The translations under genes and the position numbers were made by a program. This document shows, one piece after another, positions 1 to 64,000 of a stretch of 64,000 nucleotides of DNA (position 1 is the first letter of the stretch; the number at the start of each line of letters is the position of its first letter). Origin of the DNA: Candidatus Dojkabacteria bacterium UBA4813. GTDB lineage: Bacteria > Patescibacteriota > Dojkabacteria > SC72. The stretch is from positions 20,408-84,407 of the forward strand of contig DHFX01000006.1 in NCBI GenBank assembly GCA_002402455.1, in the 5' to 3' direction. The notes under the pieces were generated by a model that worked only from the letters and a program-made list of their open reading frames with translations, was not told the DNA's origin and ran no database searches.

Positions 1-1
1 T

Positions 2-2107
2 GGAGAGAAAGTCAAAGAGCCATTTACAATTATCCTTCCCCCTCCCAATGCAAACGGGAATCTACATCTAGGACATGTATGCGGATATTCCTTTCATGAT
101 GTTATTGGTAGATACATGCGAATGACAGGTCATCCTACTCTACTCCTGCCTGGGAAAGATCATGCCGGTATACAAACGGAGACAGTTTTTGTTAAACATC
201 TTAAAGAACAAGGCAAAAGTAAAGAGGACTTAGGTAGAGAAAAATTCTACGAAGAGGTATACAAATTCTGTATGAGTAATATAGAAAATGCTAGGGAACA
301 GGAGAAAAGAATAGGACTCTCTGCAGATTACAGTAGGGAATTATTTACCCTAGACCCTAAACTTACAAAAATAGTGTATGAGACTTTTTATAAAATGTTT
401 GAAGAAGGACTAATTTATAGAGACAAGAGAATTATTAACCAATGTCCTAATTGTATGACTGCACTAGCAGATATAGATGTTGAACATGAAGAGAGAAGAG
501 GTATTTTTGCTTACATAATCTATCCTTTTGTAGAGGAAGGGGATAGAAAATTAGCAAAGAAACTTTTGGGAGTCGAAGGAATAACAGTAGCCACAACAAG
601 ACCGGAAACAATGTTGGGAGACACTGCAGTTGCTGTTAATCCTCAAGATGAAAGGTACAAGGTATTTGTAGGAAAGAAAGTTTTACTACCAATTGTGGAA
701 AGAGAGATACCTGTGATAGCAGACGAAGAAACAGATATGGAAACAGGAACCGGAGCCGTGAAAGTTACTCCAGCTCACTCCCCGGTTGACTTTGAAATTG
801 GTAAAAAACATAACCTAGAAATAGTGAATGTTATTAACGAAGAAGGAAAGATGGTTGGGGACATTCCTGAGAGATTTAAGGGGATGAAGACGGTAGAGTG
901 TTCCAAAGCTTTGTGTAAAGAGCTGGATGAAAAAGGTTTGTTAGTTAAAATAGAGAATATTAAACATGAGGTAGCCGTATGCGAACGATGTAGAACCCCT
1001 ATTGAACCGATAATATCTAACCAATGGTATTTAGATGTTTCTTCTTTAGCTAAGAAAGCTCTTGAGAATATAGAAGAGGGTAAATTAAAGGTGTTTCCTA
1101 AAGGACAGCAGAAAGCTCTGGTACACTTCTTTGAAGAGATTCAACCGTGGTGTATTTCCAGACAGTTATGGTGGGGTCAAAGAATTCCTGTATGGTATAA
1201 GGGCGGAAAGAAAAAATATGACGAGGAGGGTGGGGATATATCTTTAGGTGAGAATGCTCCGGATAACAGTGGTGAGTGGGAGGCTGAAACAGATGTCTTT
1301 GACACATGGTTTAGTTCAGGGCAATGGCCATTTTCTACTCTCGGGGGTCCGGGTTCTAAAGATTACGAAAAATATTATCCAACCCAGCTTATGATCCATG
1401 CTAGAGATATTCTTTTCTGGTGGTCTGCGAGAATGGTAATGATGGGTCTGTACAGAACAGGCCAGCTACCTTTCTTTGACATATTTCTTACCGGAATGAT
1501 ACTGGCTCCGGACGGTTCTAAGATGTCCAAGTCTAAAGGGAATAGTGTTGAACCAAAGGAAATCTTTGATAAGTACGGGGCAGATTCACTAAGACTCTGG
1601 TACTACTCTGACGCTTTACCAGGATCAAACGCTCCGGTGAGAGAAGAAAAGATTAAGGGAAACAGAAACTTTGTTAACAAGATTTGGAATGCTAGCAGGT
1701 TTATCCTTATGAATGTACAAGAGAGTGAGCTAGAGGAGATCTCAAGGAGAATAGAGTCTCGTATGGAAGAAACTGAGAGAATTAAAGAAACGAAAGAACA
1801 CGTTAAAAAAGTTGGTGAATATATTGAAAAATACCAATTTAATCTAGGAGCAGAGAAAATCAGGGAGTTTTTCTGGCATAAGTTTTGTGATATCTGGATA
1901 GAACAGGTAAAGGAGAGCATAGAGGGAGAAGAAATAGGAAGTGAAAGAAGGATTCAGTATCTTTCAGAATTACTCTATCTTCTCAAGGAAAATCTTAAGA
2001 TAATTCATCCGTTTATGCCTTTTGTTACAGAATCTATTTGGCAAGAACTTGTAAGATTGGGATTAGCAAAAGGGTTGTTAATGTCCCAGCAAATGATGTC
2101 CCGTTAG
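2..2107 (+). CDS. valS: valyl-tRNA synthetase (N-terminus outside window)
   Basis: The frame is open from nt 2 (GEKVKEPFTIILPPPNANGNLHLGHVCGY...), giving a class I HIGH motif as NLHLGH. KMSKSKGN is present. ORF-track entry 116..2107 is only the portion after an internal Met. A short ValRS without a long C-terminal coiled coil. Confidence 0.85.
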   Translation, partial: GEKVKEPFTIILPPPNANGNLHLGHVCGYSFHDVIGRYMRMTGHPTLLLPGKDHAGIQTETVFVKHLKEQGKSKEDLGREKFYEEVYKFCMSNIENAREQEKRIGLSADYSRELFTLDPKLTKIVYETFYKMFEEGLIYRDKRIINQCPNCMTALADIDVEHEERRGIFAYIIYPFVEEGDRKLAKKLLGVEGITVATTRPETMLGDTAVAVNPQDERYKVFVGKKVLLPIVEREIPVIADEETDMETGTGAVKVTPAHSPVDFEIGKKHNLEIVNVINEEGKMVGDIPERFKGMKTVECSKALCKELDEKGLLVKIENIKHEVAVCERCRTPIEPIISNQWYLDVSSLAKKALENIEEGKLKVFPKGQQKALVHFFEEIQPWCISRQLWWGQRIPVWYKGGKKKYDEEGGDISLGENAPDNSGEWEAETDVFDTWFSSGQWPFSTLGGPGSKDYEKYYPTQLMIHARDILFWWSARMVMMGLYRTGQLPFFDIFLTGMILAPDGSKMSKSKGNSVEPKEIFDKYGADSLRLWYYSDALPGSNAPVREEKIKGNRNFVNKIWNASRFILMNVQESELEEISRRIESRMEETERIKETKEHVKKVGEYIEKYQFNLGAEKIREFFWHKFCDIWIEQVKESIEGEEIGSERRIQYLSELLYLLKENLKIIHPFMPFVTESIWQELVRLGLAKGLLMSQQMMSR

Positions 2108-2199
2108 GGACAAGAATTTCTCAGGATAATTAAATAGTTATATAATCACATTAGGATTATATTTTTAATCTAAATTAACAAAGAAAAGAACGAAAAAGA

Positions 2200-3645
2200 A
2201 TGGAAAAAGAAAAATTATATATTACAACTACACTACCCTATGTTAATGCGGAGCCACACATTGGGCATGCGTTGGAGTTTGTACAAGCCGATGCTATTTC
2301 CAGATATTTTAGAAAAAAACTTGGGGAAGAGAATGTGTTCTTCAATGTAGGAACAGATGAACATGGGCAGAAAATCTTGGATAAATCAAAGAAAGAGGGA
2401 ATAACAGTTCAGGAATTTGTAGATAAATATGCTCAGAGATTTAAAGATTTTTGTGAATTATTCTTTGTGAAGTATGACCATTTCTACAGAACGTCTGATC
2501 CGAAGCATCATAAAGCAGCAAGGGAATTTTGGAGAAGGTGTGAGGAAAATGGGGATATATACAAAAAGAAATACAGAGGTCTTTACTGTGTTGGGTGTGA
2601 AAGGTTTCTTTTGGAAAAAGAGTTAGTGGACGGAAAATGTCCGGATCATGGTATAGAGCCGGAGATCAAGGAAGAGGAGAATTACTTCTTTAGGCTTACA
2701 AAATATAGAGACACTCTCCTTAAATGGTTGGAAGAAAAGCCTGATGTCTTAAAGCCAAGAAGGAAGTTGGATGAACTCAAAACAATAATTAGAGAGGCAG
2801 AGGATATAAGTATTTCCAGATTAAAAGAGAATCTTCCTTGGGGAATAGAAGTTCCTAATGATCCCGACCAGGTACTCTATGTTTGGTTTGATGCTCTTAC
2901 TAACTATGTAAATGTTATTGGGTTCGGAGAAGATGAAGAAAAATTAAATAGCTGGTGGCCGGGGATACAGCTTTTTGGTCCGGATAATGTAAGATTCCAA
3001 GGAAGTATTTGGCAAGGAATGCTGGCTTCTGTAGGACTCCCACAGAGCAAGAGGCTTTTAGAGCATGGCATGATTCTCGGACCGGATGGAAGAAAAATGT
3101 CAAAAACCCTAGGGAATGTCATCTCTCCTTTTGACCAGGAAGCAAAATTCGGAGCGGAAGTGGTCAGGTTTTACCTTTTAACAGGCATTGCTACATTTGC
3201 AGATTCTGCCTATAAAGAGGAGGAGCTTAAAAACATGTACAATTCTAGATTGGCAAATAACTTCGGGAATCTGCTTAACAGGACAATACATCTAGCAAAT
3301 AGTAAGAAGGTGGAGATTAATAATGTTAAAGCAGTTGAAAAGTCTTTTAAGGAGAAGGTTGATAGGTTAGAACAGGATATAAAGAAGTTTTATGATGAGT
3401 ATGAAATTGCATTAGCCGGAGAAAAAATTGACGAACTTGCTGACTGGGGTAACAAATATATTACAGAAAAAGAGCCTTGGGAAGAAAGCAAGAAAAAAGA
3501 GGAGGTAGAAACTATATTAAACAATCTCAGCTATCTTCTTCACGTTGTTTCTGAATTTTATGAACCCATAATTCCACTAAGCGCTATTAAGGCTAGGAAA
3601 GCTTTAGAGAAGAGAGAAAAAATAATTCTCTTTGAGAAGATTTGA
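2200..3645 (+). CDS. metG: methionyl-tRNA synthetase, short form
   Basis: N-terminal PYVNAEPHIGHALEFVQAD (HIGH) and KMSKTLGN (KMSKS) motifs. At 481 aa it lacks a C-terminal tRNA-binding extension. Confidence 0.85.
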   Translation: MEKEKLYITTTLPYVNAEPHIGHALEFVQADAISRYFRKKLGEENVFFNVGTDEHGQKILDKSKKEGITVQEFVDKYAQRFKDFCELFFVKYDHFYRTSDPKHHKAAREFWRRCEENGDIYKKKYRGLYCVGCERFLLEKELVDGKCPDHGIEPEIKEEENYFFRLTKYRDTLLKWLEEKPDVLKPRRKLDELKTIIREAEDISISRLKENLPWGIEVPNDPDQVLYVWFDALTNYVNVIGFGEDEEKLNSWWPGIQLFGPDNVRFQGSIWQGMLASVGLPQSKRLLEHGMILGPDGRKMSKTLGNVISPFDQEAKFGAEVVRFYLLTGIATFADSAYKEEELKNMYNSRLANNFGNLLNRTIHLANSKKVEINNVKAVEKSFKEKVDRLEQDIKKFYDEYEIALAGEKIDELADWGNKYITEKEPWEESKKKEEVETILNNLSYLLHVVSEFYEPIIPLSAIKARKALEKREKIILFEKI

Positions 3646-3668
3646 TGAGTCTAAATATGTGCTATACT
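3642..3668 (+). promoter_or_regulatory. candidate sigma70-type promoter for the downstream membrane-protein pair (TTGATG-N15-TATACT)
   Basis: ttgatg at 3642-3647 overlaps the metG stop codon. tatact lies at 3663-3668, 28 nt upstream of the ATG at 3696. The spacer is short (15 nt). Confidence 0.25.
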
Positions 3669-3695
3669 AAAGCAATAAAATTTTAAAACTGCCAT

Positions 3696-4274
3696 ATGTT
3701 TCAGAAAGAGAAACAGCCAAAATCTATTAACTTCATGGAAACTCTCTACGATCCTAGTGATGTTTGGGATAGTGCGTATATTTGGCTTGTTAGTATAGGG
3801 AAGTATCTTCTAATAGGGGTTCAAATAATAGTTTTAATTGTCTTCTTTTCCAGATTGGTGCTAGATGGAAGAAATAATGATCTAACTGAGGAGATTAACA
3901 ACAAGGTAGTTCTTCTTTCGAACGAAACTTGGAAGAGGAATGCTTTTTTGTTTGAAAATTATCAGATACTTTTAGGAGATATAAAAAATATAAGGGAGGG
4001 GCAGACGATTAACTCTCTTCAAATTAGAGAGCTTATTAGTGGGGTTCCAAGCAATCTTGTCTTAGAGGGACTAAGTTTCAGTGAAAAGCGCGTATCTTTG
4101 CGTCTTAGTTCTAACAATCTAAACAGTGTAAAGGATTACGAATCTTCCCTAAAAAATAATCCAATGTACGAAGATGTGAAGTTTTCAATAACTAAAGAGG
4201 ATGCTGAAATAAGTGTAGGGGTATCTTTTTATTTAAGTGAAGAAGGAGAAGTAAGTGGAAGAGCGGAAAATTAA
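3696..4274 (+). CDS. bitopic membrane protein, PilN-like (type IV pilus/competence assembly) candidate
   Basis: Short cytoplasmic N-terminus, one TM helix (YIWLVSIGKYLLIGVQIIVLIVFF) and a ~140-aa periplasmic domain. Translationally coupled (20-nt overlap) to the next bitopic gene. The PilN assignment rests on topology and size only. Confidence 0.35.
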   Translation: MFQKEKQPKSINFMETLYDPSDVWDSAYIWLVSIGKYLLIGVQIIVLIVFFSRLVLDGRNNDLTEEINNKVVLLSNETWKRNAFLFENYQILLGDIKNIREGQTINSLQIRELISGVPSNLVLEGLSFSEKRVSLRLSSNNLNSVKDYESSLKNNPMYEDVKFSITKEDAEISVGVSFYLSEEGEVSGRAEN

Positions 4275-4869
4275 CACAGCAGAATATATGAAAGTAATTA
4301 AGGAATCTCCCGATAAGAAGAGATCTTATATATTCTTTGGTTTTTCTATTTTAGTATCTATTGTTTTAATATTGTTTGCTATTAGGCCTACGGTGACAAC
4401 TATTGCTAGGATAAATAAAGAAATTAAGGAAAAAGAAAGAGTTAATTCCCTACTTGAAAACAAGATAAATACCCTTAATGAGTTGGATAAGCAATATGTT
4501 CCAAATAAAGAATCTTTTGAGGATTTGGAAATGATTTTTCCTGCAGGTGAGAATTTCAGCTTGCTTCTGGCAAATATGGAGTTGGTGACTACACGCAATG
4601 GACATAAGCTCTCTTCTATAAGTTTTGATGGATATAAAGGGAAAGATTATAATATAATTACAAAGGCTCTCAAGCCCTATACTATGACCTTTAGTGCTAG
4701 GGGAAAAGAGGAAAATATTTTAAATTTCCTACAAGAGCTAGAGGATCTTCCTATGTACCCTGTGATTGAGACTTTTTCCTATTCAACAGAGACGGCGGAG
4801 GACGGAACAAATGCATTTACTATCTCTTTGAGGATATATCATGTAGATAATGTAAATTTTTATAAGTAG
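4255..4869 (+). CDS. bitopic membrane protein with post-TM coiled coil, PilO-like candidate
   Basis: TM helix (IFFGFSILVSIVLILFAI) followed by a coiled-coil segment (INKEIKEKERVNSLLENKINTLNELDKQ) and a C-terminal globular region. Overlaps the upstream gene by 20 nt. Confidence 0.35.
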   Translation: MEERKINTAEYMKVIKESPDKKRSYIFFGFSILVSIVLILFAIRPTVTTIARINKEIKEKERVNSLLENKINTLNELDKQYVPNKESFEDLEMIFPAGENFSLLLANMELVTTRNGHKLSSISFDGYKGKDYNIITKALKPYTMTFSARGKEENILNFLQELEDLPMYPVIETFSYSTETAEDGTNAFTISLRIYHVDNVNFYK

Positions 4870-4872
4870 GAT

Positions 4873-5118
4873 ATGGATATTATCAAAAAAGCAACAGTTC
4901 CTTTGATTATGCTTTTAGTTCTTGTGGTTGTTTGGGTTGGGCTTTACATTTACTATGAGAGTTCCGATATAGAGATTAATCCTCAGGCAGATTCTTATAT
5001 ATCGCAATTACAAAACAGTTTTGACTTAGAAGAATTGGAGGAAGTTAGTAAGAGAACAAAGGATCATTTTCCTGTTCTTCCTGAAGTATTCTTTACTCTT
5101 GTAGGAAGAAGAGATTAG
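4873..5118 (+). CDS. small single-TM membrane protein (81 aa)
   Basis: ATG 3 nt after the upstream stop, with a hydrophobic helix ([20 protein letters not shown]). Its stop overlaps the rpoD stop by 4 nt (convergent). Confidence 0.3.
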
Positions 5119-6194
5119 TCAATATAATCATCTAACTTCTGTTGTGCAGATTTCTCCTTGAGTTTCTTTAGAGCCTTAGCCTCAATCTGTCTAATTCTTT
5201 CTCTCGTAACTCCAAACTCTTTCCCGACTTCCTCTAATGTTCTTGAGACTCCGTCGTCTAAACCAAATCTTAGTGAGAGTACTCGTCTTTCTCTATCTTG
5301 GAGACTATCTAAGATGTCTCTAAGTTGGTTCTTTAAGTATTCTCCGGTTGCGTAATCCTCGGGTGATTGGGACCAGTCATCTGGGATAATATCTTGTAAT
5401 TTGCTGTCCTTCTCTTCGCCTATTGGTGTTGCAAGGGATGTCGGGTTTTGTTTTATTTTTCTTATCTCTGCGATTTTTTCTATCTCAATATCCATCTCTT
5501 TTGCAATTTCTTCATCTGTGGCAGGGCGACCAAGCTTTGTAGCAAGGATATTGCTTGTTTTATTAAACTTGTTTATAGTTTCTATCATGTGGACCGGGAT
5601 ACGAATGGTTCTTGCCTGATCTGCGATGGCTCTTGTAATCGCCTGTCTTATCCACCAAGTAGCATATGTAGAGAATTTAAATCCTTTTGTGTAGTCAAAC
5701 TTTTCTACAGCCCTCATTAGGCCGATGTTTCCTTCTTGAATAAGATCTAGTAATTCTAAATTGCTCTTACTATATTTCTTAGCGATACTAACAACTAATC
5801 TAAGGTTTGCAGTAATTAGGAGTTGAGTTGCCTCTTTGTCTCCATTTTCTATCCTTTTTGCTAAAATAACCTCTTCTTCGCCTGTTAGTAAGGGAATTCT
5901 TCCGATTTCGTAGAGGTAGGATCTTATTGCATCTGTAGAGATATTTGTTTGAATGTTCTTGAGTATTCTAATTTTCTTCTCTAGGGTTAGTTCCTCTTTC
6001 TCTTGTGGTTCTATATCTTCCTCGGGTTCGAGGACTTCAATTTCGTTTTTTTGGAGTTTCTCAAAGATTTCATCTAAAAGGTCTATATCTTCTTCTATTG
6101 TAGGAAAAACATCAAGAAGATCTTCTTGGGTTAGAAAGCCCTGGTCTTTCCCTTTCTTAATAAGGTATTTGATGGATTTACTTTTATCTGACAT
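5115..6194 (-). CDS. rpoD: RNA polymerase sigma-70 factor
   Basis: Region 2 ([44 protein letters not shown]), region 3 and region 4 ([31 protein letters not shown]) are clearly recognisable. Confidence 0.9.
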
Positions 6195-6204
6195 TCAGGG
6201 TATA

Positions 6205-6213
6205 TGGTATAAT
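6205..6213 (+). promoter_or_regulatory. extended -10 element (TGGTATAAT) driving a nearly leaderless downstream ORF
   Basis: tggtataat at 6205-6213 matches TGnTATAAT. The ATG at 6223 is ~9 nt downstream. The element lies 11 bp from the divergent rpoD start codon (6192-6194). Confidence 0.35.
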
Positions 6214-6222
6214 ATTTTATAT

Positions 6223-6561
6223 ATGAACAAGAAAGATAATAACACATTCGGAGATAAGGAGTTCTTTCTGGATGCTCTGTCGAAGTTTTGTGATAAGTGT
6301 GGCACTGAGTATCGTCCCGAAGATATTAATATCGTTCAAAACACTGGTGTTTCGGCTATTATACACTTTTCTTGTCATAATTGTAAATCACAGAACCTTG
6401 CTACATACATTTTTCCAATAGGTATGAGTAGTAGATCTCCTTTAAATGTAGATCTTAGCTTTGAGGAACTAAAGAAATTTGCTTCCCAAAACAAGGTTTC
6501 TTTGGATGAGATTCTCGAAGTTTATACACAATTAAAAAAGAAGTCAAAAATCTCTGTTTAA
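6223..6561 (+). CDS. small zinc-ribbon protein (CxxC-x22-CxxC)
   Basis: In-frame ATG at 6223 within track ORF 5953..6561; the upstream part of that ORF is antisense to rpoD and is discarded. CDKCGTEYRPEDINIVQNTGVSAIIHFSCHNCKS forms a four-Cys ribbon. Confidence 0.5.
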   Translation: MNKKDNNTFGDKEFFLDALSKFCDKCGTEYRPEDINIVQNTGVSAIIHFSCHNCKSQNLATYIFPIGMSSRSPLNVDLSFEELKKFASQNKVSLDEILEVYTQLKKKSKISV

Positions 6562-6572
6562 TGGGAAAAGTG

Positions 6573-9569
6573 CTAATTAGGAATTCTCCAAATTACTGGA
6601 AACTCAAGATCCTTGTTGAGTTCAAATCTCCCTGAGAGTTGGTTACTTATACTATTTAATCCGGGAGAACTCTCCAAATTCCATGTGGATGGGTACGTGA
6701 TATCCAGTTTGTAAGCGTACTTCTTTTCTCCGGGTTGTTTAAAGAGGTTTATATCAAAGAATGCATTCTGTTCCTGTATCACAATTGGAAAGTTAGAATC
6801 TCCCTCTTCTCTCTCTATTCTGTAGGAGATATCTAGGGTCTTTATTGACTTAATAGGTGTGTTAAACCAACCACCAATCACTTTAAAACCACTCTCCCTG
6901 TAAACGGAATATTCATTATCTTCAATTCCACTAATTCTTAATATTTTTGCCTGAGGAGGAATGTATATCCTTTGGTAATTTATATAATCTCCTTGTGGGT
7001 AAACATTTTCAGTAGAAGAATTCTCTACAGTTATGGAATATATATAATCTATGGTGTTTTCATCTTTTATATTTATTGTTAGGGAGTAATTTTTATCCAA
7101 ATATAAGTTAGCTTTATTTCCCCCCCAGTTCCAATCTATTGATATTGGGGCATCATTGTATTTATTACTCATGGAATTTGCCCAGTCTTTGGAACTAAAG
7201 AAGTTGTAGGCATCTTTATTTTTAAATGTAGCCTGAAGATGCTTTTCGTTTAAAGTTTTCTCAAAGATGTCTGCTATTTCCATGAGGTCTGTGACATCCA
7301 TAGAAAGTAGCTTTTTAACTATCTCATTTGCGAGATTAGCTAGGAAGGTTGTTTTTTGAGTTGAACCGGGGACAAACTCTTCATGCATTTGGAAAATTTT
7401 ACTGTTGAGATTCTCACTAGTGACAAGTTCTGTCTCTCCGGGGACTTCTATGCCACCCCATCTTTCTAAGAGCTCTTCAATAAAGGAGACATCTATTGTT
7501 ATTACCCCCTCAAGAGAACTACCCTTACCAAGTTCGTAAATAAACGGTTCTGCCTCTGTGAGTGTGTCGGACAGATCGGGATACCAGTTTACCAAAGAGA
7601 ATGGCCAATCAGTTATCTCTAATGCATTAGACATGCTTCTGGGAGGTGTGAATCTTTTGTTCTGAACCTTCAGAGTCCCATCTGCATTGTATATATCGTC
7701 AACGAAAAGTTCTCTTATTTGACCTCCTTCTATGCCTATAATTCCGTAACTTGTTAGCCAACCACCCGTACTTCTAATCTCTCCTTCGTTTTGGAAGAGA
7801 ACAAGGTATCTTTTCCTTTCATCTACTCCGAGGAGGTCTGGGAGGAAAGAGTTCACTGCTTTAAAGGATTCGGTTCCTTCTTCAATCTGAGAGATAATTT
7901 CTTTGAACTCTACTATCTTGTCTTGTAAAACCTTTGGAAAGACTGTTGTATTAAGGTTTGTTATTATCTCAGAGGCTAGGGAGATTCTGTAATCAGCCTC
8001 TTCTAGTTTATAACTGTTTTTCTCCATCTCCTCTAAGTAACTCCTATATTCTCTTGTTGTTGTGGGAGTGGAAGTTTGGAAATCCAGAGCGGGTTCAAAA
8101 TCCTGCATATATTGTGTTAAGGGGTATATAGCATCTACTAATTGTCTAGCTCCTTGTGTGGTGTATTGAGCTCCGAGAATTAACTGCGTAGTGTTGTCAT
8201 ACAGTTCGTCTTTTCCTAATAGTTGAAACATCCAGTACATCTGGTCTACGCTCCGTCCTACTCTGTCAACATTTTTCTCTAAGGGTTCTATTTCCTGAGA
8301 GCTTTGTATTTGACCAATGTCTAAGATTGAAATTGAAAGGTTTTTAACAGAGGAATTAATTAAAAGCAACCCTATCAATGTCCCAACTATTGGATATATT
8401 ACAAAATAAGTCACTGCTATTAGTAAGATAGTTGTTAGAAAAATTTTTATTGTCTTTTTTGTATCTATCTTTTTTTCTTTCGTTTTCTCGGAGACTTTTT
8501 TAAATGGAGAAAGAATGGAAAAAAGGAATTCTCCAAGCTTGGTTTTTCCTACTTTAACGGTCTTTTTTTGTTTTATCTTTTGTGGAGTTTTATTTATGTC
8601 CCATGTCTTATTAGTTGCCTCGTAGTACTTCTGTATCTGTTCTACAAGGGCTTCTTCAAGATCTACCTGTTGACTCCAACCATAGTTTGAAGCATGAGGT
8701 GCTGGAACATAAAGATCTTGAATAAGAAATTGTTCTTGGGGATTCTCTACAAAACGGATAGTCTGCGCCTCTGTGTTAAGTTCCAAAAGTTTGTAAGCTA
8801 ATGAAAGGGTTGTATAATTATTCTTATTAGCCAAAGATATTACTTCTCCTTTGGTGTTGTCCGAGAAAGATAATTTTAATATCCCATAGGTAGCGTCTGC
8901 CTCATGTATCAAGGAGTGTAGATCTAGCCCTTCCCCTTTTATAGTGATCTGATTTCTCTGGACGGAGTCAGTAAGAAGGTTGTCTAAAATTTCATTGTTT
9001 ACTTTCTCTATTCCCCTGCCAATAATGGTTCCGAGTCTAATGATTCTAAGGTTAATATTAGATTTATCTCTAAACTCTGCAACTAGCGTCTCGCAATATT
9101 TTTGAAGTTCCATTGCAGAGTAAGGAGATGGTGTGGACAGTTGTTCGTTGTTTACCCTATTTGCTAATTCTCTGTTTAGTGCGAGGGAGGTAATTAAAGA
9201 GAATTTCCCATTGTTTTTTCTAGTGTTAGTAAGTGTTTCCTCTAGAATTTTAGTTTCATTTAGGAACTCTTTGCTGTCAAATTCTTTTTTATCTAGTCTC
9301 TCATTTAGAAAATAGAAAAGGTAATCAAACCTTTTAACGTTTTTAAAGAGGGAATTAAATCCCTTAAAATCAAAAAAATCAAAAAGTTCAGATTTTTTAA
9401 GTTCTGAGAGATATCTCCTGGTTTTACTGTTAAATTTGTCTATTATAACAACATAACAACCTTGGTCTATAAGAGTTTTGGCTGTTAAATAACCTACCCT
9501 GTTTCCACCATGAATTATTATGGCTATCGGTGTTTGTGGACTTATTTTGTTTAATCGTAAATTACTCAT
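6573..9569 (-). CDS. 998-aa envelope protein: N-terminal NAD(P)-binding Rossmann-like domain, TM segment, large extracytoplasmic domain
   Basis: IAIIIHGGNRVGYLTAKTLIDQGCYVVIID is a GxxGxxG Rossmann signature. A hydrophobic stretch (IKIFLTTILLIAVTYFVIYPIVGTLIGLLLI) lies near residue 375. A ~600-aa C-terminal region contains a GGWLTSYG motif and, from memory only, resembles the DUF4012-type domain seen in cell-wall polysaccharide loci (unverified). Confidence 0.55.
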   Translation of the reverse strand: MSNLRLNKISPQTPIAIIIHGGNRVGYLTAKTLIDQGCYVVIIDKFNSKTRRYLSELKKSELFDFFDFKGFNSLFKNVKRFDYLFYFLNERLDKKEFDSKEFLNETKILEETLTNTRKNNGKFSLITSLALNRELANRVNNEQLSTPSPYSAMELQKYCETLVAEFRDKSNINLRIIRLGTIIGRGIEKVNNEILDNLLTDSVQRNQITIKGEGLDLHSLIHEADATYGILKLSFSDNTKGEVISLANKNNYTTLSLAYKLLELNTEAQTIRFVENPQEQFLIQDLYVPAPHASNYGWSQQVDLEEALVEQIQKYYEATNKTWDINKTPQKIKQKKTVKVGKTKLGEFLFSILSPFKKVSEKTKEKKIDTKKTIKIFLTTILLIAVTYFVIYPIVGTLIGLLLINSSVKNLSISILDIGQIQSSQEIEPLEKNVDRVGRSVDQMYWMFQLLGKDELYDNTTQLILGAQYTTQGARQLVDAIYPLTQYMQDFEPALDFQTSTPTTTREYRSYLEEMEKNSYKLEEADYRISLASEIITNLNTTVFPKVLQDKIVEFKEIISQIEEGTESFKAVNSFLPDLLGVDERKRYLVLFQNEGEIRSTGGWLTSYGIIGIEGGQIRELFVDDIYNADGTLKVQNKRFTPPRSMSNALEITDWPFSLVNWYPDLSDTLTEAEPFIYELGKGSSLEGVITIDVSFIEELLERWGGIEVPGETELVTSENLNSKIFQMHEEFVPGSTQKTTFLANLANEIVKKLLSMDVTDLMEIADIFEKTLNEKHLQATFKNKDAYNFFSSKDWANSMSNKYNDAPISIDWNWGGNKANLYLDKNYSLTINIKDENTIDYIYSITVENSSTENVYPQGDYINYQRIYIPPQAKILRISGIEDNEYSVYRESGFKVIGGWFNTPIKSIKTLDISYRIEREEGDSNFPIVIQEQNAFFDINLFKQPGEKKYAYKLDITYPSTWNLESSPGLNSISNQLSGRFELNKDLEFPVIWRIPN

Positions 9570-10212
9570 CTTTTATTTCTACTGATTCAAAATGTACAGG
9601 TATGGGGAAAAGAAAAGTTTTAAGGTTAAGAACATAATTGTTTTGTAGTAGCACTGGGACTTCTACTTCCTCATGTCCGGGTGCCAATACCTTTATCTCA
9701 TATTGTCCTTCTCTCAATCCGAGGTTTGTGATTGGGCTAACTTTTAAAAATTCTCCATCCAAGAAGATTCTTGAATTATCGACATTACTTATTACAGTCA
9801 GAAATCCTTCATCAGAGGTTGTCCTGATAGGGGTATAATAAAGAATAACACCATGCAAGAGATCCTCTGGACCCATTTCTAGATCTATTCTTGCTGAAGT
9901 GTTTCTTATCAGTTCTATTTGAAACGAATGCTTCTTGTAAAAAGCTTCCTCGTCAGCTATTTTCTGCAACTCTATTAGGTAAGATCCTTCTGGGAGGTCT
10001 TCAATACTTGCAGGAGTTTCCCCATAATCTTCTCCATTAATCCAGATCTTAGCAACTCCTGCTTTGGTGCTAATTTCTAAGGTTGTATTGTTGTAAAAAC
10101 GATTAACAAAAGGGAGTTTCCCTATTAGTTGATTAATTGGGATGAAGTAGAGTAAAACAGAGACAGCTAGTATTAAAAAAATCGTTATTAGGGCAATTTT
10201 ATTCTTTTTCAT
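9562..10212 (-). CDS. PEGA-domain membrane-anchored protein
   Basis: N-terminal signal anchor (IALITIFLILAVSVLLYF). Two PEGA-like beta-sandwich motifs (GETPASIEDLPEGSYLIEL and SPITNLGLREGQYEIKVLAPGHEE). Overlaps the downstream gene by 8 nt. Confidence 0.55.
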   Translation of the reverse strand: MKKNKIALITIFLILAVSVLLYFIPINQLIGKLPFVNRFYNNTTLEISTKAGVAKIWINGEDYGETPASIEDLPEGSYLIELQKIADEEAFYKKHSFQIELIRNTSARIDLEMGPEDLLHGVILYYTPIRTTSDEGFLTVISNVDNSRIFLDGEFLKVSPITNLGLREGQYEIKVLAPGHEEVEVPVLLQNNYVLNLKTFLFPIPVHFESVEIKDE

Positions 10213-10268
10213 AACTCTCTATTATATGTTCTAAACAGTTGAGCTTCCAGAACCTATAGTTTTTGTTC

Positions 10269-11477
10269 CTAGTAGGAATATTTAGATTCTGGGCTTTCTT
10301 TCTTCTCCTGCTCCTCCTTTTTTTTAGATGCTCTTATGTTTATGTAAACAATGAAAGCAATTCCTAGTGCGAAGGAGATTATGAGTGTAAAGTATCTGAG
10401 AGCACCTGTTGTTAAAATGGCAAACGATCCGAGGAAGAGAGTTGCAGACATTTCTATTAGGACAAGTTGTGATCTAGATACGTTTAAATTCATTAATTGG
10501 TGATGTAGATGATCCGGACCACTTATCTTCATTAACTCCCATATATTCTTAGGTTTGTGTGTTAAAAGCCTTTTTATTATTACATAAATAAAGTCTATTA
10601 AAGGTAACATTAGAAGCATCATGGTTGTTGAAATTTTTGCATCTGCCACGATAGCAAGAATACAGATAAGAAAACCGTAAACAGATTTTCCTGCAGAACC
10701 GGTCATTATCTTTTGAGGAGGAAAAGCAAATATTAAAAACGCAAGTAATCCCCCGGCAATTAAAATACTTACTGTAGAAGAGAAAGTAGACATATCTCTC
10801 ATAGCAATAATGAATATTAATGAAAAGATTACAAAGGAGTTAGCCTCAATTATCCCAGGAGAACCCGCTGTCCATTTTACTGCGTTTATACAAACAAGTA
10901 TCCAGAAGAAAAGAAAGATGTCTCCCGGTAGAGCAAGAGATTGTTCTATTCCAAAAATTGAGAAATTATATGTGAGCGAGCTTAGATCTAAATTAAGGAG
11001 AGGAATAGAGGAGATATTTAGTACTGAAAAAGCAATTATTCCTGCAGCAACAATCTGGTAGATAAGTTGAACCCTTGCAGGGAGGTTGAATATGTCATCT
11101 AAAGTGGCGCCCACCATAAGAACAAAAAGAGATATTACAATAGGTAGTGTAAAGCTATCCATTTTGAAAAATACCAGTATTGCAATAAATGCCGGTAATG
11201 TTATTGCTAATCCTCCTAAGGAAGGTGTTATGCCTTCATGAAGGGCTTTAAGAGGGTTGTCAAACTCTTTCTCTCCTCTCCCTTTTTGGGGAATATAGGT
11301 AATATTAAATTTTAAGGCAATGTGTCCGAGTATTGGCGTTAGGAAGAAAGATATAAGAAAACCTATCAGAAATATTGGCCAATATTCCACATACTTTTCA
11401 TATGCAGTATCCTGTATGAACTGAGGAACTCTGCTAAGTAATCCTGTCAGGAAAGCCGTTGTTGTAGATAAGTCCAT
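10269..11477 (-). CDS. polyprenyl-phosphate N-acetylhexosamine-1-phosphate transferase (GT4; MraY/WecA/TagO family)
   Basis: About ten TM helices, a DD-containing loop (GATLDDIFNLPARVQL) and a C-terminal HLHHQL motif typical of the PNPT superfamily. Sits with PEGA/LCP-type envelope genes, not a dcw cluster. Confidence 0.65.
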   Translation of the reverse strand: MDLSTTTAFLTGLLSRVPQFIQDTAYEKYVEYWPIFLIGFLISFFLTPILGHIALKFNITYIPQKGRGEKEFDNPLKALHEGITPSLGGLAITLPAFIAILVFFKMDSFTLPIVISLFVLMVGATLDDIFNLPARVQLIYQIVAAGIIAFSVLNISSIPLLNLDLSSLTYNFSIFGIEQSLALPGDIFLFFWILVCINAVKWTAGSPGIIEANSFVIFSLIFIIAMRDMSTFSSTVSILIAGGLLAFLIFAFPPQKIMTGSAGKSVYGFLICILAIVADAKISTTMMLLMLPLIDFIYVIIKRLLTHKPKNIWELMKISGPDHLHHQLMNLNVSRSQLVLIEMSATLFLGSFAILTTGALRYFTLIISFALGIAFIVYINIRASKKKEEQEKKESPESKYSY

Positions 11478-11478
11478 A

Positions 11479-11949
11479 TTAAAAAAGGTTTACTATGTCA
11501 ATTAAAATAAGACTCTGTGAGATGCTAGATAGCAAGGAGGAGAAAAGAAGAAGTCTGGTTAGTTTCTTTTCGTTATTATAATATCTGGAAGTAAAAAAGA
11601 GGGAGAGCAACAATGCTATTAGGGAAATCAAAGGAAATATAAATATATAATCTTTTTGTGTAAGTTTCGCTTCTGCGGATAAGAGATATCTAAATATTGG
11701 AACATACCTCGGCAGGTTCGAAAGATTTACAAAAATAAGGTAGATTTGTTGAGCTATCAAGACAAGGCCTATGGTAAGTGTTGCCCAAACAAGAGGATCC
11801 TTCAAGAACTTTCTAACTTCAAACCTCAATACCGCAAAGTCTACGGATCTCTTTATTTTGAAAAATCTGTTCTTAAAGGGTTCTTTTATGCCTAAGTTCA
11901 ATTGTTTAGACTCTTCTTGAGGTTCCTTCTTACTCTTTTCCCTTTTCAT
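11479..11949 (-). CDS. hypothetical polytopic membrane protein
   Basis: Basic N-terminus followed by three hydrophobic helices. No recognisable motif. Confidence 0.35.
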   Translation of the reverse strand: MKREKSKKEPQEESKQLNLGIKEPFKNRFFKIKRSVDFAVLRFEVRKFLKDPLVWATLTIGLVLIAQQIYLIFVNLSNLPRYVPIFRYLLSAEAKLTQKDYIFIFPLISLIALLLSLFFTSRYYNNEKKLTRLLLFSSLLSSISQSLILIDIVNLF

Positions 11950-11968
11950 TCTTTCATTATATCAAAAC

Positions 11969-12709
11969 CTACACCACATTATTGAAAAGGTATAGATATT
12001 GCTCTAGAGAGAGGTGCTGAGGTCTTTTTTGTAGAAGTGGTAAAATCTCTTCGTTGGTAAAAAGATAACTTTTCGCAAAATTATTCTTCAGTGTCTTCTT
12101 GGGTTGTCTAAAGGCGGTATGTAAGAATTTTTCGAAATCTTCTGCATTTTTTAACAGAACAGTTTTAGGTGTAAATTGTATAAATGTACTCTCTACGTTG
12201 GGTCTTGGCTTAAAAGACTCGGGAGAAATATTGAAAAGTTTGTTTGTGTCTGCATATAAAGCAGTGCTTAGAGAAAGGAAATTATTATTGGGCTCCTTAC
12301 TACAGTATTTCTCTGCCACTTCCTTTTGAATTATAAGAAAACTTGAAGAATTGAAGAACTCCGAAGTTATTATCTTTTTAATAATCTTTTTACTTACATT
12401 GTATGGTAGAGATCCAAAGAAGGTAATTTTTTTCTTCTTAAAAGATTCTAAACCATGAAAATCCCAATCTAAGAAGTCTATATTTTTAATAGTTACGGAA
12501 GGGTAGAGATTTTTAAGCTTCAAAGAGAGATCGTTGTCTTTTTCAATGGCAAGAATTTCAATATTTTTTTCTGTAAAGAATTGGGTAAATGCCCCTAACC
12601 CTGGGCCTATTTCTACTATTAAACTGGGATCTTCCTTTAATACTATCTCTGCTATCTGCTTGGAGAGATTTTTGTTAACGAAAAAATTTTGTCCTAGTGA
12701 TTTTTTCAT
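11969..12709 (-). CDS. rsmA: 16S rRNA (adenine1518/1519-N6)-dimethyltransferase
   Basis: N-terminal LGQNFF hallmark and SAM-binding motif VEIGPGLGAFT. Confidence 0.85.
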   Translation of the reverse strand: MKKSLGQNFFVNKNLSKQIAEIVLKEDPSLIVEIGPGLGAFTQFFTEKNIEILAIEKDNDLSLKLKNLYPSVTIKNIDFLDWDFHGLESFKKKKITFFGSLPYNVSKKIIKKIITSEFFNSSSFLIIQKEVAEKYCSKEPNNNFLSLSTALYADTNKLFNISPESFKPRPNVESTFIQFTPKTVLLKNAEDFEKFLHTAFRQPKKTLKNNFAKSYLFTNEEILPLLQKRPQHLSLEQYLYLFNNVV

Positions 12710-13647
12710 TACTCTATCCTGAAATCCCAGATATCATCTTTTTTAAAGAATTTTAGATTGCATTTCTTACATTCTGCATAACCTTCTTTTTCAAAAGAGA
12801 GTTCTCCTTTACAGGAAGGACAGGCAAGAATATCCTTTAAATCAGAGCTTTGTTCTGTTTCCTCTCTTATTTCTTTTTTCTGCAGGGTTGTTTCAAAAAA
12901 GATACTTGGAGGGATATTGGTCCAAGAAAGTGTCTTTTGAAGTATTTTCTCAATAAAAACCATAAGATCAGTTCCTAAAAATTTCTTAATGGTTTGAGAT
13001 CTTAAAAAAGAACAACCAAATTTTCGCTCAATAACAAACGAATTCTTCTCTAATAAGGATTTTATATAAGATGGGTGGTAATTAAAGAATATTCCACCTT
13101 CTTCTTTCTTAGAACCTTCCAAATTCTTTCCAATTGGTTGCTTGTACGGTTCTTCTGAAAAGAATTCAAAATCTTTTCTAAATAAAGCTTCTATCTTGGC
13201 TTTAATGTGCACTTTATTAGGGAACTCTTGAACATATTTAGCATCTTTTTTAAAAACTCTTTTTGCTTCTTTGAAATATTCTTCGGGTTTTTCTATATGG
13301 TGTAGAACTCTGACCATTAATCCTCCCTCGAAGGAACTTTCTTTAAAGGGCATTCTGTAAGCATTTGCTGCTATCAAGGTTACTTTAGGATATCTGTTTT
13401 TAATAATCTCTTTGTTTTTAATCAGGGTGTTAAGAGAATAATCTAGAATGACAGGGTTTTTGTAAGAGTTGTAATAGGTGGAAGTAATTCTCCCATATGA
13501 CCCTCCCACGTCTAGAAACCAATTTCCCTTGTCATTTTCAAAGAGCTTGTTTAGAAGGTTTTTTTCTGCAAGGTTTTCATAAAGCCTCTCTTGCCAGTAT
13601 CGGGAGTAGTCGTAGTTTAATTTGTCATAATCAGATATATCAGGCAC
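12709..13647 (-). CDS. class I SAM-dependent methyltransferase fused to a C-terminal Trm112-like zinc ribbon
   Basis: Motif I (WFLDVGGSYGRIT). The C-terminus carries CPSCKGEL...CKKCNLKF, which matches the Trm112/YcaR-type ribbon pattern. Confidence 0.55.
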   Translation of the reverse strand: MPDISDYDKLNYDYSRYWQERLYENLAEKNLLNKLFENDKGNWFLDVGGSYGRITSTYYNSYKNPVILDYSLNTLIKNKEIIKNRYPKVTLIAANAYRMPFKESSFEGGLMVRVLHHIEKPEEYFKEAKRVFKKDAKYVQEFPNKVHIKAKIEALFRKDFEFFSEEPYKQPIGKNLEGSKKEEGGIFFNYHPSYIKSLLEKNSFVIERKFGCSFLRSQTIKKFLGTDLMVFIEKILQKTLSWTNIPPSIFFETTLQKKEIREETEQSSDLKDILACPSCKGELSFEKEGYAECKKCNLKFFKKDDIWDFRIE

Positions 13648-13648
13648 C

Positions 13649-15370
13649 TTAATTCTCTTGTAAAAGTTTATTTATTTTCGCAAGTTTCTTTAAATACTCT
13701 TCTGCATTTTTAGTATCTCTTTTTTCTTCTGCAATGGCGATCTTTTGGCTAAGTATTTTTTGTTGCTCTTTTAAGTATAGGGACTGGAGCCTCTTTGAGA
13801 GTTTCTCTAATTCTTCTTTTATCTCTTCTTCCTGTTTTGGAATAGTTGTTAAGTCAAAGATAATATCCTCAAAAGTTTCGGTGATTTCGGTTGTTTCGTG
13901 CAATATGGAATACAATTCCTCTTTCCCTTTTCTGTAGTTTTTAAGGATTTCTAGATAAAGTTGTTGGAGAGTAGTGGGTAGTATATACTTTTTGTCAACA
14001 AGAAATTTCTTGTCGATTTGATCCTGCAGGAGAAGTAATCGTAAGTACTCCCTATAGACTTCATTATAGGCCATGTTCACGTGGACTTTTTGGATATGCC
14101 CTTTTTTGCCTTTCTTATAGGGTTTTTCGCCATCTGTTTCAAAAAGGGCGAGTTTACTTAGTTTTATACTCTTCGATTTGTAAAGGTTTAACAAGGTTTT
14201 GTCGCGCACTGGAAAAATTAGAGAGCCTATAAAATTTTTTACTTCCTGAACGTCCTCAAGCCTATTAAGGTTCTTATTCTCCAAATAAGTGGATAGTATA
14301 AAGGAAAATGCCTCTATTTTGTTAGTTATATGCTTTCTCATAAGCTTTTCTTCCTTTTGAAGAAGTTCGTCAATATCTTTATATGGCTCAGGGCTTGCTG
14401 CATAGGGAACAAGGCCGAGTTGCGAAGCAATCTTAAAACCTCTTATTAGTGCATTTCGACCAGCTTCGTCACTGTCAAAGAAAAACAGTATATTCTTTGT
14501 TGTTTTTGAAAGTTTTTCCAGTTGTTCCTTTGTTAATCCCGTCCCTAGGGGAGCTACGATATTTTTAATTCCATGTTGATGCGCACTTATTACATCAGTA
14601 GAGCCTTCACATATTATTGCAAGGTCTTTTTTCCTTATTTCTTGGCGAGATTCATATTGTCCGAAGAGGTTTTCTCTTTTATGGTAGATTGGTGTATCTG
14701 GAGTGTTCATATATTTAGGTCCCCAGTCGTTTCCGGGAAGAACCCTTCCTGTGAAGCCAATAACCTTCCCTCTGGTCGATCTAATTGGGAACATGATTCG
14801 ATCATAGAACTTCTCTTTTATTCCCTTGTCTTTAAGTGTAAAGAGGCCGGAATCTAATAACTGTCTTTGAGAATAATCTTTGGTTCTAAGTAAATATTTT
14901 TTAAGTTCTGGTTTTTTAGGTGCATACCCTATTCCGAAGTTTTTAATAGATTCCTTATTAAAACCCCTTCCTTTAAGGTAATCCATTGCCTTCTTGCTTT
15001 CTTTTAACTGATTGTAGTAGTAACGAGTAGCTTTGTAATTGATTTCTTCCAATACTTTATATTTTGAAAATCCTTCCTGTTTTTTAAGTTCTACTCCGGC
15101 TTCTTTAGCTAACTTTTCCAGAGCTTCAGGAAAATCTATATTTTCTATTTTTTGTAGAAAATTAAATATATCTCCGGATTCTAAGCAACCGAAGCATTTA
15201 TATCTTTGGATATCAGGGCTTACAACAAAAGAAGGAGTTTTTTCGTTATGAAAGGGACAAAGACCAACATAATTCTTTCCTGCTTGTTTTAATTTGACAT
15301 ATTTGCTAACTACATTAACAATGTCTAGCCTATTTTTTATCTCTTCAATTTGATTGTCAGAAGAAGTCAT
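13649..15370 (-). CDS. dnaG: DNA primase
   Basis: CHC2 zinc finger (CPFHNEKTPSF...CFGC), TOPRIM (ICEGSTDV, FFFDSDEAGRNA). Start placed at internal Met 39 (cat at 15368-15370), which removes a 76-nt overlap with the upstream gene. The track ORF extends to 15484 with an Arg-rich N-terminal extension. Confidence 0.8.
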   Translation of the reverse strand: MTSSDNQIEEIKNRLDIVNVVSKYVKLKQAGKNYVGLCPFHNEKTPSFVVSPDIQRYKCFGCLESGDIFNFLQKIENIDFPEALEKLAKEAGVELKKQEGFSKYKVLEEINYKATRYYYNQLKESKKAMDYLKGRGFNKESIKNFGIGYAPKKPELKKYLLRTKDYSQRQLLDSGLFTLKDKGIKEKFYDRIMFPIRSTRGKVIGFTGRVLPGNDWGPKYMNTPDTPIYHKRENLFGQYESRQEIRKKDLAIICEGSTDVISAHQHGIKNIVAPLGTGLTKEQLEKLSKTTKNILFFFDSDEAGRNALIRGFKIASQLGLVPYAASPEPYKDIDELLQKEEKLMRKHITNKIEAFSFILSTYLENKNLNRLEDVQEVKNFIGSLIFPVRDKTLLNLYKSKSIKLSKLALFETDGEKPYKKGKKGHIQKVHVNMAYNEVYREYLRLLLLQDQIDKKFLVDKKYILPTTLQQLYLEILKNYRKGKEELYSILHETTEITETFEDIIFDLTTIPKQEEEIKEELEKLSKRLQSLYLKEQQKILSQKIAIAEEKRDTKNAEEYLKKLAKINKLLQEN

Positions 15371-15408
15371 AGATGCCAGTATTATACCATTTTGGGGAAA
15401 TTGAGGTT

Positions 15409-16356
15409 TTATTGACAGAGAAGTTGTCCTTCTTCTATTTTGCAGGTTAGTTCTGCGACCCCAGTTGTCTGGTTTGTTTGCCATTCTATGGGAGCGTTGT
15501 TGAAGTAGATTCTTGTGTTTTTTATTCTCCCGGTAATGATGTAGAGATTCTCTTTAATGGCGAATTCTTCTTCCATAGGTTCTAGTACTTGTGAAATTTT
15601 ATTCTCCCCATCTATATCCAATCTTACCCATGCGGGGGAGTCAAAGACTTCTAGCTTGATAATATTTTCTTTCACTTCTTTGTTTTGTTCTTCCTCTTCT
15701 AATTGTGTCTTCGCAGAATATGTTATGTTAAGGGTTTCAATTTTCTCCAAAGCGTTGTTTTTTCTCGCTTTAATGGTTATCGTGTTAAGTCCTTCTTTTA
15801 GAGTGATTTTGTAACTAAATTCTCCCTTTTCATTTGTTTCTACAGTTGTTCCATTTATTTCGATAATACTCTCTAGGTCGGTTTTTCCATTTACCGTAAT
15901 ATCTTCGGTTTGTACTTTGCTATCTGGAATGGGGCTCGATATTTCTAATGATGGTGGTCTCTGGAATTTGTATATTTGAGAGCCTATATAAGCAAAGATT
16001 CCCAGAAGAAATATTGTGAGTAGGATTGTTATTATTAATTTCGGTTCAACGGTTATTTTCTGTTTTAATTTCTTAGAAGATATCGGTTCTACGTTCTTGT
16101 TAGAGATATCTCTTGGAGTTTTATTAGGGTTACTTCTTCTGTATAGGGCGAGTACTTTGCTTGTGTCTAACTCTAGGTATTTTGCGTATATCTTAATAAA
16201 GCCGGTTAGAAAGACCTCTGAATCGAAATATTCAAATTGATTATTTTCGATATATTTAAGAAACCGCTTCTGGACTTTAGTGTCAGCGGAAACTTTTTCT
16301 AGTGTTTTTCCAAGTAACTCTCTCTTATTTTTTAAGACTTCTCCTGCGGTAATCAT
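15409..16356 (-). CDS. RodZ-like cytoskeletal membrane protein (N-terminal HTH, single TM, C-terminal beta domain)
   Basis: N-terminal XRE-type HTH (GEVLKNKRELLGKTLEKVSADTKVQKRFLKYIEN). TM segment (LIITILLTIFLLGIFAYIG). Extracytoplasmic C-terminal domain. Confidence 0.5.
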   Translation of the reverse strand: MITAGEVLKNKRELLGKTLEKVSADTKVQKRFLKYIENNQFEYFDSEVFLTGFIKIYAKYLELDTSKVLALYRRSNPNKTPRDISNKNVEPISSKKLKQKITVEPKLIITILLTIFLLGIFAYIGSQIYKFQRPPSLEISSPIPDSKVQTEDITVNGKTDLESIIEINGTTVETNEKGEFSYKITLKEGLNTITIKARKNNALEKIETLNITYSAKTQLEEEEQNKEVKENIIKLEVFDSPAWVRLDIDGENKISQVLEPMEEEFAIKENLYIITGRIKNTRIYFNNAPIEWQTNQTTGVAELTCKIEEGQLLCQ

Positions 16357-16365
16357 CTCCCTATT

Positions 16366-18618
16366 CTACTCCTCTATGGTTTCAGAGTCATCCTTTTTGA
16401 GTTTGTCGGAGATTTGATCTGGCGATGTAATGAGGACTTTTCTGGGTTTGGAACCGTCTTGAGGACCTATTGCTCCTGCTTGTTGTAACTGGTCAATGAG
16501 ACGGGCAGCCTTGTTGTAGCCTATGCGCATCTTTCTTTGAAGGAATGAAGCCGATGCTTTTTGACTTGAGATTACGACTGCTAGAGCTTTTTCAAATTCA
16601 GGATCTCTCTCTTTTAGACTTCCTTTTATATCTTCCTGTGGACCTTTTTCAATTGCTTCTGCTAGATCATTGGAATAGGAAGGCTCCTCTTCTGTCAATT
16701 GGTCCTTTATGGAGGCTATTATTGCCTCGGAGTCCTCTGTAGTGGTGTTAGTACCCTGTATTCTTAGTGCTTTTGGTGTGGTCTGGTCTTTATACAGCAT
16801 ATCTCCATTTCCCAAGAGAGTTTCTGCCCCAGATTCATCTAAGATGACTCTGGAGTCCATATTTGTAGCTACTGCAAATGCCATTCTTCCCGGGATGTTG
16901 GATTTAATGAGACCCGTAATAACATTCACAGTAGGCTTTTGCGTAGCAAGGATTAAGTGTATTCCTACAGCTCTTCCCATCTGTGCCAGTCTTTGAATTT
17001 TGGTTTCTACATCTGCTCCTGAGGTTAGCATTAAGTCAGCCATCTCGTCTATCACTACTATTATATACGGCATCGCAAGATAACCAACTTTATTGTTATA
17101 TTCTGTGAGCTTTTTAACACGAAGTTGCTTGAGCTGTCTGTATCTTCGCATCATTTCATCAATTGTCCATTGTAGGGCATTTACTACTGCTTCAGGGTCT
17201 GTTATTACCGGATTGAGAAGATGTGGAATTCCATTATATATTGCCATCTCTACTCCCATCTTGGGGTCTATCATGATGAATTTAACCTCATCTGGGGTTT
17301 TTGTCATAAGAAGCCCTGCTAGAAGGGAATTTATAGCAACAGACTTTCCTGTTCCGGTAGCTCCTGCTACTAGTAGATGTGGAATTTTTGCCAAGTCTTT
17401 AATTTGTGTTTTTGCCGTAATGTCTTTTCCTAGTATTAAAGGTAGCTCATATTTATCTTGCTCCTTCCTGAGTCTTTTTATCATTTCTCTGGCATATACA
17501 TAATTAGGAGTTGGGTTCGGTATTTCAATCCCCACGTAAGAAGTTCCAGGGATGGGAGCTTCGATCCTTACGGAGGAGCTTTGTGAAGCTAATGCTAGGG
17601 CGAGGTCATTGCTAAGGTTTTTAATTCTAGATACTTTTACTCCAACACTTATACCTAGGGAAAATCTTAGTACCGTTGGTCCGATCGCAACTGCAACGAC
17701 CTTGGCGTCTATTCCAAAGTTTTTGAGAGTTGCCTCTATTACTTTTGCTTTCTCCTTGTAAACTTCTTTATCTTGTTCTTTTATTTCTGGTTTTTGTAGA
17801 ATTTCTACATCGGGAAATTGCCAATTTGTAAATTTCGGTCTCTCTGGTTCTCTATCTTGTATATCTTTAGTAACGGGAACTTGCTTTACAAGCCCTTCTT
17901 TTGTTCTTGTCTCTTCTTCTATTTGTCTCTCTTCCTCAGCTTCGTCTTCTGCAAGTATTTTGTCCAGCCTCCGTTGAACCTCCTCTTCACTTTCTATTTT
18001 AATGTTATCTCTTCCCTCTTCTTCGTTTTCTATCTTCACATCATCAGGTAATTTAGGAGAGCTAAGCTTCTTGAGAAAGCCTTTTATTCCTGTGCCTTCT
18101 TTTTCTTTCTCCTCCGGAACGGAATTTTCTAGAAATTCGAAAATTTGCTGCAGTGGAGTTGCTGTTATTAGTGAGAAGGAAACCATGAGAATAATCAAGA
18201 TTATTATTATCTCTATGAAGCTCCCGACAAAACCGTTTAAAGAAATATGGAGAATTTTCCCAATCTGTCCTCCTGCTACTTTCAACGCTTCTTCATCTTG
18301 AAGTTGCTCTTCTATTAACCAGAAGGAAAGAAGAATGTTTAAACAGATAGAAAAAAATAACAATCCGACAGATTGTTTGGCTGAAAAGAATTTTCTTTTT
18401 TTAGTTAGTAGTGCTAGGGAGAGGTATATTATTAACGCACCCCAAGCGAAAGAGGCATATCCTAGTGCTAGGGTTATCTGGTCAAATAGTGGGGAGTGAT
18501 CTTGCATAAATGGGGAAACTAGCACTATTAGACCGAATATAAATAGTATTAAACCAAACAAAACTTTTGTTTCGGTACTCTCTATAGTTATTTCTTTTTT
18601 CTTCTTTTTCCTGGGCAT
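16366..18618 (-). CDS. ftsK: DNA translocase FtsK/SpoIIIE
   Basis: Four N-terminal TM helices. Walker A GATGTGKSVAINS and Walker B IVVIDEMADL. C-terminal gamma winged-helix domain (ASASFLQRKMRIGYNKAARLIDQL). Confidence 0.9.
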   Translation of the reverse strand: MPRKKKKKEITIESTETKVLFGLILFIFGLIVLVSPFMQDHSPLFDQITLALGYASFAWGALIIYLSLALLTKKRKFFSAKQSVGLLFFSICLNILLSFWLIEEQLQDEEALKVAGGQIGKILHISLNGFVGSFIEIIIILIILMVSFSLITATPLQQIFEFLENSVPEEKEKEGTGIKGFLKKLSSPKLPDDVKIENEEEGRDNIKIESEEEVQRRLDKILAEDEAEEERQIEEETRTKEGLVKQVPVTKDIQDREPERPKFTNWQFPDVEILQKPEIKEQDKEVYKEKAKVIEATLKNFGIDAKVVAVAIGPTVLRFSLGISVGVKVSRIKNLSNDLALALASQSSSVRIEAPIPGTSYVGIEIPNPTPNYVYAREMIKRLRKEQDKYELPLILGKDITAKTQIKDLAKIPHLLVAGATGTGKSVAINSLLAGLLMTKTPDEVKFIMIDPKMGVEMAIYNGIPHLLNPVITDPEAVVNALQWTIDEMMRRYRQLKQLRVKKLTEYNNKVGYLAMPYIIVVIDEMADLMLTSGADVETKIQRLAQMGRAVGIHLILATQKPTVNVITGLIKSNIPGRMAFAVATNMDSRVILDESGAETLLGNGDMLYKDQTTPKALRIQGTNTTTEDSEAIIASIKDQLTEEEPSYSNDLAEAIEKGPQEDIKGSLKERDPEFEKALAVVISSQKASASFLQRKMRIGYNKAARLIDQLQQAGAIGPQDGSKPRKVLITSPDQISDKLKKDDSETIEE

Positions 18619-18745
18619 GTTATGGTATATAATACGATATTAAAGGTGTTTTTACAAAATCGACCCTAAAGTATATAATAAATTTGTCAAAAAGGAACGA
18701 AAAGAGAGATATTTAATGTAAAGCTCTGAAGTGCAACGAAAAGCT

Positions 18746-18774
18746 TTGACTATTACATATAAATATGATAACAT
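18746..18774 (+). promoter_or_regulatory. candidate rpoB promoter (TTGACT-N17-TAACAT) with a ~110-nt leader
   Basis: ttgact at 18746-18751 and taacat at 18769-18774 inside the 271-nt ftsK/rpoB divergent intergenic region. The -10 is weak. Confidence 0.2.
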
Positions 18775-18889
18775 CCTTCGAGTCGAGTCTTTAATTTCGC
18801 CTTTAAGGGCGGTGTAGCTTGATTTCTGGATCAGGCGTTTATACTGCCCGTATTTGTAATACCTTATAATATTACTAACAATATATCCT

Positions 18890-21800
18890 ATGGTAAAACC
18901 CAAGCGCAATAGATCCGGAAGAATAAATCTGGGATTAGGTTATTCCGGCGATGTAGAATTTCCTAATCTAATAGAAGCACAGAGAACTTCGTTTGCAGAT
19001 TTTCTGGAGAATGGGTTCCAAAGGTTGTTCTCTGAGATCAATCCCGTTAAGGATACGATGGAGAGAATGTGGACCTTGGAATTCAAAGATTTTAAATTTG
19101 GTGATCCCTACAGAAGTATAGATGAAGCAATTGCAAAGGGACTCTCTTACGAAGTCCCCGTTTATGCTAAAGTCCAGCTTCTTAATAATAAAACCGGAGA
19201 GATAAAGGAGCAGGAGATTTTCGTGACAGATATTCCAGTAATGACAGATGACGGAGTCTTTGTTTTCAATGGCGTAAGAAGAGTTGTGACTCATCAGATT
19301 GTTAGATCCGAGGGAGTATTATATGAGGTATCTAGTAAACTACCTCTTCGGACCCTATATAAAGTAAGACTTATGCCTGGAAGAGGTCCTTGGTACGAGA
19401 TTGATACAAACAAGCACAATGTTATCTCCATGAGGATTTTGCCTAAGAGGCCTAAGGTTTTGATAACAGAACTTTTAAGAGTTTTCGGATGGGAGAGTGA
19501 CGATGATATTAGGAAGTTATTCAGGGATGTGGATACAAACGAAGAGAACAAATATATAGAGGCTACCCTTGCTAGAGATTTTACTAACAATAAAGAAGAA
19601 GCAATCATTAGCATTTACAATAAGCTTAGACCGGACGAGTCTGTTACATTGGAGAGTGCTGAGAGGTATATAAAGAGCAACTTCTTTAATTCCAGAAAAT
19701 TTGACTTAGGAAGAATTGGCAGATACCAGTTGAACAGAAAACTTGGTACGGACTACGATATTAACGACCCTGATCAGGTAAGGCTTTACCCTTCTGATAT
19801 TACATTGATAGTAAGGAGATTGATCCAAATGAATAATGGGGAAGTTGAGCCCGACGATATTGACCATCTAAGTAATAGGAGAATTAGAAGTGTTGGAGAA
19901 ATTTTAGAAAGACAACTTAATAATGGAATAGGGAGACTTGAGAAAAATATCCGAGATAAAATGAGTTTGTATGGTCAAGATGCGAAGGTTACTCCTTCTA
20001 TGTTGGTGAGTACGAAGCCAATATCTGCTTCAATTCAGTCATTTTTTGGTTCTAACGCACTTTCTAGCTTCATGGATCAGACCAATATATTGTCCGAGAT
20101 GGAGAACAAGAGAAAGGTTACTGCAGGGGGGCCTGGAGGAATTGCAAAACAGAGAGCGACATTCTCAATTCGAGAGGTTCATAACTCTCACTATTCCAAA
20201 TTTGATCCGGTAACAAGTCCGGAGAGTTCAAATATTGGTGTTGTTGTCCAGCTTGCGATGTTAGCAAGGATTAATGAATTCGGATTTTTAGAGGCACCAT
20301 ATAGGAGGGTTGAAAACGAGGTTAATAATAATAAGGTAAATTTAATAAACAGAATACTTGGAGAGACTGTGAGAGATGGTAAAGAATTGGTTGCAAGAAA
20401 AGGCGAGAAAGTGGATGAAAAATTAGCAGAGAAGATAGCAAAGATAAAGGACCTAAAGAAAGTGAAGGTAAAACCATTCATAACTGATGATATAGAGTAT
20501 CTTGATGCAATGGACGAGGAGAAGCACTACATCTCTACAGCAACTATTACGACTGATGAGAACAACAATATTATGGATTCCTTGATTCCTGTTAGGCATG
20601 GGGGCGACTTCATGATTGAGGATGCGAACATTGTCAAGTTTGTAGATGTTTTAGCCGGCCAACAAGCTGGTCTTGGTATGGCCCTAATTCCTTTTGTTTC
20701 TCATAATGATGCTATGCGTGCTTTGACAGGATCAAACATGCAAAGGCAGGCTGTTCCTTTAGTGAAGCAGGAGGCTCCAATTATTGGAACAGGTATGGAG
20801 GAAGTTGTCGGAAGGCAATCTTCATGGGGTATCTTTGCAGAAGATAATGGGGAAGTTCTTTATGTAGATGCTAAAAAACTGTCTGTTAAATATAAAAAGG
20901 ACGGGTTAAAGGATTATAATCTTACAACTTTTTACAGAAGTAATGGTGACACAAGTTTTTCCCAAATTCCTGTGGTTAATGTTGGAGACAAATTTAAGAA
21001 AGGAGACGTGCTTGTAGATGGTCCTACAATGAGAAACGGGGAACTTGCAATAGGTACGAACCTTAAAGCAGCATTAATGTTCTATGAAGGGTATAACTAT
21101 GAGGACTCAGTCATTATTTCTGAAAGAATAGTTAGAAAAGATCTGTTGACTTCTATACACATTAGAGAATACACAGTATCTGTTAGAGATACGGAGTTAG
21201 GTCCTGAGGTAATAACCGCGGATATTCCCCATGTTAATGAAAGAATCCTCAGAAAACTAGATGACAGAGGAATAATAAGAAATGGTGTTAAAGTTAAGTC
21301 AGGAGATATTCTTGTGGGAGTTGTTGCCCCTCGTGGAGAGAAAGAACTCACTGCAGAAGAGAGACTTCTTAGGGCAATCTTTGGAGAGTCTGCTAGTGAT
21401 GTAAGAGACAACTCTCTAAGAATTCCTCATGGAGAGGAAGGAATAGTTATTAGGAGTCAGGTATTGTCTGTAGAGAAGGGAGACAAACTGAGACCGGGAG
21501 TCCTGCATGAGGTAAGAGTATGGGTTGCAAATACAAAGAAAATTGACTTCGGAGATAAAATTGCGGGAAGACATGGAGACAAAAATACTGTTGCGGCAAT
21601 TAGGCCTGTAGAAGATATGCCATTTGCCGAAGATGGAGAACCGGTAGATATTGTTTTGACTCCAACATTCTTAAAGAGAATGAATATGGGGCAGGCAGAA
21701 GAGGTTCATTTCGGTAAATATGCGAAGATATTAAATGAAAAATTGGCATTTCCGATCTTTGAGGGAGAAAATTTGAAATGGTTGAAGGAAGAACTGGGCA

Positions 21801-22267
21801 AGGTAGGTGCGGATATGTCTGAAAAAGAAGATCTTTACGATGGAAGAACTGGAAATAAGTTCCCAAGAAAGATTACTGTTGGAACAAAGTATGTTCTTAA
21901 GTTACATCATATAGCCGACGAGAAAGTGCATGCCAGATCTACCGGACCATACACCGCCGTATCTCAACAGCCCCTTGGTGGAAAAGCACAAATGGGAGGT
22001 CAGAGATTTGGGGAGATGGAAGTCTGGGCATTAGAGGCACATGCTGCCCCTTATGCTCTTCAAGAAATGTTGACCATAAAGTCGGATGACATTAAGGGTA
22101 GATCAGCTGCATATAAGGCAATAATACAGGGAGATAAAATAGAAAACGTAAATATCCCTGAATCGTTTAAAGTTCTGGTAAAGGAGTTAAATGCTCTTTG
22201 CCTGAATTTGGATTTAATTTCAACTCAGCCAATCCAAGAGGAGGTTAAAGAAGATGGAGAAAAATAA
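18890..22267 (+). CDS. rpoB: DNA-directed RNA polymerase subunit beta
   Basis: 1125 aa with conserved beta-subunit blocks (e.g. GEMEVWALEAHAAPYALQEMLTIKSDD; rifampicin-cluster region FFGSNALSSFMDQTN). Overlaps rpoC by 14 nt. Confidence 0.95.
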   Translation: MVKPKRNRSGRINLGLGYSGDVEFPNLIEAQRTSFADFLENGFQRLFSEINPVKDTMERMWTLEFKDFKFGDPYRSIDEAIAKGLSYEVPVYAKVQLLNNKTGEIKEQEIFVTDIPVMTDDGVFVFNGVRRVVTHQIVRSEGVLYEVSSKLPLRTLYKVRLMPGRGPWYEIDTNKHNVISMRILPKRPKVLITELLRVFGWESDDDIRKLFRDVDTNEENKYIEATLARDFTNNKEEAIISIYNKLRPDESVTLESAERYIKSNFFNSRKFDLGRIGRYQLNRKLGTDYDINDPDQVRLYPSDITLIVRRLIQMNNGEVEPDDIDHLSNRRIRSVGEILERQLNNGIGRLEKNIRDKMSLYGQDAKVTPSMLVSTKPISASIQSFFGSNALSSFMDQTNILSEMENKRKVTAGGPGGIAKQRATFSIREVHNSHYSKFDPVTSPESSNIGVVVQLAMLARINEFGFLEAPYRRVENEVNNNKVNLINRILGETVRDGKELVARKGEKVDEKLAEKIAKIKDLKKVKVKPFITDDIEYLDAMDEEKHYISTATITTDENNNIMDSLIPVRHGGDFMIEDANIVKFVDVLAGQQAGLGMALIPFVSHNDAMRALTGSNMQRQAVPLVKQEAPIIGTGMEEVVGRQSSWGIFAEDNGEVLYVDAKKLSVKYKKDGLKDYNLTTFYRSNGDTSFSQIPVVNVGDKFKKGDVLVDGPTMRNGELAIGTNLKAALMFYEGYNYEDSVIISERIVRKDLLTSIHIREYTVSVRDTELGPEVITADIPHVNERILRKLDDRGIIRNGVKVKSGDILVGVVAPRGEKELTAEERLLRAIFGESASDVRDNSLRIPHGEEGIVIRSQVLSVEKGDKLRPGVLHEVRVWVANTKKIDFGDKIAGRHGDKNTVAAIRPVEDMPFAEDGEPVDIVLTPTFLKRMNMGQAEEVHFGKYAKILNEKLAFPIFEGENLKWLKEELGKVGADMSEKEDLYDGRTGNKFPRKITVGTKYVLKLHHIADEKVHARSTGPYTAVSQQPLGGKAQMGGQRFGEMEVWALEAHAAPYALQEMLTIKSDDIKGRSAAYKAIIQGDKIENVNIPESFKVLVKELNALCLNLDLISTQPIQEEVKEDGEK

Positions 22268-25200
22268 AAACGGTTTTGAAAATTTTGATGTCCTGCAATT
22301 AACTCTTGCATCTCCAGACCAGATCTTAGAATGGTCTTATGGAGAGGTGACAAAGGCAGAGACTATTAACTATAGAACATTCAGGTCTGAACCAGACGGA
22401 TTATTCTGTGAAAAAATCTTTGGTCCAACAAAGAACTATGAATGTTACTGTGGTAAATATAAAAAGATTAGATACAAGGGAATAGTTTGTGACAAATGTG
22501 GAGTAGAGGTTACAACAAAGGATGTCAGAAGGGAGAGGATGGGACATATAAACCTTGTTGTTCCCGTTTCTCATGTTTGGTTTGCATATGGAATTCCTAA
22601 CAAAATGTCCATTGTTTTAGACATTCCTCACAAAAAGCTTCTTTCTGTTATCTACTACACCAGATACATGGTTATAGAAATAGAGAAAAAGAAGAGGTTG
22701 GAAATGATTGAGAAAGCAGAGACTCTTAAGGAAGAGGAAATTACAGCATTAGAAGAAGAACTCAAGGAAGAGCTTAAGCTTACGGAAGCGGAATATAACG
22801 AACAGCTTAAAGAAATTAAGAAATCTAAAGATAAGGGAAAAGATTTTAAAATTAGCCAAGTTGAGCACAAGAGGAACCAGGCTCTTGCTAAGGTAAGAAG
22901 AGAATTCGCAGAAAAAGAGGAGGAGATAGATTCTTTCTATGAGAGAATTAACCAAATAATTAGAAGAGTTAAGGTAGGAAGTGTTATTTCAGAAGATGAA
23001 TATTCCGATCTTATGGAGAGAGACTTAGTCTTCTTTGAAGCAATGATGGGTGCAGAAGCAATCAAGAAGCTTTTAGAGAAATTGGATTTAGATAAAGAAA
23101 TAAGGAAATTAAGGATAAAGGCGGACAAAGAAAGGGGGGAGAAAAGAGCTAAAGCAACAAGAAGAATACAATACTTGGAAGGTTTTAAAAATAATGAAAT
23201 TAGTCCTACATGGATGGTTTTAGATATACTGCCAGTTTTGCCACCAGAGTTAAGGCCAATTATTCCTCTATCTGGAGGGAAGTTTGCAACAGCAGATCTA
23301 AACGATCTTTATAGAAGGGTTATTAACAGAAATAATAGACTCTCCAAATTAATAGAAATAGGTGCACCAGAGGTTATCTTGAGAAATGAAAAGAGAATGT
23401 TACAGGAATCTGTGGATGCTCTAATCGATAACTCTCATAGGCCCTCCAAGCCAATGATGAATGGTAAGAGATTACCTTACCAGTCATTAACAGATGACCT
23501 AAGAGGAAAGAAGGGGATCTTTAGAAAGAATCTTCTTGGAAAGAGAGTAGACTATTCAGGGAGAGCTGTTATTGATGGTGACCCAAGTTTGAGATTTGAT
23601 CAGTGTGGTCTGCCAAAATCTATCGCTTTAGAGATGTTTAAACCTTTTGTAATATTCCAACTTTTGGATCAAGAACTTGCTCCGAATGTAAGAGTTGCAA
23701 AGGAAATGGTTGAAGAGGAGTCAGATGTTATCTGGGATATTCTAGAAAAGGTTATCAAGAATAGACCGGTACTATTGAATAGAGCTCCAACTTTGCATAA
23801 ATATAGCATACAGGCGTTCTATCCCAAGTTAGTAGAGGGTGAGGCAATTAGAATTCATCCATTGGTATGTAAAGCATTTAATGCGGACTTTGACGGAGAC
23901 CAGATGGCTGTACATATTCTTCTGACAGAAGAGGCTGAAGAAGAGGCAAAGAGGGAGATGATGTCTTCGAAGAATATCGTAAATATTTCTAATGGTCAGG
24001 TTTTAGCAACTCCTGCAAAAGATATGGTCATTGGTTTCTTCCTTATGACAGACCTTAAGAAAGTAGAGAAACCGAAGCTTTTCCCAAACGAAAATACAGT
24101 AATTAGGGCATATGAGGGGGGAGAGATAAGCATCTGGGAAGAAATAATTGTAAAAGTTAAAGGTCAGACATATCACACATCTCCGGGAAGGGTTATATTC
24201 AACAGTATTCTTCCTCCAAAATATCCTTTCATCAATGAGCAGATAAATATAAAAACTGTTAATAATATAATTACTGATATTAAGAAAGACAATCCACTAG
24301 AAGTAGTTGTCCAAATCTTAGATGACCTCAAGCTATTAGGGTTTAAATATGCTACAGATTTAGGGTTCTCATTTGCAATGGGAGATTCTGAAGTAGACTT
24401 TGATTTTGATAGTGAAATAAAGAAGATGGAGGAGAAGGACGAGCAATTGCAAGAGAACTACTCGCAGGGATTGATGACTAAAGAAGAAAAAATTAACATT
24501 TCCACTAATATGTGGGATGACTTTGCTGGTGAATTAGCGGACAAAGCTTGGGAAAAGCTGGACAAAGATAATCCTATTTACCAAATGGTTGAATCTGGGG
24601 GAAATGGGGGTAAAATCCAAGCAAGGCAAGTCCTTACAATTAAAGGTGTTGTAAGAGATTCTAGAGGAAACTGGGTCCCGATGCCAATCAAGAGCAACTA
24701 TAGAAATGGTTTGAGTGCCTTAGAGTACTTTGTAGCAGCAAATGGGGGAAGAAAAGGTATTGCCGACAGATCTCTTAAGACTTCCTCTTCTGGTTATTTA
24801 ACCAGAAAATTAGTAGATGTTGCTCATGATGTAATCATAAGGTCAGACGACTGTGGTTACGAAGGAGAGGGATTTGTTATGAGGAAGAGTGATAATAGGA
24901 GAGAAGATTATGGAGATAGAATATATGGAAGAGTTTTAGCTCAGGATGTAAAGAAAGGAAATAAGGTTATTGTTAAGAAAAATGAAACGATTACAAAGAA
25001 AATTGCTGATGAAATTGTTGCCGAGGGAATTGAAGAGATTTATGTAAGAAGCCCAATCCTTTGTGAAGCACCCCTTGGGATTTGTAAGAAATGTTATGGA
25101 TTGAACTTGGAGAATGATCAGGAAATCGAAATGGGAAAGGCTGTTGGGGTTATTGCTGCACAGTCTATTGGAGAGCCTGGGACACAGATGACCATGCAGA

Positions 25201-26135
25201 CCTTTCATAAAGGAGGAGTTGCAAAAGTTGATATAACTCAGGGTCTTCCTAGAATTGAAGAGCTTTTTGAAGCAAGGACACCCAAAGCTGAAGGAGAGAT
25301 AGCCTCAATAGACGGAAAGGCAAACATAGAAGTTGCTGAAGATGAGTCTGCTGTAATTACAATCGTTGGACAGAAGAAGATGACAAGATATTATGTTGTG
25401 GATAAGGCAAAGAAAGTCCTTGTAGAAGATGGTCAAGATGTCAAATCAGGGCAGATAATGTATATAGATATGGAAGAGATAGAGAGACAAGCTGCTTTTG
25501 ACGGAACTGTATCTTTAGAAGGAGGAATTCTCATAGTTAAAGGAAAAGTTAAAGCAGAAGAAACGATCTCTGTTCTTCCGGGAATTGAAATTTTAATAAA
25601 GAATGGGCAAGAAGTTAAAGCAGGAGACCAATTAACAGAAGGTTCTATAGACCCCAAGAAATTGGCGGAAGTTGCAGGTATGGTTCCTGCTCAGAAATAT
25701 ATCCTGGATAGCGTTCAGAAAGTATTTAACGAGCAAGGAGTGACAATAGACGACTTACACTTGGAGATTATCTTAAGACAGATGGCTAGGTTAGGAAAGG
25801 TGTATGGTTCTGGAGACTCTGACTACTTGGTCGGATCTTTGGTAAACAGATTCCTTGCAGAGGCTAAGAATGAACTCCTTTTGGAAGAAGTAAAGAACAA
25901 GGCCTTGATTATCCCTAAGATCCTTGGTATAAAGACATCAGCTTTGTACACAGAGAGTTTCCTTTCCGCTATATCGTTCCAGGAACAGGTAAGAGTACTT
26001 ACAAGTACCGCTATCCTTGGGAGGAAAGATTATCTCAGAGGTATGAAAGAGAATGTAATTATTGGGAGACCTATTCCGGTTGGTGAAAAAGCCAGAATAG
26101 AAGATATAAGAAAGATTCCGGAGCTTAATTTTTAG
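22254..26135 (+). CDS. rpoC: DNA-directed RNA polymerase subunit beta'
   Basis: N-terminal zinc-binding motif (CYCGKYKKIRYKGIVCDKCGVEV) and catalytic NADFDGDQMAVH. A GAGGAGG Shine-Dalgarno precedes the start. Confidence 0.95.
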   Translation: MEKNKNGFENFDVLQLTLASPDQILEWSYGEVTKAETINYRTFRSEPDGLFCEKIFGPTKNYECYCGKYKKIRYKGIVCDKCGVEVTTKDVRRERMGHINLVVPVSHVWFAYGIPNKMSIVLDIPHKKLLSVIYYTRYMVIEIEKKKRLEMIEKAETLKEEEITALEEELKEELKLTEAEYNEQLKEIKKSKDKGKDFKISQVEHKRNQALAKVRREFAEKEEEIDSFYERINQIIRRVKVGSVISEDEYSDLMERDLVFFEAMMGAEAIKKLLEKLDLDKEIRKLRIKADKERGEKRAKATRRIQYLEGFKNNEISPTWMVLDILPVLPPELRPIIPLSGGKFATADLNDLYRRVINRNNRLSKLIEIGAPEVILRNEKRMLQESVDALIDNSHRPSKPMMNGKRLPYQSLTDDLRGKKGIFRKNLLGKRVDYSGRAVIDGDPSLRFDQCGLPKSIALEMFKPFVIFQLLDQELAPNVRVAKEMVEEESDVIWDILEKVIKNRPVLLNRAPTLHKYSIQAFYPKLVEGEAIRIHPLVCKAFNADFDGDQMAVHILLTEEAEEEAKREMMSSKNIVNISNGQVLATPAKDMVIGFFLMTDLKKVEKPKLFPNENTVIRAYEGGEISIWEEIIVKVKGQTYHTSPGRVIFNSILPPKYPFINEQINIKTVNNIITDIKKDNPLEVVVQILDDLKLLGFKYATDLGFSFAMGDSEVDFDFDSEIKKMEEKDEQLQENYSQGLMTKEEKINISTNMWDDFAGELADKAWEKLDKDNPIYQMVESGGNGGKIQARQVLTIKGVVRDSRGNWVPMPIKSNYRNGLSALEYFVAANGGRKGIADRSLKTSSSGYLTRKLVDVAHDVIIRSDDCGYEGEGFVMRKSDNRREDYGDRIYGRVLAQDVKKGNKVIVKKNETITKKIADEIVAEGIEEIYVRSPILCEAPLGICKKCYGLNLENDQEIEMGKAVGVIAAQSIGEPGTQMTMQTFHKGGVAKVDITQGLPRIEELFEARTPKAEGEIASIDGKANIEVAEDESAVITIVGQKKMTRYYVVDKAKKVLVEDGQDVKSGQIMYIDMEEIERQAAFDGTVSLEGGILIVKGKVKAEETISVLPGIEILIKNGQEVKAGDQLTEGSIDPKKLAEVAGMVPAQKYILDSVQKVFNEQGVTIDDLHLEIILRQMARLGKVYGSGDSDYLVGSLVNRFLAEAKNELLLEEVKNKALIIPKILGIKTSALYTESFLSAISFQEQVRVLTSTAILGRKDYLRGMKENVIIGRPIPVGEKARIEDIRKIPELNF

Positions 26136-26161
26136 ACTGTTTTAATATATAATACGACGTT

Positions 26162-26581
26162 ATGCCAACGATAAATCAATTAATTAGAAAACCTAGGAAA
26201 TCCAAATCTAAAAAAGCGAAACATATACAGCTTGCTAGGGATTTCAATCCTCTAAAAAATAGATATAAGAAAGTACCGAATCCTTTTAAGAGGGGAGTAT
26301 GTCTTCAGGTTAAGACAATGACACCTAAGAAACCTAACTCAGCCTTGAGAAAAGTTGCTAGGGTAAGACTCTCTAATGGGATGGAGGTTACAGCATACAT
26401 CCCTGGTGAGGGGCACAACCTACAGGAGCACTCTGTTGTTCTTGTCAAGGCAGGGAGGAAGAGAGACCTTCCTGGAGTTAAATATATCGTTGTAAGAGGA
26501 AAGTATGATACTGCTGGTGTAAAGGGTAGAAGAAAGGCTAGATCTAAGTATGGTGTTAAGATTGAGGATATAGAGGAATAA
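26162..26581 (+). CDS. rpsL: 30S ribosomal protein S12
   Basis: [10 protein letters not shown]...[11 protein letters not shown] matches the S12 consensus. Confidence 0.95.
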
Positions 26582-26605
26582 GGTTTTTAGTTTAAAGAAA
26601 TTACT

Positions 26606-27076
26606 ATGAGAGGAAAAAGAGCAAAGAAAAGAGAACAAAAGAAGGATAGAAAATACAAAAATGGGATAATTGGGAGACTCATAAATAAGGTTATGCAAGG
26701 TGGGAAGAAGTCTCTTGCCGAGAGAATGGTTTATACGGCTTTGGAAAAAGGAGCAGAGCAGGTTAAAGAAAAGGACGTTATTACATTTATTGAAAGAGCT
26801 GTAGATAATGTAAGGCCAGCTCTGGAGATTAAGGCTAGGAGAGTGGGAGGTGCTAATTACCAGGTTCCTGTTCCGGTAACACCTAGAAGGCAAGAAGCTT
26901 TGGCAATTAGGTGGATTGTAGATGCTGCCAGGAATAAATCAGGGAAGTCATTTGAAGATATTCTAATGAATGAATTAATATCTGCCCACAATGGAGAAGG
27001 AGATGCAGTTAAGAAGAAGTTAGATACTGAAAGAATGGCAGAAGCTAATAAGGCCTTTGCACACTTTAGGTGGTAA
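26606..27076 (+). CDS. rpsG: 30S ribosomal protein S7
   Basis: S7 consensus (KKSLAERMVYTALE...ANYQVPVPV...ARNK). Confidence 0.95.
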   Translation: MRGKRAKKREQKKDRKYKNGIIGRLINKVMQGGKKSLAERMVYTALEKGAEQVKEKDVITFIERAVDNVRPALEIKARRVGGANYQVPVPVTPRRQEALAIRWIVDAARNKSGKSFEDILMNELISAHNGEGDAVKKKLDTERMAEANKAFAHFRW

Positions 27077-27082
27077 TCCCTG

Positions 27083-28030
27083 TTATTTTGTACTCTCTAT
27101 CCTCTCCCACCCTCCTTCAGGCATTCCCTTCTTGAGAATATCCATCTCCCAAAATATTTTAATCCAAGTAATCAACCTAACAGGGAATAACAATATGGAC
27201 CAGAAAAATTCTTTAATATTAGATGCATACCTAAGAACAAAAAATGTATATGGTAATTCAATTAAAAAACTCCTACTCTGTTTATCTCTTTGAAAGACAC
27301 CCATCCTCTTTAATTGCTTAAATCCCCCAAGAGATCTAACCTTCTGTTTGTAATAATCTGTTAAATTTGTCGGGTATTTAACGTAACATACTGCTTTTGG
27401 AGCATAAGCAATATCTAAATTCATATTTCTTAGAGAATAGGAAATATATGCATCGTCGGATAAAACATCTTCAGGAATGTCAAAATCAATATTCCTTATA
27501 GCCATAATATACCCACTCATTGGGAAAAAGGAATCTTTTCCTACATAATAATCTTCACCCTCAACTTTCTTCATAGTTTTTTTTCTTCTATGATCTGCAG
27601 AATCTGACAAAAGATGTCCCCAGTATCCAAAACAATTATCCTTTTTATCTTGTGATTTAGGCCTACCACTCACACCTCCCACAGTTTCTTCTTTAAATGG
27701 TTTAAGAAGTTTTCTAACAGCATCTTTTTCAAAATACACATCACCATCTGTGAGAATTATGATATCTCCTTTGACTTTCTTAAGAGCCATCTTAAGAGCA
27801 AAAGGTTTTCCCTTCTTAGGATCTCTTACTTGTATATATTGATTCTTGTTTAGACCAAGTTTATTGGCCTCTTTCTTCCCTTGTTTAAGAGTTAGTTCAT
27901 CGGGAGATACTTGTATGATTTCAAATGGGGTAGATATTCCGGAATATTTTCTATCTGCGATTGAGGAAATACATTTCCTAATTGTTTGAGGTTCTTTAAA
28001 AGATGTTATGATAACCGATATCATAAGCAA
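27083..28030 (-). CDS. family 2 glycosyltransferase
   Basis: N-terminal ISVIITSFKEPQTIRKCISSI GT-A motif. A DxD-like IILTDGDVYF is present. Its stop lies 6 nt from the convergent rpsG stop. Confidence 0.7.
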   Translation of the reverse strand: MLMISVIITSFKEPQTIRKCISSIADRKYSGISTPFEIIQVSPDELTLKQGKKEANKLGLNKNQYIQVRDPKKGKPFALKMALKKVKGDIIILTDGDVYFEKDAVRKLLKPFKEETVGGVSGRPKSQDKKDNCFGYWGHLLSDSADHRRKKTMKKVEGEDYYVGKDSFFPMSGYIMAIRNIDFDIPEDVLSDDAYISYSLRNMNLDIAYAPKAVCYVKYPTNLTDYYKQKVRSLGGFKQLKRMGVFQRDKQSRSFLIELPYTFFVLRYASNIKEFFWSILLFPVRLITWIKIFWEMDILKKGMPEGGWERIESTK

Positions 28031-28062
28031 TTATATAAACAATGACATAACTTTGAAAGAGA

Positions 28063-28734
28063 TTACTTTTCTTTTGCTTCTACTTCTTCTTCTCCCTCCT
28101 TAATTTCTTCACCTTCGACCCCTTCTCCTTCTTCACCCTCCTCTTCCTTTTCTGCTTCAGCTTCTTCAACAACAAGCTCTTCTTGTAGTTCAGTAATTGT
28201 AACTACTGTAGCTTTTGCAAGATCTTCATTAATCAATTTAAGAGATTTTGGAAACTCTAATTCATCCAAGGAGATTGATTGACCCGGGTGCTCTAGTTTT
28301 GTTACATCTATTTCAATAAATGGAACCAGATCCGAAAGCTTTCCTCTAACATCTATAGAAGGAAGAACCTCAACTAAGATACCGAGGTTATTCTTAACAG
28401 CAGGTGCAACACCAACAATCTTGAATGGAATGGTAAATGTTATCTCCTGTTTCTCGTCTATTTCAAAGAAAGCAATGTGTCTAACCCTTTCAGAGAGGGG
28501 ATTTACATCTATTTCCTTCACAATTACCTTCATGTCTTTCCCTTCATACTCTGCATCTAAGACGGTAGCCGAAGTAACTTCTGACACAATTTTACTAGCA
28601 AGGGATTCTGTAATTTTTATGTTTGTGGAATCTCCTTTGGAATTATAAACGACTGCAGGGATATACCCCTCGTCGAAGAGCCTCTTACTCTTTTTGCCGA
28701 TGATCTCTCTTTTTTCAAATGTAACTTTCTCCAT
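28063..28734 (-). CDS. rplY: 50S ribosomal protein L25 / general stress protein Ctc form with acidic tail
   Basis: MEKVTFEKREIIGKKSKRLFDEGYIPAVVYN is the L25 N-terminal domain. The C-terminal beta domain and E/G-rich tail are present. Start chosen at Met 14 of the track ORF. Confidence 0.7.
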   Translation of the reverse strand: MEKVTFEKREIIGKKSKRLFDEGYIPAVVYNSKGDSTNIKITESLASKIVSEVTSATVLDAEYEGKDMKVIVKEIDVNPLSERVRHIAFFEIDEKQEITFTIPFKIVGVAPAVKNNLGILVEVLPSIDVRGKLSDLVPFIEIDVTKLEHPGQSISLDELEFPKSLKLINEDLAKATVVTITELQEELVVEEAEAEKEEEGEEGEGVEGEEIKEGEEEVEAKEK

Positions 28735-28816
28735 AACGACTAGGAGTATAGCAGAAAAGAATATAGGGAGCAACAGTTTTTACAATATTGACAGTAAGCC
28801 AGTGATACATTATACT

Positions 28817-28843
28817 TTAGCAGTTAATTTACTCATTTGCTAA
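28817..28843 (+). promoter_or_regulatory. degenerate CIRCE-like HrcA operator (TTAGCAGTT-N9-ATTTGCTAA)
   Basis: The outer hexamers TTAGCA and TGCTAA are perfect and separated by 15 nt, the same geometry as canonical CIRCE (TTAGCACTC-N9-GAGTGCTAA). It ends 2 nt before the hrcA ATG. A sibling site of identical geometry precedes groES. Confidence 0.45.
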
Positions 28844-28844
28844 T

Positions 28845-29570
28845 ATGGAGTTGACGGAAAGGCAGAAGGCGATACTAATGGCAGTAATAAATGAGTTCAT
28901 GGAAGAAGCTTCTGAAGTAGGATCTTTAGCTCTTTTAGAAAAATATAATCTTGGTGTAAGTTCAGCTACTGTTAGGAACGAAATGGTTAAACTTATGAGA
29001 TTAGGACTTTTAGAAAAAAGTCACATTTCCTCTGGACGATTACCAACGGATCAGGCATTGAGGCTTTATGTCACAAAATTCTTAGATAGAAACAGCCTCA
29101 ACCCTCTTATTACGGTAGAAATAAGGCAAGGGATTTTTAGAGAGAGATTCTCTAAAGATTCTGTTACAAAAGCTATATTAGGGATTTTAGCTAAGGAAAC
29201 TGAATCGTTAGTGTTTTTGATTTTAGATAACGATATCAGGGGGTATGGTTATTCCAATCTCCTTAAGTATGAGGAGTTTAAGGATATTGAAGCGATAAAG
29301 ACAATATTTAACATCTTGGAGGATGATATATTCTTACCGAACTTGGTAGAGAAATATGCAAGTTCCGAGGTTTCTCTATTAATAGGAGAGGAAACAGGGA
29401 TAGAAGGTCTGGAAAACTGTGCGTTAGCCTTTACAAGGATCCCTTTCTGGGAGAAGGAAAATTCCTATGTAGGAGTAATTGGATCCAAGAGAATGGAGTA
29501 TGCAAAAGTTATTCAATCTCTAAAGGAGGTAAAGAACGCTTTAGAAAATTCCATGTCAGGATGGAGATAA
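28845..29570 (+). CDS. hrcA: heat-inducible transcription repressor
   Basis: N-terminal winged helix (LTERQKAILMAVINEFMEEASEVGSLAL...VSSATVRNEMVKL) typical of HrcA. Lies directly upstream of grpE-dnaK. Confidence 0.85.
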   Translation: MELTERQKAILMAVINEFMEEASEVGSLALLEKYNLGVSSATVRNEMVKLMRLGLLEKSHISSGRLPTDQALRLYVTKFLDRNSLNPLITVEIRQGIFRERFSKDSVTKAILGILAKETESLVFLILDNDIRGYGYSNLLKYEEFKDIEAIKTIFNILEDDIFLPNLVEKYASSEVSLLIGEETGIEGLENCALAFTRIPFWEKENSYVGVIGSKRMEYAKVIQSLKEVKNALENSMSGWR

Positions 29571-29591
29571 AATAAATAACGGAAAATTTCA

Positions 29592-30122
29592 ATGAAGAAG
29601 AACAAAACAGAAAACAAAAGCAAGGATTTAAGTGCAGATCAATTAGAAAAAAGAATCCAAGAGTTGGCACTTACTATTGACAGAGTGGAAGATGAGAAAT
29701 TAAAGGTAGAAAATCAGTTAAAGAGAGCCTTAGCAGATTACCATAATCTTTTGAAGAACTCTGAGAAGAGAGATAAGCTTAGATTACACCAGATAAAGAG
29801 AAATTTGTACGATACAATAATTCCAACTCTAGATGCTTTAATGTTAGCTGTGGTTGCTAGTAAGGATATAAAGATGGACGAGAGAGGGCAATCTTGGTTA
29901 CAAGGGATATTAGCTACTATTGAAGAGATGAAAAAGGGTTTGAAAGGGATTGGATTTGAACAATATATCCCAGAGAAGGGGGATGATTTTGACAGTAATA
30001 TGCATGAGGCAATAGCAACAGTCCAAGAAGGAGAAAAAGGGAAAATATATGATACTGTTCAACCGGGATATATATTAGATGGGTCAGTAATGCGACCTGC
30101 AAGGGTCGTAGTATCTAAATAG
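29592..30122 (+). CDS. grpE: nucleotide exchange factor GrpE
   Basis: Coiled-coil N-terminus plus C-terminal beta domain with a GrpE-like profile. Positioned between hrcA and dnaK. Confidence 0.85.
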   Translation: MKKNKTENKSKDLSADQLEKRIQELALTIDRVEDEKLKVENQLKRALADYHNLLKNSEKRDKLRLHQIKRNLYDTIIPTLDALMLAVVASKDIKMDERGQSWLQGILATIEEMKKGLKGIGFEQYIPEKGDDFDSNMHEAIATVQEGEKGKIYDTVQPGYILDGSVMRPARVVVSK

Positions 30123-30147
30123 AAATTAAATTTTAACAGATAATATT

Positions 30148-32058
30148 ATGTCAAAAGTAATAGGAATAGATCTAGGAACAACCAATTCGGTCATGGCCTA
30201 TATGGAGGGTGGGAAGCCCAATGTAATTCCAAATGCGCAAGGAGGGAGGTTAACTCCTTCTGTTGTCGCAGAGGATAACAAAGGAGAGATCTTAGTTGGA
30301 GCTCCTGCAAAAAATCAAGCTATAACAAATCCTGAAGGAACTATATATTCAGTTAAAAGATTGATCGGGAGATCTTGGGATGACCCTGAAGTGAAGAAAG
30401 ATAAAGAATTACTTCCTTTTGAAATGAGAAAGTCAGATAGTGGGGGCGTTGAAGTTAAGATGGGAAGTAAGTGGTATACACCTCAGGAAATTTCTGCAAA
30501 AATTCTGTCAAAAATGAAGAAAGATGCGGAGGAATTCTTAGGAGAGGAAGTAGAAGAAGCTGTAATTACAGTTCCCGCCTACTTTGATGACTCACAGAGG
30601 CAGGCTACAAAAGATGCTGGAAAAATAGCAGGTCTTAAAGTTAAAAGAATTGTTAATGAGCCAACCGCGGCTGCATTGGCATACGGTTTAGACAAGGGGA
30701 AGGACGAGAAGGTTGCAATCTTCGACTTGGGAGGAGGAACTTTTGATATCTCAATTCTCGAAATAGGAGACGGAGTTTTTGAAGTTCTCTCTACAAATGG
30801 TGATACTCACTTAGGTGGAGATGACTTTGACCAAGTAATAATAGATTACCTAGCAGATGAATTTAAAGCGAAAGAGGGTTTTGATCTTAGAGAAGATAGA
30901 ACAGCACTACAAAGATTGAGGGAGGCTGCAGAGAAGGCCAAGATGGAGCTTTCTACTTCTGAGGAAACTGAGATAAATATCCCTTACATTACAGCAACCG
31001 ACAAGGGACCAAAACACCTGAATGAGAAGTTGAGTAGAGCCAAACTTGAGCAGTTAACCTCAGATCTAATTGACAAAACAGTAAAACCTTGTGAAAAGGC
31101 TCTTAAAGATGCGAACATTAAAAAAGAAGACGTGGACCAAATTCTCTTGGTCGGTGGTATGACAAGAATGCCTGCAATTGTTAAGAAGGTAAAGGAGATC
31201 TTCGGTAAAGAACCAAACAAGAGTGTAAATCCGGATGAAATAGTAGGAGTTGGAGCAGCAATTCAGGCTGGAGTTTTAGCAGGGGATGTTAAAGATATTA
31301 CCTTACTGGATGTAACACCACTATCTTTGGGTTTAGAGACACTAGGAGGGGTTATGACAAGACTTATAGATAGGAATACGACAATTCCCGTAGAGAAGAA
31401 ACAGATCTTTTCAACAGCTGCAGATAACCAACCTGCAGTAGAGATTCATGTCCTCCAGGGGGAGAGAGAAATGGCACAAGATAATAAAACCTTAGGCAGA
31501 TTCATCTTGGATGGAATTCCACCAGCTCCTAGAGGTGTTCCCCAAATTGAAGTTACATTCTCAATAGATGCAAATGGAATTCTTAATGTTAAAGCCGTAG
31601 ATCTTGCTACCAAGAAAGAACAGAAGATAACGATTACTGCATCGACTGGTCTAAAGGAAGAAGAGATAGACGAGATGGTTAAGGAAGCTGAGAAGCATGC
31701 TGAGGAAGACAAGAAGAAGAGGGAAAGGGCAGAGGTAAGAAATAACGCTGATACTCTTTGCTTTAGTGTTGAAAAGCTACTTAAGGAAAACAAAGATAAA
31801 ATTGATGAGAAACAGAGGGAAGAAATGGAAAAGCTCTCAAATGAACTAAAGAAATTAATAGAAAAGGAGGATTTTGACAAAGAAGAGGTAGAGAAGAAAA
31901 CAGAAGAGCTCTCAGAGAAGATGCAGGAAGTTGGGAAAAGGATGTACGAACAGGCAAGTAAGGAACAATCACCTAAAGAAAAGGAAGAAGAGGACGCAAA
32001 AGGAGGAGATGGTAAGGAAGAGGAGGTTAAAGAAGGAGAGGTTGTAGACGAAAAGTAG
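30148..32058 (+). CDS. dnaK: chaperone DnaK (Hsp70)
   Basis: [18 protein letters not shown], the [15 protein letters not shown] region (the GAAIQAG hinge motif) and an acidic C-terminal tail. Confidence 0.95.
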
Positions 32059-32067
32059 GTGTGAAAG

Positions 32068-32103
32068 ACGTTGGGAAAGTCATTGGACTTTTCCAACGTT
32101 TAT
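32068..32103 (+). terminator. rho-independent terminator after dnaK (14-bp stem with one mismatch, loop ATTG, then TTAT)
   Basis: acgttgggaaagtc / gacttttccaacgt hairpin at 32068-32099 followed by ttat. Confidence 0.5.
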
Positions 32104-32162
32104 GGTAGCATTTACTATTAATGTGTTGGTTAGTATATCTTTAATATCTTTACTGCCCTAGT

Positions 32163-34493
32163 ATGTTACAAGAATCCACGCAAAATTCTAGAGAAGGAAT
32201 AAATATCTCAACCATACAGAAGTTTCTATTCAAAGGGCTATTATTTTTGCTCCCTCTAACTATTTTCCCCTTCCCTTGGGATTGGACAGAAAGAGGAATG
32301 TCTCTGTTGATACTCTTTGTTTCAACAGTAATCTTGGGTTTAGAGGTTATAAAGCTTCTCTGGGGAGGTACTTTCAGTATTCTAAAGAGTTCAATAGATA
32401 TAGGTTTTTTTCTAATCTTGTTCTCATATTTGTTGTCAACAATCTTCTCAGTAGATATAAACACTAGTCTATGGGGAATCGATGGAAGGTTGGGAAGTGG
32501 ATTAATTGTGTTTATTGCTGTTTTATTAGTAAGTATAGTCGCAAGAGGATTTATAAAAGGGGAAAAAGATGTTCGTTCTCTCATATTTATTTTTTTAATT
32601 GGCTTCTTTATTAATAACGTGTTGAGCTTGTTCTCTTTCTTCGGGTTTAATGTTTGGGGATTTATTCCTGTTTATAAAGACTTATATCAAGCAGGATTGC
32701 CTCTGTTAAGATTTGGAGGTGTCCATCTTCTTGTAAATTTTGTTAGTCTAATTCTTTCTCTAGGACTAATAGGTGAATATCTAATAAGTCAGAAAAGAAA
32801 GGTAGAATTTATAATGTCCATAATTTTTGGACTTTTTTCTGCAATAAATGTCTGGGTATTTTCTATCAATGAGGGTTTGGTAACAATCTCCGTTCTATTA
32901 GTTCTATTGATAGGATTATTGATCCCAGTGCTGAAATTTATAAAAATAGATAAAGAAACCTCGCGTCAGGTATTTCTTCTCTCTTTAATAACTGTTTTTA
33001 TAGTCATTATTCCCGTAATTTTCTTGCAAATTCCGAACATTAGGGAATCTATTTTACCTAAAGATTTAGAGGTAGTTTCCGAGCTTTCTCTCGGATTTGA
33101 CCTTTCTTGGAAGATTTTTGCTTCTACTATTGTTAATGGATTTGTACCGGGATTCTTAGGATATGGTTTGGGAACATATCCGATTGCATATAATAAATTC
33201 AAACCGTTAGATACAGGGCTTCTTTCTTTAGGGGACTCTACTTTTCAAATGGGGGTAAGCGAGGTTCTTACAAAAATTACTACTGGGGGATTTCTGTGGT
33301 TTTTTGTTTGGCTCTTTGTAGGGTTTTTAATAATCAAGTCTTTCATAAAGGATCTTAAGGATGCAAGAGAAATAAATGACACTAGTGGAGCTTGGAGATT
33401 TTTAATAATAGATGTTACATTACTGGTATTATTCGTTGCCTCTTTCTTCTTTTCATTTACTGTTTTAATAACTTTCTTACTACTAACTTTGGTTTCCATC
33501 CGGTCAATAATAAGAGAATATTTAAAGGGTTCTCCTGGGGATAAATTCATATTAAAGTTCTGGGCTGTTAATTTGGATAGTCTATCTAGTGGAAATAAGT
33601 CTTTATACAACTTTAATATTTTTCTGACGGTTATTGTCGCTATCATATCCGTATTTTTACTCGGAGTCTGTTTCACAAAAACAGTATCAAGCTTCCATGT
33701 TTTAGGGGCTGAGGCATACTCGATTAGAGAAAATAGAAAATATCAGGACGATCCGGAGGCTCAGCCAACACTTGAGGAAAGAGAGAAATTTGCGCTAGAG
33801 GTAGATAACTATTATTCTAAGGCTTTAGCTCTAGATGAGGATAACCCTTTTTACAATAGAAAGAAGGCGCTTATTCTACTAGAACAGTTGGGTGTTGTTG
33901 CAGAGGCATACTCTAAGATACCCGAAGAAGATACGGAACAGAGAGACCAATATCTACAAGCAATTATGACTCTTAAGAACAATGCCGTGGAATTCGCAAG
34001 AAAAGCAACAGATATCTCTCCGGCTGTTTATGCTAATTGGCTGACAAGATCAACAGTTTATACTGGTCTGGTGGGAGCAGGTTTTGATGAGCATATATCT
34101 GATGCTATAAATTCATTAGAGATGGCAATAACTCTCAATCCTCTTAACTACCAACTTTACAATACACTTGCCCAAGTTTATATAGTAAAAGGGGATCAAG
34201 CAGTTGCACTACAGTATCTATTAGAAGTTCTTCGTATTAATCCGAGACATATTCCTTCTATACTTCTAGCTGCAGACTTAAGTAAAGAAGCAGAAGATAT
34301 GGAGTCATATGTAGCTTACCTAGAGGCAGCAAAATTGATCCTTGAACAGGAAGAAGCTACGGAACTGGACCTTTACCAAGAAGTACTTACTGCTCTTGAG
34401 GAAGCTGATGCTGGGGATGTAGAATTACCAAAGGAACCTGAAGAAGGTGGGGAGGTAGGGGTACCAGAGCCGGATTCGGAGGTTTCTGAATAG
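32163..34493 (+). CDS. polytopic membrane protein with C-terminal TPR repeats (O-antigen ligase/Wzy_C-like architecture)
   Basis: About 12 TM helices in the first ~500 aa, then TPR-like helical repeats and an acidic tail (EEADAGDVELPKEPEEGGEVGVPEPDSEVSE). The family call is by architecture only. Confidence 0.45.
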   Translation: MLQESTQNSREGINISTIQKFLFKGLLFLLPLTIFPFPWDWTERGMSLLILFVSTVILGLEVIKLLWGGTFSILKSSIDIGFFLILFSYLLSTIFSVDINTSLWGIDGRLGSGLIVFIAVLLVSIVARGFIKGEKDVRSLIFIFLIGFFINNVLSLFSFFGFNVWGFIPVYKDLYQAGLPLLRFGGVHLLVNFVSLILSLGLIGEYLISQKRKVEFIMSIIFGLFSAINVWVFSINEGLVTISVLLVLLIGLLIPVLKFIKIDKETSRQVFLLSLITVFIVIIPVIFLQIPNIRESILPKDLEVVSELSLGFDLSWKIFASTIVNGFVPGFLGYGLGTYPIAYNKFKPLDTGLLSLGDSTFQMGVSEVLTKITTGGFLWFFVWLFVGFLIIKSFIKDLKDAREINDTSGAWRFLIIDVTLLVLFVASFFFSFTVLITFLLLTLVSIRSIIREYLKGSPGDKFILKFWAVNLDSLSSGNKSLYNFNIFLTVIVAIISVFLLGVCFTKTVSSFHVLGAEAYSIRENRKYQDDPEAQPTLEEREKFALEVDNYYSKALALDEDNPFYNRKKALILLEQLGVVAEAYSKIPEEDTEQRDQYLQAIMTLKNNAVEFARKATDISPAVYANWLTRSTVYTGLVGAGFDEHISDAINSLEMAITLNPLNYQLYNTLAQVYIVKGDQAVALQYLLEVLRINPRHIPSILLAADLSKEAEDMESYVAYLEAAKLILEQEEATELDLYQEVLTALEEADAGDVELPKEPEEGGEVGVPEPDSEVSE

Positions 34494-35197
34494 TACGGTC
34501 TTCCTCTGAACAGACACAAGGCATTTATTTCAGTATCTTTGCTAACATTCTTTCTGAGTACTAATGAGATGGCTTCTAATGTTGCTCCCGTTGTTATTAC
34601 ATCATCCAGTATTGTTATACTTGAAAATTCGTCTAGGGAGAGACTATTTCTAAGAGTGAAAGTTCCCTCTTTAATCTCTTTCCTCTCATCTTTGTCTCTT
34701 AGAGATTGATGACCATAACTATCTTTTCTTATTATTTGATCTTCAAGAAATGGAATATTGAAAACTTCTGCCACCCTTTTTGCTATTTCAGTCGTTTGGT
34801 TAAACCCCCTCTCATGTAATCTATCTTTTGCCAAAGGGACATTTGTTAAAAGTGTTCCCTTTAGCTTTTTATCAAAAGTAGAGTTTTTAATACTCTCAAT
34901 AAAGATTTCTATTAACGTATGCGAAATACTCTGGACGTAATTATATTTATATTTTTTTAAAAGAATGGAGGATAGAGAATTATATTCCCAAGCAACAAAG
35001 ACATGATTGAGAGAATTCTCTTTTCTTTCCTCCTTACACTCATAATGTGTTTTGTAATCAGGGGAAATCTTTCTACAAATATAACATTCCGGAAGAGCTC
35101 TTTTAAAAAGTTTTTTGCAATGGTTACAGAGATAAGAGCCTTTCTTCCCACATATAGCACAGCTTTTTGGGAAAATGGTGTCTAGGAAATTGGCCAT
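34373..35197 (-). CDS. comF: ComF-family competence protein / phosphoribosyltransferase
   Basis: N-terminal Cys4 zinc finger (CAICGKKGSYLCNHC...CYIC) and PRTase motif ITILDDVITTGATL. The 3' end overlaps the convergent TPR gene by 121 nt and encodes an S/T/P-rich tail that may be an annotation artefact. Confidence 0.65.
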   Translation of the reverse strand: MANFLDTIFPKSCAICGKKGSYLCNHCKKLFKRALPECYICRKISPDYKTHYECKEERKENSLNHVFVAWEYNSLSSILLKKYKYNYVQSISHTLIEIFIESIKNSTFDKKLKGTLLTNVPLAKDRLHERGFNQTTEIAKRVAEVFNIPFLEDQIIRKDSYGHQSLRDKDERKEIKEGTFTLRNSLSLDEFSSITILDDVITTGATLEAISLVLRKNVSKDTEINALCLFRGRPYYSETSESGSGTPTSPPSSGSFGNSTSPASASSRAVSTSW

Positions 35198-35310
35198 CCT
35201 AAATCTTTGCAGAAGAAGATTAAAATTAGGTTAAGCCTTTTCTGTTGTATATCTCATTGATAAAAATATTAGATTAAATTATCATATACCCATACTCAAT
35301 ACTCTAGATT

Positions 35311-37110
35311 ATGTTAAAAATTCTTAAACAAAAAAATAGCATCTCGTTTGTAATGCTTCTTTTGCTTATTACAAAAATCCTCGGATTCTTAAAGCTAAGA
35401 ACAATAGCCCAGCTGTTTGGAGTCTCTCATGAATTAGATATCTTTTGGGCGGCTTTTACGATTCCAGATATGTTATTCATGCTCTTAGTGGCGGGTTCTA
35501 TAAACGCAGCAATCATTCCTACTCTTTCAGAAATATTTAGAAAGGAAGGAAAGGATTCCTTAGACAAATTCTTTAACCACTTAATGGTTATAGTTTCCTC
35601 ACTCCTTATTTTTATTGCCCTTATCCTCTTTATTTTTACTCCTCAATTGGCAACACTATTAACAGAGTCAGAGGTATTGCAGGATTTTCTGAAATTTGGA
35701 CAAAGAGTAGGTTCTGGGGATTTTGATTTATTTGTTTCTTTGACAAGAATTATGATGCTCTCTCCAGTACTCCTGGGGATTAGTGGTCTAGTCACAGGAT
35801 ATTTACAGGTAAGGAAGCAATTCTTTGTTACCTCTCTTGCACCTCTCTTCTACAATTTAGCGATGATTCTTGGATCAGTGGTTTTGGTTGTAGGATTCAA
35901 TATGGGTGTTGAGGGAGTTGCCATTTCTGCAGTATTAGGTTCTCTCGTACATCTTCTTGTTCAGATCCCTAAATTTAAAGAATATTTTGACAGTCCCATT
36001 GAGTTCGGGATATCACCCTTAATTGAGGGATTAAAACACAACAAGACAATGCAAGCTGTCAGACTAGCTTTACCCAGAACAATCGCAGTTTTAGGAGAAC
36101 AAATAAATACCATAGTTAATACCCTAATAAGTTTTTCACTTGCAGCAGGTGCTCTTAGCGCCTATAAATTTGCTGTAAGTTTGCATCTGTTTCCTATAAA
36201 TATCATTGGGAGTGCAATTGCCCAAGTTGCTCTACCTAGTCTTGAGGAGAGTTGCGAAGATGAAGATAAATATTGTAAGGTTTTGAACAGTTCCATACAG
36301 AAAGCTCTTTTTTTGGTCTTACCAATAGTTTCTATTTTGATAATTTTAAGACTACCCATAGTCCGACTTGCTTATGGAGTTGGAGCATTTGACTGGAGAG
36401 CTACAATCTTAACGGCATGGTGTCTGCTTCTCCTTAGTTTCTCTGTTATTGGTCAGAGCATAGATCAGATCTTACTAAGAGCATTTTATGCTCTTAAAGA
36501 GACGTGGCTCCCCTTAATAGCCGTTACGGTTGGGATTATTGTTAATATCGGTTTCGCAATTTTTCTGACTAACTTTCTAAGTCACTACTATGACTGGAGG
36601 CCAATTCTTGAACAAATGTTTATGCAGATTAAAGATTCTAATGGTGCAGGATTAGGTCCTGTTCTTGGTTCTTTCATAAAAGATTCCGTAAGGTGGGCAA
36701 CTACAAGAGGGACTTCAGATCTTGCTGTCGGAGGTTTGTCTCTTAGCTTAAGTATCTCTTACTTAGTAGAAATGGTTGTTTTATCCCTCCTTTTGAATTT
36801 AAAAGTAAAAGTTATTACTTGGAAGAAGACAATTATTCCGTCTTTAATGAAACTAATGAATGCCTTTCTAATGAGTTTGGGAATGTATTTTGTTTTTAAG
36901 CTTTTCGACTTCCAGCTAGATACTACAAGGACAATATCTATTGTTATCTTAACTGTGGTAACTACAGCGTATGGTTTTCTCTCCTATTTTGTTGGTTGCA
37001 AAGTCTTTGGAATTCAAGAAGTTAACTTATTGGATGAAATAATTGAAGATATTAAAAAGAATTTATTTAAAAGAAAGAAAAGGAAAGTCGATGTTCAAGA
37101 AGGTATTTAG
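35311..37110 (+). CDS. murJ: lipid II flippase MurJ (MviN family)
   Basis: N-terminus KILGFLKLRTIAQLFGVSHELDIFWAAFTIPDMLF is MurJ-typical. About 14 TM helices. Confidence 0.8.
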   Translation: MLKILKQKNSISFVMLLLLITKILGFLKLRTIAQLFGVSHELDIFWAAFTIPDMLFMLLVAGSINAAIIPTLSEIFRKEGKDSLDKFFNHLMVIVSSLLIFIALILFIFTPQLATLLTESEVLQDFLKFGQRVGSGDFDLFVSLTRIMMLSPVLLGISGLVTGYLQVRKQFFVTSLAPLFYNLAMILGSVVLVVGFNMGVEGVAISAVLGSLVHLLVQIPKFKEYFDSPIEFGISPLIEGLKHNKTMQAVRLALPRTIAVLGEQINTIVNTLISFSLAAGALSAYKFAVSLHLFPINIIGSAIAQVALPSLEESCEDEDKYCKVLNSSIQKALFLVLPIVSILIILRLPIVRLAYGVGAFDWRATILTAWCLLLLSFSVIGQSIDQILLRAFYALKETWLPLIAVTVGIIVNIGFAIFLTNFLSHYYDWRPILEQMFMQIKDSNGAGLGPVLGSFIKDSVRWATTRGTSDLAVGGLSLSLSISYLVEMVVLSLLLNLKVKVITWKKTIIPSLMKLMNAFLMSLGMYFVFKLFDFQLDTTRTISIVILTVVTTAYGFLSYFVGCKVFGIQEVNLLDEIIEDIKKNLFKRKKRKVDVQEGI

Positions 37111-37696
37111 AATTCTCTTATTAGTATTTCTTTTTGTAACTATTGCTTTAGTGGCTGTAGACTTTGTTTCTTATCTTGGATATTCTAAATGGGAAGAGGA
37201 AGAACTATCTAAACAAGATATAACCTGTATGTCAGATATTACGGTGGAATCTTCCATCGTAGAAGATAAAATAAAGAAATTTACACTCTCGGATACCAGA
37301 ACAGACTTTATTGTTTTAACTGAATCAGAGATGCTTTATCTGCTTGGGGAAAACTTTACAGAGGAGGGGGGAGATATATCTGTTGAAGATATTTGTCTTA
37401 AACCATCTCAAGGATTATGGCAGCTGTATCTAAAAAGCGAGTACAAAGGGATATCTATTCCATGGTTGGTTTTAGATATAGCAAAGGACAATATTGAAAC
37501 TGCAGAGGTATATGTTAGAAAAGTGTACATAGGAAACTTGAATCTTCCGGAGTTTTTAGAAGCTAGATTGAAGGGAGATTTAAATAAGGGAATATCTGAT
37601 GGCATTATAATGCTTAATGAAAATAATTTCCTAGGGAGAAGAATAGACAATATAGAATTACTTGAGGACAGGGTTGTATTCAAAGGAACAAGGTAG
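37091..37696 (+). CDS. hypothetical signal-anchored exported protein
   Basis: Start placed at an internal Met (MFKKVFRILLLVFLFVTIALVAV). The track ORF starts at 37043, inside murJ. No recognisable domain. Confidence 0.4.
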   Translation: MFKKVFRILLLVFLFVTIALVAVDFVSYLGYSKWEEEELSKQDITCMSDITVESSIVEDKIKKFTLSDTRTDFIVLTESEMLYLLGENFTEEGGDISVEDICLKPSQGLWQLYLKSEYKGISIPWLVLDIAKDNIETAEVYVRKVYIGNLNLPEFLEARLKGDLNKGISDGIIMLNENNFLGRRIDNIELLEDRVVFKGTR

Positions 37697-37782
37697 ATCC
37701 CTTAATGTCCTTTATTTAACCTATATCTTTATTTAATTACAATTAAGACTTGAAGAAAGTCAACCCTCTGTGATACAATTCT

Positions 37783-37809
37783 TTGGCAATCATTAAATTA
37801 ATCTGCTAA
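37783..37809 (+). promoter_or_regulatory. degenerate CIRCE-like HrcA operator (TTGGCAATC-N9-ATCTGCTAA)
   Basis: Same TTRGCA-N15-TGCTAA geometry as the site upstream of hrcA. Ends 6 nt before the groES ATG. Confidence 0.45.
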
Positions 37810-37815
37810 AAATCT

Positions 37816-38115
37816 ATGGCAAAAAGTATAAAAATACAACCAATAGGAAACAGAGTTTTAGTAAAACCTGATGAAATAGAGGAAAAAACATCAGGAGGAT
37901 TGGTTCTCCCACCTAGTGCAAGCGAGGATCAGAAGCCCGAAACAGGCACTATTATTAAGCTGGGAAAAGGCAAAATTGACGGGAAGGAAGTTTCCTTTGA
38001 AGTTTCTGTAGGAGACAGAATTTATTTTAAGAAATATTCTCCGGATGAAATTTTAATAGACGGAGATAAATACCTTTTACTCAACGAAGAAGATATTCTT
38101 GCAATCATTAAATAG
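37816..38115 (+). CDS. groES: co-chaperonin GroES
   Basis: IQPIGNRVLVKPDEIEEKTSGGLVLP matches the mobile-loop region of the GroES consensus. Confidence 0.9.
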   Translation: MAKSIKIQPIGNRVLVKPDEIEEKTSGGLVLPPSASEDQKPETGTIIKLGKGKIDGKEVSFEVSVGDRIYFKKYSPDEILIDGDKYLLLNEEDILAIIK

Positions 38116-38128
38116 TTAAATTTATTAG

Positions 38129-39769
<1,641 letters not shown>

Positions 39770-39781
39770 TCTCTTTTTCTA

Positions 39782-39833
39782 AAATAAATCTTCTATAAAA
39801 TAAGTCTTCTAGAACAAATCTTCTAAAATAAAT
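39782..39833. repeat. three degenerate ~17-nt tandem repeats (AAAATAARTCTTCTA-like) between the groEL stop and its terminator
   Basis: aaataaatcttctat / aaaataagtcttctag / aacaaatcttctaaaataaat, read directly from the sequence. Confidence 0.3.
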
Positions 39834-39835
39834 AA

Positions 39836-39857
39836 GGGAGGCAAAAGCCTCCCCTTT
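39836..39857. terminator. bidirectional rho-independent terminator (GGGAGGC-AAAA-GCCTCCC)
   Basis: Perfect 7-bp GC-rich stem. A T-run follows on the plus side (cttt) and a longer one on the minus side (ttatttatttt). Serves convergent groEL and the minus-strand metallohydrolase gene. Confidence 0.6.
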
Positions 39858-39875
39858 ACGTCTTTTATATCTTTT

Positions 39876-40340
39876 TTATTTTTTACTAGAGATAATGTCT
39901 ATCCAATTATCCTTTAGCCAAGTATCTGCTTTCTCTTGTTCCTCTAACAACCCTCTCTTTGCTAATTCCTTATCTATAACATTCCCTTGATGGGGATTCT
40001 TAAACCTCTTCTGAAGAGGGGAACTAAAACCATGTGTGTAATGACATAGTTCATGAGCAATAGTTGCTCTAATAACAAACTCAGGAATATTCTCATCTTG
40101 GAAATATCTTGTAATGGTTATTACAGTAATACTCTTGTCATCTTGTATTTCATAATCTTCTCTCATTCTTCTTAGCAATCCCTTGATTCTAGTTCTTTCT
40201 GTTGCGAGCTTAATACTTCCTAATTGTCTTTGGGAATATTTCCCATACTTGATTAGAACTAAATTCCTCCTAGGAACATCACAGAAATGATTCTCCCAGA
40301 GTTCATACAATAAATTTTCTAAAAATTTCTCATTTCTCAT
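39876..40340 (-). CDS. putative zinc metallohydrolase (DUF45/YgjP/WLM-like, HExxH)
   Basis: IAHELCHYTHG is an HExxH motif in a ~150-aa protein with the conserved basic N-terminal region seen in YgjP-type proteins. Confidence 0.55.
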   Translation of the reverse strand: MRNEKFLENLLYELWENHFCDVPRRNLVLIKYGKYSQRQLGSIKLATERTRIKGLLRRMREDYEIQDDKSITVITITRYFQDENIPEFVIRATIAHELCHYTHGFSSPLQKRFKNPHQGNVIDKELAKRGLLEEQEKADTWLKDNWIDIISSKK

Positions 40341-40374
40341 TTTCCTACCTCTTTAAGCATGCTATCATATTCTA

Positions 40375-42189
40375 ATGATTGTACAAAAATTCAAGGATAA
40401 AATGTTTGTTTTAAGGAAAACTTTAGGGTTCATATATTCACATTACACCTTTGCGGCAATAGGAAGAGATATCCTGTTTATACTGTCTACGGGTGCGGAA
40501 ATTTATGGAATTACGGTTTTTGGTAGATTTATAGACGAAACAGCGAAGATCCTCTTAAATTGGAATGAGTTTGATCTGAATTCTTACTTAGGGACAGAGT
40601 CCTTCTATTATCTCCTTATGTTACTTCTTCTTTGGGTTGTACTACAGATATGTATACAAGGGAGAGAGTATCTTTATCATGTAATAAACGAGAATGTTTG
40701 GAAAGATTCCCAAAAGGAAATGTTAGCCAAGGTGTCTAGTGCAAACTTAGAGGATGTTGAAAAAGAGGAGTTTCAAGATTATTTAGTGTTTGTTCCCTCA
40801 TATTCTATAGCTAGAATAACCTCTGCATATGATAACTTCTCAACGATATTGAGTAATATAATTAGGTTTGCAAGTGCTTTTGTAATACTATTCGGAACGA
40901 TGGGTTGGACAGCCTTACTGTTATTCCTTTTCGTAATCCCCGAGACAATAGCTGTGCATATGAGGAGAAAAGAACTTAAAGCCTACAGGGATGAAGAGGT
41001 TGGCAGACTGAAGTTTCTTAATTATATCCAGAACTTAGGACTAGGGATTCCTAATTTTGCAGAATTGAGAGTTAATAATATATATTCCTACCTAAGAAGA
41101 AAATACAAAGAAGAATACCAAGAATTTGTACAGGGTTTGTTAAAAAAGTTGTTTGGCTTTTATACGGATAAAATATCTTTTTCAATCGTGGGTCAGTTCA
41201 TGAAATATGGTTATATAATTTATGTTCTGTCCATGGCTGTAGTCAAGAGATTATCTATAGGTACTTTTAAAGCACTTTATGACTATGTAGAAGTTATTTA
41301 TACCAGTACATTTAGAATCATAAACGCACTTTCTTTAATGTCCAACAATCTCGAATATGTAGATGAGTATTTTAAGCTAATTGACTACGAGGGTTTTGGA
41401 GATTACAAACATGGAGATATTAAATTAAAGAATGGAACACCATCCCTGGAATTCAAGAATCTAACCTTTGCATACCCAGATGATCCTGATACAAAGATTT
41501 TAAAGAATTTGAATATTAAGATAGAGCCCGGAGAAAAAGTTGCTTTCTTCGGTGGGGATGGTTCCGGAAAGACAACAACCGTAAAAATCTTAACAGGCCT
41601 ATACAGGGTTAAGGAAGACCAGTATTTGATAGATGGGTATGGGATACAAGATTTAGATAGGACGCAGTTAAAGCAAAAACTTTCGGTTATGTTCCAAGAT
41701 TTCATTCATTACCACTTTAGTCTAATGGAAAATGTTGTTATCTCAGGACAGAGAAAGAATGTAAATAAAGATCTTTATAAAGAGGTAATTGAAATTACTG
41801 GTGTTAAGAAGTTCAAAAAAGAGATTAACCTTGAAGATAAGAGTGTTCTAGGAAAGACATTCCCTTCGGGAAAAGAACTTTCTCCCGGATATTGGCAAAG
41901 ACTTTCCATAGCAAGAACACTTTACAGAAGTAAAAACGTATTTATTATGGATGAGCCATTTACCTTTATAGATGATATGTCTGCAAGAGAGATTCTTAAT
42001 GGGATTTTTGGATTTCTTGGAGAGGACAGATCCATGATCTATATTACTAGAAGCGTAAATCTTTTGAAAAACTTCGACCGTATATATTATTTTAACAAAG
42101 GTAGGGTTGTGGAATCCGGATCTTGGGATGAACTTATGAAAAAGAAAGGTAGGCTTTACTCGGAAATTAAAAACAAAGATGGTAAATAG
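40375..42189 (+). CDS. ABC exporter, fused permease/ATPase
   Basis: Six predicted N-terminal TM helices. Walker A GGDGSGKTT, signature LSPGYWQRLSIAR, Walker B IFIMDEPFT. Confidence 0.8.
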   Translation: MIVQKFKDKMFVLRKTLGFIYSHYTFAAIGRDILFILSTGAEIYGITVFGRFIDETAKILLNWNEFDLNSYLGTESFYYLLMLLLLWVVLQICIQGREYLYHVINENVWKDSQKEMLAKVSSANLEDVEKEEFQDYLVFVPSYSIARITSAYDNFSTILSNIIRFASAFVILFGTMGWTALLLFLFVIPETIAVHMRRKELKAYRDEEVGRLKFLNYIQNLGLGIPNFAELRVNNIYSYLRRKYKEEYQEFVQGLLKKLFGFYTDKISFSIVGQFMKYGYIIYVLSMAVVKRLSIGTFKALYDYVEVIYTSTFRIINALSLMSNNLEYVDEYFKLIDYEGFGDYKHGDIKLKNGTPSLEFKNLTFAYPDDPDTKILKNLNIKIEPGEKVAFFGGDGSGKTTTVKILTGLYRVKEDQYLIDGYGIQDLDRTQLKQKLSVMFQDFIHYHFSLMENVVISGQRKNVNKDLYKEVIEITGVKKFKKEINLEDKSVLGKTFPSGKELSPGYWQRLSIARTLYRSKNVFIMDEPFTFIDDMSAREILNGIFGFLGEDRSMIYITRSVNLLKNFDRIYYFNKGRVVESGSWDELMKKKGRLYSEIKNKDGK

Positions 42190-42245
42190 TTAAAGAAGCC
42201 CAATCTGTAGTTTTCCTTAATATAATGGTAAAATACGAGGCATAA

Positions 42246-43100
42246 ATGAAGATCATAGATGGAAAACGCACATCACAGAAGATACTAGATAATATCTCCT
42301 CAAAGATTGAGAGGGTTGTTTTAGACGGAGAAAAAGTCCCCAGATTGGACCTGATTTTAGTAGGAGATGATTTTGCAAGTGTTAAGTATGTTCAAATTAA
42401 AGAACAAAGGGCAAGAGAGTTAGGAATAGATTGTCAGACACATCACTTGAAGGAGGATTCAACAACTGAGGAAGTTGTAAATCTTGTTAAAACTCTAAAT
42501 GCCTTTAATGAAGTAGACGGTTTTATGGTTCAATTACCTCTACCTAGTCATATAGATACAAACGTTGTTTTGGAAAGTATAGAGCCGAGAAAGGATGTAG
42601 ACGGATTAACCTCAGTTAATTTAGGCAGACTCTTTCAGAATGACCCAAAAGCTATTCCTCCGGCAACTCCTCTTGGGATAATGAAACTCCTAGATGAATA
42701 CAAAATAGATGTATTCGGCAAAAGGGTTGTTATCCTCGGAGCTAGTAACATAGTAGGAGTTCCCCTAAGTGCCATGTTATTAAGAAGAGATGCTACGGTA
42801 ACTATATGTAACTCTAAGACTGCTAATATACAAGAAATTGCAAAGACAGCAGATATTCTAATATCCGCAACAGGAGTTCCTCTTTTAGTTAATTCGGAAT
42901 TTCTTAAAGAAGGGGTTGTTGTTATTGATGTGGGTTCAAACAAGCATCCAAAGACAGGGAAATTAGTAGGAGATGTGGATTGGGAAGATGTACAAGGGAT
43001 TCCTTCGTACATAACACCCGTTCCCGGTGGGGTTGGACCGATGACGGTAGCTTCTTTAATGCTAAACTTAATGAACTGCTATGAACAAAATAAAAGATAA
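42246..43100 (+). CDS. folD: bifunctional methylenetetrahydrofolate dehydrogenase/cyclohydrolase
   Basis: IIDGKRTSQKIL...LILVGDDFASVKYVQIKEQ and the GASNIVGVPLSAMLL Rossmann region. Confidence 0.85.
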   Translation: MKIIDGKRTSQKILDNISSKIERVVLDGEKVPRLDLILVGDDFASVKYVQIKEQRARELGIDCQTHHLKEDSTTEEVVNLVKTLNAFNEVDGFMVQLPLPSHIDTNVVLESIEPRKDVDGLTSVNLGRLFQNDPKAIPPATPLGIMKLLDEYKIDVFGKRVVILGASNIVGVPLSAMLLRRDATVTICNSKTANIQEIAKTADILISATGVPLLVNSEFLKEGVVVIDVGSNKHPKTGKLVGDVDWEDVQGIPSYITPVPGGVGPMTVASLMLNLMNCYEQNKR

Positions 43101-44334
43101 AGAGATATTTACATACCTAGAGGAAGAGAAAAAAAGGCAATTGGAAGGTTTAGAGCTAATAGCTTCAGAGAACTATGTGTCTGAGGATGTCCTTGCATGT
43201 ATGGGTTCCATTCTAACAAATAAATATTCCGAGGGTTATGTCGGAAAGAGATATTACAAAGGAAATCAGTATGTAGATGAAATAGAAAAATTAGCAATAG
43301 AAAGGGCTAAAGAACTTTTTAAGGCAGAGCATGTAAATGTACAACCATACTCTGGTTCTCCTGCTAATCTGGCTGTTTACTTTGCATTATTGCAACCAGG
43401 AGATAGGACTTTGGGAATGTCCTTAGATGCAGGTGGTCATTTAACCCATGGATTTAAGGTTTCCATATCCGGTAAATATTACAACTCTGCAAGTTATGGA
43501 GTTGACGACAGTGGTTACATAGATTACGACCAGGTAAGAAAATTAGCGAAAGAGCACAAACCAAAATTAATATGGGCAGGTTTTTCTGCGTATTCAAGAA
43601 TAATAGATTGGTCAGAATTTAGAAAAATAGCAGATGAAGTCGGAGCGTTTCTTGTTGCAGACATAGCCCATGTGGCCGGTCTAATCGCAGCAGGTGATTA
43701 TCCGTCTCCTGTAGGGATAGCAGATGTGGTTACTACAACCACTCATAAGACTCTAAGAGGTCCTAGAGGGGCTATGATTATGTCAAAGGAAGAATTCGGG
43801 GAGAAGATAGATAAAGCGGTCTTCCCAGGCCTTCAGGGAGGTCCTCACAACCATATAACAGCCGCCATAGCAGTTGCTCTAAAAGAAGCATCAACAAAGG
43901 AATTCAAACAGTATTCTAAGCAAGTTATTAAAAACGCAAAGGTTCTATCAGAGGAACTTATGAAAAGAGGTTACAAAATTGTTTCTGGAGGAACAGATAA
44001 CCATCTTTTCTTAGTAGATTTATCTAATTCAAAAGGTTTGAAAGACCTCGGAGGAGAGGAAGCATCTACCTTGTTAGAAGAAGCAAACATTACATTAAAC
44101 AAGAACGCTATCCCCAATGATCCCAGAAAACCATGGAATCCTTCCGGACTTAGAATTGGGACTCCTGCGTTAACGACTAGGGGAATGAAAGAGAAGGAGA
44201 TGTTTAAGGTAGCGGAATATATAGATACTGTATTAAAAAACAGAGATGATAAATCCCTAATTAAGAAAATAAGAAAAGACGTTAAACAGTTTGCCTCTAA
44301 GTTCCCAATTCCAGGGATAAATAGTAGAAATTAA
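43081..44334 (+). CDS. glyA: serine hydroxymethyltransferase
   Basis: LELIASENYVSEDVLACMGSILTNKYSEGY and the PLP-binding TTTTHKTLRGPRG. Confidence 0.9.
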   Translation: MNKIKDKEIFTYLEEEKKRQLEGLELIASENYVSEDVLACMGSILTNKYSEGYVGKRYYKGNQYVDEIEKLAIERAKELFKAEHVNVQPYSGSPANLAVYFALLQPGDRTLGMSLDAGGHLTHGFKVSISGKYYNSASYGVDDSGYIDYDQVRKLAKEHKPKLIWAGFSAYSRIIDWSEFRKIADEVGAFLVADIAHVAGLIAAGDYPSPVGIADVVTTTTHKTLRGPRGAMIMSKEEFGEKIDKAVFPGLQGGPHNHITAAIAVALKEASTKEFKQYSKQVIKNAKVLSEELMKRGYKIVSGGTDNHLFLVDLSNSKGLKDLGGEEASTLLEEANITLNKNAIPNDPRKPWNPSGLRIGTPALTTRGMKEKEMFKVAEYIDTVLKNRDDKSLIKKIRKDVKQFASKFPIPGINSRN

Positions 44335-44364
44335 ACTTTTAATAATAAACTTTCAATAACAAAA

Positions 44365-45960
44365 ATGAAGTTAAGCTTTAGAAAGGATTTACATATTGCT
44401 ACTTTAAGATCTGAATCTTCTTGGAATAGATTTAGGGTACAGACGTTGCTTCAAGATACAGAGAGAAAACAGCCATCTATTAATGCTTATCTGGGAGCAA
44501 GATATAGTAGGTCTGCGGATTCCATTTTAGATATAGCCTCTGAGATTATGAGGGAGAGTACGGATGCAGCGGAGAAGTTAGAAAAAATATTCGCAGGTTA
44601 TGGTCACAAATCTGTAGGAGATATGGCAGATCTTTTTGTCTGTTTAGAAAATGTACCAATATATCTTGAAACAAAAATGTTTTATTCTTGTCCGGTAATA
44701 TCTGGGCAAGGTAGGTCTACTAGATACCAGAACTTTCAAGATCCTAACTTCGTCAAAATTCCTAATGAGGTTTGTGATAACCACGAAGTTAGTAGAGAGT
44801 ATGAGAGGATAATGCTAAAGCAGATTAAAGATTACAGGGAGATGCTAGGTCCTACTAGAGATGCCCTTAAAAAATACTTTAGGATAAATGAGGAGAGTAG
44901 TCAGGAGGTTTCTGCTCTAAAGGCAAGGGCATTCGATACTACTAGGTATTTTTTACCGTATGGTTTGAGTACAAGTAGTGCTTATTTAATGTCAGCAAGA
45001 AGTTGGTCTGATGCCATCAGCTTTATGTGTGCAAGTGATACTGTGGTAGAAAATGAGGTTGCAAGTATGCTTCTTAATCTTCTAGGTGAATCTAAACTTA
45101 ATGCAAGGGGTTATATCAGAGAAGCAGATGGACTAATTAGGCATACGGATGCAAATTGTTGTAGAAAAAACTCAACAGAAAGAATTATTGAGTATATGAA
45201 AGAAAGTTTCTCTTCAGAGCAAAAGAGGGAGATTCCTGAGAGTGAAAGTTATTCTGTCAAGGTATCTTATTCTCCCGATTGTATGGAGTCTTTGGTCTCC
45301 CATTATGAATATTTAATAAACCCATTGGGTTCTAAAGAGGAGTTTGAATTCTCTGAGGAGGATCAGGAGAGATTTGGGGAAATAATATTTGAATTACATG
45401 ACCATCATAGCCAGCTTGGGAATATTGGTCAGTCTGGAGCAATAAAGATAGAGGGGTTTGCTTCACTTGGAACGCTAAAAGATCTTAATAGGCATAGGAG
45501 TTTTGAGAGGTTTATTCCTTTTCTACATGAGCAAGTGGATATGGATAAAGAGTTAGACAGGAGGAGTGACCAGTGTTTCTATCTTTGTAATTATTTGGAT
45601 ATAGGGTCTCTTTCTAAGGTTAAGAAGGAGTATATAAAGAGATTATCTGATACGTACGACAGGATAAAGGGTTGGAGGGAGATGGCAAAGCAACATCTTT
45701 CCAAAGAGGTGTGCGATGAATTTACAAAGTATTTGTTACCTCATGCGCATGCAACTAAGTATATATTTTACGGATCGTTCGATGATTTACAATATCTGAT
45801 AAACTTAAGAAGTAGAAATGGTGGACATATCTCTTATAGGGTTTTAGTCTACGAATGGTTAAGGAATCTCAACTATATTGATCCTATTTGGAGACCATTA
45901 TTAAGAAAGATTATAGAGCCAAGAATAGATGACAAGCATCAGTTTGTAGATAGGAGTTAA
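44365..45960 (+). CDS. thyX: flavin-dependent thymidylate synthase-like protein, apparent tandem (double) ThyX domain
   Basis: The first half carries GYGHKSVGDMADLFV...STRYQ, which aligns to the ThyX HGHETPFEH...SGRYS block but lacks the RHR motif. The second half carries NRHRSFERF (RHR) without the S-x-RY block. At 531 aa it is about twice the canonical ThyX length. Confidence 0.5.
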   Translation: MKLSFRKDLHIATLRSESSWNRFRVQTLLQDTERKQPSINAYLGARYSRSADSILDIASEIMRESTDAAEKLEKIFAGYGHKSVGDMADLFVCLENVPIYLETKMFYSCPVISGQGRSTRYQNFQDPNFVKIPNEVCDNHEVSREYERIMLKQIKDYREMLGPTRDALKKYFRINEESSQEVSALKARAFDTTRYFLPYGLSTSSAYLMSARSWSDAISFMCASDTVVENEVASMLLNLLGESKLNARGYIREADGLIRHTDANCCRKNSTERIIEYMKESFSSEQKREIPESESYSVKVSYSPDCMESLVSHYEYLINPLGSKEEFEFSEEDQERFGEIIFELHDHHSQLGNIGQSGAIKIEGFASLGTLKDLNRHRSFERFIPFLHEQVDMDKELDRRSDQCFYLCNYLDIGSLSKVKKEYIKRLSDTYDRIKGWREMAKQHLSKEVCDEFTKYLLPHAHATKYIFYGSFDDLQYLINLRSRNGGHISYRVLVYEWLRNLNYIDPIWRPLLRKIIEPRIDDKHQFVDRS

Positions 45961-46000
45961 GGTAGAGAATAACAACAAATTAAGTTTTTATGTGTAAGAT

Positions 46001-46564
46001 ATGATTCTTTCGGATAGGACAATAAAAGCCAAATTAAAGAGCAAGGAGATTGTAATAGAGCCTTTTTCGGAAGAGTTTTTACAGCCCGCATCTTATGATT
46101 TGCATCTAGATAAGTTCTTTCTTATTTTTAATAAGGAGAGTGTGGGGATAGTGGATGTTAAAGATAAGCCTAAAAATCTGATGAAGGAGATAGAGGTTGA
46201 TGAAAAGGAGGGTTTTATTATTCATCCAAGTGAATTTGTTTTAGCTAATGTTAAGGAGATTACGGGTGTTGACTCCAAGCATGTTGGTCGTTTAGAAGGA
46301 AAGAGCTCTTTGGGAAGATTGGGACTAATAGTGCACGCCACTGCAGGATTTTTAGACCCCGGTAACAAATTAAGGTTAACTCTTGAATTGGCAAATGTTT
46401 CTCCAATTCCAATAAAAATATATCCTGGAATGAAGATTGCACAGATAGCCTTTGAGACCTTAGACAAAGAGTGTGAGAGGCCATATGGCAGTAAAGATCT
46501 TAATAGTAAGTACCTAGGAGATCTTAGGGTTAAAGGTAGTGAAATATGGAGGAACTTTGAGTAA
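46001..46564 (+). CDS. dcd: dCTP deaminase
   Basis: MILSDRTIKAKL...IEPFSEEFLQPASYDLHL matches the Dcd/dUTPase-fold N-terminus, and the GRSSLGRLGL-type block is present as GKSSLGRLGL. Confidence 0.8.
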   Translation: MILSDRTIKAKLKSKEIVIEPFSEEFLQPASYDLHLDKFFLIFNKESVGIVDVKDKPKNLMKEIEVDEKEGFIIHPSEFVLANVKEITGVDSKHVGRLEGKSSLGRLGLIVHATAGFLDPGNKLRLTLELANVSPIPIKIYPGMKIAQIAFETLDKECERPYGSKDLNSKYLGDLRVKGSEIWRNFE

Positions 46565-46587
46565 TTCCTCCACACTTTCCATATTAA

Positions 46588-47730
46588 TTACATTGTTGGA
46601 GGTACGGGAGGGATCTCCTCTGGAGTATTATCTGTATCTTGGTTTTGTTGTGATGTTATTGGTGGCATATGTGGTTGTGGGCGTTCAGGCATGATATTCT
46701 CAGGGGTTTCCTGTTGTGGTGAAACAGAAAATCCTGTAGAGAAAGGAACATTCTGGTTAGGTTGTGGAGCCTGCGGAGTGCTATCTCCCATAGCTGTTGG
46801 AATAGAGGATTCCCTTTGAAGAATTTCCTGCAAATCCTCTTCTTGAGAGGCACTCGAAATTGGGGGGGTATTTTGTTGTGGAGGTGTGTATATGGGTTGT
46901 TCTGGTGTCGGTTGTGTATTTTGACTCATTGGTGTTGGGGGAGTCACTTCTGCTGGTGGTGGTGTGGTCTGTGTCGGTGCACTATTAGGATTATTTACCA
47001 TATCTCTGAGAAATGTTTCACTCTGTTGCTCCGGTTGTATTACGGGAGGAATCTGGTTTTGTTCTGCTTTCTTTACCTTAGGCTGTTTTGGTTCTTTGTC
47101 CTTCCTGAGCAGTAGAACCACTATGCTAATAAGTAAGATTACGGATCCTGCAATTAATATGTATGGTAAGTAGTTAGTTATACTGTCTAGTAAACTTGTT
47201 TTTGTTGTTGTAGTTGGTTGTTCTGTTGTTACAGCTGGAGTCTCCTGTACAGTTGGAGTTTCAGTAGCTGTCGGTTGTGTATCTTCTGTCGTGGATACAG
47301 TATTTGTTTGTTCAAAACTGACGGTTTCTCCCAGAGTAAGGGTACCAAGATCTAAATCGTCGGATTCAACCACTTCAAAAGTTGTAGGGGTATCTCCCGT
47401 GGAGGTAAATGCAATATTAGCCAGTACTCCATTTAGTGCTGTTGCTGAGTCCAATTTACATGTTACCAGTATGGTGTTTACAGTCCCTTGGGATTCGGTA
47501 TAACTTAACTCTGAACAAGCAACATCTCCGTCTGTAACATCCGTTATTTCAACACCGTCTGAATAGCTTATTGGAAGGGTAACACTTTCTAGGGTATCAG
47601 TCTCTGTATCTATCCCAATTGCTACATTCCCAGTTTCACCTTCTCTAAGTGTTATATTTACGGCAGCATATGTTGCGAACGGGAACATAAAGACAATAAA
47701 AGAGACCAAAAGGGAATATATTTTTTTCAT
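46588..47730 (-). CDS. single-pass surface protein: signal peptide, beta-rich ectodomain, Thr/Pro stalk, TM, Pro/Gln-rich cytoplasmic tail
   Basis: MKKIYSLLVSFIVFMFPFATYA signal peptide. A TTEDTQPTATETPTVQETPAVTTEQPTTTT stalk. TM helix LPYILIAGSVILLISIVVLLL. A ~170-aa P/Q/T-rich C-terminus. Confidence 0.5.
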   Translation of the reverse strand: MKKIYSLLVSFIVFMFPFATYAAVNITLREGETGNVAIGIDTETDTLESVTLPISYSDGVEITDVTDGDVACSELSYTESQGTVNTILVTCKLDSATALNGVLANIAFTSTGDTPTTFEVVESDDLDLGTLTLGETVSFEQTNTVSTTEDTQPTATETPTVQETPAVTTEQPTTTTKTSLLDSITNYLPYILIAGSVILLISIVVLLLRKDKEPKQPKVKKAEQNQIPPVIQPEQQSETFLRDMVNNPNSAPTQTTPPPAEVTPPTPMSQNTQPTPEQPIYTPPQQNTPPISSASQEEDLQEILQRESSIPTAMGDSTPQAPQPNQNVPFSTGFSVSPQQETPENIMPERPQPHMPPITSQQNQDTDNTPEEIPPVPPTM

Positions 47731-47860
47731 ATTAAAGGCAGTTTATATTATCTATCTTAAGGTTATCATGCAAAGTTTCTAATATCAATAGTGTGTGGTA
47801 AAAGTTTGACTTAATCGTGTTATAAAGATACACTTTACAAGTATATTAAACTGCCTAAAT

Positions 47861-49093
47861 ATGGAATATTCTAATAATTATAACCAAACAAATCACCCTG
47901 TTGTTAATGACAGTCTTGAGGAGAGTTTAATGGAGGTTAAGGCACTTGAGGTAAAGTTATCCTCTACAAATCTTCCGGAAAAGTTGAGAGAAGAGACAAT
48001 GGTGAGGGTGTCGAGGCTTGGAAGAATGTTTAAATTGGGTGGATATAGTGCAGAATTTGAAACAGTCAGTAAATATATAGACTGGATCACAAGGATTCCT
48101 TGGGGTGTAGTAAGTGAAGACAATTTGGATATCCATAGGGCAAGGGAGGTTATGGATGAAACTCATCATGGAATGGAAACTATTAAGGATTTGATTCTGG
48201 ATTATATTGCAACCATGCAATTACAAAGTGTTGGGGGAGTGGAAAGATTAAGAGGAGACGTTATCCCTTCGCAAGTGCAATATCAGAATAGTATCTCCCA
48301 AGTACCCCATAACAGACCAATTGGGCAAGGAGTTCAAATGGGAGTACTAAAAAGTCATGTGGCTAATGCTCCTGTCTTTCTTTTTCTGGGCTTGCAGGGT
48401 GTAGGAAAGACCTCTATTGCAAGGTCTATAGCTCAGTCTATGGGTAGGAAGTTTTCCCGTATATCTTTAGGGGCTATTGGGGATGTTAGAACACTAAGGG
48501 GAGCACCCCGGTATTCTCCGGATGCTGAACCTGGTCAAATAATTAAGTCTTTGGTTAGGTGCGGAACCATGAATCCGGTGATATTATTGGATGAGATAGA
48601 GAAAGCTAGTGGAAATAAAGGACTTCTTAGTGATATTATGGCTGCACTTCTTGAAATATTAGACCCTGAGCAAAACTCTACATTTGTAGATCACTATATT
48701 GATTATCCGGTAGACCTCTCTAATGTCTTCTTCATATGTACAGCGAATAATTTAGGTGGTCTTTCTGCAGCACTATTGGATCGTGTGGAAGTTATTCGTT
48801 TTACCAGTTACTCTGATCAGGAGAAGGAAGTAATTGGTAAGGAATATATCCTACCCAGAGTTCTTGAAGATCTTAACATATCTCCTGAATATATAAGGAT
48901 AGAGGAGGAGGTGTGGCCGTTGATAATTAGACCTGTTGGGTTTGATGCTGGTATTAGACAGTTAGAAAGGAATATTACAACGATTGTAAGAAGTGCAGCT
49001 AGAATGATTGTTGAAGGGAAGCCACTTCCTATCGTCATAAATAGCTCCAACCTAACCGATTATGTCCTAGCTGATCAGGGACCACTAAGTTAG
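47861..49093 (+). CDS. Lon-family AAA+ ATPase module lacking both the N-terminal substrate domain and the S16 peptidase domain
   Basis: It aligns by eye to E. coli Lon residues ~250-600: YIDWITRIPW, DETHHGMETIKDLILDYIA, Walker A GLQGVGKTS, Walker B ILLDEIEK, LDPEQN, LLDRVEVIRF. The ORF stops exactly where the Lon protease domain would begin, and a convergent gene follows. Confidence 0.7.
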   Translation: MEYSNNYNQTNHPVVNDSLEESLMEVKALEVKLSSTNLPEKLREETMVRVSRLGRMFKLGGYSAEFETVSKYIDWITRIPWGVVSEDNLDIHRAREVMDETHHGMETIKDLILDYIATMQLQSVGGVERLRGDVIPSQVQYQNSISQVPHNRPIGQGVQMGVLKSHVANAPVFLFLGLQGVGKTSIARSIAQSMGRKFSRISLGAIGDVRTLRGAPRYSPDAEPGQIIKSLVRCGTMNPVILLDEIEKASGNKGLLSDIMAALLEILDPEQNSTFVDHYIDYPVDLSNVFFICTANNLGGLSAALLDRVEVIRFTSYSDQEKEVIGKEYILPRVLEDLNISPEYIRIEEEVWPLIIRPVGFDAGIRQLERNITTIVRSAARMIVEGKPLPIVINSSNLTDYVLADQGPLS

Positions 49094-49123
49094 TTATTTT
49101 CTAGCAAGTTGATGATGAGAGGA

Positions 49124-49381
49124 TTATATTCCTCTAAATGGATTTGAAAGTCTCAGAGAGTCGGCAGCTTTTCTGACTTTAGAGCTCTCCATCCTTCTAG
49201 GAGTAGTTGATCTGTTTTGTTGCTTCTCTTCCGCTTTTGATAATAGGTAAAGGTCCATTCCTTTCTGGATTGGGTCTATCTTTTGAGGATTAACAGCTTC
49301 TGTTACTAGATAATTAGAGACTTCGACATTGTTATTGTTCGTATTAGAGTTGCTCATTCTTATCCTCCGGATAACTTTCAA
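49124..49381 (-). CDS. small Asn-rich hypothetical protein (85 aa), doubtful
   Basis: Overlaps the 3' end of the VirB4 gene by 38 nt in another frame and is low-complexity (NSNTNNNN). It may not be a real gene. Confidence 0.2.
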   Translation of the reverse strand: MKVIRRIRMSNSNTNNNNVEVSNYLVTEAVNPQKIDPIQKGMDLYLLSKAEEKQQNRSTTPRRMESSKVRKAADSLRLSNPFRGI

Positions 49382-51818
49382 TTAAACCTTGTGGAGTCAG
49401 ATGTTCTTTCCCCTTCTGGATATCTTTGCGAGATTGCACTGCCTGACCGGAGAGGGTGTTACTCTTAATTCTATCTAAGATTCCCTTTTCCATTTCGGTT
49501 TTATCAGGACTTAATTGTTCTTCTTGTTCTTTTAATCTCTTTTCTAGTTCTTTTTGGTATTCTGCTCTCTCCATCTGTATGGTGCTTCTTTGTCCCTGTG
49601 TTCGTTTTACAGCTTCTTCAATAATTTCTTCCTGTCTTGCCATTTCTTCTCCATTTTTCATTGGTCTTTGTTCTGTCGGAGGTTCATATATTTCAGATAA
49701 TTGTTCTAAAGTTCTGGTATCTGGCTGACCCTCTCTTGTTTTAAGCTTTTCTAAATCTCTAGGGTCAGAAGTTATTAATTCATGTTCTGATACGCTGGAC
49801 AGTACTTGAATTCCCACGTGGTTTGAGCCTGCAAAGAAGAGTCCTTGTCCTTGATCACAGTTAAGGAGGAAGTTTTTTTCTCCATCTGAGAGATTAAAGA
49901 CCTCTTGTAGTTTTTCTACTGCTGTTGGACTTTGCATCATGAGCATTTGTATGGAAGAGTTTGAAATTATTGCCTTACCCATGTCATTGTTTAGGAAGTC
50001 CGCAACATCCTGAGTTATTGTGGACAGACCAAGGTAGTATTTCCTTGCTCTTTTTGCTATAGAGTACATAAATTTAGCAGAGTCTTCGGACTGCATCATA
50101 TACCAAGCCTCATCTACTATGAGTAGTCTTCTTTTTCTCTCCTTTCTAATCTTAGTCCAAATGAAGTCTAGCATTAGATACATAGCAAGGGGTTTTAATT
50201 CTTCCTGCAGGTCTCTAACACTAAAGACTGTAAATGGATTGTCTATCTCAAAGTTGCTTGCCTCATTGAAAACTCCGGCACCACTACCAATAATATATTT
50301 TTCCAATCTTCTTGCCAGACCATGTGCTTCTGTTTCTGCCATTCCCTTTAAGACTTTATATAAATCTTCAAGGAGTGGAGGAGTTTTAGTTTGAGTGTTA
50401 GGGTCGAATGTTATTCCTTTCTCACGATATGTGAGTATGAGAGCTCGATCCAGAATAGAGCTCTCAATATTGCTAAGTTCTCCAAGCATAACTTTGAAGA
50501 AACCTTGTAAAGCCAAGAGTTTCATTCTTAATTCATCATCTCCTTCTTCTGTCACACCGGAGAGTTCGAAAGGATTCATTTTATTTCCTTTGTCTTGTGA
50601 GAAGGAGATGTAGGCACCATTAACGGCTTTAGCTAAACTCTCGTACTCCCTTTCTGGGTCAATTATTAATATTTCTGTTCCCAACATTAGACTTCTTACG
50701 GCCTCGAGCTTAACGAAATAGCTCTTACCCGCACCGGATTTTGCAAAGACTACTGTGTTAGCATTTTCTAGTTCAAAGCGATCGAAGATTACCAAACTTC
50801 TGTTGTGTAGGTTTAATCCGTACATAATTCCATGATCCATGGTAAGTTCAGATGTAACAAAGGGAAAAGTTGTTGCGAGAGAAGTAGTATCCATATTTCT
50901 AGTTATGTACATACTATCTAGTCCGAGGGGTTGGCAACTTATGAATCCCTGCTCCTGTTGTAAGGTTGCAGGTTTTGCAGTTACGTTTATTGCGGCTAGA
51001 GTTGATGTGACATTCCTGGAAATTCTCTCAAGAGTATCTTTGTCTTTTGCATAGAGGGTTATATACATTGAGAAGTGGAAAAATTTTTCTGTTCCCTCTG
51101 CAATAGAATCCTGTAACTGCTGAGCATCTGCGAGTGCCACTTTTAGTGAAGGGTCTATAACTTTCCTTTCTTCCATTTGAGAATAAAGGGTAGCTTCCAT
51201 CTCTCCGATTTTCTTTTTGAGTTTTTCTAAAATAGTTTTGTTGTCTACCGGATAATAGAAGGTACTGATTCTTAATGAGTGTTCGAAGTTGATTATGGGG
51301 GAGAGCCAATTAGGACCAACAAATCTTGGGTATCCACTCACAAATAATGTTTTGAAGAAGTAATCTCCTATTTGTAAGTTGTTAAAATCCACTTCTAGGT
51401 CTATTGGGGCAATGATGTCTTGTATAGACATATCCGAAGGAATTAATTTCCTAACACTATGTGGGTCGTTATTTACATATCTGGTTTCCCAAGAACTTTC
51501 TTCTTCAGTTGTTTCTTCTTTAGATTTTTTCTTGTTAGAGTGCCCGAGTAGTTCGGTAACGTTATCCATGACATTTGTGATAATATTCCCTTTTTTCTTT
51601 TTTTCCTCCTCTTCTAGAGATTTTGTATCATTGTATCTGTCCTCCTTTCCCTCGGGGATGTTTTTAGCTTCCTCTTTAAGTTTTGAAACTTCCTGTCGGA
51701 ATGAGGCATACTTTTCACCGGTTGTTTTAAACTTTTCGGTTTGCTGTTCCAACTTTTGAGTTGTCTTTGTTTCCAGTTGTTTGTTGTAGTTGTTGTAGTT
51801 ATTATTTATGCCATCCAT
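49344..51818 (-). CDS. virB4: VirB4/TrbE/CagE-family type IV secretion ATPase
   Basis: Walker A FAKSGAGKSYFVK and Walker B LLIVDEAWYMM. A Gram-positive-type VirB4 N-domain block (GDYFFKTLFVSGYPRFVGPNWLSPIINFEHSLRISTFYYPVD). Preceded by a ~120-aa charged low-complexity N-terminal extension. Confidence 0.85.
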   Translation of the reverse strand: MDGINNNYNNYNKQLETKTTQKLEQQTEKFKTTGEKYASFRQEVSKLKEEAKNIPEGKEDRYNDTKSLEEEEKKKKGNIITNVMDNVTELLGHSNKKKSKEETTEEESSWETRYVNNDPHSVRKLIPSDMSIQDIIAPIDLEVDFNNLQIGDYFFKTLFVSGYPRFVGPNWLSPIINFEHSLRISTFYYPVDNKTILEKLKKKIGEMEATLYSQMEERKVIDPSLKVALADAQQLQDSIAEGTEKFFHFSMYITLYAKDKDTLERISRNVTSTLAAINVTAKPATLQQEQGFISCQPLGLDSMYITRNMDTTSLATTFPFVTSELTMDHGIMYGLNLHNRSLVIFDRFELENANTVVFAKSGAGKSYFVKLEAVRSLMLGTEILIIDPEREYESLAKAVNGAYISFSQDKGNKMNPFELSGVTEEGDDELRMKLLALQGFFKVMLGELSNIESSILDRALILTYREKGITFDPNTQTKTPPLLEDLYKVLKGMAETEAHGLARRLEKYIIGSGAGVFNEASNFEIDNPFTVFSVRDLQEELKPLAMYLMLDFIWTKIRKERKRRLLIVDEAWYMMQSEDSAKFMYSIAKRARKYYLGLSTITQDVADFLNNDMGKAIISNSSIQMLMMQSPTAVEKLQEVFNLSDGEKNFLLNCDQGQGLFFAGSNHVGIQVLSSVSEHELITSDPRDLEKLKTREGQPDTRTLEQLSEIYEPPTEQRPMKNGEEMARQEEIIEEAVKRTQGQRSTIQMERAEYQKELEKRLKEQEEQLSPDKTEMEKGILDRIKSNTLSGQAVQSRKDIQKGKEHLTPQGLIESYPEDKNEQL

Positions 51819-52456
51819 TATTCTTCGTCAGGGTTATATATTGTATAGAATTCAGATAATAATTCTTTAGTTGTTAACTGGTGGCCGAAGAGTCCCATTC
51901 TACTAAGTTGCTTAAGAATATGGTCTCTCTTTGGAAATAGGAAGATTTTAGCCTTTTCTACTAATTGGTCCGTTTTCATCTGGTTCATTTGCTCCTGTTC
52001 TTCTTTTTTCTTTTTGGAATCCAATATGTTTGTTCCCGGTATAGGTGCTCCCGGACTGTAAGGAATCACTATAAAGAAGTTCTTATCTAGGACATCATTT
52101 TGAATAATTAGTTTCTGAACAAAATTCGTGTATATATCTAACTGTTTTCTGAGTCCTTCACTCATCTGTTTTCTATCCATGCTGGTCGTTAGGTAATCTA
52201 TATAGTTAGAAATATCTATTCTTTTTGTCCTAATAAGGATTTGAATCCTGAAATTTAGGGAGTTTAGAAGTCCAGCGAATGCATATATTTTATTGTCTTG
52301 TTCGTACTCTGCAAGAAGGTCAAAGTTAATGGAGGAGGTTTGTATGACCATTGCCACACTCCCTTGTGTGGTTATTATTAAATCATCTTGGATATCTTTT
52401 ATCCCTAGATGGTCCTGTGTTGACGCTGTCGCTCTTGCTCTCGCTTTTTTATCCAC
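51818..52456 (-). CDS. hypothetical soluble protein between the PrgI-like and VirB4 genes, possible T4SS accessory or split-off VirB4 N-terminal piece
   Basis: No TM segment and no motif recognised. Its start overlaps the PrgI-like stop and its stop overlaps the virB4 start, which suggests translational coupling. Confidence 0.4.
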   Translation of the reverse strand: MDKKARARATASTQDHLGIKDIQDDLIITTQGSVAMVIQTSSINFDLLAEYEQDNKIYAFAGLLNSLNFRIQILIRTKRIDISNYIDYLTTSMDRKQMSEGLRKQLDIYTNFVQKLIIQNDVLDKNFFIVIPYSPGAPIPGTNILDSKKKKEEQEQMNQMKTDQLVEKAKIFLFPKRDHILKQLSRMGLFGHQLTTKELLSEFYTIYNPDEE

Positions 52457-52457
52457 C

Positions 52458-53279
52458 TTATATATTGTTAATTTTAATTGGCAACTTACTTCTTTTCTCT
52501 GTTACTTCTAGTTGAACTTTTGGAAATTCATATGTAGGATGTTGAAATTCTAACATATATGTACCTGGTTCCCATAATTTATTTGTTAAGAAATAGCCAC
52601 TTTCTCTAGTCTTATTTGCATAGAGGATTTTTCCGTCTGCAGACTTTAAGTATACAATAACATTTGGAATAGGCTTTGAATCTTTTGTAGATAACCATGC
52701 ATTTATATTCCCAGGGAGTTTGTCTGCATTAGCTATGTTGAATTGGTACTTAGATATATTATCCTCAGTAAGAATCATGGTATTAGGAATAAGTCGAGGA
52801 TCTACATTAAGTTCCTCATCTAACATATCTTTAGGGTCATTCTCTTCAGGTTCAATAGGGTTGCCTGTAGCGGGAAGGCTCTCTCCAATAATTTTCTTCT
52901 TTTTAATTTTAACGTCCTTCGGAATTAGTCTACCTTCTTCATCCGGTTTAAGTTCTGGTTTAGCTCCTTTCTCCTTTAATTCTTCATTTAACCATACCCT
53001 TTGTGTTGGATTTGTTATTGCTGTAATATAATTTTTTATGAAGACATCCGCATCTTGCTCATTTATTGGAACCAGACCCAGGAAAGCTCCTAGTCCAGAG
53101 GATACGATAAAGATTGGTATCCCAAGTAAAGCAGGAATAATATTTGAGACCACTAGGTATATCATGATTCCTCCAATACCCAAACCTATTGCTAAGTAGG
53201 CAAATTCCTTAAGAGTAAACTTCGTAAAGAGTTTAAACTCAATATCTAATATATTTTGCGGAATCGCATGTTGTCTCAT
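52458..53279 (-). CDS. PrgI/VirB3-like T4SS membrane protein with a C-terminal beta-sandwich extension
   Basis: The N-terminus IPQNILDIEFKLFTKFTLKEFAYLAIGLGIGGIMIYL plus a second TM helix matches the PrgI-family hairpin pattern from memory. A ~190-aa C-terminal region has carboxypeptidase-regulatory-like strands (VIVYLKSADGKILYANKTRESGYF). Confidence 0.45.
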   Translation of the reverse strand: MRQHAIPQNILDIEFKLFTKFTLKEFAYLAIGLGIGGIMIYLVVSNIIPALLGIPIFIVSSGLGAFLGLVPINEQDADVFIKNYITAITNPTQRVWLNEELKEKGAKPELKPDEEGRLIPKDVKIKKKKIIGESLPATGNPIEPEENDPKDMLDEELNVDPRLIPNTMILTEDNISKYQFNIANADKLPGNINAWLSTKDSKPIPNVIVYLKSADGKILYANKTRESGYFLTNKLWEPGTYMLEFQHPTYEFPKVQLEVTEKRSKLPIKINNI

Positions 53280-53326
53280 ATGTAGGCAGATTTTACTATT
53301 TTCTTCATATAAAGTTTACCAGAATA

Positions 53327-54154
53327 TTGAATATACTTACAATGTTTGGTTCTTTTAAGTTGTATTATAATGATTATATGGTAACGAGGTATGAAAAATT
53401 TAAAGATCTTCTCAAATTCAGAAAAACCATGGATCTGGGTCTTTCTAAAGATAAGGTAAGATATATATGGGGTAGAAGGTTTCTTAGGGAGTTGGAGGGA
53501 GAGGATATTAAGGACGACGGAGATTTAGGCCATGCATCTTTAGAAAAATTGGAAATAGCAAAAAAAGAGCTTCCTAAACTTAAGGTCTTTGATTGGGTCA
53601 GATTTGTGGGAGTATCCGGTTCAGTTGCTGCGGGTTTTGCAAATGAGAGTGATGACATTGATATATTCGTCGTAGTAAGGAATGGGACCATGTGGATTTA
53701 TAGGGCTATTGTCGCGTTTAGAAACGTCTTTCATAATAAGATTCGAGCAAAAAGACATAAAGATGTAAGAAATAAATTGTGTGTGAATTTAATTTGTGAG
53801 GAACGTGGTCTGGAATTTCCGAATGATATTTTTAATATGCATGAGCTTCTCTTCATGATTCCTCTATATAATGAAGAGTATAAAAGATATATTTTTTCTG
53901 TAAATCCGTGGTTGGAAAAGGACTTCTGTGTTAAAAAGGAGTTACTTAAATCAAGAACAATTCCAAAGGAAAGGGTGTTTTTCCCCCTTAGAGTTCTCAA
54001 TTTTCTTGCGTTTGTCGGGCAGTTAATCTTCATGTTTATTTCCGGTCATAATCCTGAGATGAAGAGATTAGTAGAGAATTACAAAAAGGGCAGAATAGAA
54101 TTCTTTGAATATAGTTTTCGTATAGAGAAATTGGAGAAATATCTTAATGGGTAG
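53327..54154 (+). CDS. nucleotidyltransferase-fold protein (Pol-beta superfamily), function unknown
   Basis: GVSGSVAAGFANESDDIDIFVVV matches the hG[GS]x9-13DhD NTase signature, and a later acidic pair (LICEE) is present. The first ~90 aa and the last ~120 aa show no recognisable family. It is the only plus-strand gene between minus-strand blocks. Confidence 0.5.
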   Translation: MNILTMFGSFKLYYNDYMVTRYEKFKDLLKFRKTMDLGLSKDKVRYIWGRRFLRELEGEDIKDDGDLGHASLEKLEIAKKELPKLKVFDWVRFVGVSGSVAAGFANESDDIDIFVVVRNGTMWIYRAIVAFRNVFHNKIRAKRHKDVRNKLCVNLICEERGLEFPNDIFNMHELLFMIPLYNEEYKRYIFSVNPWLEKDFCVKKELLKSRTIPKERVFFPLRVLNFLAFVGQLIFMFISGHNPEMKRLVENYKKGRIEFFEYSFRIEKLEKYLNG

Positions 54155-55201
54155 TTATTTAAAGGAGTTTAGATTTATCAATTGTGCTTTTTCTATAACT
54201 TCTCTGGGGAGATTTTTGTAGTCAATTGTTGTTATAAAGGTTTGTTGTTTAGAAAGAAAATTTTTATTAAATATTTTTTTGGTGTTTTCCTTATCTAATT
54301 CTGAGGAGATATCATCTAGCAAGAGTATAGGGTAGAAACCCAGTTTTTTCGCCACTAATTCTTGTTTACTAAATAGTAATTGCCCAATAGATAGCCTTTT
54401 TTCTCCTCTTGATCCGAATTTTTTAATATCCATTCCGTTTATTAAGTTCCAATCGTCTCTGTGTGGTCCTATGTTTGTGTATCCTGTTGCGATGTCTCTT
54501 TTTTTAGACATTTCAATTTTTTCTTCGAGAGGCGTTTCTCCATTTGATTTTATATATTCCATTCGAATATATTCCGAACTGATTTCACGGCACAGCTGAA
54601 TTCTTTTTTTTTGTATCTCCTCTGCGAGCTTTGTAAACTTTTCCGTCCAGAAATTAAGTTGGGTATCGTTTATTGCTATGGTTCCCCTTTCATAAAAATC
54701 CTTAGAAAGTCTTTTAAGATAGGAGTTTCTTTGTCTCAATGTTTTCTTGAAAGTTTTAAGAGTATCGGAGTAGTCGTAATTTATTAGGGAAATCGTTTCG
54801 TCTAGGAACTCTCTTCTTTTGCTTGGAGAGATCATTAATATCTCAATTTGTTCAGGATTAAAAGTTGTAGAGGCGGTTTCTTCAAAGAACTTTTTTGGTG
54901 TGGTCCTTTTGGAGTCTATTTGGAATACTCGTTTAGTATTATCCTTAAAAAAGGAGAATATTTTCCCATCTATGTTTATCTCTATTCTAGTATATTTTTT
55001 ATTATCCTCTTGGTTGGTGTAGATATATTCGTCCGAGGAAGCCCATGGAGAGAAGCCGTTTGTTATTAGCATAATGGATTCTAGGATTGTGCTTTTACCC
55101 TGTGCGTTATCTCCATATAGGATTACTATTTCTTTGTTAATAGGGATTTCTATTTCCCCAAATTTCCTAAAATTTGATAGTTTTATATTTCTAATAATCA
55201 T
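54155..55201 (-). CDS. recF: DNA replication and repair protein RecF
   Basis: Walker A GDNAQGKSTILE, the RecF blocks SKRREFLDE and LRQRNSYLK, GPHRDDW, signature SRGEKRLSIGQLLF and D-loop LLLDDISSELD. Confidence 0.8.
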   Translation of the reverse strand: MIIRNIKLSNFRKFGEIEIPINKEIVILYGDNAQGKSTILESIMLITNGFSPWASSDEYIYTNQEDNKKYTRIEINIDGKIFSFFKDNTKRVFQIDSKRTTPKKFFEETASTTFNPEQIEILMISPSKRREFLDETISLINYDYSDTLKTFKKTLRQRNSYLKRLSKDFYERGTIAINDTQLNFWTEKFTKLAEEIQKKRIQLCREISSEYIRMEYIKSNGETPLEEKIEMSKKRDIATGYTNIGPHRDDWNLINGMDIKKFGSRGEKRLSIGQLLFSKQELVAKKLGFYPILLLDDISSELDKENTKKIFNKNFLSKQQTFITTIDYKNLPREVIEKAQLINLNSFK

Positions 55202-57015
55202 TATGTCTTAAGAATTGCTAAAAAGGCTTCCTGAGGTATAGTTACCTGACCAATTTCTTTTAATCTCTTCTTCCCTTTCTTCTGTTTTTCCAAGAGCTTT
55301 TTCTTTCTGGAGTAGTCTCCTCCGTACAGTTTTTCTGTCACATTTTTTCTATATCCTTGGACATCTTCTCTTGCAATTATCTTTGCTCCTATTGATGCTT
55401 GTAGTGGGATAGGGAACTGTTGTTTAGGAATTACTTTCTTCATCTCCTTTAAGAGGGTAACAGCCTTTAATCTTGCTTTCTCTTTTACCTCCAAGAAGCT
55501 AAGTGCTTCCACCTCCTCATGATTTACTAGTACTGAAACTTTTACAATATCTGCAGGAAAGAAGTCTATTATTTCGTATTCCATTGAAGCATATCCACTC
55601 GTAATATTCTTCATGAGGTCAAAGAAGTTGGATATAAGAGATGCTAATGGCATATCATACTCCAAGGTTATATATTGCTCTCTTAGAAGAATCTCTTTTT
55701 CAGCGGAGAGATATTTTGTATTTACGTATTCTCCCCTTTTTAATTGGCATAACTTCATAAGGTCACCCAGATATTTCTCAGGAGTCATAATTGCAATCCT
55801 GGCCCATGGTTCTCTTATTTCTTTTATTTCTGAAGGGTCGGGAAGTTCGTTTGGAGTCTGTATCTCAAGTTCTGCTCCGTTCGTTTTTATGACTCTGTAT
55901 TCTACTGTTGGAGCGGTTACTACGAGGTTAACTCCATATTCTCTCTCCAATCGTTCCTGAATAATTTCCATATGTAGAAGGCCTAAGAAACCACATCTGA
56001 AACCAGAGCCTAATAATGGAGATCTCTGTTCTGTAAATGAGAGGGAAGAGTCATTCAGGGAAAGTTTTTTGAGAGCGATCTTGAGATTTTCGTATTCTTC
56101 TGGATCTGTAGGAAAGAAAGTTGCAAACATATTGGGTTTTGGAACTTTATATCCCGAGAGAGGCTTTGTTCCCTTTTTATCTGACACAGTATCTCCGACT
56201 GTAAAGTAGCTGGTATCTTTAAGTCCGGTAGCTATGTAACCGACCTCTCCTGTTTTTAATATGCCTGTTTCTAAAAGATTAGGATTGAAGACTCCTATTT
56301 CTGCTGGTTTAAAAGATTCTTTTCTTTGCATCATGTAAAGCTCTTCGGCTTTTCCATGGATGTATTCTATTTTCCCATCAAAGACTCTAACTGCAATTAC
56401 CACTCCCCTATGTTCGTCATAGAAGGAGTCAAAGACTAATGCTTTTAAAGGTTTGTTAGGATCTCCCTTTGGAGAAGGGGATCTTTTTACAATTTCATCT
56501 AATAATCTGTCCACATTCTCGCCTGTTTTTGCAGAGACTTTTATGATCTCTTCTTTTTTAAATCCCAAGAGGCTTCTGATCTCTCTTTCTCTCTCTGTTA
56601 TATCTAGATTAGGCAGATCTATCTTGTTGAGGACTGGAATTATTTTTAGACCTAAATCTAAAGCCTTCTTCGTGTTAGATATTGTTTGAGCTTGAATTCC
56701 TTGGCTGGCATCTATTAAAAGTATTGCGGATTCACATGCGGCTAACGATCTGGAAACCTCGTAGGAGAAATCTACATGGCCGGGAGTGTCTATTAGGTTT
56801 AATTGGTATCCTTTCCAACTCATTCTACAAGCCTGTAGCTTTATGGTAATTCCTTTTTCTTGTTCTAAATCTAGTCTATCTAAAACTCTCTCTTTTCTTT
56901 TTTCTCTAGAGAGATCTGTCTTAACTGCTTCTAAAATTCTGTCCGCTAGGGTGGATTTCCCATGGTCTATATGTGCAATTATTGAGAAATTGCGAATCCT
57001 GTCTAAATCTTGCAT
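55201..57015 (-). CDS. lepA: elongation factor 4 (LepA)
   Basis: IRNFSIIAHIDHGKSTLADR and the DTPGHVDF G domain, plus the LepA-specific C-terminal domain. Confidence 0.95.
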   Translation of the reverse strand: MQDLDRIRNFSIIAHIDHGKSTLADRILEAVKTDLSREKRKERVLDRLDLEQEKGITIKLQACRMSWKGYQLNLIDTPGHVDFSYEVSRSLAACESAILLIDASQGIQAQTISNTKKALDLGLKIIPVLNKIDLPNLDITEREREIRSLLGFKKEEIIKVSAKTGENVDRLLDEIVKRSPSPKGDPNKPLKALVFDSFYDEHRGVVIAVRVFDGKIEYIHGKAEELYMMQRKESFKPAEIGVFNPNLLETGILKTGEVGYIATGLKDTSYFTVGDTVSDKKGTKPLSGYKVPKPNMFATFFPTDPEEYENLKIALKKLSLNDSSLSFTEQRSPLLGSGFRCGFLGLLHMEIIQERLEREYGVNLVVTAPTVEYRVIKTNGAELEIQTPNELPDPSEIKEIREPWARIAIMTPEKYLGDLMKLCQLKRGEYVNTKYLSAEKEILLREQYITLEYDMPLASLISNFFDLMKNITSGYASMEYEIIDFFPADIVKVSVLVNHEEVEALSFLEVKEKARLKAVTLLKEMKKVIPKQQFPIPLQASIGAKIIAREDVQGYRKNVTEKLYGGDYSRKKKLLEKQKKGKKRLKEIGQVTIPQEAFLAILKT

Positions 57016-57056
57016 ACGAGGAATTATAACACGAGAAAGGAGGGGAGATTGCTTAT

Positions 57057-57611
57057 CTATTCGATAGTTATTGTCATGTCGAATAATTCAGAAAACTGAA
57101 CACCGGATAGATTCTCTAAAGCCAGGAAGATAATTAATTTCTCTGAAGGAAGAATACTAATTTTTTGTTCGTATGTCTCTCCTGTATTATCTTGTAGAAG
57201 ATATGGAATTTCTTTCTCCTGTAAATATATTTTTGATCTTGTGTTACTAAGGGTCTGACCCCAGAAAGTGAGAACCTTCTTCTCTTCTGTATTATTTTGT
57301 ATTTCTAGAATTGGCTTTGAGTAGGAGTCTGCACCTCTTTTGCCAATTCTTGCAGAGTAGGAATATTCGGTTTCGTCTATTTTAGTAAGATTCTCCCCAG
57401 AGAATATCTCATGTTGGCCAGCCACCAACCTTATAACTAGTTCATCCTGAGTAGTTACTCCCAATACGTCTATTTTTTTAATTTGCCTAGTTATTGGTGT
57501 TAGATTCATTACGGTTACAATTGGTAATATGAAGAAAAGGGCTAGTAAGCCAAGTGCAAAGGGTTCTAGTATCTGTGAGAATGTCTTTTTAAATTCTTCT
57601 TTTTTCCCCAT
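57057..57611 (-). CDS. hypothetical signal-anchored exported protein
   Basis: N-terminal TM (ILEPFALGLLALFFILPIVTV). No motif. Confidence 0.35.
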   Translation of the reverse strand: MGKKEEFKKTFSQILEPFALGLLALFFILPIVTVMNLTPITRQIKKIDVLGVTTQDELVIRLVAGQHEIFSGENLTKIDETEYSYSARIGKRGADSYSKPILEIQNNTEEKKVLTFWGQTLSNTRSKIYLQEKEIPYLLQDNTGETYEQKISILPSEKLIIFLALENLSGVQFSELFDMTITIE

Positions 57612-57629
57612 TTGGTATCTTTAAGGTGA

Positions 57630-58178
57630 TTAATAATAACTGTTTTCTTTAGGATATATCTTATCAGTTTCTAATTCAAATGTCTTTATTGTTCCCCATA
57701 CAGAAAGGAGTGAAGTTACTCCAGCTCCTACACCTATCCAGGTATATGTTTGACCCTGTAGTGTGTGGGTTATTGCAATAATCGAGGCTATTGTTAGAAA
57801 TGTAGTCCATATGAATATGTGTAAAAATGTTACGTCTTTTCTAGTTATCCATTTTAGAAGATTGAATCTTGTCACCTTTACCAAAGTTCTAGGATTCTGG
57901 AGTGTTGTTTGGTATAGAGAGGTCTTTATTATGAAGTAAAATGTGGGAACTGCTAGAAACAGAAGCATGGTTAGGTTTGAAATAGAGTTGACAAAGAGAG
58001 TGACATTGCTATCTGTAAAAACGATTTGTATGGAGGTGAACCCCTCTATGTCATTTTCAATGAAAAATTCGAGATCATAGATCACTGTTGGCAAGATTAT
58101 CCCGATTGCTTTTCCTGCTATCATTAATATCGCAGGAGCGAGGGATATTTTAAGTGCTTTTTTTAGCAATTTTGACAT
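57630..58178 (-). CDS. hypothetical polytopic membrane protein
   Basis: Four predicted TM helices. The track start overlaps the rpsT stop by 29 nt, so an internal Met (MIAGKAIG) may be the true start. Confidence 0.35.
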   Translation of the reverse strand: MSKLLKKALKISLAPAILMIAGKAIGIILPTVIYDLEFFIENDIEGFTSIQIVFTDSNVTLFVNSISNLTMLLFLAVPTFYFIIKTSLYQTTLQNPRTLVKVTRFNLLKWITRKDVTFLHIFIWTTFLTIASIIAITHTLQGQTYTWIGVGAGVTSLLSVWGTIKTFELETDKIYPKENSYY

Positions 58179-58446
58179 TATTTTGGGACAGTTCGTTTAA
58201 ATTTTTAGTAAGGCGAGATTTAATTCTATCTGCCTTTCCTTTCTTTATAACATTTTTTCTGGCTGCTTTGTCAAGAACCTTATAAGCATTTTTTATGTTT
58301 TTAGTAGCTCTTTCGATTTCCCCCTCGTTAATTAGGGTATTTTGTTTTTTAACTGCTCTCTTTATTCTGTTTCTTAACCTGTCATTGACGGTTTTTCTTT
58401 TCTTATTTTGTCTAAGATCTTTAATAGATGTCTTAAGATTTGGCAT
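58150..58446 (-). CDS. rpsT: 30S ribosomal protein S20
   Basis: MPNLKTSIKDLRQNKKRKTVNDRLRNRIKRAVKK is a typical S20 sequence. Confidence 0.8.
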   Translation of the reverse strand: MPNLKTSIKDLRQNKKRKTVNDRLRNRIKRAVKKQNTLINEGEIERATKNIKNAYKVLDKAARKNVIKKGKADRIKSRLTKNLNELSQNNVKIAKKST

Positions 58447-58534
58447 TTTAATTAGATATGTTATATATGTAAAGTAAGTAACTCGTAAGTCAGGGTATTA
58501 TATATATTATGTCTTTGTTTGTAAACATTCCTAT

Positions 58535-58981
58535 TTGTGTTACACTGTTTTTATGAGGAGGAGTAGGTTCTTAAAGTTTTTTTCATTTCTATTTTTTGTA
58601 TTTTCCGTTGCTTCGGCAGTTTCTATTTATGTCGTTTATTACCAGGAAGATACAGAGGATGTTTCTGAGAATGTTCTTGGAGTGAGGAATCCTACCGGAG
58701 TCCCATATATTATTAACCTTCCTCCGTTGGTTATTCAGGAGGGAGAAATGTACGAGTATAGGGTGAGGGCTTTGGATGGCGACACAGTAGCAGAAAATTT
58801 GGAATTGGAATATGTAGAAGGTCCTGAATGGCTCAAGTTAGAAGACTTTGTTCTCAAGGGTGTTGCTCCTAGTAGAAGTAAGGGTACATACAAAATTGTT
58901 TTGAAGGTTTCAGACGGGTATAATAGCTCTACTAAAGAGGATTATATATTAGTAGAGGGGAGTTTAGATAATGCCGAATAA
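58535..58981 (+). CDS. small exported protein with Ig/cadherin-like domain
   Basis: N-terminal hydrophobic anchor, then a beta-rich ~100-aa domain (YEYRVRALDGDTVAENLELEYVEGPEWL...GTYKIVLKVSDGYN). Confidence 0.4.
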   Translation: MCYTVFMRRSRFLKFFSFLFFVFSVASAVSIYVVYYQEDTEDVSENVLGVRNPTGVPYIINLPPLVIQEGEMYEYRVRALDGDTVAENLELEYVEGPEWLKLEDFVLKGVAPSRSKGTYKIVLKVSDGYNSSTKEDYILVEGSLDNAE

Positions 58982-59384
58982 AAAAAAGAAAGTTTACATC
59001 TTATCTGTTATGGCACTTTTGTTTCTAGCCTCTGGTCTTTTTTTGTTGTTTTCAAAGGGTGCTGATGAGTTAGAGGTGAAGGGTATAGCTGAAAAGGATT
59101 GTGTCCCATATAATATTTTTGTTATGCCGGGTGAGAATGATTATTCGGTTGATATATCTTGGAAGACGAGGTCTGAATGTCTAGGTTTTGTACTCTATGG
59201 TCAGAATAGAGGTAATTTAGATATGGTCGGGGTTGATCTTGTGAATAAGAGTAGTGCGAGGGATCATAGTGTGACAATTGATGGTCTTCTTAGGAAAGAG
59301 AGATATTATTTCTTAGTAAATTCACAGGATCAAGCTTATGGAGATAATGGCTCGCCTCTAGAATTTGTTATAGAGGATCTTTAA
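58971..59384 (+). CDS. small exported protein with FN3-like domain
   Basis: N-terminal anchor (VYILSVMALLFLASGLFLLF). The FN3-like strand pattern has a conserved W (DISWKTRSE) and Y (ERYYFLVNS). Overlaps the upstream gene by 11 nt. Confidence 0.4.
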   Translation: MPNKKKKVYILSVMALLFLASGLFLLFSKGADELEVKGIAEKDCVPYNIFVMPGENDYSVDISWKTRSECLGFVLYGQNRGNLDMVGVDLVNKSSARDHSVTIDGLLRKERYYFLVNSQDQAYGDNGSPLEFVIEDL

Positions 59385-61174
59385 GATTTCTTTTTCTTGT
59401 TTTTAGATACTTTTCTTACTAGTTTTGTTTCAAAGTACTTTTTGGGTTTGAATATTCTCCATGAGAACACCTCTGCTTCTTTGTAAGGTTGAGAGTTTAT
59501 TAACTTTACCATCATTGCTTGACCCATAGGTCTTGAGTAAATGTACCAACCGACTAGTACGGTAATAATCCCTAAGAGTATTCTTCCGATTACAGAATCG
59601 AAGATTCCTGTCTCGGGTGTTGTTTCAGAATCTGGTTCTTCAACAACTGGAGGAGTTTCCTCACTTGGTTGAGTACAACTTTGTGCTACATTTAGGACAA
59701 GTTCGGCTCTAAGTGTTTCTGGATCAGTTGGTATCTCTGCAGGTGTTATTACCACTTCATTCTGATTTTCTCCTGTTATTGCATCTTCACCTGCTTCCGA
59801 CATAAAGAGTATTGTTAATGATTGACCACTATTTACAGACCAACCTCCCGTTTTCTCCCAAACTATTTCCTGAGTATCTCCAATGTCTGTTATTGTTACA
59901 AATTCCGTGTCTTCTACTTTAACCCCATTTATCTTTGTCGAATCTGCTACGTATGTAAAACCGAGTGGTAGTTTGTCCTTAACTGAATAGATTATTTGAG
60001 CTGTGGTGCTGTCATTAACTGTTTTTAAAGTAAATTCTGCGACATTATTGGGTGTTACTCTTTCAACACAAGTTACATTCGAGGTCTTAGAAACCCTAAA
60101 TTTAGATTCTTGTGCTTGTTGTAATTCTTCGGAGGTAGGCTCTATTTGTGGGAAGTTAAAGGAGGTACTTACAGTACCTATAACTTCTGTGTCTGATCTG
60201 ACTTCCGCTGTTATTTCTATGTTTCCGACTTTTTTATCAAGTTGAGAAAAATTTAGATCGGTACTGAAGTTTTCACTATTATAAAGATCTTGCTCCAGTA
60301 TGGATATCTCACCCTTAGCACTATCTATTGTAAAACCATCTGTCATTGAAAGATCACCAGCCTCTGAATCCTCTAGTTTAAAGGAGAATCTTATTGTTAA
60401 TTGTGTACTATCTTCAATGTTTCCGATTCCTATTTTAATTGTAGAAACTTTGTAAGTGTCTTCAGCCTTTCTAGTTTGGACTTGTATGCTACTAACACTT
60501 GCAGAAGTTGTTTGTTCCACCTCTATAAGTCTTCTACAGATAGGGGAGTTTATTTGATTTGCACTGGCATCTGACGCTGTTGCAAAGATCTCTATGGTTG
60601 AGGTATCTAATTCGGTGTATGTTTTTGTTATGGTTAAGGAGTCTGGGGATATCGAGTCCGGTTGCACCTCTTGATTATTGATTACAAATTTGTGGTCCGT
60701 ATAGACATCGTCGAATTTCGCCTCAATAGTAAGCTCTTTCTCGTTTAGCGGAATTTTCCCTGTAACAATCTTCCCAGAGCTATCCTTTATTGTCATTTCG
60801 GTACATCTGCTATCTTGTACCACTGGTATAGTACAGATCTGGTAGAGGGCTTGCTGTGTTGTGCTGTTCAGTAGATTTGTTGAAAGGTTGTCAACAGAAC
60901 AAGGTGCACTACAAGTTTGGTCGCTAGGGACAGTATTTAATTCGAAGGAAAAACCTCTTCTAGGATCTCCACATTCTGGTACAACTTCTGGATCGATGTA
61001 ATAACAGGCACAGGTTGTCTCTGTTACGATTTGTTCTTTTGCTGGTTCTTCAAGGGTATAAAAATAAACTGCTGAGACAATAAGCCCTATGCCTAGAATA
61101 GCGGCGATTATGATTAATAAAGTAGTACTTTTTTTCTTTTCACTTGTGGTGGGAATCCTTCTAACTTCTTCCAT
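59381..61174 (-). CDS. large surface protein with N- and C-terminal TM anchors, Cys-rich module and DUF11-like repeat
   Basis: N-terminal signal anchor, a Cys-rich stretch (TTCACYYIDPEVVPECGDP...CSAPCS) and a DUF11-type motif (KDKLPLGFTYVADSTKINGV). A C-terminal TM helix is followed by a basic tail (KVSKNKKKKS). Confidence 0.5.
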   Translation of the reverse strand: MEEVRRIPTTSEKKKSTTLLIIIAAILGIGLIVSAVYFYTLEEPAKEQIVTETTCACYYIDPEVVPECGDPRRGFSFELNTVPSDQTCSAPCSVDNLSTNLLNSTTQQALYQICTIPVVQDSRCTEMTIKDSSGKIVTGKIPLNEKELTIEAKFDDVYTDHKFVINNQEVQPDSISPDSLTITKTYTELDTSTIEIFATASDASANQINSPICRRLIEVEQTTSASVSSIQVQTRKAEDTYKVSTIKIGIGNIEDSTQLTIRFSFKLEDSEAGDLSMTDGFTIDSAKGEISILEQDLYNSENFSTDLNFSQLDKKVGNIEITAEVRSDTEVIGTVSTSFNFPQIEPTSEELQQAQESKFRVSKTSNVTCVERVTPNNVAEFTLKTVNDSTTAQIIYSVKDKLPLGFTYVADSTKINGVKVEDTEFVTITDIGDTQEIVWEKTGGWSVNSGQSLTILFMSEAGEDAITGENQNEVVITPAEIPTDPETLRAELVLNVAQSCTQPSEETPPVVEEPDSETTPETGIFDSVIGRILLGIITVLVGWYIYSRPMGQAMMVKLINSQPYKEAEVFSWRIFKPKKYFETKLVRKVSKNKKKKS

Positions 61175-61275
61175 TAAGAGCAGTAAAAACTTATCTTCCC
61201 CTAAAGTTTAGTTTAATGTGGTAAGAGTGTCAACTCGAAAGGATATGCAATTTGTTTCTGAAAGGAGAAGGGTTT

Positions 61276-62217
61276 TCACAAAAATTGGCAAATTAAAGTA
61301 AGTCCTAGATTGGGTTCAATCTTTCCTGTCTTAATTTGGTAATCTAAGTTAGAAAGTTTAGAGTAGAGTAGTTTTATTTTCTCTTCAGAGTACTGCTTGG
61401 AAGCCCTTATTAGGGAAGGTGTTGTGAATGGGGGTATCTTTAGTAGCGAGGAGATTTCTCTATATCCCTTTCCATCTTCGTCCAACGTTTTAGTTAAGTA
61501 GAGTAGTCTTAGATTTCTTGCCAACATCGAGAGTATGTAATTTGCGTCTGTTTGTTGTAATGCGAGGTCCTCTAGGATTGTGATGCTTTTTTCTTTGTCT
61601 TGGATATTTATAGAGTCTGTCAGATCCCAGATTTTTTCTTCTAAAGTATCTGCCGTAAGCTCTTCGATATCTTTTTCTCTAATTATCTTGTTTTGGTTGT
61701 ATAACCTGAGTTTTTCTATCTCATTTTTGCATCTCTCTGGATCGTAGTTTGTTCTTTCCGCGAGCTTCTTTATAACGCTTTGGTCTATTTTGAGTTCATG
61801 TTTCTCTAGTTCTTTTCTTAGCCAAGTGAAGAAGGTTTTCTTATTAAGTTCGTTTAATTCCTCTATAGCTCTGTTTTTCTGGAAGAATTTGTAATATTTT
61901 GTATTTGATCTTATTTTTTGGTCTTCCCAGATTATTATGTGGTCATTACTTTTTCCTTCTTGAAGGATTTTTATAAGTACTTCTACTAAAAGATTTTTTT
62001 CTTTGTTTCTATATAGTCTTTTTATTAATATAGTCCTCTTTGTAGAGAAGAGGGATGGGGAAGCTAGAAAGTCAACTATTTCTTTTGAATCTTTTAAGTC
62101 TGCTTCTAGAATATCTATGCTAGTTAGGGTACTCTCCTTTTTTAGCTTGTCTATATGGGAGTGAACCGCCTCCAAAGAGAGATATGTTGAATTTCCATGG
62201 TAAAGTTTGTATTCCAC
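61276..62217 (-). CDS. holA: DNA polymerase III delta subunit
   Basis: HolA-like N-terminus (YKLYHGNSTYL...FLASPSLFSTKRTILIKRL) and overall length. Family assigned by pattern only. Confidence 0.55.
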   Translation of the reverse strand: MEYKLYHGNSTYLSLEAVHSHIDKLKKESTLTSIDILEADLKDSKEIVDFLASPSLFSTKRTILIKRLYRNKEKNLLVEVLIKILQEGKSNDHIIIWEDQKIRSNTKYYKFFQKNRAIEELNELNKKTFFTWLRKELEKHELKIDQSVIKKLAERTNYDPERCKNEIEKLRLYNQNKIIREKDIEELTADTLEEKIWDLTDSINIQDKEKSITILEDLALQQTDANYILSMLARNLRLLYLTKTLDEDGKGYREISSLLKIPPFTTPSLIRASKQYSEEKIKLLYSKLSNLDYQIKTGKIEPNLGLTLICQFL

Positions 62218-62219
62218 TT

Positions 62220-63665
62220 TTATTCTTCCTCGATTGTAATGTTACTTCCTACTAGTATTGTAACATCTTCACCGTTTAAGTTGGTTGTAATGTAATCGGG
62301 TGCAGTTTTTAAGTCTGTTTTGAGGTATTTGGAAAACTCTTGAACCGTACTGTTATTTTTGCCGTCTTCGTGGGAATAGACTATCACTTCCTCCTTATCA
62401 TCTCTTAATGTTCCTGCAAAAGAAATATTTAGGTATGGATAATCCTGGTTTATCTTCTCTGTTAGTTCCAAAACTGTTTTGTATCCAGCACCCGTGTCGT
62501 ATACGAGGACTCTGGCATTCTCTTCATAGAGAGCTGGTGTGTCCATTATTAGATGAATAAATTCATGTATATCCGTGTAATTCCCGTATCCTGCCTTAGG
62601 ACCTATTGCGTAGGCTCCACTCTCCATAGATTTGTTCTCAACTAAGGAGTAATTTCCAACGGATGGATCCAAAACGAATGAATAAGTCTTACCGGAGTTT
62701 TCATCAAATTTTTTAAGAAGTTCTAATCCAGCTTCTATATCATTTGTGGAAAATTCCGAAACTCTAATATTTCCATCTATGGAAGAGAGAATCCCAAAGA
62801 TTGTTTTTGGATTCGTTAGAGACTCGGAAGATAACAATTTATCCTTAAGTGCAATTATTACTTTCTGTTGTCTTTTTGCTCTGGCAAAGTCACTTCCTTC
62901 ATTGTTTTGTAGAGAGCGTCTGGATCTCGAATATATTAATGCTGTTTCTCCATCCATAGTCTGTGGACCCGCCTCAAAAGATATTGTTTGGTAACCGTCT
63001 CCTAGAGGATATAAATAATCTGTAAAGCTGTTTTCGACATTTATATCTATGCCTCCTATTGTGTCTATTATCTCCACAAAGGCCTTAAAGTCCACTATCG
63101 CGTAATACTGGATTTCCTGTCCTGTAACCCTCTCAACGGTGTCTTGAAGGGCTGTTATTCCAGTTCCTTCTTCCTTCTGTTCGGCAGTACTATATATGCT
63201 GTTGATTCTGTTGTACCAAGGTACTTCTCCCTCCACTTCAACATGGAAGTCTCTGGGTATAGAAAGTAGTGTTATGTTATTAGTCTCATAGTTGTAAGAG
63301 GCCATTATGATGGTATCTGTGTTTAGTAATCCACTATTTTCTCTAGTATCTAATCCTACTAGTAAAACATTTGTAAATTTCCCCGTAGGATCTTTTTTCA
63401 AAGTTTTCTCTTCTCTTCCTAATAATTCTTCTGGTTTCAATCTAAAACCAAAATCATGGGAGAATATGTACCCTTTGTAAATTAAAAATCCAAGACCTAG
63501 GAGAAGAAGGGTGACAATTGTTAGAATTACTGTTTTTTTCTTTTTACTTTTCTTTGTGCCTTTCTCCTTTGGGGAAAGGTTTTCTTCTTTGATTCCTTTA
63601 GCCTTTTTCTTAGGGTTGTTTGGGATATTCAGGCTACTATCTTTTAAATCTATATCTATAGTCAT
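62220..63665 (-). CDS. LytR-CpsA-Psr (LCP) family cell-wall polymer transferase
   Basis: N-terminal TM helix, an LCP core (LLVGLDTRENSGLLNTDTIIMASYN...LLSIPRDFHVEV...YYAIVDFKAFVEIIDTIGGIDINVE) and an extra C-terminal domain. Confidence 0.8.
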   Translation of the reverse strand: MTIDIDLKDSSLNIPNNPKKKAKGIKEENLSPKEKGTKKSKKKKTVILTIVTLLLLGLGFLIYKGYIFSHDFGFRLKPEELLGREEKTLKKDPTGKFTNVLLVGLDTRENSGLLNTDTIIMASYNYETNNITLLSIPRDFHVEVEGEVPWYNRINSIYSTAEQKEEGTGITALQDTVERVTGQEIQYYAIVDFKAFVEIIDTIGGIDINVENSFTDYLYPLGDGYQTISFEAGPQTMDGETALIYSRSRRSLQNNEGSDFARAKRQQKVIIALKDKLLSSESLTNPKTIFGILSSIDGNIRVSEFSTNDIEAGLELLKKFDENSGKTYSFVLDPSVGNYSLVENKSMESGAYAIGPKAGYGNYTDIHEFIHLIMDTPALYEENARVLVYDTGAGYKTVLELTEKINQDYPYLNISFAGTLRDDKEEVIVYSHEDGKNNSTVQEFSKYLKTDLKTAPDYITTNLNGEDVTILVGSNITIEEE

Positions 63666-63677
63666 TTAAACAGATTA

Positions 63678-64000
63678 TTACTTTAGGTATTTATTAATAT
63701 TCTCGTTGTGTTCATCCAAAGTTTCAGCATAATGGGCATTCCCATCGGTGTCATGGATGTAATAGTAGTAGTTAGTTTCTACTGGGTTCCAAATTGCTTC
63801 TATTGATTGTAATCCCGGATTACAGATTGGGGTGGGAGGAAGTCCGATGTTTTTATAAGTATTGTAAGGATTGTTATTCTCTTTTACCTCCTGTGTTATT
63901 GGGTGTTTCCAATCTTTTAAAGGATAAAGTAGAGTGGCATCTGTCTGTAATAACCAGCCTTCTTTAAATCTCTTAAGAATTATACCAGCTATGATTGGTC
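63678..64000 (-). CDS. mltG: endolytic murein transglycosylase MltG/YceG (C-terminal part; 5' end outside window)
   Basis: The reverse frame reads ...NPYNTYKNIGLPPTPICNPGLQSIEAIWNPVETNYYYYIHDTDGNAHYAETLDEHNENINKYLK*, which matches the conserved YceG C-terminal block. Not listed in the ORF track because it is truncated. Confidence 0.6.
   Translation of the reverse strand, partial: PIIAGIILKRFKEGWLLQTDATLLYPLKDWKHPITQEVKENNNPYNTYKNIGLPPTPICNPGLQSIEAIWNPVETNYYYYIHDTDGNAHYAETLDEHNENINKYLK

Follow-up and report, generated by a model that had tools for sequence, protein, structure and literature searches.

A bitopic DUF4012-family protein of Candidatus Dojkabacteria combining a degenerate SDR domain with an ectodomain core of LCP-like predicted fold

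Here, we describe a 998-aa protein of Candidatus Dojkabacteria bacterium UBA4813, an uncultivated member of the candidate phyla radiation (CPR). The protein is most likely a bitopic member of the DUF4012 family with a part in envelope assembly. It joins an extended-SDR domain without its catalytic residues to a single transmembrane (TM) helix and a DUF4012 ectodomain whose core is predicted to adopt an LCP-like fold, and its gene is the last of a conserved four-gene module. In the analysed window, a stretch of 64,000 nucleotides, the gene covers positions 6573..9569 on the minus strand, with an ATG start and the stop codon at 6573-6575. All further features of this gene and of the module are likewise on the minus strand. 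The ORF list and the translation agree with an earlier sequence-only reading, which had placed a 998-aa open reading frame at 6573-9569 and gave no strand. Homologues spanning the whole ~1000 aa with 49-100% identity are present in many Candidatus Dojkabacteria/WS6 assemblies, and a profile search with the full-length protein retrieved the same architecture in ~150 or more clusters at 50% identity, so that a chance ORF can be dismissed.

Domain searches, which the sequence-only reading had proposed for DUF4012, Epimerase and CapD, returned the first two. Pfam DUF4012 (PF13196) was found at residues 583-721 with 61.1 bits (cut-off 28) and also matched 23 of 23 aligned homologues, and Epimerase (PF01370) was found at residues 25-234 with 22.9 bits, narrowly above its cut-off of 20.9. 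The CapD-type family Polysacc_synt_2 (PF02719) was not found in the protein by Pfam search; on account of this, of the reversed domain order and of the lost catalytic residues, a CapD/WbpM-type dehydratase was rejected. As had been anticipated, no known single-function family accounts clearly for the protein. DUF4012, which is fam000574 of Meheust et al. 2019, is reported to characterise envelopes of the CPR and Gram-positive type (PMC6744442), with an enrichment in CPR and Gram-positive lineages and a link to polysaccharide loci. No reported function or fold of DUF4012 was found in the searchable literature, and nothing useful on 3PE5, PF13196 or IPR025101. At E<=1e-3, a profile of the full-length fusion brought up 9,775 cluster representatives, a number that may include SDR-only and DUF4012-only proteins.

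Residues 1-320 (8610..9569) constitute an extended-SDR domain resembling UDP-xylose synthase (UXS), as judged by PDB sequence matches and column statistics. In a PDB sequence search, this domain matched the solved proteins 8rdg (E 1e-7) and UXS1 (E 2e-5), and with a broad family profile UXS1 was aligned over residues 11-332 (E 1e-56). When the PDB was searched with a profile of the mixed alignment, SDR matches dominated, which documents the UXS ancestry and is uninformative for the ectodomain core. Within Dojkabacteria, the domain is about as strongly conserved as the ectodomain core (68% vs 67.5% mean identity).

The residues required for SDR catalysis have nevertheless been lost. The sequence-only reading had cited a GxxGxxG motif in this domain, its sole factual error: a regular-expression search of the whole protein found none in the N-terminal domain and a single match at residue 609. 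The NAD loop reads H20-G-G-N23-R-V-G26, i.e. HxxNxxG with two of the three glycines replaced, and the TGxxGxxG dinucleotide-binding loop, absent here, is intact in only 40/126 family members. The catalytic Tyr falls on A152 in the UXS1/family register or on M153 in the pairwise register with 8rdg; neither is Tyr. In the UXS1/family register, this column holds Tyr in only 4/127 members, and in Dojkabacteria it is Ala or Asn. The catalytic Lys is replaced by Q156, a Gln invariant across Dojkabacteria, so that no YxxxK pair is present. The YSAMELQK stretch, which had been quoted correctly (150-157), offers Y150 as a displaced catalytic Tyr; this candidate was rejected, as the position is Phe in 23/126 members. 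The idea of a degenerate epimerase-like Rossmann domain thus holds, and by its residue pattern the N-terminal domain is a UXS-derived pseudo-enzyme, predicted to be incapable of SDR redox chemistry.

A truly bifunctional enzyme has to be weighed here, whose N-terminal domain would supply the pathway as an active epimerase, dehydratase or decarboxylase of nucleotide sugars. This would agree with the automatic JGI name "nucleoside-diphosphate-sugar epimerase", the Epimerase score just above its cut-off, the alignment of the whole extended-SDR fold to UXS1 and the retention of both the catalytic Ser/Thr position (T127/S128) and D44 at the end of beta-2 (retained in 123/126 members). Moreover, 37 of the 40 distant members that keep GxxGxxG also keep the Lys. 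With the HxxNxxG loop, Ala or Asn for Tyr and the invariant Gln for Lys in all Dojkabacteria, and with Tyr so rare at its position in the family, the catalytic residues are absent, and an active epimerase is therefore very improbable. The cytoplasmic pseudo-enzyme is probably a nucleotide(-sugar)-binding or docking/scaffold module tied to cytoplasmic steps.

The SDR-like domain is followed by a linker (residues 321-375, 8445..8609) which is K/R-rich by charge count, contains a conserved KTKLGEF (342-348) and would be cytoplasmic; with 37% identity within Dojkabacteria it is the least conserved segment. A single TM helix occupies residues 376-403 (8361..8444), where a Kyte-Doolittle scan shows the only span above 1.6 (~376-403, peak 2.37), in agreement with the one helix noted earlier. 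It is flanked by 11 K/R on the N-side vs 4 on the C-side, and by the positive-inside rule this excess favours an N-in/C-out orientation. Judged by this charge bias, the 595 residues from 404 to 998 would lie outside the membrane and the N-terminus inside, which fits the ~600-aa extracytoplasmic domain of the sequence-only reading and does not place the large domain in the cytoplasm. The helix at 376-403 and the charge bias thus suggest the layout typical of LCP proteins, a membrane anchor with the domain outside.

The sequence-only reading had left the mechanism open and had asked for structure prediction of the ectodomain. AlphaFold2 models, predicted from an 82-sequence, single-lineage alignment, comprise three parts: a helical-bundle stalk or accessory domain (residues 404-580, 7830..8360), an alpha/beta core corresponding to DUF4012 (residues 581-808, 7146..7829) with a conserved polar cluster, and a segment (residues 809-998, 6576..7145) in which a DWNWGGNKAN loop (812-821) precedes a C-terminal beta-sandwich. 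The model of the whole ectodomain has a pLDDT of 83.5 and a pTM of 0.81, and that of the core alone a pLDDT of 77.4. In its predicted form, the DUF4012 core matches the fold of LCP (LytR-CpsA-Psr) phosphotransferases, with the alpha-beta-alpha arrangement of the LCP domain; 10 of the 11 chains in the LCP fold comparison were confirmed as LCP by sequence. A Foldseek search of the whole ectodomain against the PDB returned matches to the beta-sandwich only (M1 aminopeptidase N-domains and OST1, TM 0.17-0.21) and none to LCP. Pfam LytR_cpsA_psr (PF03816) was not matched by the protein at E<=1, and four hhalign comparisons of DUF4012 with LCP profiles of increasing diversity gave probabilities of 3.3-7.7% (P 0.0045-0.013), the LCP homologue set consisting almost only of Bacillus TagU and so adding little diversity. 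Since these profiles do not support homology of the DUF4012 core to LCP, none is claimed.

The polar residues conserved across 126 diverse members come together where beta-1 ends, within the beta1-beta2 loop, behind beta-3 and on a pair of helices. The cluster in the core comprises Q593, N594, E597, R599, G602, G603, D625, Y627, D630, N661, N720, K724, K739 and K776, and N814 and K819 of the DWNWGGNKAN loop are conserved family-wide. Eight residues (Q593, N594, E597, R599, G602, G603, S607 and Y608) make up the DUF4012 signature QN.xE.R.TGG[FW]..SY, which includes the GGWLTSYG motif seen earlier at 602-609; G602 is kept in 125/126 and G603 in 126/126 members, the remaining signature residues in 89-104. 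The GG loop appears flexible, with low pLDDT at 600-604. In Cps2A, pyrophosphate and Mg2+ are bound by R267, R362, R374, D371 and Q378 (PMC7831098). The hhalign alignments, of low confidence, put the cluster residues opposite the DxR/RSD, RxR and GDxxR motifs of LCP proteins, and only in these do the conserved R599, K/R724, K739, E597 and D625 correspond, roughly, to LCP residues, two of them being Lys and not Arg. The LCP arginine triad is thus not kept as Arg: only R599 is, with Lys or Lys/Arg at the remaining candidate positions.

These substitutions, together with the insignificant LCP profile similarity, speak for a different reading, in which the protein is a non-catalytic scaffold or regulator. 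The core would bind lipid-linked intermediates or nothing. The protein itself would organise or regulate a pathway that is of the Wzx/Wzy type or starts with a PNPT, serving as an auxiliary envelope protein or as a chain-length or export co-factor, and would pass signals across the membrane to the cytoplasmic pseudo-SDR. Catalysis could be absent from the protein altogether, given that its cytoplasmic part has already become a pseudo-enzyme. Against this, the invariant E597, R599, D625, D630, N720, K739, N814 and K819 and the flexible GG loop look more like an active site. In proteins of the PCP/Wzz type, a periplasmic helical domain has a TM helix on either side. Here, one TM helix is present vs two in PCP proteins, and a Pfam search found no Wzz/PCP family similarity; a Wzz/PCP-like co-polymerase was rejected on both counts.

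The genomic context bears on the same question. The module begins with a conserved 156-aa protein (11479..11949) with 3-4 TM spans in a TM scan, for which no family match was found in Pfam or NCBIfam. It is followed by a polyprenyl-phosphate N-acetylhexosamine-1-phosphate transferase (GT4, WecA/TagO/MraY superfamily; 10269..11477; Glycos_transf_4 E 2e-15), a multi-TM protein with DD and HLHH motifs. In NCBIfam, it scored 55.9 bits with the WecA model and 25.4 bits with the MraY model, both under their cut-offs, and it is likely to be the priming enzyme of the module. The third gene (9562..10212) codes for a membrane-anchored 216-aa partner with a TM segment at residues 2-33 and two PEGA domains (Pfam PEGA E 4e-18), and its stop overlaps the ATG of the DUF4012 gene by 8 nt. 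The earlier reading had named a PEGA gene and a GT4 phosphotransferase gene as neighbours, and this order of small TM protein, priming transferase (PNPT), PEGA and DUF4012 gene is kept in 64-69 of 70 species-level genomes. Per gene, PEGA lies directly upstream of the DUF4012 gene in 69, GT4 is present in 69 and PEGA-adjacent in 64, and the 156-aa protein occurs in 69; related loci were queried with a 12-sequence alignment. The other genes around the module are housekeeping genes (ksgA, dnaG, ftsK, rpoD), so the synteny may in part be due to gene order being conserved generally in a small genome. Promoter and terminator scans were at chance level (24 vs 22.5 and 8 vs 5.8 expected), and Rfam gave no match within the window.

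Distant fusions are located immediately downstream of Wzy_C and Wzx genes. The taxonomy obtained for such fusions reached no further than Dojkabacteria/Microgenomates, and almost no organism names came with their clusters. In the EPS/CPS locus of Bifidobacterium longum 105-A, the DUF4012 gene BL105A_0406 lies between a priming transferase and wzz and is labelled as an auxiliary protein (PMC5412050). This label and the adjoining wzz favour a scaffold, as does the tight coupling to PEGA, which is suggestive of a structural complex. The same holds for a canonical LCP gene in the same genome, found in the window at 62220-63665 (E 7e-37 to the LCP model): with this gene, conserved in Dojkabacteria, LCP-type ligase function is not missing. 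Taking both sides together, we consider a scaffold or regulator possible but rather doubtful.

Canonical LCP genes co-occur in all sampled Dojkabacteria contigs, which makes a division of labour plausible. The core might accordingly be a release enzyme and not a ligase, hydrolysing the polyprenyl-PP-glycan and so freeing exopolysaccharide or recycling stalled intermediates, with wall attachment left to the canonical LCP. LCP enzymes do show pyrophosphatase activity (PMC7831098), and DUF4012 is found in EPS/CPS loci. However, the additional beta-sandwich and stalk, like the partnership with PEGA, hint at contact with an acceptor or macromolecule. The data separate hydrolysis from transfer in no way, and pure release seems to us quite unlikely.

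With about even confidence, we propose that the protein acts in an LCP-like manner on a polyprenyl-PP-linked glycan outside the membrane and carries a non-catalytic nucleotide(-sugar)-binding or scaffold domain in the cytoplasm. On the cytoplasmic face, the WecA/TagO-like transferase, whose gene is the second one upstream, would start the glycan, which would then be flipped outward. LCP enzymes process exactly the linkage that such priming transferases make (PMC7831098). The DUF4012 ectodomain would then bind the polyprenyl-pyrophosphate-linked glycan and either cleave it from the lipid or transfer it, as glycan or as glycan-phosphate, to an acceptor in the wall or on the surface, with the chemistry performed through E597, R599, D625, D630, N661, N720, K/R724, K739, N814 and K819. 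The stalk and the C-terminal beta-sandwich would bring the core into position and would probably also bind the acceptor. The PEGA protein, being translationally coupled, could be a stoichiometric partner or an acceptor, and the pseudo-SDR domain may form a nucleotide(-sugar)-binding or docking link to cytoplasmic steps. The role in cell-wall glycopolymer assembly that had been suggested from sequence is supported by the DUF4012 match, the domain layout and the conserved neighbourhood.

A wider reading, which we regard as unlikely, is that DUF4012 represents a second, so far unrecognised LCP-type branch attaching or releasing polyprenyl-PP-linked glycans in CPR, Actinobacteria and other monoderms. 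In the ~1000-aa CPR form, the pseudo-enzyme would act as a nucleotide-sugar sensor or dock to the priming transferase, coupling precursor supply mechanically to ligation outside; if true, one polypeptide would connect the first step of wall-glycopolymer assembly with the last across the membrane. LCP enzymes are candidates for antibiotic targets, and a parallel LCP-like family would for this reason bear on Actinobacteria. 

For the large, uncharacterised DUF4012 family, the LCP-like fold and the priming transferase, Wzx and Wzy neighbours provide a biochemically testable hypothesis, the processing of lipid-PP-linked glycans. In CPR bacteria, which are not growable alone and have hardly been studied with regard to their envelopes, the protein points to four genes conserved together as a module for a glycopolymer of the wall or surface. 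Unusually, a UXS-like domain that is catalytically dead yet strongly conserved is joined here, across the membrane, to a domain resembling an envelope enzyme.

In comparison with known systems, UXS1 (UDP-glucuronic acid decarboxylase / UDP-xylose synthase; PDB 4gll, 2b69) and related extended SDRs (8rdg) resemble residues 1-320 over the whole extended-SDR fold, and their ExKRxAE signature, beta-2 Asp (D44) and Ser/Thr are kept in the DUF4012-fusion family. In contrast, the fusion proteins have the catalytic Tyr replaced family-wide, those of Dojkabacteria have Gln for Lys and lack two of the three NAD-loop glycines, and the SDR domain has a TM helix and an ectodomain attached to it. WbpM, PglF and CapD are likewise membrane-attached extended SDRs of polyprenyl-linked glycan pathways beside a priming transferase, but in the reverse order, the TM helices being N-terminal and the active SDR C-terminal, and they have no ectodomain. 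BL105A_0406 clearly belongs to the DUF4012 family and shares the link to a polysaccharide locus with an adjacent priming transferase; with ~576 aa (1730 bp) vs 998 aa it lacks the N-terminal pseudo-enzyme fusion, being too short for the 320-aa SDR-like domain. The LCP enzymes (B. subtilis TagT/U/V, S. pneumoniae Cps2A, S. aureus LcpA, A. oris LcpA) share an N-terminal anchor, an extracytoplasmic alpha/beta domain and a gene location near a polyprenyl-phosphate priming transferase, and Cps2A also has an accessory domain between membrane and catalytic domain. Unlike these, the 998-aa protein is about twice as large, with its stalk, C-terminal beta-sandwich and 320-aa cytoplasmic pseudo-SDR, and in place of the LCP motifs LGxDxR, RSD, PRD, RxR and GDxxRxxRQQ, DUF4012 presents QNxxExRxTGG, DxYNxDG, PGSxxK and NxGxNKAN.

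The gene under study is an open reading frame of 998 codons with an ATG start at 6573-9569 on the minus strand, confirmed in the ORF list and by translation. Its product is a member of the DUF4012 family. The Pfam DUF4012 model matches residues 583-721 with 61.1 bits (cut-off 28), and that for NAD-dependent epimerases/dehydratases (PF01370) matches residues 25-234 with 22.9 bits (cut-off 20.9). A hydropathy scan places one membrane span at about residues 376-403. It is flanked by 11 Lys/Arg residues on the N-terminal and 4 on the C-terminal side, a charge bias which by the positive-inside rule predicts an N-in/C-out topology with 595 residues outside. The motifs quoted in the sequence-only reading were found (YSAMELQK at 150-157, GGWLTSYG at 602-609), and the PEGA and GT4 transferase neighbours it named were borne out by genes at 9562-10212 and 10269-11477. 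The N-terminal GxxGxxG it reported is absent, the loop being H20-G-G-N23-R-V-G26.

Candidatus Dojkabacteria (candidate division WS6, Patescibacteria/CPR) is the source of the full-length homologues (994-1006 aa, 49-100% identity); one record bears the name Microgenomates. A scan of GTDB species genomes gave 308 loci encoding a relative, the best 80 of which all belong to Dojkabacteria/WS6-type MAGs. Many GTDB records titled “uncultured Candidatus Saccharibacteria” hold the Dojkabacteria-type locus with 70-94% identity and the same synteny (relatives' loci L008, L010, L011, L013 and others), and these bulk-submission titles appear generic and unreliable as taxonomy. Exhaustive searching of 1.84 billion cluster representatives with a profile yielded 9,775 matches at E<=1e-3, of which 2,587 reach E<=1e-30. 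Among the top 150, nearly every protein is about 950-1100 aa long and covers both the SDR and the DUF4012 part, so the fusion marks an old and extensive family, not a local accident.

The cytoplasmic domain is a degenerate relative of UDP-xylose synthase (UXS)-type SDRs. Alone, the protein matches solved extended SDRs weakly (8rdg, E 1e-7; human UXS1, a UDP-glucuronate decarboxylase, E 2e-5). With a profile including distant family members, UXS1 is matched along the entire fold (residues 11-332) at E 1e-56, so the domain derives from a UDP-xylose-synthase-like ancestor. Residues were mapped with the register from UXS1 and 8rdg, and columns were counted in 126 diverse members. D44, the beta-2 Asp, is retained in 123 of 126; the Ser/Thr and the ExKRxAE signature are retained too. 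Of 127 members, only 4 have Tyr in the catalytic Tyr column. An intact GxxGxxG loop is seen in 40 of 126, 37 of these 40 also having the Lys. The target protein and all Dojkabacteria have HxxNxxG as the loop, Ala or Asn in place of the Tyr, and an invariant Gln in place of the Lys. Y150, 3-4 residues upstream of the Tyr position, was considered as a displaced catalytic Tyr and ruled out, since its column holds Phe in 23 members. That the protein is an active bifunctional epimerase is highly improbable. Despite the lost catalytic residues, conservation of the domain within Dojkabacteria (mean identity 68.2%) is on par with that of the ectodomain core (67.5%); the linker reaches 37% and the helical stalk 47.5%. 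Judged from these alignments, the domain is a pseudo-enzyme, evidently under strong purifying selection.

The gene lies in a conserved neighbourhood. At its stop codon the PEGA gene overlaps the target start (ATG) by 8 nt, which suggests translational coupling. For the GT4 polyprenyl-phosphate sugar-phosphate transferase, the nearest model is WecA (55.9 bits), ahead of MraY (25.4 bits), and the protein has DD and HLHH motifs; an HIHH-type loop marks HexNAc-1-P transferases. Among 70 species-level Dojkabacteria loci with sufficient upstream DNA, the SDR fusion occurs in all 70, PEGA lies directly upstream in 69, the GT4 transferase is present in 69 and adjoins PEGA in 64, a 156-aa multi-TM protein is present in 69 and a convergent 112-aa zinc-ribbon gene lies downstream in 68. 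In a streamlined genome, such synteny carries less weight than it would in a large one. The 156-aa protein (11479-11949, minus strand), with 3-4 TM spans following a basic N-terminus, invariably precedes the GT4 transferase (69/70) and has no Pfam or NCBIfam match; it is possibly a small membrane component of the module, a flippase or accessory subunit. The zinc-ribbon protein (CxxC...CxxC; 6223-6561, plus strand), without a family match, faces the target gene convergently across an 11-nt gap and diverges from rpoD, whose best sigma-70-like promoter match (6387-6358, 11/12) lies inside it; the mechanical ORF list gives it as a 202-aa ORF from 5953.

In a 28%-identical relative the gene upstream remains PEGA, and fusions of about 22-24% identity are preceded by genes for a Wzy_C protein and a Wzx-type flippase. 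In B. longum, a DUF4012 gene lies between a priming transferase and wzz (PMC5412050). Across all these contexts, the family therefore accompanies enzymes starting, flipping and polymerising polyprenyl-linked glycans, a position which the LCP ligase usually occupies in Gram-positive loci. Elsewhere, at the locus of a 37%-identical relative (L004, 10033-11613), a PGA_cap (CapA-like) gene follows the fusion gene with overlapping ends, which hints at variable downstream partners. In a distant relative (L007, 4276-9684), the fusion gene directly adjoins a PrgI, TraC-like and TraG set resembling the type IV secretion/conjugation-like cluster of the window.

The window is otherwise ordinary small-genome housekeeping DNA (leuS, metG, rpoD, ksgA, dnaG, ftsK, rpoBC, dnaK, groEL, murJ, thyX and others). 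At 49344-53279 (minus strand) lies a type IV secretion/conjugation-like cluster, which encodes an 824-aa ATPase of the VirB4/TraG type, an unknown protein of 212 aa and a member of the PrgI family with an EMC7-like beta-sandwich. Three small single-TM proteins at 3696-5118 (plus strand; 192, 204 and 81 aa), kept beside rpoD in other Dojkabacteria, are probably type IV pilus assembly components; the first matches PilN weakly and the second ComGE faintly, its counterpart at the relative's locus L002 matching PilO weakly. The ThyX (Thy1) protein at 44365-45960 (plus strand) has 531 aa, about twice the usual length, with two matched stretches, which suggests that this flavin-dependent thymidylate synthase is tandem-duplicated or fused. 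A RodZ-like protein (HTH_25 and RodZ_C; 15409-16356, minus strand) contains a Glucodextranase domain B-like module as an insertion; 76 nt of its ORF overlap the dnaG ORF at the latter's end, so that one of the two probably starts downstream of its first in-frame start codon. Large ORFs at 46588-47730 (380 aa) and 59381-61174 (597 aa), both on the minus strand, have no or almost no family match and that at 32163-34493 (776 aa, plus strand) a single weak TPR match; they are typical CPR “dark” proteins.

The ectodomain (residues 404-998) was modelled with AlphaFold2 from a single-lineage alignment of 82 homologues (pLDDT 83.5, pTM 0.81). The model comprises a helical bundle (404-580), an alpha/beta domain holding the Pfam DUF4012 region (about 581-808) and a beta-sandwich (809-998); confidence is low in the invariant STGGW loop (600-604), which would be usual for a mobile loop. 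Foldseek against the PDB picked up only the beta-sandwich (M1 aminopeptidase N-domains, OST1). Ranks 1-11 of the structural comparison are all LCP-type chains aligned over 147-177 residues: 3pe5 (11.4), 3okz (9.3), 2xxp (9.0), 6uf6 (8.9), 5v8c (8.7), 6uex (8.5), 4obm (8.4), 9gn3 (8.0), 3owq, 9cy9 and 3mej (7.7 each). Ten of the eleven were confirmed as LCP by sequence, 4obm being the exception, with a synthetic LCP consensus as query. It also matched TagT/U/V, Cps2A, LcpA/MsrR and BrpA, and 3pe5 is an LCP-family protein, as it was retrieved at E 4e-38. The predicted DUF4012 core thus resembles LCP enzymes in fold.

At the sequence level, homology to LCP is not shown. The Pfam LCP model has no match in the target protein, and four hhalign runs with increasingly diverse DUF4012 and LCP profiles, one using the Dojkabacteria LCP from the same window, gave probabilities of 3.3-7.7% (P 0.0045-0.013). 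Only DGVIxI(D/N)..F...LL...G(G/P)I aligns with any confidence, its LCP partner being YYxxV(D/N)F.GF..(L/I)ID..GG(V/I). These low-probability alignments are collinear, and conserved DUF4012 residues fall near LCP catalytic motifs: E597-x-R599 may correspond to DxR/RSD, D625 to PRD, K/R724 to RxR and G735-S-x-x-K739 to GDxxR. The best-conserved polar residues in 126 members are Q593, N594, E597, R599, D625, Y627, D630, N661, N720, K739, K776, N814, K819 and N821, with G602 and G603 also among the best-conserved positions. This mix of acidic, basic and amide residues would fit a site for metal and phosphate. A role as a non-catalytic scaffold or regulator is possible, though less likely than the reading below.

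Our best reading, held with middling confidence, is that the LCP-like core handles a lipid-PP-glycan and the pseudo-UXS domain serves as a cytoplasmic binding or docking part. The WecA/TagO-like enzyme would prime polyprenyl phosphate; after outward flipping of the glycan, the core would take the lipid-PP-glycan for transfer to a wall or surface acceptor or for cleavage. Stalk and sandwich would place the core and engage the acceptor, the PEGA protein would be a fixed partner or target, and the pseudo-UXS domain would bind a nucleotide(-sugar) or dock to cytoplasmic enzymes.

The picture is complicated by a canonical LCP protein encoded at 62220-63665 of the window (minus strand; 481 aa, PF03816 E 7e-37). 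It shows every classical motif (LDTR, TDT, PRD, RSRR, SDFARAKRQQ) and has a long extension at the C-terminus. Its homologues occur throughout Dojkabacteria and share contigs with those of the DUF4012 protein; neither protein therefore substitutes for the other. A division of labour in which the DUF4012 protein is a lipid-PP-glycan hydrolase or release enzyme alongside the canonical LCP would suit this coexistence; we consider it unlikely. In the literature, we found no paper tying DUF4012 to LCP or giving its function, and structure-classification databases may already record the fold link. LCP enzymes carry an arginine triad (PMC7831098), and the conserved set of DUF4012 does not keep it as arginines, R599 being the only Arg and the other candidates Lys or Lys/Arg. 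The protein stands outside the LCP family by sequence and is LCP-like in fold, placement and context.

What the first reader, a model, noticed from the sequence alone, without database searches (positions are those of the whole stretch)
44365..45960. Thymidylate synthase ThyX-like protein of double length with complementary motif loss in each half
Canonical ThyX is ~220-250 aa, carries RHR and S-x-RY within one chain, and builds active sites across subunits of a homotetramer. This 531-aa ORF looks like two ThyX-like halves. Half 1 keeps the GH[KE]SV ... STRYQ block but has YSC where RHR is expected. Half 2 has NRHRSFERF but not the S-x-RY block. A fused, mutually complementing pseudo-dimer would be an unusual ThyX architecture, and it sits exactly where a thymidylate synthase is expected (after folD-glyA, before dcd).
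Basis: partly seen in the sequence, partly recalled or inferred. Interest (0 to 1): 0.6.

Follow-up and report, generated by a model that had tools for sequence, protein, structure and literature searches.

The report
Double-length ThyX thymidylate synthase, split active site
This gene encodes a thymidylate synthase (ThyX) built from two fused, diverged copies of the enzyme that each keep only half of the catalytic residues; the design is real and neat, but it belongs to a large family that databases already label ThyX.

Summary
ORF 44365-45960 (+) encodes 531 aa. Both halves match Pfam Thy1/PF02511 above its cut-off, and predicted structures match only solved ThyX enzymes.

Half 1 keeps GHKSV, S118-T119-R120-Y121, R194 and R212, but has Y107-S108-C109 where RHR should be. 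Half 2 keeps R376-H377-R378 and R482 and has no S-x-RY loop.

These losses fit the published three-subunit ThyX active site. Half 2 supplies the subunit-A residues and half 1 supplies the subunit-B and subunit-C residues. A dimer of this protein should therefore form a pseudo-tetramer with two intact and two dead sites. That step is inferred, not shown.

The gene sits in a folD-glyA-thyX-dcd cluster that is conserved across Dojkabacteria. Adjacency to dcd persists in relatives at about 24-30% identity.

The architecture is not rare. At least 1,188 protein clusters (50% identity) match, nearly all of those listed 500-620 aa. They come from candidate-phyla-radiation (CPR) bacteria, Woesearchaeota, Ktedonobacteria, Limisphaerales and Bdellovibrionota, and from Microcystis phage Ma-LMM01 (gp020, annotated thymidylate synthase). 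The same complementary pattern is nearly invariant across them.

Verdict: an ordinary member of a widespread, already-annotated double-length ThyX subfamily. I found no open-access description of its split-site logic.

The parts
44365..45960 (+). Complete ORF of the double-length ThyX (531 aa plus TAA stop).
   Evidence: ORF list. PF02511 scores 75.5 bits in two stretches. 273 homologues, nearly all of those listed the same length.
44365..45084 (+). Half 1 (aa 1-240). A ThyX-like domain that keeps the subunit-B and subunit-C residues and lacks RHR and the Tm R174 equivalent.
   Evidence: PF02511 52.2 bits, profile positions 2-173 of 191. HMM alignment to Mtb and Tm ThyX. Conservation counts.
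44602..44616 (+). GHKSV (H81, S83). Equivalent to Mtb H69/S71; S71 binds the FAD phosphate from subunit B.
   Evidence: Aligned to Mtb 'GHFSV'. Residue role from PMC6514825. H81 is conserved in 128/129 and S83 in 127/129 distant relatives.
44683..44691 (+). Y107-S108-C109, the degenerate position where canonical ThyX has RHR.
   Evidence: Alignment. Across 129 distant relatives the commonest residues here are N/Y at 107 and assorted non-basic residues at 108 and 109; Arg is not among the five commonest at any of the three positions, and the family consensus shows no RHR.
44701..44730 (+). SGQGRSTRYQ, the dUMP-binding loop. S118/R120/Y121 correspond to Tm S88/R90/Y91. G116 replaces the family's usual Glu (the Tm E86 position).
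   Evidence: Alignment to Tm 'ELSGRYS' and Mtb 'SQLSQRYV'. S118 and R120 are each conserved in 128/129. G116 is shared only with the 92%-identical P0001.
44926..45006 (+). R188, D191 and R194 (R194 = Tm R147), plus S210-A211-R212 (R212 = Tm R165 = Mtb R190, which binds the FAD phosphate from subunit B).
   Evidence: R194 in 125/129, R212 in 115/129. Role.
45085..45258 (+). Inter-domain linker (aa 241-298). It contains a strongly conserved extended motif, aa 248-272 (nt 45106-45180): RGYIREADGLIRHTDANCCRKNSTE. Canonical ThyX has no such motif.
   Evidence: The model shows no regular secondary structure at 241-264. The motif is 80% identical across 57 relatives, against 65% for the two domains. 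L257 is conserved in 126/129; R/K259 and H/Y260 are also conserved.
45259..45957 (+). Half 2 (aa 299-531). A ThyX-like domain that keeps the subunit-A residues and lacks the S-x-RY loop and the Tm R165 equivalent.
   Evidence: PF02511 27.8 bits. Model of this half alone has pLDDT 92.1, and all 50 listed Foldseek hits are ThyX-family chains (including the ThyX-fold methylase PolB), TM about 0.45-0.57.
45478..45519 (+). KDLNRHRSFERFIP. R376-H377-R378 is the RHR motif that binds FAD and dUMP. K372 corresponds to Tm R74. The following segment has no S-x-R.
   Evidence: Aligned to Tm 'ARQWFRHR'. R376 in 128/129, H377 in 115/129, R378 in 121/129. Positions 384-390 are variable, with no Ser/Arg pattern.
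45805..45840 (+). LRSRNGGHISYR. R482 corresponds to Tm R174 / Mtb R199, the subunit-A arginine that binds uracil.
   Evidence: Aligned to Mtb 'AMRASEHADVEIR'. R482 is conserved in 128/129. Role.
45940..45957 (+). C-terminal tail QFVDRS. R530 is nearly invariant and canonical ThyX has no counterpart. Its role is unknown.
   Evidence: R530 in 128/129 and F527 in 117/129 distant relatives.
42246..43100 (+). folD (methylene-THF dehydrogenase/cyclohydrolase), first gene of the one-carbon/dTMP cluster.
   Evidence: PF02882 203 bits and PF00763 116 bits. The same order is kept in about 30 Dojkabacteria loci.
43081..44334 (+). glyA (serine hydroxymethyltransferase), which regenerates the CH2-THF that ThyX consumes.
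   Evidence: PF00464 558 bits. Conserved position.
46001..46564 (+). dcd (dCTP deaminase family), which supplies the deoxyuridine nucleotide precursor of dUMP.
   Evidence: PF22769 160.6 bits. A dcd homologue lies in 46 of 80 related loci, nearly always next to the ThyX gene, and also in the 24%-identical locus L082.

Best explanation
[quoted passage not shown] It is built from an ancient tandem duplication-fusion of the ThyX domain, followed by complementary loss of catalytic residues. In a canonical homotetramer, each active site draws on three subunits. Subunit A gives RHR and the Tm R174 arginine. Subunit B gives the GHxS serine and the Tm R165 arginine, which bind the FAD phosphates. Subunit C gives the S-x-R-Y loop that binds dUMP. 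Here half 2 can play only role A, and half 1 can play only roles B and C. Two chains should therefore assemble into a pseudo-222 'tetramer' of four domains, in which the two half-2 domains are related by the true two-fold axis. That leaves two complete active sites, each made of one half 2 plus both half 1 domains, and two degenerate sites. The prediction is about one FAD per 531-aa chain. The enzyme works inside a folD-glyA-thyX-dcd operon that supplies both of its substrates. Shown here: domain homology, fold, residue pattern, family-wide conservation and gene linkage. Inferred: the dimer-of-tandems assembly, the two-plus-two site count and the enzymatic activity.
For: Both halves match PF02511 above its cut-off. 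The two halves are homologous to each other (hhalign 92%, E 7e-8). The confident model matches only ThyX-family structures, and so does half 2 modelled alone. Residues were mapped with HMM alignments to Tm ThyX (sequence verified as 100% identical to 1kq4/1o26) and to Mtb ThyX (sequence recalled from memory and not checked against the PDB; its numbering agrees with the review). Subunit roles come from PMC6514825 section 3.1 and PMC3498832. In 129 distant full-length relatives (24-47% identity), the retained residues are nearly invariant: H81 128, S118 128, R120 128, R376 128, R378 121 and R482 128. The lost positions show no canonical pattern. Both halves are under equal constraint. The folD-glyA-thyX-dcd order is conserved in about 30 Dojkabacteria loci. 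Adjacency of dcd and thyX is kept in Parcubacteria, Pacebacteria and SR1 at about 30% identity and in L082 at 24% identity, where DHFR is also nearby. Sources name the protein 'FAD-dependent thymidylate synthase' or 'thymidylate synthase ThyX'. Phage Ma-LMM01 gp020 is a full-length homologue (E 3e-55) and is co-expressed with ribonucleotide reductase and dUTPase.
Against: NCBIfam's ThyX equivalog model TIGR02170 scores only 35.8 bits against a cut-off of 87.9. Plain sequence searches find no solved ThyX, so the family is very divergent. This particular protein has Gly at position 116, where 99/129 relatives have Glu (the Tm E86 position). The conserved linker motif and C-terminal tail have no assigned role. 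Many relatives keep Lys or Arg at the R174 position of half 1 (89/129), so the 'dead' sites may not be equally dead across the family.
Confidence: 0.78

Rival explanations
1. The protein has the ThyX fold but a different job. It could be a flavin- and folate-dependent methylase or hydroxymethylase acting on another pyrimidine nucleotide (UMP, dCMP), as PolB does in polyoxin biosynthesis. The true thymidylate synthase would then be elsewhere in the genome, or absent.
Against: All residues that contact dUMP and FAD in canonical ThyX are kept across the two halves. Linkage to dcd, glyA and folD is conserved over very deep divergence and fits dUMP-to-dTMP chemistry. No antibiotic-biosynthesis context is present. 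No thyA or canonical thyX was found in the window or in 80 locus flanks, although that covers only a small part of each genome.
Confidence: 0.08
2. Only one domain matters catalytically. The other is a degenerate scaffold, and the protein assembles differently, for example as a tetramer of fused chains with eight domains. The complementary pattern would then be a coincidence of relaxed selection.
For: The oligomeric state was not tested. Half 2 matches ThyX only weakly (27.8 bits; TM about 0.5).
Against: Neither half alone has a full set of active-site residues, so neither can form a site without the other. The retained residues in both halves are about 99% conserved across relatives at 24-47% identity, and both halves have the same overall conservation. 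That is not relaxed selection.
Confidence: 0.08
3. Artefact: two adjacent thyX-like genes were joined by a sequencing or assembly error, or the gene is a decaying pseudogene.
For: A few relatives look degenerate. P0065 and P0126 have lost most catalytic residues. Some loci give only partial matches (L039, L042, L044).
Against: The uninterrupted ~531-aa reading frame recurs in over a hundred independent assemblies, including isolates (Dictyobacter) and a finished phage genome. The window copy keeps all key residues except E116.
Confidence: 0.02

Closest known systems
Canonical flavin-dependent thymidylate synthase ThyX/FDTS (Pfam PF02511, TIGR02170, EC 2.1.1.148), e.g. Thermotoga maritima TM0449 (1o26), M. 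tuberculosis Rv2754c (2af6/3gwc), PBCV-1 A674R (2cfa/4fzb)
   Same: Same domain family and fold in both halves. The same set of FAD- and dUMP-contacting residues is present overall. It has the same metabolic neighbourhood of one-carbon and deoxyuridine supply.
   Different: The canonical enzyme is about 190-260 aa and carries RHR...S-x-R-Y in one chain, forming a homotetramer with four identical sites. Here two diverged domains are fused (531 aa) and the motif is split between them: RHR and R174 only in half 2; S-x-R-Y, GHxS and R165 only in half 1. The protein also has a conserved linker motif and a conserved C-terminal tail. It falls below the TIGR02170 cut-off and has no detectable sequence match to solved ThyX by phmmer.
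Double-length ThyX subfamily already in databases: Microcystis phage Ma-LMM01 gp020 (YP_851034.1, 491 aa, 'thymidylate synthase') and the 'FAD-dependent thymidylate synthase' proteins of Candidatus Dojkabacteria, Microgenomates and Pacebacteria
   Same: gp020 aligns over nearly the whole length (residues 33-530; E 3e-55, 29% identity) with the same split motifs: YGHGSV and GQERSTRYQ in half 1, GLIRH in the linker, NRHRS and GGHINYR in half 2. Dojkabacteria proteins are 57-92% identical and of the same length. The window protein is a plain member of this group.
   Different: The window protein has G116 instead of the family's Glu, and Cys instead of Lys/Arg at position 222. No member was found to be described biochemically or structurally in the open-access literature I searched. 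Many members, such as those of Ktedonobacteraceae, are still labelled 'hypothetical protein'.
Chlamydia trachomatis ThyX (Griffin et al. 2005, J Biol Chem 280:5456). This is a lead from memory only.
   Same: From my own recollection, not tested here: chlamydial ThyX proteins are about 529 aa, roughly double length, and the C. trachomatis enzyme is an active FDTS. PMC6171736 notes that chlamydial ThyX were left out of the original phylogeny for lack of sequence identity. PMC3498832 used purified C. trachomatis ThyX in activity assays.
   Different: I could not obtain a chlamydial sequence, so I do not know whether it belongs to this subfamily or shows the same complementary pattern.
PolB, the ThyX-fold UMP/dUMP C5-methylase of polyoxin biosynthesis (4p5a)
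   Different: PolB is a single-domain protein in an antibiotic gene cluster. The gene here sits in a housekeeping folD-glyA-dcd context.

Membership tests
ThyX / FDTS (PF02511 Thy1) | Significant match to the Thy1 domain model above Pfam's gathering score. | tested here: met
   Whole protein 75.5 bits in two stretches. Half 1 alone 52.2 bits and half 2 alone 27.8 bits, against a cut-off of 24.8.
ThyX / FDTS (PF02511 Thy1) | [quoted passage not shown] | tested here: met
ThyX / FDTS (PF02511 Thy1) | ThyX signature RHRxxSxxxxSxR(Y) within one domain. | tested here: not met
   Half 1 has YSC...STRY and half 2 has RHR with no S-x-R. The signature exists only when the two halves are combined.
ThyX / FDTS (PF02511 Thy1) | A full complement of FAD- and dUMP-binding residues (Tm R78/H79/R80, S88, R90, Y91, R147, R165, R174; Mtb S71). 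| tested here: met
   All are present once each across the two halves: R376/H377/R378, S118, R120, Y121, R194, R212, R482 and S83.
ThyX / FDTS (PF02511 Thy1) | NCBIfam equivalog TIGR02170 above its cut-off. | tested here: not met
   35.8 bits against a cut-off of 87.9.
ThyX / FDTS (PF02511 Thy1) | Four-domain 222 assembly with active sites shared by three subunits. | not testable with these tools
   Only single-chain models are offered and no coordinates are returned. A dimer of tandems is inferred from the residue roles.
ThyX / FDTS (PF02511 Thy1) | Bound FAD, and NADPH- and CH2-THF-dependent conversion of dUMP to dTMP. | not testable with these tools
   This needs biochemistry or genetic complementation.
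ThyX / FDTS (PF02511 Thy1) | Genomic association with dUMP and one-carbon supply, and absence of thyA. | tested here: inconclusive
   The folD-glyA-thyX-dcd linkage is conserved. No thyA or canonical thyX was found in the window or in 80 flanks, but whole genomes could not be searched.
Double-length ThyX subfamily (Ma-LMM01 gp020-like) | Alignment over both domains, the linker and the tail with known members of similar length. | tested here: met
   273 homologues, nearly all of those listed ~531 aa. 1,188 representative clusters, of which nearly all of the 150 best listed are 500-620 aa. gp020 gives E 3e-55 over residues 33-530.
Double-length ThyX subfamily (Ma-LMM01 gp020-like) | Subfamily signature residues: SR48-49, GHxS, GQERSTRYQ, R188/D191/R194, LIRHT linker, DLNRHR, RxGGHIxYR and the C-terminal DRS. 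| tested here: met
   All are present, except that E116 is Gly and K/R222 is Cys.
PolB-type UMP/dUMP methylase | Location in a nucleoside-antibiotic biosynthetic cluster and a single-domain architecture. | tested here: not met
   The neighbours are housekeeping genes: folD, glyA, dcd, an ABC transporter, rpoBC and dnaK. The architecture is tandem.

The most novel reading that the evidence does not exclude
The two degenerate sites, the invariant linker motif (Y250...E253...L257-I258-R259-H260-T261) and the invariant C-terminal R530 are not just relics. In this reading they form a new functional surface, for example a dedicated docking site for the reductant (NAD(P)H or a small redox protein) or an allosteric nucleotide site. 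That would separate the reductive and methyl-transfer half-reactions, which compete for one pocket in canonical ThyX. No such mechanism is described in the open-access papers I could search, and the subfamily is present across CPR bacteria, DPANN archaea, Ktedonobacteria and cyanophages.
Probability: 0.12. Interest if true: 0.6.

Novelty: new member of a known kind. Interest (0 to 1): 0.35.

Why it matters
This is a clean natural example of duplication, fusion and complementary degeneration in an enzyme whose active sites are shared between subunits. A homotetramer with four sites has become, by inference, a dimer of fused pseudo-dimers with two sites.

The subfamily appears to be the thymidylate synthase of many ultra-small CPR bacteria and DPANN archaea, and of some phages. 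It is divergent enough that equivalog models miss it, and some genomes list it as 'hypothetical protein'. Recognising it therefore improves metabolic reconstructions of dTMP synthesis.

ThyX is an antibacterial drug target. A variant with fixed asymmetric sites could also be useful for mechanistic work on which subunit contributes what. For this window specifically, the finding is an ordinary, correctly guessed gene.

Tried and rejected
- **Sequence searches against PDB.** A phmmer search with the protein found no ThyX. A family profile gave only marginal ThyX hits, E about 0.1. I relied on Pfam, fold comparison and my own HMM alignments instead.
- **AlphaFold-database fold search.** The library was not available.
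- **Genome scan with the most diverse alignment (A3).** A4 worked but used a stringent pattern, so the taxon list is a lower bound.
- **Checking whether the characterised Chlamydia ThyX is the same double-length type.** Literature searches gave no statement on its length. Griffin 2005 and Leduc 2004 are not held. Cluster look-ups of 20 distant representatives and a profile search from non-CPR members surfaced no named chlamydial protein. This stays a recollection only.
- **Literature on fused or tandem ThyX.** Searches found nothing.
- **Alignment run.** The first MAFFT run timed out and was repeated with faster settings.
- **Assembly artefact or pseudogene.** Considered and rejected because the reading frame is conserved.
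- **PolB-like alternative substrate.** Considered and rated low because of the genomic context.
- **Promoter and terminator scan.** Nothing above chance around the cluster.
- **Model coordinates.** They are not exposed, so packing of the halves could not be inspected.
Full report
**Observation.**
The ORF is exactly as reported: 44365..45960 on the + strand, ATG to TAA, 531 aa. The window is a low-GC (about 36%) bacterial chromosome carrying rpoB, rpoC, dnaK, groEL, leuS, metG, dnaG, ftsK and lepA. The closest relatives of the ORF come from Candidatus Dojkabacteria and other candidate-phyla-radiation (CPR) bacteria. The flanking genes are folD (42246-43100), glyA (43081-44334) and dcd (46001-46564), all with strong Pfam matches.

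**Is it two ThyX domains?**
- Pfam Thy1 (PF02511) matches the whole protein in two stretches (75.5 bits).
- It also matches each half on its own. Residues 1-267 score 52.2 bits (E 8.6e-14, profile positions 2-173 of 191). Residues 268-531 score 27.8 bits (E 2.6e-6, profile positions 66-190). The cut-off is 24.8.
- Profiles of the two halves, built from 39 diverse family members, align to each other with 92% probability (E 7e-8, 212 columns). The internal duplication is therefore detectable, although a direct BLAST of the halves is not significant.
- An AlphaFold model from 58 homologues is confident (pLDDT 89.8, pTM 0.90). The high pTM indicates that the relative placement of the halves is also confident.
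- Foldseek against the PDB returns only ThyX enzymes in its top 50 (probability 1.00, TM 0.56-0.69 normalised to the target).
- Half 2 modelled alone (pLDDT 92.1) also hits only ThyX-family chains, at TM about 0.45-0.57. It has the same fold but is more diverged.
- Plain sequence searches do not reach solved ThyX structures, and the NCBIfam equivalog TIGR02170 scores 35.8 bits against a cut-off of 87.9. The family is a remote branch of ThyX.

**Residue map.**
I aligned T. maritima ThyX and M. tuberculosis ThyX to HMMs of each half. The T. maritima sequence was verified as 100% identical to 1kq4/1o26. The M. tuberculosis sequence was recalled from memory and was not checked against the PDB; its numbering agrees with the published residue numbers.

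| Feature (canonical numbering) | Half 1 | Half 2 |
|---|---|---|
| GHxS (Mtb H69/S71) | kept: H81, S83 | HDHHS (aa 345-349) aligns here; H347 pairs with H81 in the half-to-half alignment, position 349 is variable |
| dUMP loop (Tm S88/R90/Y91) | kept: S118, R120, Y121 | lost: positions 384-390, no Ser/Arg pattern |
| Tm R147 | kept: R194 | not conserved (K455) |
| Tm R165 / Mtb R190 | kept: R212 | lost: D473 |
| RHR (Tm R78/H79/R80) | lost: Y107-S108-C109 | kept: R376-H377-R378 |
| Tm R74 | not conserved | kept: K372 |
| Tm R174 / Mtb R199 | lost: C222 | kept: R482 |

The review PMC6514825 (section 3.1) describes each canonical active site as built from three subunits:
- RHR and Mtb R199 come from subunit A.
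- Mtb S71 and R190, which bind the FAD phosphates, come from subunit B.
- S105/R107/Y108, which hold dUMP, come from subunit C.

PMC3498832 independently places Q75 and the R174 equivalent on one monomer and the S88 loop on another. So half 2 retains exactly the A-role residues, and half 1 retains exactly the B- and C-role residues.

**What follows (inference).**
In a 222 tetramer the four sites use the subunit triples (A,B,C), (B,A,D), (C,D,A) and (D,C,B). Suppose A and D are half-2 domains and B and C are half-1 domains. Then sites 1 and 4 are complete and sites 2 and 3 lack everything. A homodimer of the fused chain, whose true two-fold axis relates the two half-2 domains, gives this arrangement. 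The result is two working sites, each needing half 1 from both chains, and two dead ones. This predicts a dimer of about 124 kDa with about one FAD per chain. I could not inspect model coordinates, so this geometry is untested.

**Not a peculiarity of this genome.**
- A search of 5.8 billion proteins finds 273 homologues. Nearly all of the 120 listed are 528-536 aa. Those with names are called 'FAD-dependent thymidylate synthase' or 'thymidylate synthase ThyX'.
- An exhaustive search of 1.84 billion cluster representatives finds 1,188 at E <= 1e-3 and 130 at E <= 1e-30. Nearly all of the 150 best listed are 500-620 aa.
- A scan of species-representative genomes finds the family in Dojkabacteria, Pacebacteria, Parcubacteria, SR1, Limisphaerales, Bdellovibrionota, Chloroflexia, the cultured genus Dictyobacter and Woesearchaeota.
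- In Ktedonobacteraceae the protein is mostly labelled 'hypothetical protein'.
- It also occurs in cyanophages. Microcystis phage Ma-LMM01 gp020 (491 aa, annotated thymidylate synthase) aligns over residues 33-530 (E 3e-55) with the same split motifs. It is expressed with ribonucleotide reductase and dUTPase (PMC5780444).
- Across 129 distant full-length representatives (24-47% identity), the retained residues are almost invariant: H81 128, S83 127, S118 128, R120 128, R194 125, R376 128, R378 121 and R482 128. The RHR position of half 1 and the loop position of half 2 show no canonical pattern.
- Both halves are equally conserved among 57 closer relatives, at 65% mean identity each.

The complementary degeneration is therefore ancient and under selection.

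**Function.**
- The order ABC transporter-folD-glyA-thyX-dcd is conserved in about 30 Dojkabacteria loci.
- A dcd homologue lies in 46 of the 80 related loci, nearly always adjacent to the ThyX gene. In Parcubacteria, Pacebacteria and SR1 it is upstream, at only about 30% ThyX identity.
- A 24%-identical member (P0260) is followed by dcd and a DHFR gene.
- dcd supplies the deoxyuridine nucleotide, and glyA and folD supply CH2-THF. This linkage fits dTMP synthesis.
- No thyA or canonical thyX is present in the window or the flanks.

I put 0.78 on a working flavin-dependent thymidylate synthase with the split-site architecture. The alternatives and their weights are:
- About 0.08 on a ThyX-fold enzyme with another substrate (PolB-like).
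- About 0.08 on a different assembly in which one domain is only a scaffold.
- About 0.02 on an artefact or pseudogene.

**Unexplained features.**
- The linker has a motif (aa 248-272, RGYIREADGLIRHTDANCCRKNSTE) that is more conserved than either domain (80% against 65%) and is predicted to lack regular structure.
- The extreme C-terminus (QFVDRS) carries a nearly invariant R530 (128/129). Canonical ThyX has neither feature.
- The window protein and its 92%-identical relative have Gly at position 116, where 99/129 distant and 53/58 close relatives have Glu, the Tm E86 position.
- Many relatives keep Lys or Arg at the R174 position of half 1 (89/129), whereas this protein has Cys.

**Comparison with what is known, and novelty.**
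This is ThyX by domain, fold, residue set and context. It fails the single-chain signature and the equivalog score, and it belongs to a double-length subfamily that databases already call ThyX. From memory only, chlamydial ThyX (about 529 aa; an active enzyme, Griffin et al. 2005) is also double length. I could not obtain a sequence or text to test this.

In the open-access literature available to me, I found no description of the tandem architecture or of the complementary split. That absence is weak evidence, given how much of the ThyX literature is not held.

The window gene is thus a new member of a known kind.

Noticed in passing
window 44710-44712 (codon 116, GGT): The window protein has Gly where the family almost always has Glu in GQERSTRYQ, the position of T. 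maritima E86. Only the 92%-identical homologue P0001 shares it. Three other close relatives have Gln or Ala.
   Followed up: partly
window 45106-45180 and 45940-45957: There are two strongly conserved elements with no counterpart in canonical ThyX. One is the linker motif RGYIREADGLIRHTDANCCRKNSTE, which is 80% identical across relatives and more conserved than the domains. The other is the C-terminal QFVDRS, whose R530 is nearly invariant. Their role is unknown.
   Followed up: partly
proteins P0065 (Dojkabacteria, 63% identical) and P0126 (39% identical): These full-length relatives have lost most catalytic residues. In P0065, GH becomes RQ, STRY becomes SPKY and RHR becomes SFR. They look like decaying or repurposed copies, which suggests the gene is dispensable in some CPR lineages.
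   Followed up: no
L081 1408-2883 (Microcystis phage Ma-LMM01 gp020, NC_008562.1 15717-17192): A cyanophage carries the same double-length, split-motif ThyX (491 aa). Related Microcystis and Microcoleus phages do too, and in some of them it is annotated only as a hypothetical protein.
   Followed up: partly
proteins P0280, P0310, P0341 and other Ktedonobacteraceae hits: In cultured Dictyobacter species and in Ktedonobacteraceae MAGs, the double-length ThyX homologue (about 576 aa) is labelled 'hypothetical protein' or 'Uncharacterized protein' in NCBI and UniRef. This is likely under-annotation of their thymidylate synthase.
   Followed up: no
L082 8001-12117: A 24%-identical family member (P0260, no Pfam hit on record) is followed by dcd, a small ORF, a DHFR gene and a HhH-GPD glycosylase. 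A heliorhodopsin gene lies nearby. The source organism is unknown.
   Followed up: no
window 49344-51818 (-): This 824-aa protein has TraG P-loop and TraC/VirB4-like domains. It is probably the ATPase of the type IV secretion or conjugation-like system described in Patescibacteria.
   Followed up: no
window 47861-49093 (+): This 410-aa AAA+ protein has a Lon lid domain but no Lon protease domain detected. It may be a stand-alone Lon-like ATPase.
   Followed up: no
window 46588-47730 (-), 32163-34493 (+) and 59381-61174 (-): Three sizeable ORFs (380, 776 and 597 aa) have no Pfam match. The 380-aa one has an N-terminal hydrophobic segment, a central membrane-spanning stretch and long Thr/Pro/Gln-rich low-complexity regions, so it is probably a surface protein.
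   Followed up: no
window 39876-40340 (-): This 154-aa ORF contains an HELCH motif, which suggests a small zinc metallopeptidase. It has no Pfam match at E <= 1e-5.
   Followed up: no

Follow-up and report, generated by a model that had tools for sequence, protein, structure and literature searches.

A single open reading frame in the 64,000-nucleotide stretch of Candidatus Dojkabacteria DNA analysed here (the window) encodes the middle of a Lon protease, comprising a helical bundle, a AAA+ motor and its lid, shorn of both the substrate-binding N domain and the peptidase (Table 1). We read its product, with moderate confidence, as a working ATPase that stands alone, descends from LonA by vertical inheritance and would probably act as a non-proteolytic remodeller of other proteins. 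The short Lon gene is under strong purifying selection, like core metabolism. It runs from an ATG to a TAG with the boundaries first noted for it, and in one orthologue (L001) an in-frame stop lies four codons 5' of the ATG.

Table 1. The short Lon gene, the parts of its product and two adjoining genes, in window coordinates
Feature	Residues	Position	Strand	Basis
Short Lon-derived AAA+ ATPase, complete gene	1-410	47861..49093	+	410 aa; Pfam, NCBIfam and PDB matches; conserved ends
Short, variable, low-complexity N-terminal tail	1-23	47861..47929	+	Alignment; pLDDT <50 at residues 1-14
Three-helix bundle (NTD3H, C-terminal part of LonA HI(CC))	24-122	47930..48226	+	HMMER; predicted helices
Hypervariable Q/P/S-rich linker	123-169	48227..48367	+	Alignment; pLDDT <50 at residues 128-169
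AAA+ alpha/beta nucleotide-binding domain	170-315	48368..48805	+	Pfam AAA 174-315; Foldseek LonA/LONP1
Walker A, GLQGVGKTS	177-185	48389..48415	+	G..G.GKT core intact; GPPG replaced by GLQG
Pore-loop-1 region, RGAPRYSPDAEPGQ	213-226	48497..48538	+	Lon equivalent RGHRRTY[IV]GAMPGR
Walker B, ILLDEIEK (D244, E245)	241-248	48581..48604	+	D and E in 46/46
Sensor-1 Asn (EcLon N473)	296	48746..48748	+	46/46
Arg finger (EcLon R484)	308	48782..48784	+	46/46
Lon-type lid (small alpha-helical domain)	316-402	48806..49066	+	Pfam Lon_lid 340-387
Sensor-2 Arg	366	48956..48958	+	46/46
C-terminal tail LADQGPLS and TAG	403-410	49067..49093	+	Ends at Lon AAA/protease junction
Conserved 77-aa gene (context, separate from the ATPase)		49124..49357	-	tblastn-conserved in L001-L009 and L014
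VirB4/TraC-like ATPase gene (context, convergent)		49344..51818	-	Pfam P-loop_TraG, AAA_10, TraC_F_IV

The match to Lon is far above chance level and is confined to the centre of the protease. The NCBIfam model for lon, TIGR00763, aligns from model position 255 to 567 of 795 (E = 3.9e-93), in agreement with the claim, made earlier from the sequence alone, that the resemblance begins about 250 residues into Lon. At 313.4 bits, the score falls well below the curated equivalog cut-off of 608.05, which marks the protein as Lon-like and not as a full Lon, and the score for NF008053 (225.5 bits) likewise lies below its cut-off of 891. Pfam places an AAA domain at residues 174-315 and Lon_lid at residues 340-387 (34.8 bits, above the cut-off of 27), and its scan of the protein found neither LON_substr_bdg (PF02190) nor Lon_C (PF05362). 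Sequence matches in the PDB (HMMER) are to LonA structures (3M6A, 7YPH and LONP1) and fall into two blocks, the first covering the three-helix bundle at residues 24-122, where BsLon and MtaLon are matched, and the second covering the AAA+ domain and lid at residues 170-402; the lid alone is matched by 4GIT, 1X37 and 1QZM. Structure comparison by Foldseek aligns the AF2 model with LonA and LONP1 over ~380 columns (E ~1e-26, TMq 0.65-0.70) and with the EcLon AAA+ fragment 6N2I at a TMt of 0.80. The ClpA and ClpB family models yield weak generic matches only (40 and 27 bits). At the front of the protein, the tail of 23 residues, whose MEYSNNY/MDY motif is kept among short forms in the alignment, stands in place of the ~250-residue Lon N domain and coiled coil, and the terminus lies eight residues past the lid. 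Pfam, NCBIfam and the PDB therefore concur with the sequence-only reading that the frame stops at the AAA/protease junction and lacks both N domain and S16 peptidase.

What remains of the ATPase is intact. Our comparison draws on 46 loci carrying the short form, found among the best 80 genome loci and belonging to species-representative genomes of Dojkabacteria and Microgenomates-type CPR. Walker A residues G177, G180, G182, K183 and T184, the Walker B pair D244/E245, sensor-1 N296 (EcLon numbering from PMC9569914), Arg finger R308 and sensor-2 R366 are each present in every one of the 46, as had been claimed for the Walker and sensor motifs. The replacement of GPPG by the GLQG of GLQGVGKTS, also correctly noticed, is shared across the family: the two proline positions hold L, I or V in 45/46 and Q, V or A in 44/46 short forms, against PP in all full-length Lons. 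The scaffold around the motor is retained too. In EcLon, Y456 and E458 of the pre-sensor-1 beta-hairpin pack on Y294 and W297 (PMC7239648); the equivalents are Y279 (45/46) and D281 (46/46) in the hairpin, and Y72 (44/46) and W75 (43/46) in the three-helix bundle.

Checks on conservation and dN/dS, proposed with the first description, come out in favour of its second option, a stand-alone Lon-derived ATPase, through the conserved short form and the purifying selection upon it. The same architecture and stop position recur at the 46 loci down to 36% identity, in reading frames of 347-472 aa, and every related locus examined carries the short form, so that the intact full-length lon suggested as a possibility at this locus in relatives was not encountered. 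All of the best 120 database homologues, down to 63% identity, have an identical set of Pfam domains that leaves out Lon_C. In 117 of them the length is 382-425 aa and the alignment takes in 95-100% of the query; the other three, of 313-365 aa, take in 76-89%. Clustered at 50% identity, the protease-less sequences make up about 20 groups. Measured against the closest orthologue, dN/dS is 0.062, beside 0.064 for the neighbouring SHMT gene and 0.039 for LepA. The proposed tblastn search of flanking DNA for peptidase remnants, with the S16 and N domains of five full-length Lons as queries, detected no S16 domain in any frame of the 64-kb window (best E-value 2.7), and the Lon N domains matched the three-helix bundle only, with no N domain in the window. 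Nor did S16 and N-domain queries detect a remnant in the 46 loci with their 10-kb flanks. The space that the S16 domain would fill is occupied, as first described, by convergent coding: a 77-aa gene, also called in three other assemblies, lies on the opposite strand 30 nt past the short Lon stop and is followed by a VirB4/TraC-like gene. The suspicion of an assembly error at 49.1 kb is not borne out, given that four independently assembled contigs (ENA, JGI and Logan) carry an identical protein whose gene boundaries are unchanged; a systematic error common to all these assemblies, across different samples and assemblers, is implausible.

Judged by their sequences, the short forms are one clade with a single origin, being monophyletic in 200/200 NJ bootstraps against 32 full Lons and sharing 36-42% identity with any Lon. 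Among relatives shorter than 700 aa, the altered Walker A and pore loop mark the proteins that lack S16 (Pfam) or end just past the lid; the motifs are canonical wherever S16 is present or the length is that of an ordinary Lon. Three S16-bearing proteins without an N domain (P0230, P0198 and P0270) were considered as evolutionary intermediates and rejected, since their motifs are fully canonical Lon; in all likelihood they represent ordinary Lons or fragments of genes. The best 80 genome loci include no CPR-titled full-length Lon, the full-length matches all coming from other phyla. A search of the literature on protease-less Lon and on Lon in CPR bacteria found no description of the short family.

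Two further regions set the window protein apart from ordinary Lons. The insertion ahead of Walker A, initially put at ~35 aa, is real but larger, at ~47 aa, about 40 above most Lons. Within the short family it measures anything between 0 and ~100 aa, and a linker of this kind is present in a full-length Lon as well (L049). Being hypervariable and predicted to be disordered, the insertion was ruled out as a functional module or defining feature. The second region is pore loop 1, where in EcLon a Tyr-Ile/Val pair (Y398/I399) grips and translocates substrate (PMC7239648). In the window protein S219 stands at the Lon tyrosine position and P220 at that of the Ile/Val, HMMER and MAFFT agreeing on the register. 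Equivalents of EcLon R395, Y398, I399 and G400 are kept in 32/32 full Lons; among the short forms, the R395 equivalent is found in 0/46, the G400 equivalent in 6/46 and an aromatic residue (F or Y) in the tyrosine column in 8/46, and the I399 position is variable. The Lon pair gives way to a variable stretch and then to an acidic motif, D-A-E-P-G-Q, with D or E at 221 in 36/46, E223 in 44/46 and Q226 in 38/46. An off-register Tyr218, one position before the canonical one, occurs in the window protein and about 10 close relatives, where it could contact substrate, and pore loop 2 of the window's clade is a hydrophobic G-L-L. Of the two activities first suggested, unfoldase or chaperone-like, the former is thus doubtful, because the pore-loop-1 pair that would serve it is not conserved.

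These features suggest how the protein may work. It would assemble as a ring, probably a hexamer, and hydrolyse ATP, as the conserved Arg finger and the packing of the comparable fragment EcLon(235-584) lead us to infer. In LonA, the P domain and N region reportedly help to stabilise the oligomer (PMC6722904), so a ring lacking both is not guaranteed. Without a degradation chamber, and with no aromatic-hydrophobic pore loop conserved in the family, the short Lon probably does not thread polypeptides processively. Nucleotide-driven conformational cycling might instead power the binding, release or remodelling of particular client proteins or complexes, with a pore that would be lined by the family-specific motif [DE]-A-E-P-G-Q; a role as a chaperone-like or assembly/disassembly factor is more likely than threading.

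Gene neighbourhoods offer leads to the clients of such a factor. Genes resembling a T4SS do lie beside the short Lon in the window, in convergent orientation, as had been pointed out, but the association does not extend to deeper relatives: it is kept only in the clade of at least 58% identity, within which the whole 20-kb neighbourhood is collinear, and T4SS linkage was for that reason ruled out as evidence of function. The window neighbourhood consists of housekeeping genes. A part in anti-phage defence as a Lon-like protein was rejected on that ground and on PADLOC results, which were weak, generic AAA+ matches only (DolB 41 bits, TRIP13 18 bits). A regulatory link to the heat-shock regulon found no support either. 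The canonical CIRCE element (TTAGCACTC-N9-GAGTGCTAA, allowing up to 3 mismatches) has no match anywhere in the window, which makes that pattern uninformative here. A degenerate CIRCE-like operator found by eye, TT[AG]GCA-N15-TGCTAA, occurs in the window only at hrcA (28817-28843) and groES (37783-37809), not in the short Lon promoter region (47731-47860), which argues against such a link.

A different setting emerges in deeper relatives, where the short Lon gene lies between PNPase and RNase J. The co-directional series S15, PNPase, short Lon and RNase J (with FtsK) is present in about 11 loci, in three of them with a small ORF interposed, and where the genes abut, the gap is about 14-57 nt on the upstream side of the short Lon gene and 18-120 nt on its downstream side. 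These loci share 37-51% identity with the query, and one is titled Dojkabacteria (L028). In 8 loci of another clade, ribosomal protein L25/Ctc is encoded directly upstream. The position beside PNPase and RNase J is a pointer to RNA-turnover or ribosome-associated clients, and as such a lead, not evidence. Related phyla share rpsO-pnp ... rnj-ftsK as an ancient, conserved series of genes, so the gene order may be inherited rather than functional.

The most ambitious reading, which we consider possible though rather unlikely, would have canonical Lon replaced outright in Dojkabacteria and Microgenomates-type CPR by a protease-free ring with an acidic, non-aromatic pore loop, a new functional class of AAA+ protein. 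Instead of serving bulk quality control, this ring would act on particular clients that might be basic, such as some within the RNA-turnover machinery of PNPase/RNase J or associated with the ribosome. It is unlikely, too, that the protein assists RNA degradation or the ribosome-associated machinery as an accessory factor, for instance by remodelling PNPase/RNase J complexes or their substrates, the gene having been relocated in the window's clade. The PNPase/RNase J string and the L25/Ctc neighbours speak for it; against it, pnp, rnj and rpsO are absent from the 64-kb window, and the window's L25 gene is 19 kb off. The core of the protein is moreover acidic (pI 5.2; family median 5.6), and its lid has a pI of ~7.3 against 9.1-10.3 in real Lons, which argues against direct nucleic-acid binding and leaves the idea of binding through a basic lid unsupported by the charge analysis.

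The intact ATPase residues also accord with the protein being one half of a two-component protease, in which the ring would dock through its conserved C-terminal tail on a separate peptidase (a stand-alone S16 or another self-compartmentalised enzyme), in the manner of HslU-HslV, ClpX-ClpP or PAN-20S. Tails directly past the lid are indeed kept within each clade, DQGPLS-stop in L001-L017, P0121 and P0122, and G[VI]YS or LP[QT]W in the others, and the G-V-Y-S ending resembles what we take to be a hydrophobic-Tyr-X docking motif, a lead only. We nevertheless consider this arrangement decidedly unlikely, since no S16 coding lies within 10 kb in the 46 loci or in the 64-kb window, none of the clades shows a recurrent peptidase family next to the gene, the tails vary from clade to clade, and conservation does not extend to the aromatic pore loop that would be needed to thread substrate into a chamber. 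More improbable still is a regulatory paralogue that would co-assemble with, or compete against, a canonical full-length Lon encoded elsewhere and so modulate that protease. Retention of elements that bear on oligomerisation, namely the Arg finger, the three-helix bundle and the hairpin residues Y279 and D281, fits such a partner, but the want of a CPR-titled full-length Lon among the best 80 genome loci does not, and the deep divergence from any Lon, together with the family's own conserved motifs, suggests an independent function. Finally, a decaying lon pseudogene, the other option first raised, is refuted, as is an error in assembly or gene calling at 49.1 kb. Only the truncated look of the frame relative to LonA speaks for either. 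The frame is intact with a dN/dS of 0.062 and keeps its start and stop in 46 species-level genomes and the best 120 homologues; no S16 or N-domain remnants were detected in any frame of the window or in the 10-kb flanks of the 46 loci; read-through of the TAG would add only 16 codons; and the ENA, JGI and Logan assemblies share the gene in identical form along with the downstream 77-aa gene.

The short family is an old and diversified clade in which only the Lon motor survives, in some of the smallest bacterial genomes known. It amounts to a natural experiment that sets the Lon ATPase apart from proteolysis, on which the proposed chaperone-like activity of Lon becomes testable, and it shows which pore-loop features become dispensable when substrate no longer has to be moved into a chamber. 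There is also a practical consequence: annotation pipelines call the protein either 'ATP-dependent Lon protease' (JGI), which is wrong, or 'AAA family ATPase' (NCBI), and the former label would lead metabolic reconstructions of CPR proteostasis to assign the organisms a Lon protease that they may not have.

The nearest known system is LonA itself (MEROPS S16.001; TIGR00763, endopeptidase La), represented here by 3M6A from B. subtilis, 4YPL/7FD4 from M. taiwanensis, 6U5Z from E. coli and human LONP1. Common to both are the three-helix bundle, the AAA+ alpha/beta domain and the Lon lid at 35-43% identity, the Walker A and B, sensor-1, Arg finger and sensor-2 residues, and the PS1-beta-hairpin motif (EILDPEQN...DHY.D) with its Tyr/Trp partners in the helical bundle. 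Unlike LonA, the short Lon has no LON N domain or coiled coil and no S16 Ser-Lys peptidase; its Walker A reads G[LIV][QVA]G where LonA has GPPG, its lid is less basic, and a variable stretch and DAEPGQ replace R395, Y398, I399 and G400. HslU, ClpX and ClpB, members of the same HCLR clade as Lon, are likewise single-gene AAA+ rings without a covalent peptidase, but they keep an aromatic pore loop, and ClpX has an IGF loop and HslU a C-terminal tail for docking, while ClpB has an M domain and two AAA+ rings; none of these pore-loop, docking or M-domain features was found in the short Lon. Closer in extent is the engineered EcLon(235-584) (PDB 6N2I), which has nearly the same boundaries, taking in part of HI(CC) and the AAA+ module up to the P-domain linker. 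With ADP bound, the fragment forms an open helical hexamer (PMC6722904), the 'hexamer' being a crystallographic 6(1) helix. Where that fragment is a laboratory truncation of a protease with canonical pore loops, the CPR protein is natural and selected; its pore loops are remodelled, its linker is long and disordered, and its C-terminal tail is conserved. A natural Lon derivative that has likewise given up one of the two Lon activities is LonC (Lon-like-Ms), reported to be a Lon-like protease without ATP-powered unfolding activity (PMC3391209). The CPR protein appears to be its reciprocal: LonC keeps the protease, whereas in the short Lon, by its sequence, the ATPase is catalytically complete and nothing of the protease is left.

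The gene from which the sequence-only reading derived a Lon-family AAA+ core lies exactly where that reading placed it, from ATG to TAG, and its product comprises a AAA domain (residues 174-315) followed by a Lon-specific lid (340-387), with no Pfam match in the protein to the Lon N-terminal substrate-binding domain or to the S16 peptidase. TIGR00763, the NCBIfam equivalog for endopeptidase La, matches with E = 3.9e-93, confined to model positions 255-567 of 795, and scores 313 bits where the cut-off is 608. The top solved-structure matches are LonA proteins (B. subtilis 3M6A, Meiothermus 7YPH and 7FD4, human LONP1), which align in two blocks: residues 24-122 with the three-helix bundle upstream of the Lon AAA+ module, and residues 170-402 with the AAA+ domain and lid. 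Pfam, the family model and the structures agree, confirming the observation of a Lon AAA+ core without N domain or peptidase. An AF2 model from a 39-sequence alignment (mean pLDDT 73, pTM 0.64) likewise comprises a helical bundle, an alpha/beta AAA+ domain and a helical lid, and its top Foldseek matches in the PDB are all Lon (E ~1e-26 to 1e-23, TMq 0.65-0.70, ~380 columns). Residues ~123-169 have no counterpart; the insertion proposed ahead of Walker A is indeed present, but spans about 47 residues, not ~35. Across short forms (Lon relatives lacking both N domain and S16 peptidase) this linker ranges from 0 to ~100 residues and is rich in Q, P and S, it is predicted to be disordered (pLDDT below 50 in the model), and full-length Lon L049 carries one too; it is therefore not a defining feature.

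Coordinates of the short Lon-derived ATPase gene and of other features in the window
Feature	Position	Strand	Description
Short Lon-derived ATPase gene	47861..49093	+	410 aa, ATG start, TAG stop
77-aa gene	49124-49357	-	30 nt past short Lon stop; overlaps 3' end of VirB4-like gene by 14 nt
CIRCE-like inverted repeat (hrcA)	28817-28843		one of only two sites in 64 kb
CIRCE-like inverted repeat (groES)	37783-37809		one of only two sites in 64 kb
ThyX-like gene	44365-45960	+	531 aa, two Thy1 stretches, about twice usual ThyX length
Divergent upstream gene	46588-47730	-	380 aa, signal peptide and transmembrane segment, Pro/Thr/Gln-rich, no Pfam match
ORF	59381-61174	-	597 aa, no Pfam match at all
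ORF	32163-34493	+	776 aa, weak sub-threshold TPR matches alone

The alignment comprised the window protein, 45 other short forms and five (later 32) full-length Lons. Every catalytic position is invariant across the short forms (46/46): Walker A retains its G, G, G, K and T, Walker B its D244 and E245, and sensor-1 N296, the trans Arg finger R308 and sensor-2 R366 are likewise present throughout. Walker A itself reads GLQGVGKTS, as first reported, within a shift from GPPG to G[LIV][QVA]G common to 45 of the 46. In E. coli Lon (EcLon), Y456/E458 and Y294/W297 form a network linking the pre-sensor-1 beta-hairpin with the three-helix bundle (PMC7239648), and this scaffold is kept in the short forms, with equivalents at Y279 (45/46), D281 (46/46), Y72 (44/46) and W75 (43/46). 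The core of the window protein is acidic (pI 5.2; family median 5.6), and its lid, at pI ~7.3, is less basic than those of real Lons (9.1-10.3). The analysis shows the protein to be a stand-alone ATPase module derived from Lon and under selection, its catalytic apparatus complete, inter-subunit Arg finger included.

The pore is where the family departs from Lon. Pore loop 1 of Lon reads RGHRRT-Y-[IV]-GAMPGR, in which the Tyr-Ile pair takes hold of the polypeptide as it is translocated (PMC7239648). Its counterpart in the window protein is RGAPRYSPDAEPGQ, and HMMER and MAFFT registers agree in placing S219 opposite the Tyr and P220 opposite the Ile. Across the 46 short forms the Tyr column is occupied by S12, E8, F5, H5, N4, Y3 and others, being aromatic (F or Y) in 8/46 as against Y in 32/32 full Lons. 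The equivalent of EcLon R395 is absent from all 46, the G400 position is D or E in 36, the Met that follows has become Glu in 44, and the closing Arg has become Gln in 38. A tyrosine one position before the Tyr column, Y218, marks the window's own clade (10/46) and could retain some role. In pore loop 2 the RGDP of Lon is replaced, with NKGLLSD in the window protein. The short Lon lacks an N domain for recruiting substrate, a peptidase and a conserved aromatic pore loop. Such a protein would form a ring that hydrolyses ATP and feeds no degradation chamber. With the gripping residues not conserved, processive threading of polypeptides is improbable. A stand-alone Lon-derived ATPase, one of the two options offered at the outset, is supported by domains, residues and dN/dS, but its suggested action as an unfoldase is for the same reason doubtful. 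As a non-threading ring without a degradation chamber favours remodelling, chaperone-like or assembly work, we consider it reasonably likely that the protein is an ATP-driven factor of that kind with a family-specific acidic pore motif.

The window is a chromosome segment of low GC (~36%) full of housekeeping genes, including LeuRS, MetRS, RpoD, DnaG, FtsK, hrcA-grpE-dnaK, groES/EL and MurJ, as well as SHMT, ThyX, Dcd, RecF, LepA and the DNA polymerase III delta subunit. The convergent gene said to occupy the downstream space is there: a 77-aa minus-strand gene and then a VirB4/TraC-like gene. The former has no family assignment, is conserved at 36-77% identity in L001-L009 and L014 (loci from a species-representative genome scan), is called in other assemblies, and is probably part of the T4SS-like operon. 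Adjacency to VirB4-like and PrgI-like genes holds in the window and, where the contig reaches, in L001-L017 (at least 58% identity), but is gone in all deeper relatives examined; since ~20 kb around the gene is also collinear in most of L001-L017, the T4SS-like neighbour, correctly noted earlier, says nothing on function. PADLOC returns only weak, generic AAA+ matches to defence systems, and promoter and terminator scans were not above background. Both hrcA and groES, the genes where one would be expected, have a degenerate CIRCE-like operator, TT[AG]GCA-N15-TGCTAA, at the promoter, directly past promoter-like TTGACA/TTGAAG ... GTGATACA[AT]T elements; it may be the HrcA operator variant of this lineage. 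None lies upstream of the short Lon gene, and the canonical CIRCE consensus has no match in the window. Among other genes, the ThyX-like protein, kept in its long form in L001-L013 (93% identity in L001), may be a flavin-dependent thymidylate synthase that has been duplicated or fused. The divergent upstream gene evolves far faster than the genes around it (dN/dS 0.16 against 0.02-0.08) and may encode a protein of the cell surface on which selection is relaxed or diversifying, and the 597-aa and 776-aa ORFs are uncharacterised CPR proteins.

In deeper relatives a different gene order appears. At about 11 loci with 37-51% identity to the query (L026, L028, L033-L037, L039, L040, L042, L044; for example L035:2754-6065), titled Dojkabacteria, Shapirobacteria and Gottesmanbacteria among others, the short Lon gene is part of an operon-like, co-directional string in which rpsO-pnp (PNPase) comes before it and RNase J, then FtsK, after it. 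The string occurs in Microgenomates-type and deep Dojkabacteria genomes. Its intergenic gaps are short at most of these loci, measuring, where genes abut, about 14-57 nt on the upstream side of the short Lon gene and 18-120 nt on the downstream side; three loci have a small ORF interposed. In another clade a ribosomal protein L25/Ctc gene lies directly upstream at 8 loci (L018, L020-L023, L025, L031, L048). The window holds no pnp, rnj or rpsO. A role linked with PNPase/RNase J or with the ribosome has a small but appreciable probability, this gene order in part of the family being the one point in its favour; it would be compatible with the remodelling model, as the identity of the client. 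Alternatively, the protein might be the ATPase half of a split protease, docking through its C-terminal tail, and the tails are conserved by clade (DQGPLS in the window's, with G[VI]YS and LP[QT]W in two others). The degenerate pore loop and the want of a linked peptidase make this unlikely: in none of the clades does a peptidase recur among the gene's neighbours, and the scanned ORFs of the window include no protease gene. Tblastn finds no second Lon in the window. That the protein would modulate a putative canonical Lon encoded elsewhere in the genome is very unlikely.

The other option first offered, a decaying lon pseudogene, fares worst. All of the best 120 matches in a 5.8-billion-protein collection (identity down to 63%) share a Pfam set without Lon_C; 117 are 382-425 aa long and three are shorter (313-365 aa, covering 76-89% of the query), and organism-named entries are mostly "AAA family ATPase [Candidatus Dojkabacteria bacterium]". 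From a scan of one genome per species we took the best 80 loci and reconstructed ORFs, 46 of which are short (347-472 aa): L001-L044 minus L027, which a contig end cuts, plus L048 and L070. Each starts just upstream of the three-helix bundle and stops just past the lid. From L045 on, reconstructed loci are ordinary full-length Lons of other phyla (684-908 codons stop-to-stop), except L048, L070 and the contig-cut L050 and L074. Tblastn with N and S16 domains from five full-length Lons, across the 64-kb window and the 46 short-form loci with flanks of up to 10 kb, found no S16 remnants (best E-value 0.085), and N-region matches were to the three-helix bundle only. Against its closest orthologue (L001, 88% identity) the gene has a dN/dS of 0.062, similar to SHMT (0.064), with LepA at 0.039 and Dcd at 0.036. 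Nor is an assembly error at 49.1 kb indicated, as four contigs from independent assemblies encode the identical protein, those from ENA, JGI and Logan with the same boundaries and the same 77-aa gene downstream; reading through the TAG would add just 16 codons. A pseudogene or artefact is hardly credible on this evidence, and we regard it as practically certain that this is a functional gene and not a protease.

Short forms are monophyletic relative to 32 full-length Lons in 200/200 NJ bootstraps: they go back to a single old event, not to repeated truncation, and have since diversified into about 20 clusters at 50% identity. Among database representatives at 50% identity and under 700 aa, those bearing S16 by Pfam, and the rest that are fragments or as long as an ordinary Lon, have GPPG or a close variant and a near-canonical pore loop, typically RGHRRTY[IV]GA.PGR, and the derived Walker A and pore-loop motifs belong to those in which the protease is shown or presumed to be missing. 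Some relatives carry low-complexity extensions at either end, or inside the linker (P0131), with no extra domains. At L032:9977-11340 (Woykebacteria RBG_16_39_9b) a 363-aa short Lon ORF is followed, with a 19-nt overlap, by a 100-aa ORF also matching the family, which could be a frameshift, partial duplication or sequencing error. Proteins P0123 (1113 aa; 3 AAA, 3 Lon_lid, 1 Lon_C) and P0125 (997 aa), and probably P0124, P0126 and P0128-P0130, place two or three tandem AAA+/Lon_lid modules before one S16; this is either an uncommon Lon architecture with several rings or, possibly, a result of gene calls having been fused. The organism labels of several MAGs look unreliable, as their titles disagree with gene content and synteny: L002, L004, L008-L010 and L012-L014 are titled 'uncultured Candidatus Saccharibacteria' and L015 'Nomurabacteria', and 20 kb of L002-L014 is collinear with the Dojkabacteria window. 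L033, L035-L037, L039, L042 and L044 are titled 'uncultured Gammaproteobacteria', although L033 is nearly identical in sequence to L034 (Shapirobacteria) and the others share its gene order and family motifs.

Set beside known systems, the window protein falls outside the Lon protease family, having no S16, no N domain and no canonical pore loop and scoring under the TIGR00763 equivalog cut-off, yet it shows every sequence-testable feature of a Lon-type AAA+ module. Foldseek also matched it to 6N2I (TMt 0.80), the engineered EcLon(235-584), which packs, ADP-bound, as an open helical hexamer (PMC6722904); the boundaries of this engineered fragment are nearly those of the natural protein. In full-text literature, incompletely covered, neither a natural Lon lacking the protease nor Lon in CPR bacteria was found described, which is absence of evidence only, and the family is robust and apparently undescribed. 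All Lons of the published classes LonA, LonB, LonC and LonBA are said to hold both ATPase and protease domains (PMC9569914). LonC, described as keeping the protease and having no ATP-powered unfolding activity (PMC3391209), is the reciprocal case to the short form, which has kept the ATPase and lost the protease: a natural separation of Lon's ATPase from Lon's protease.
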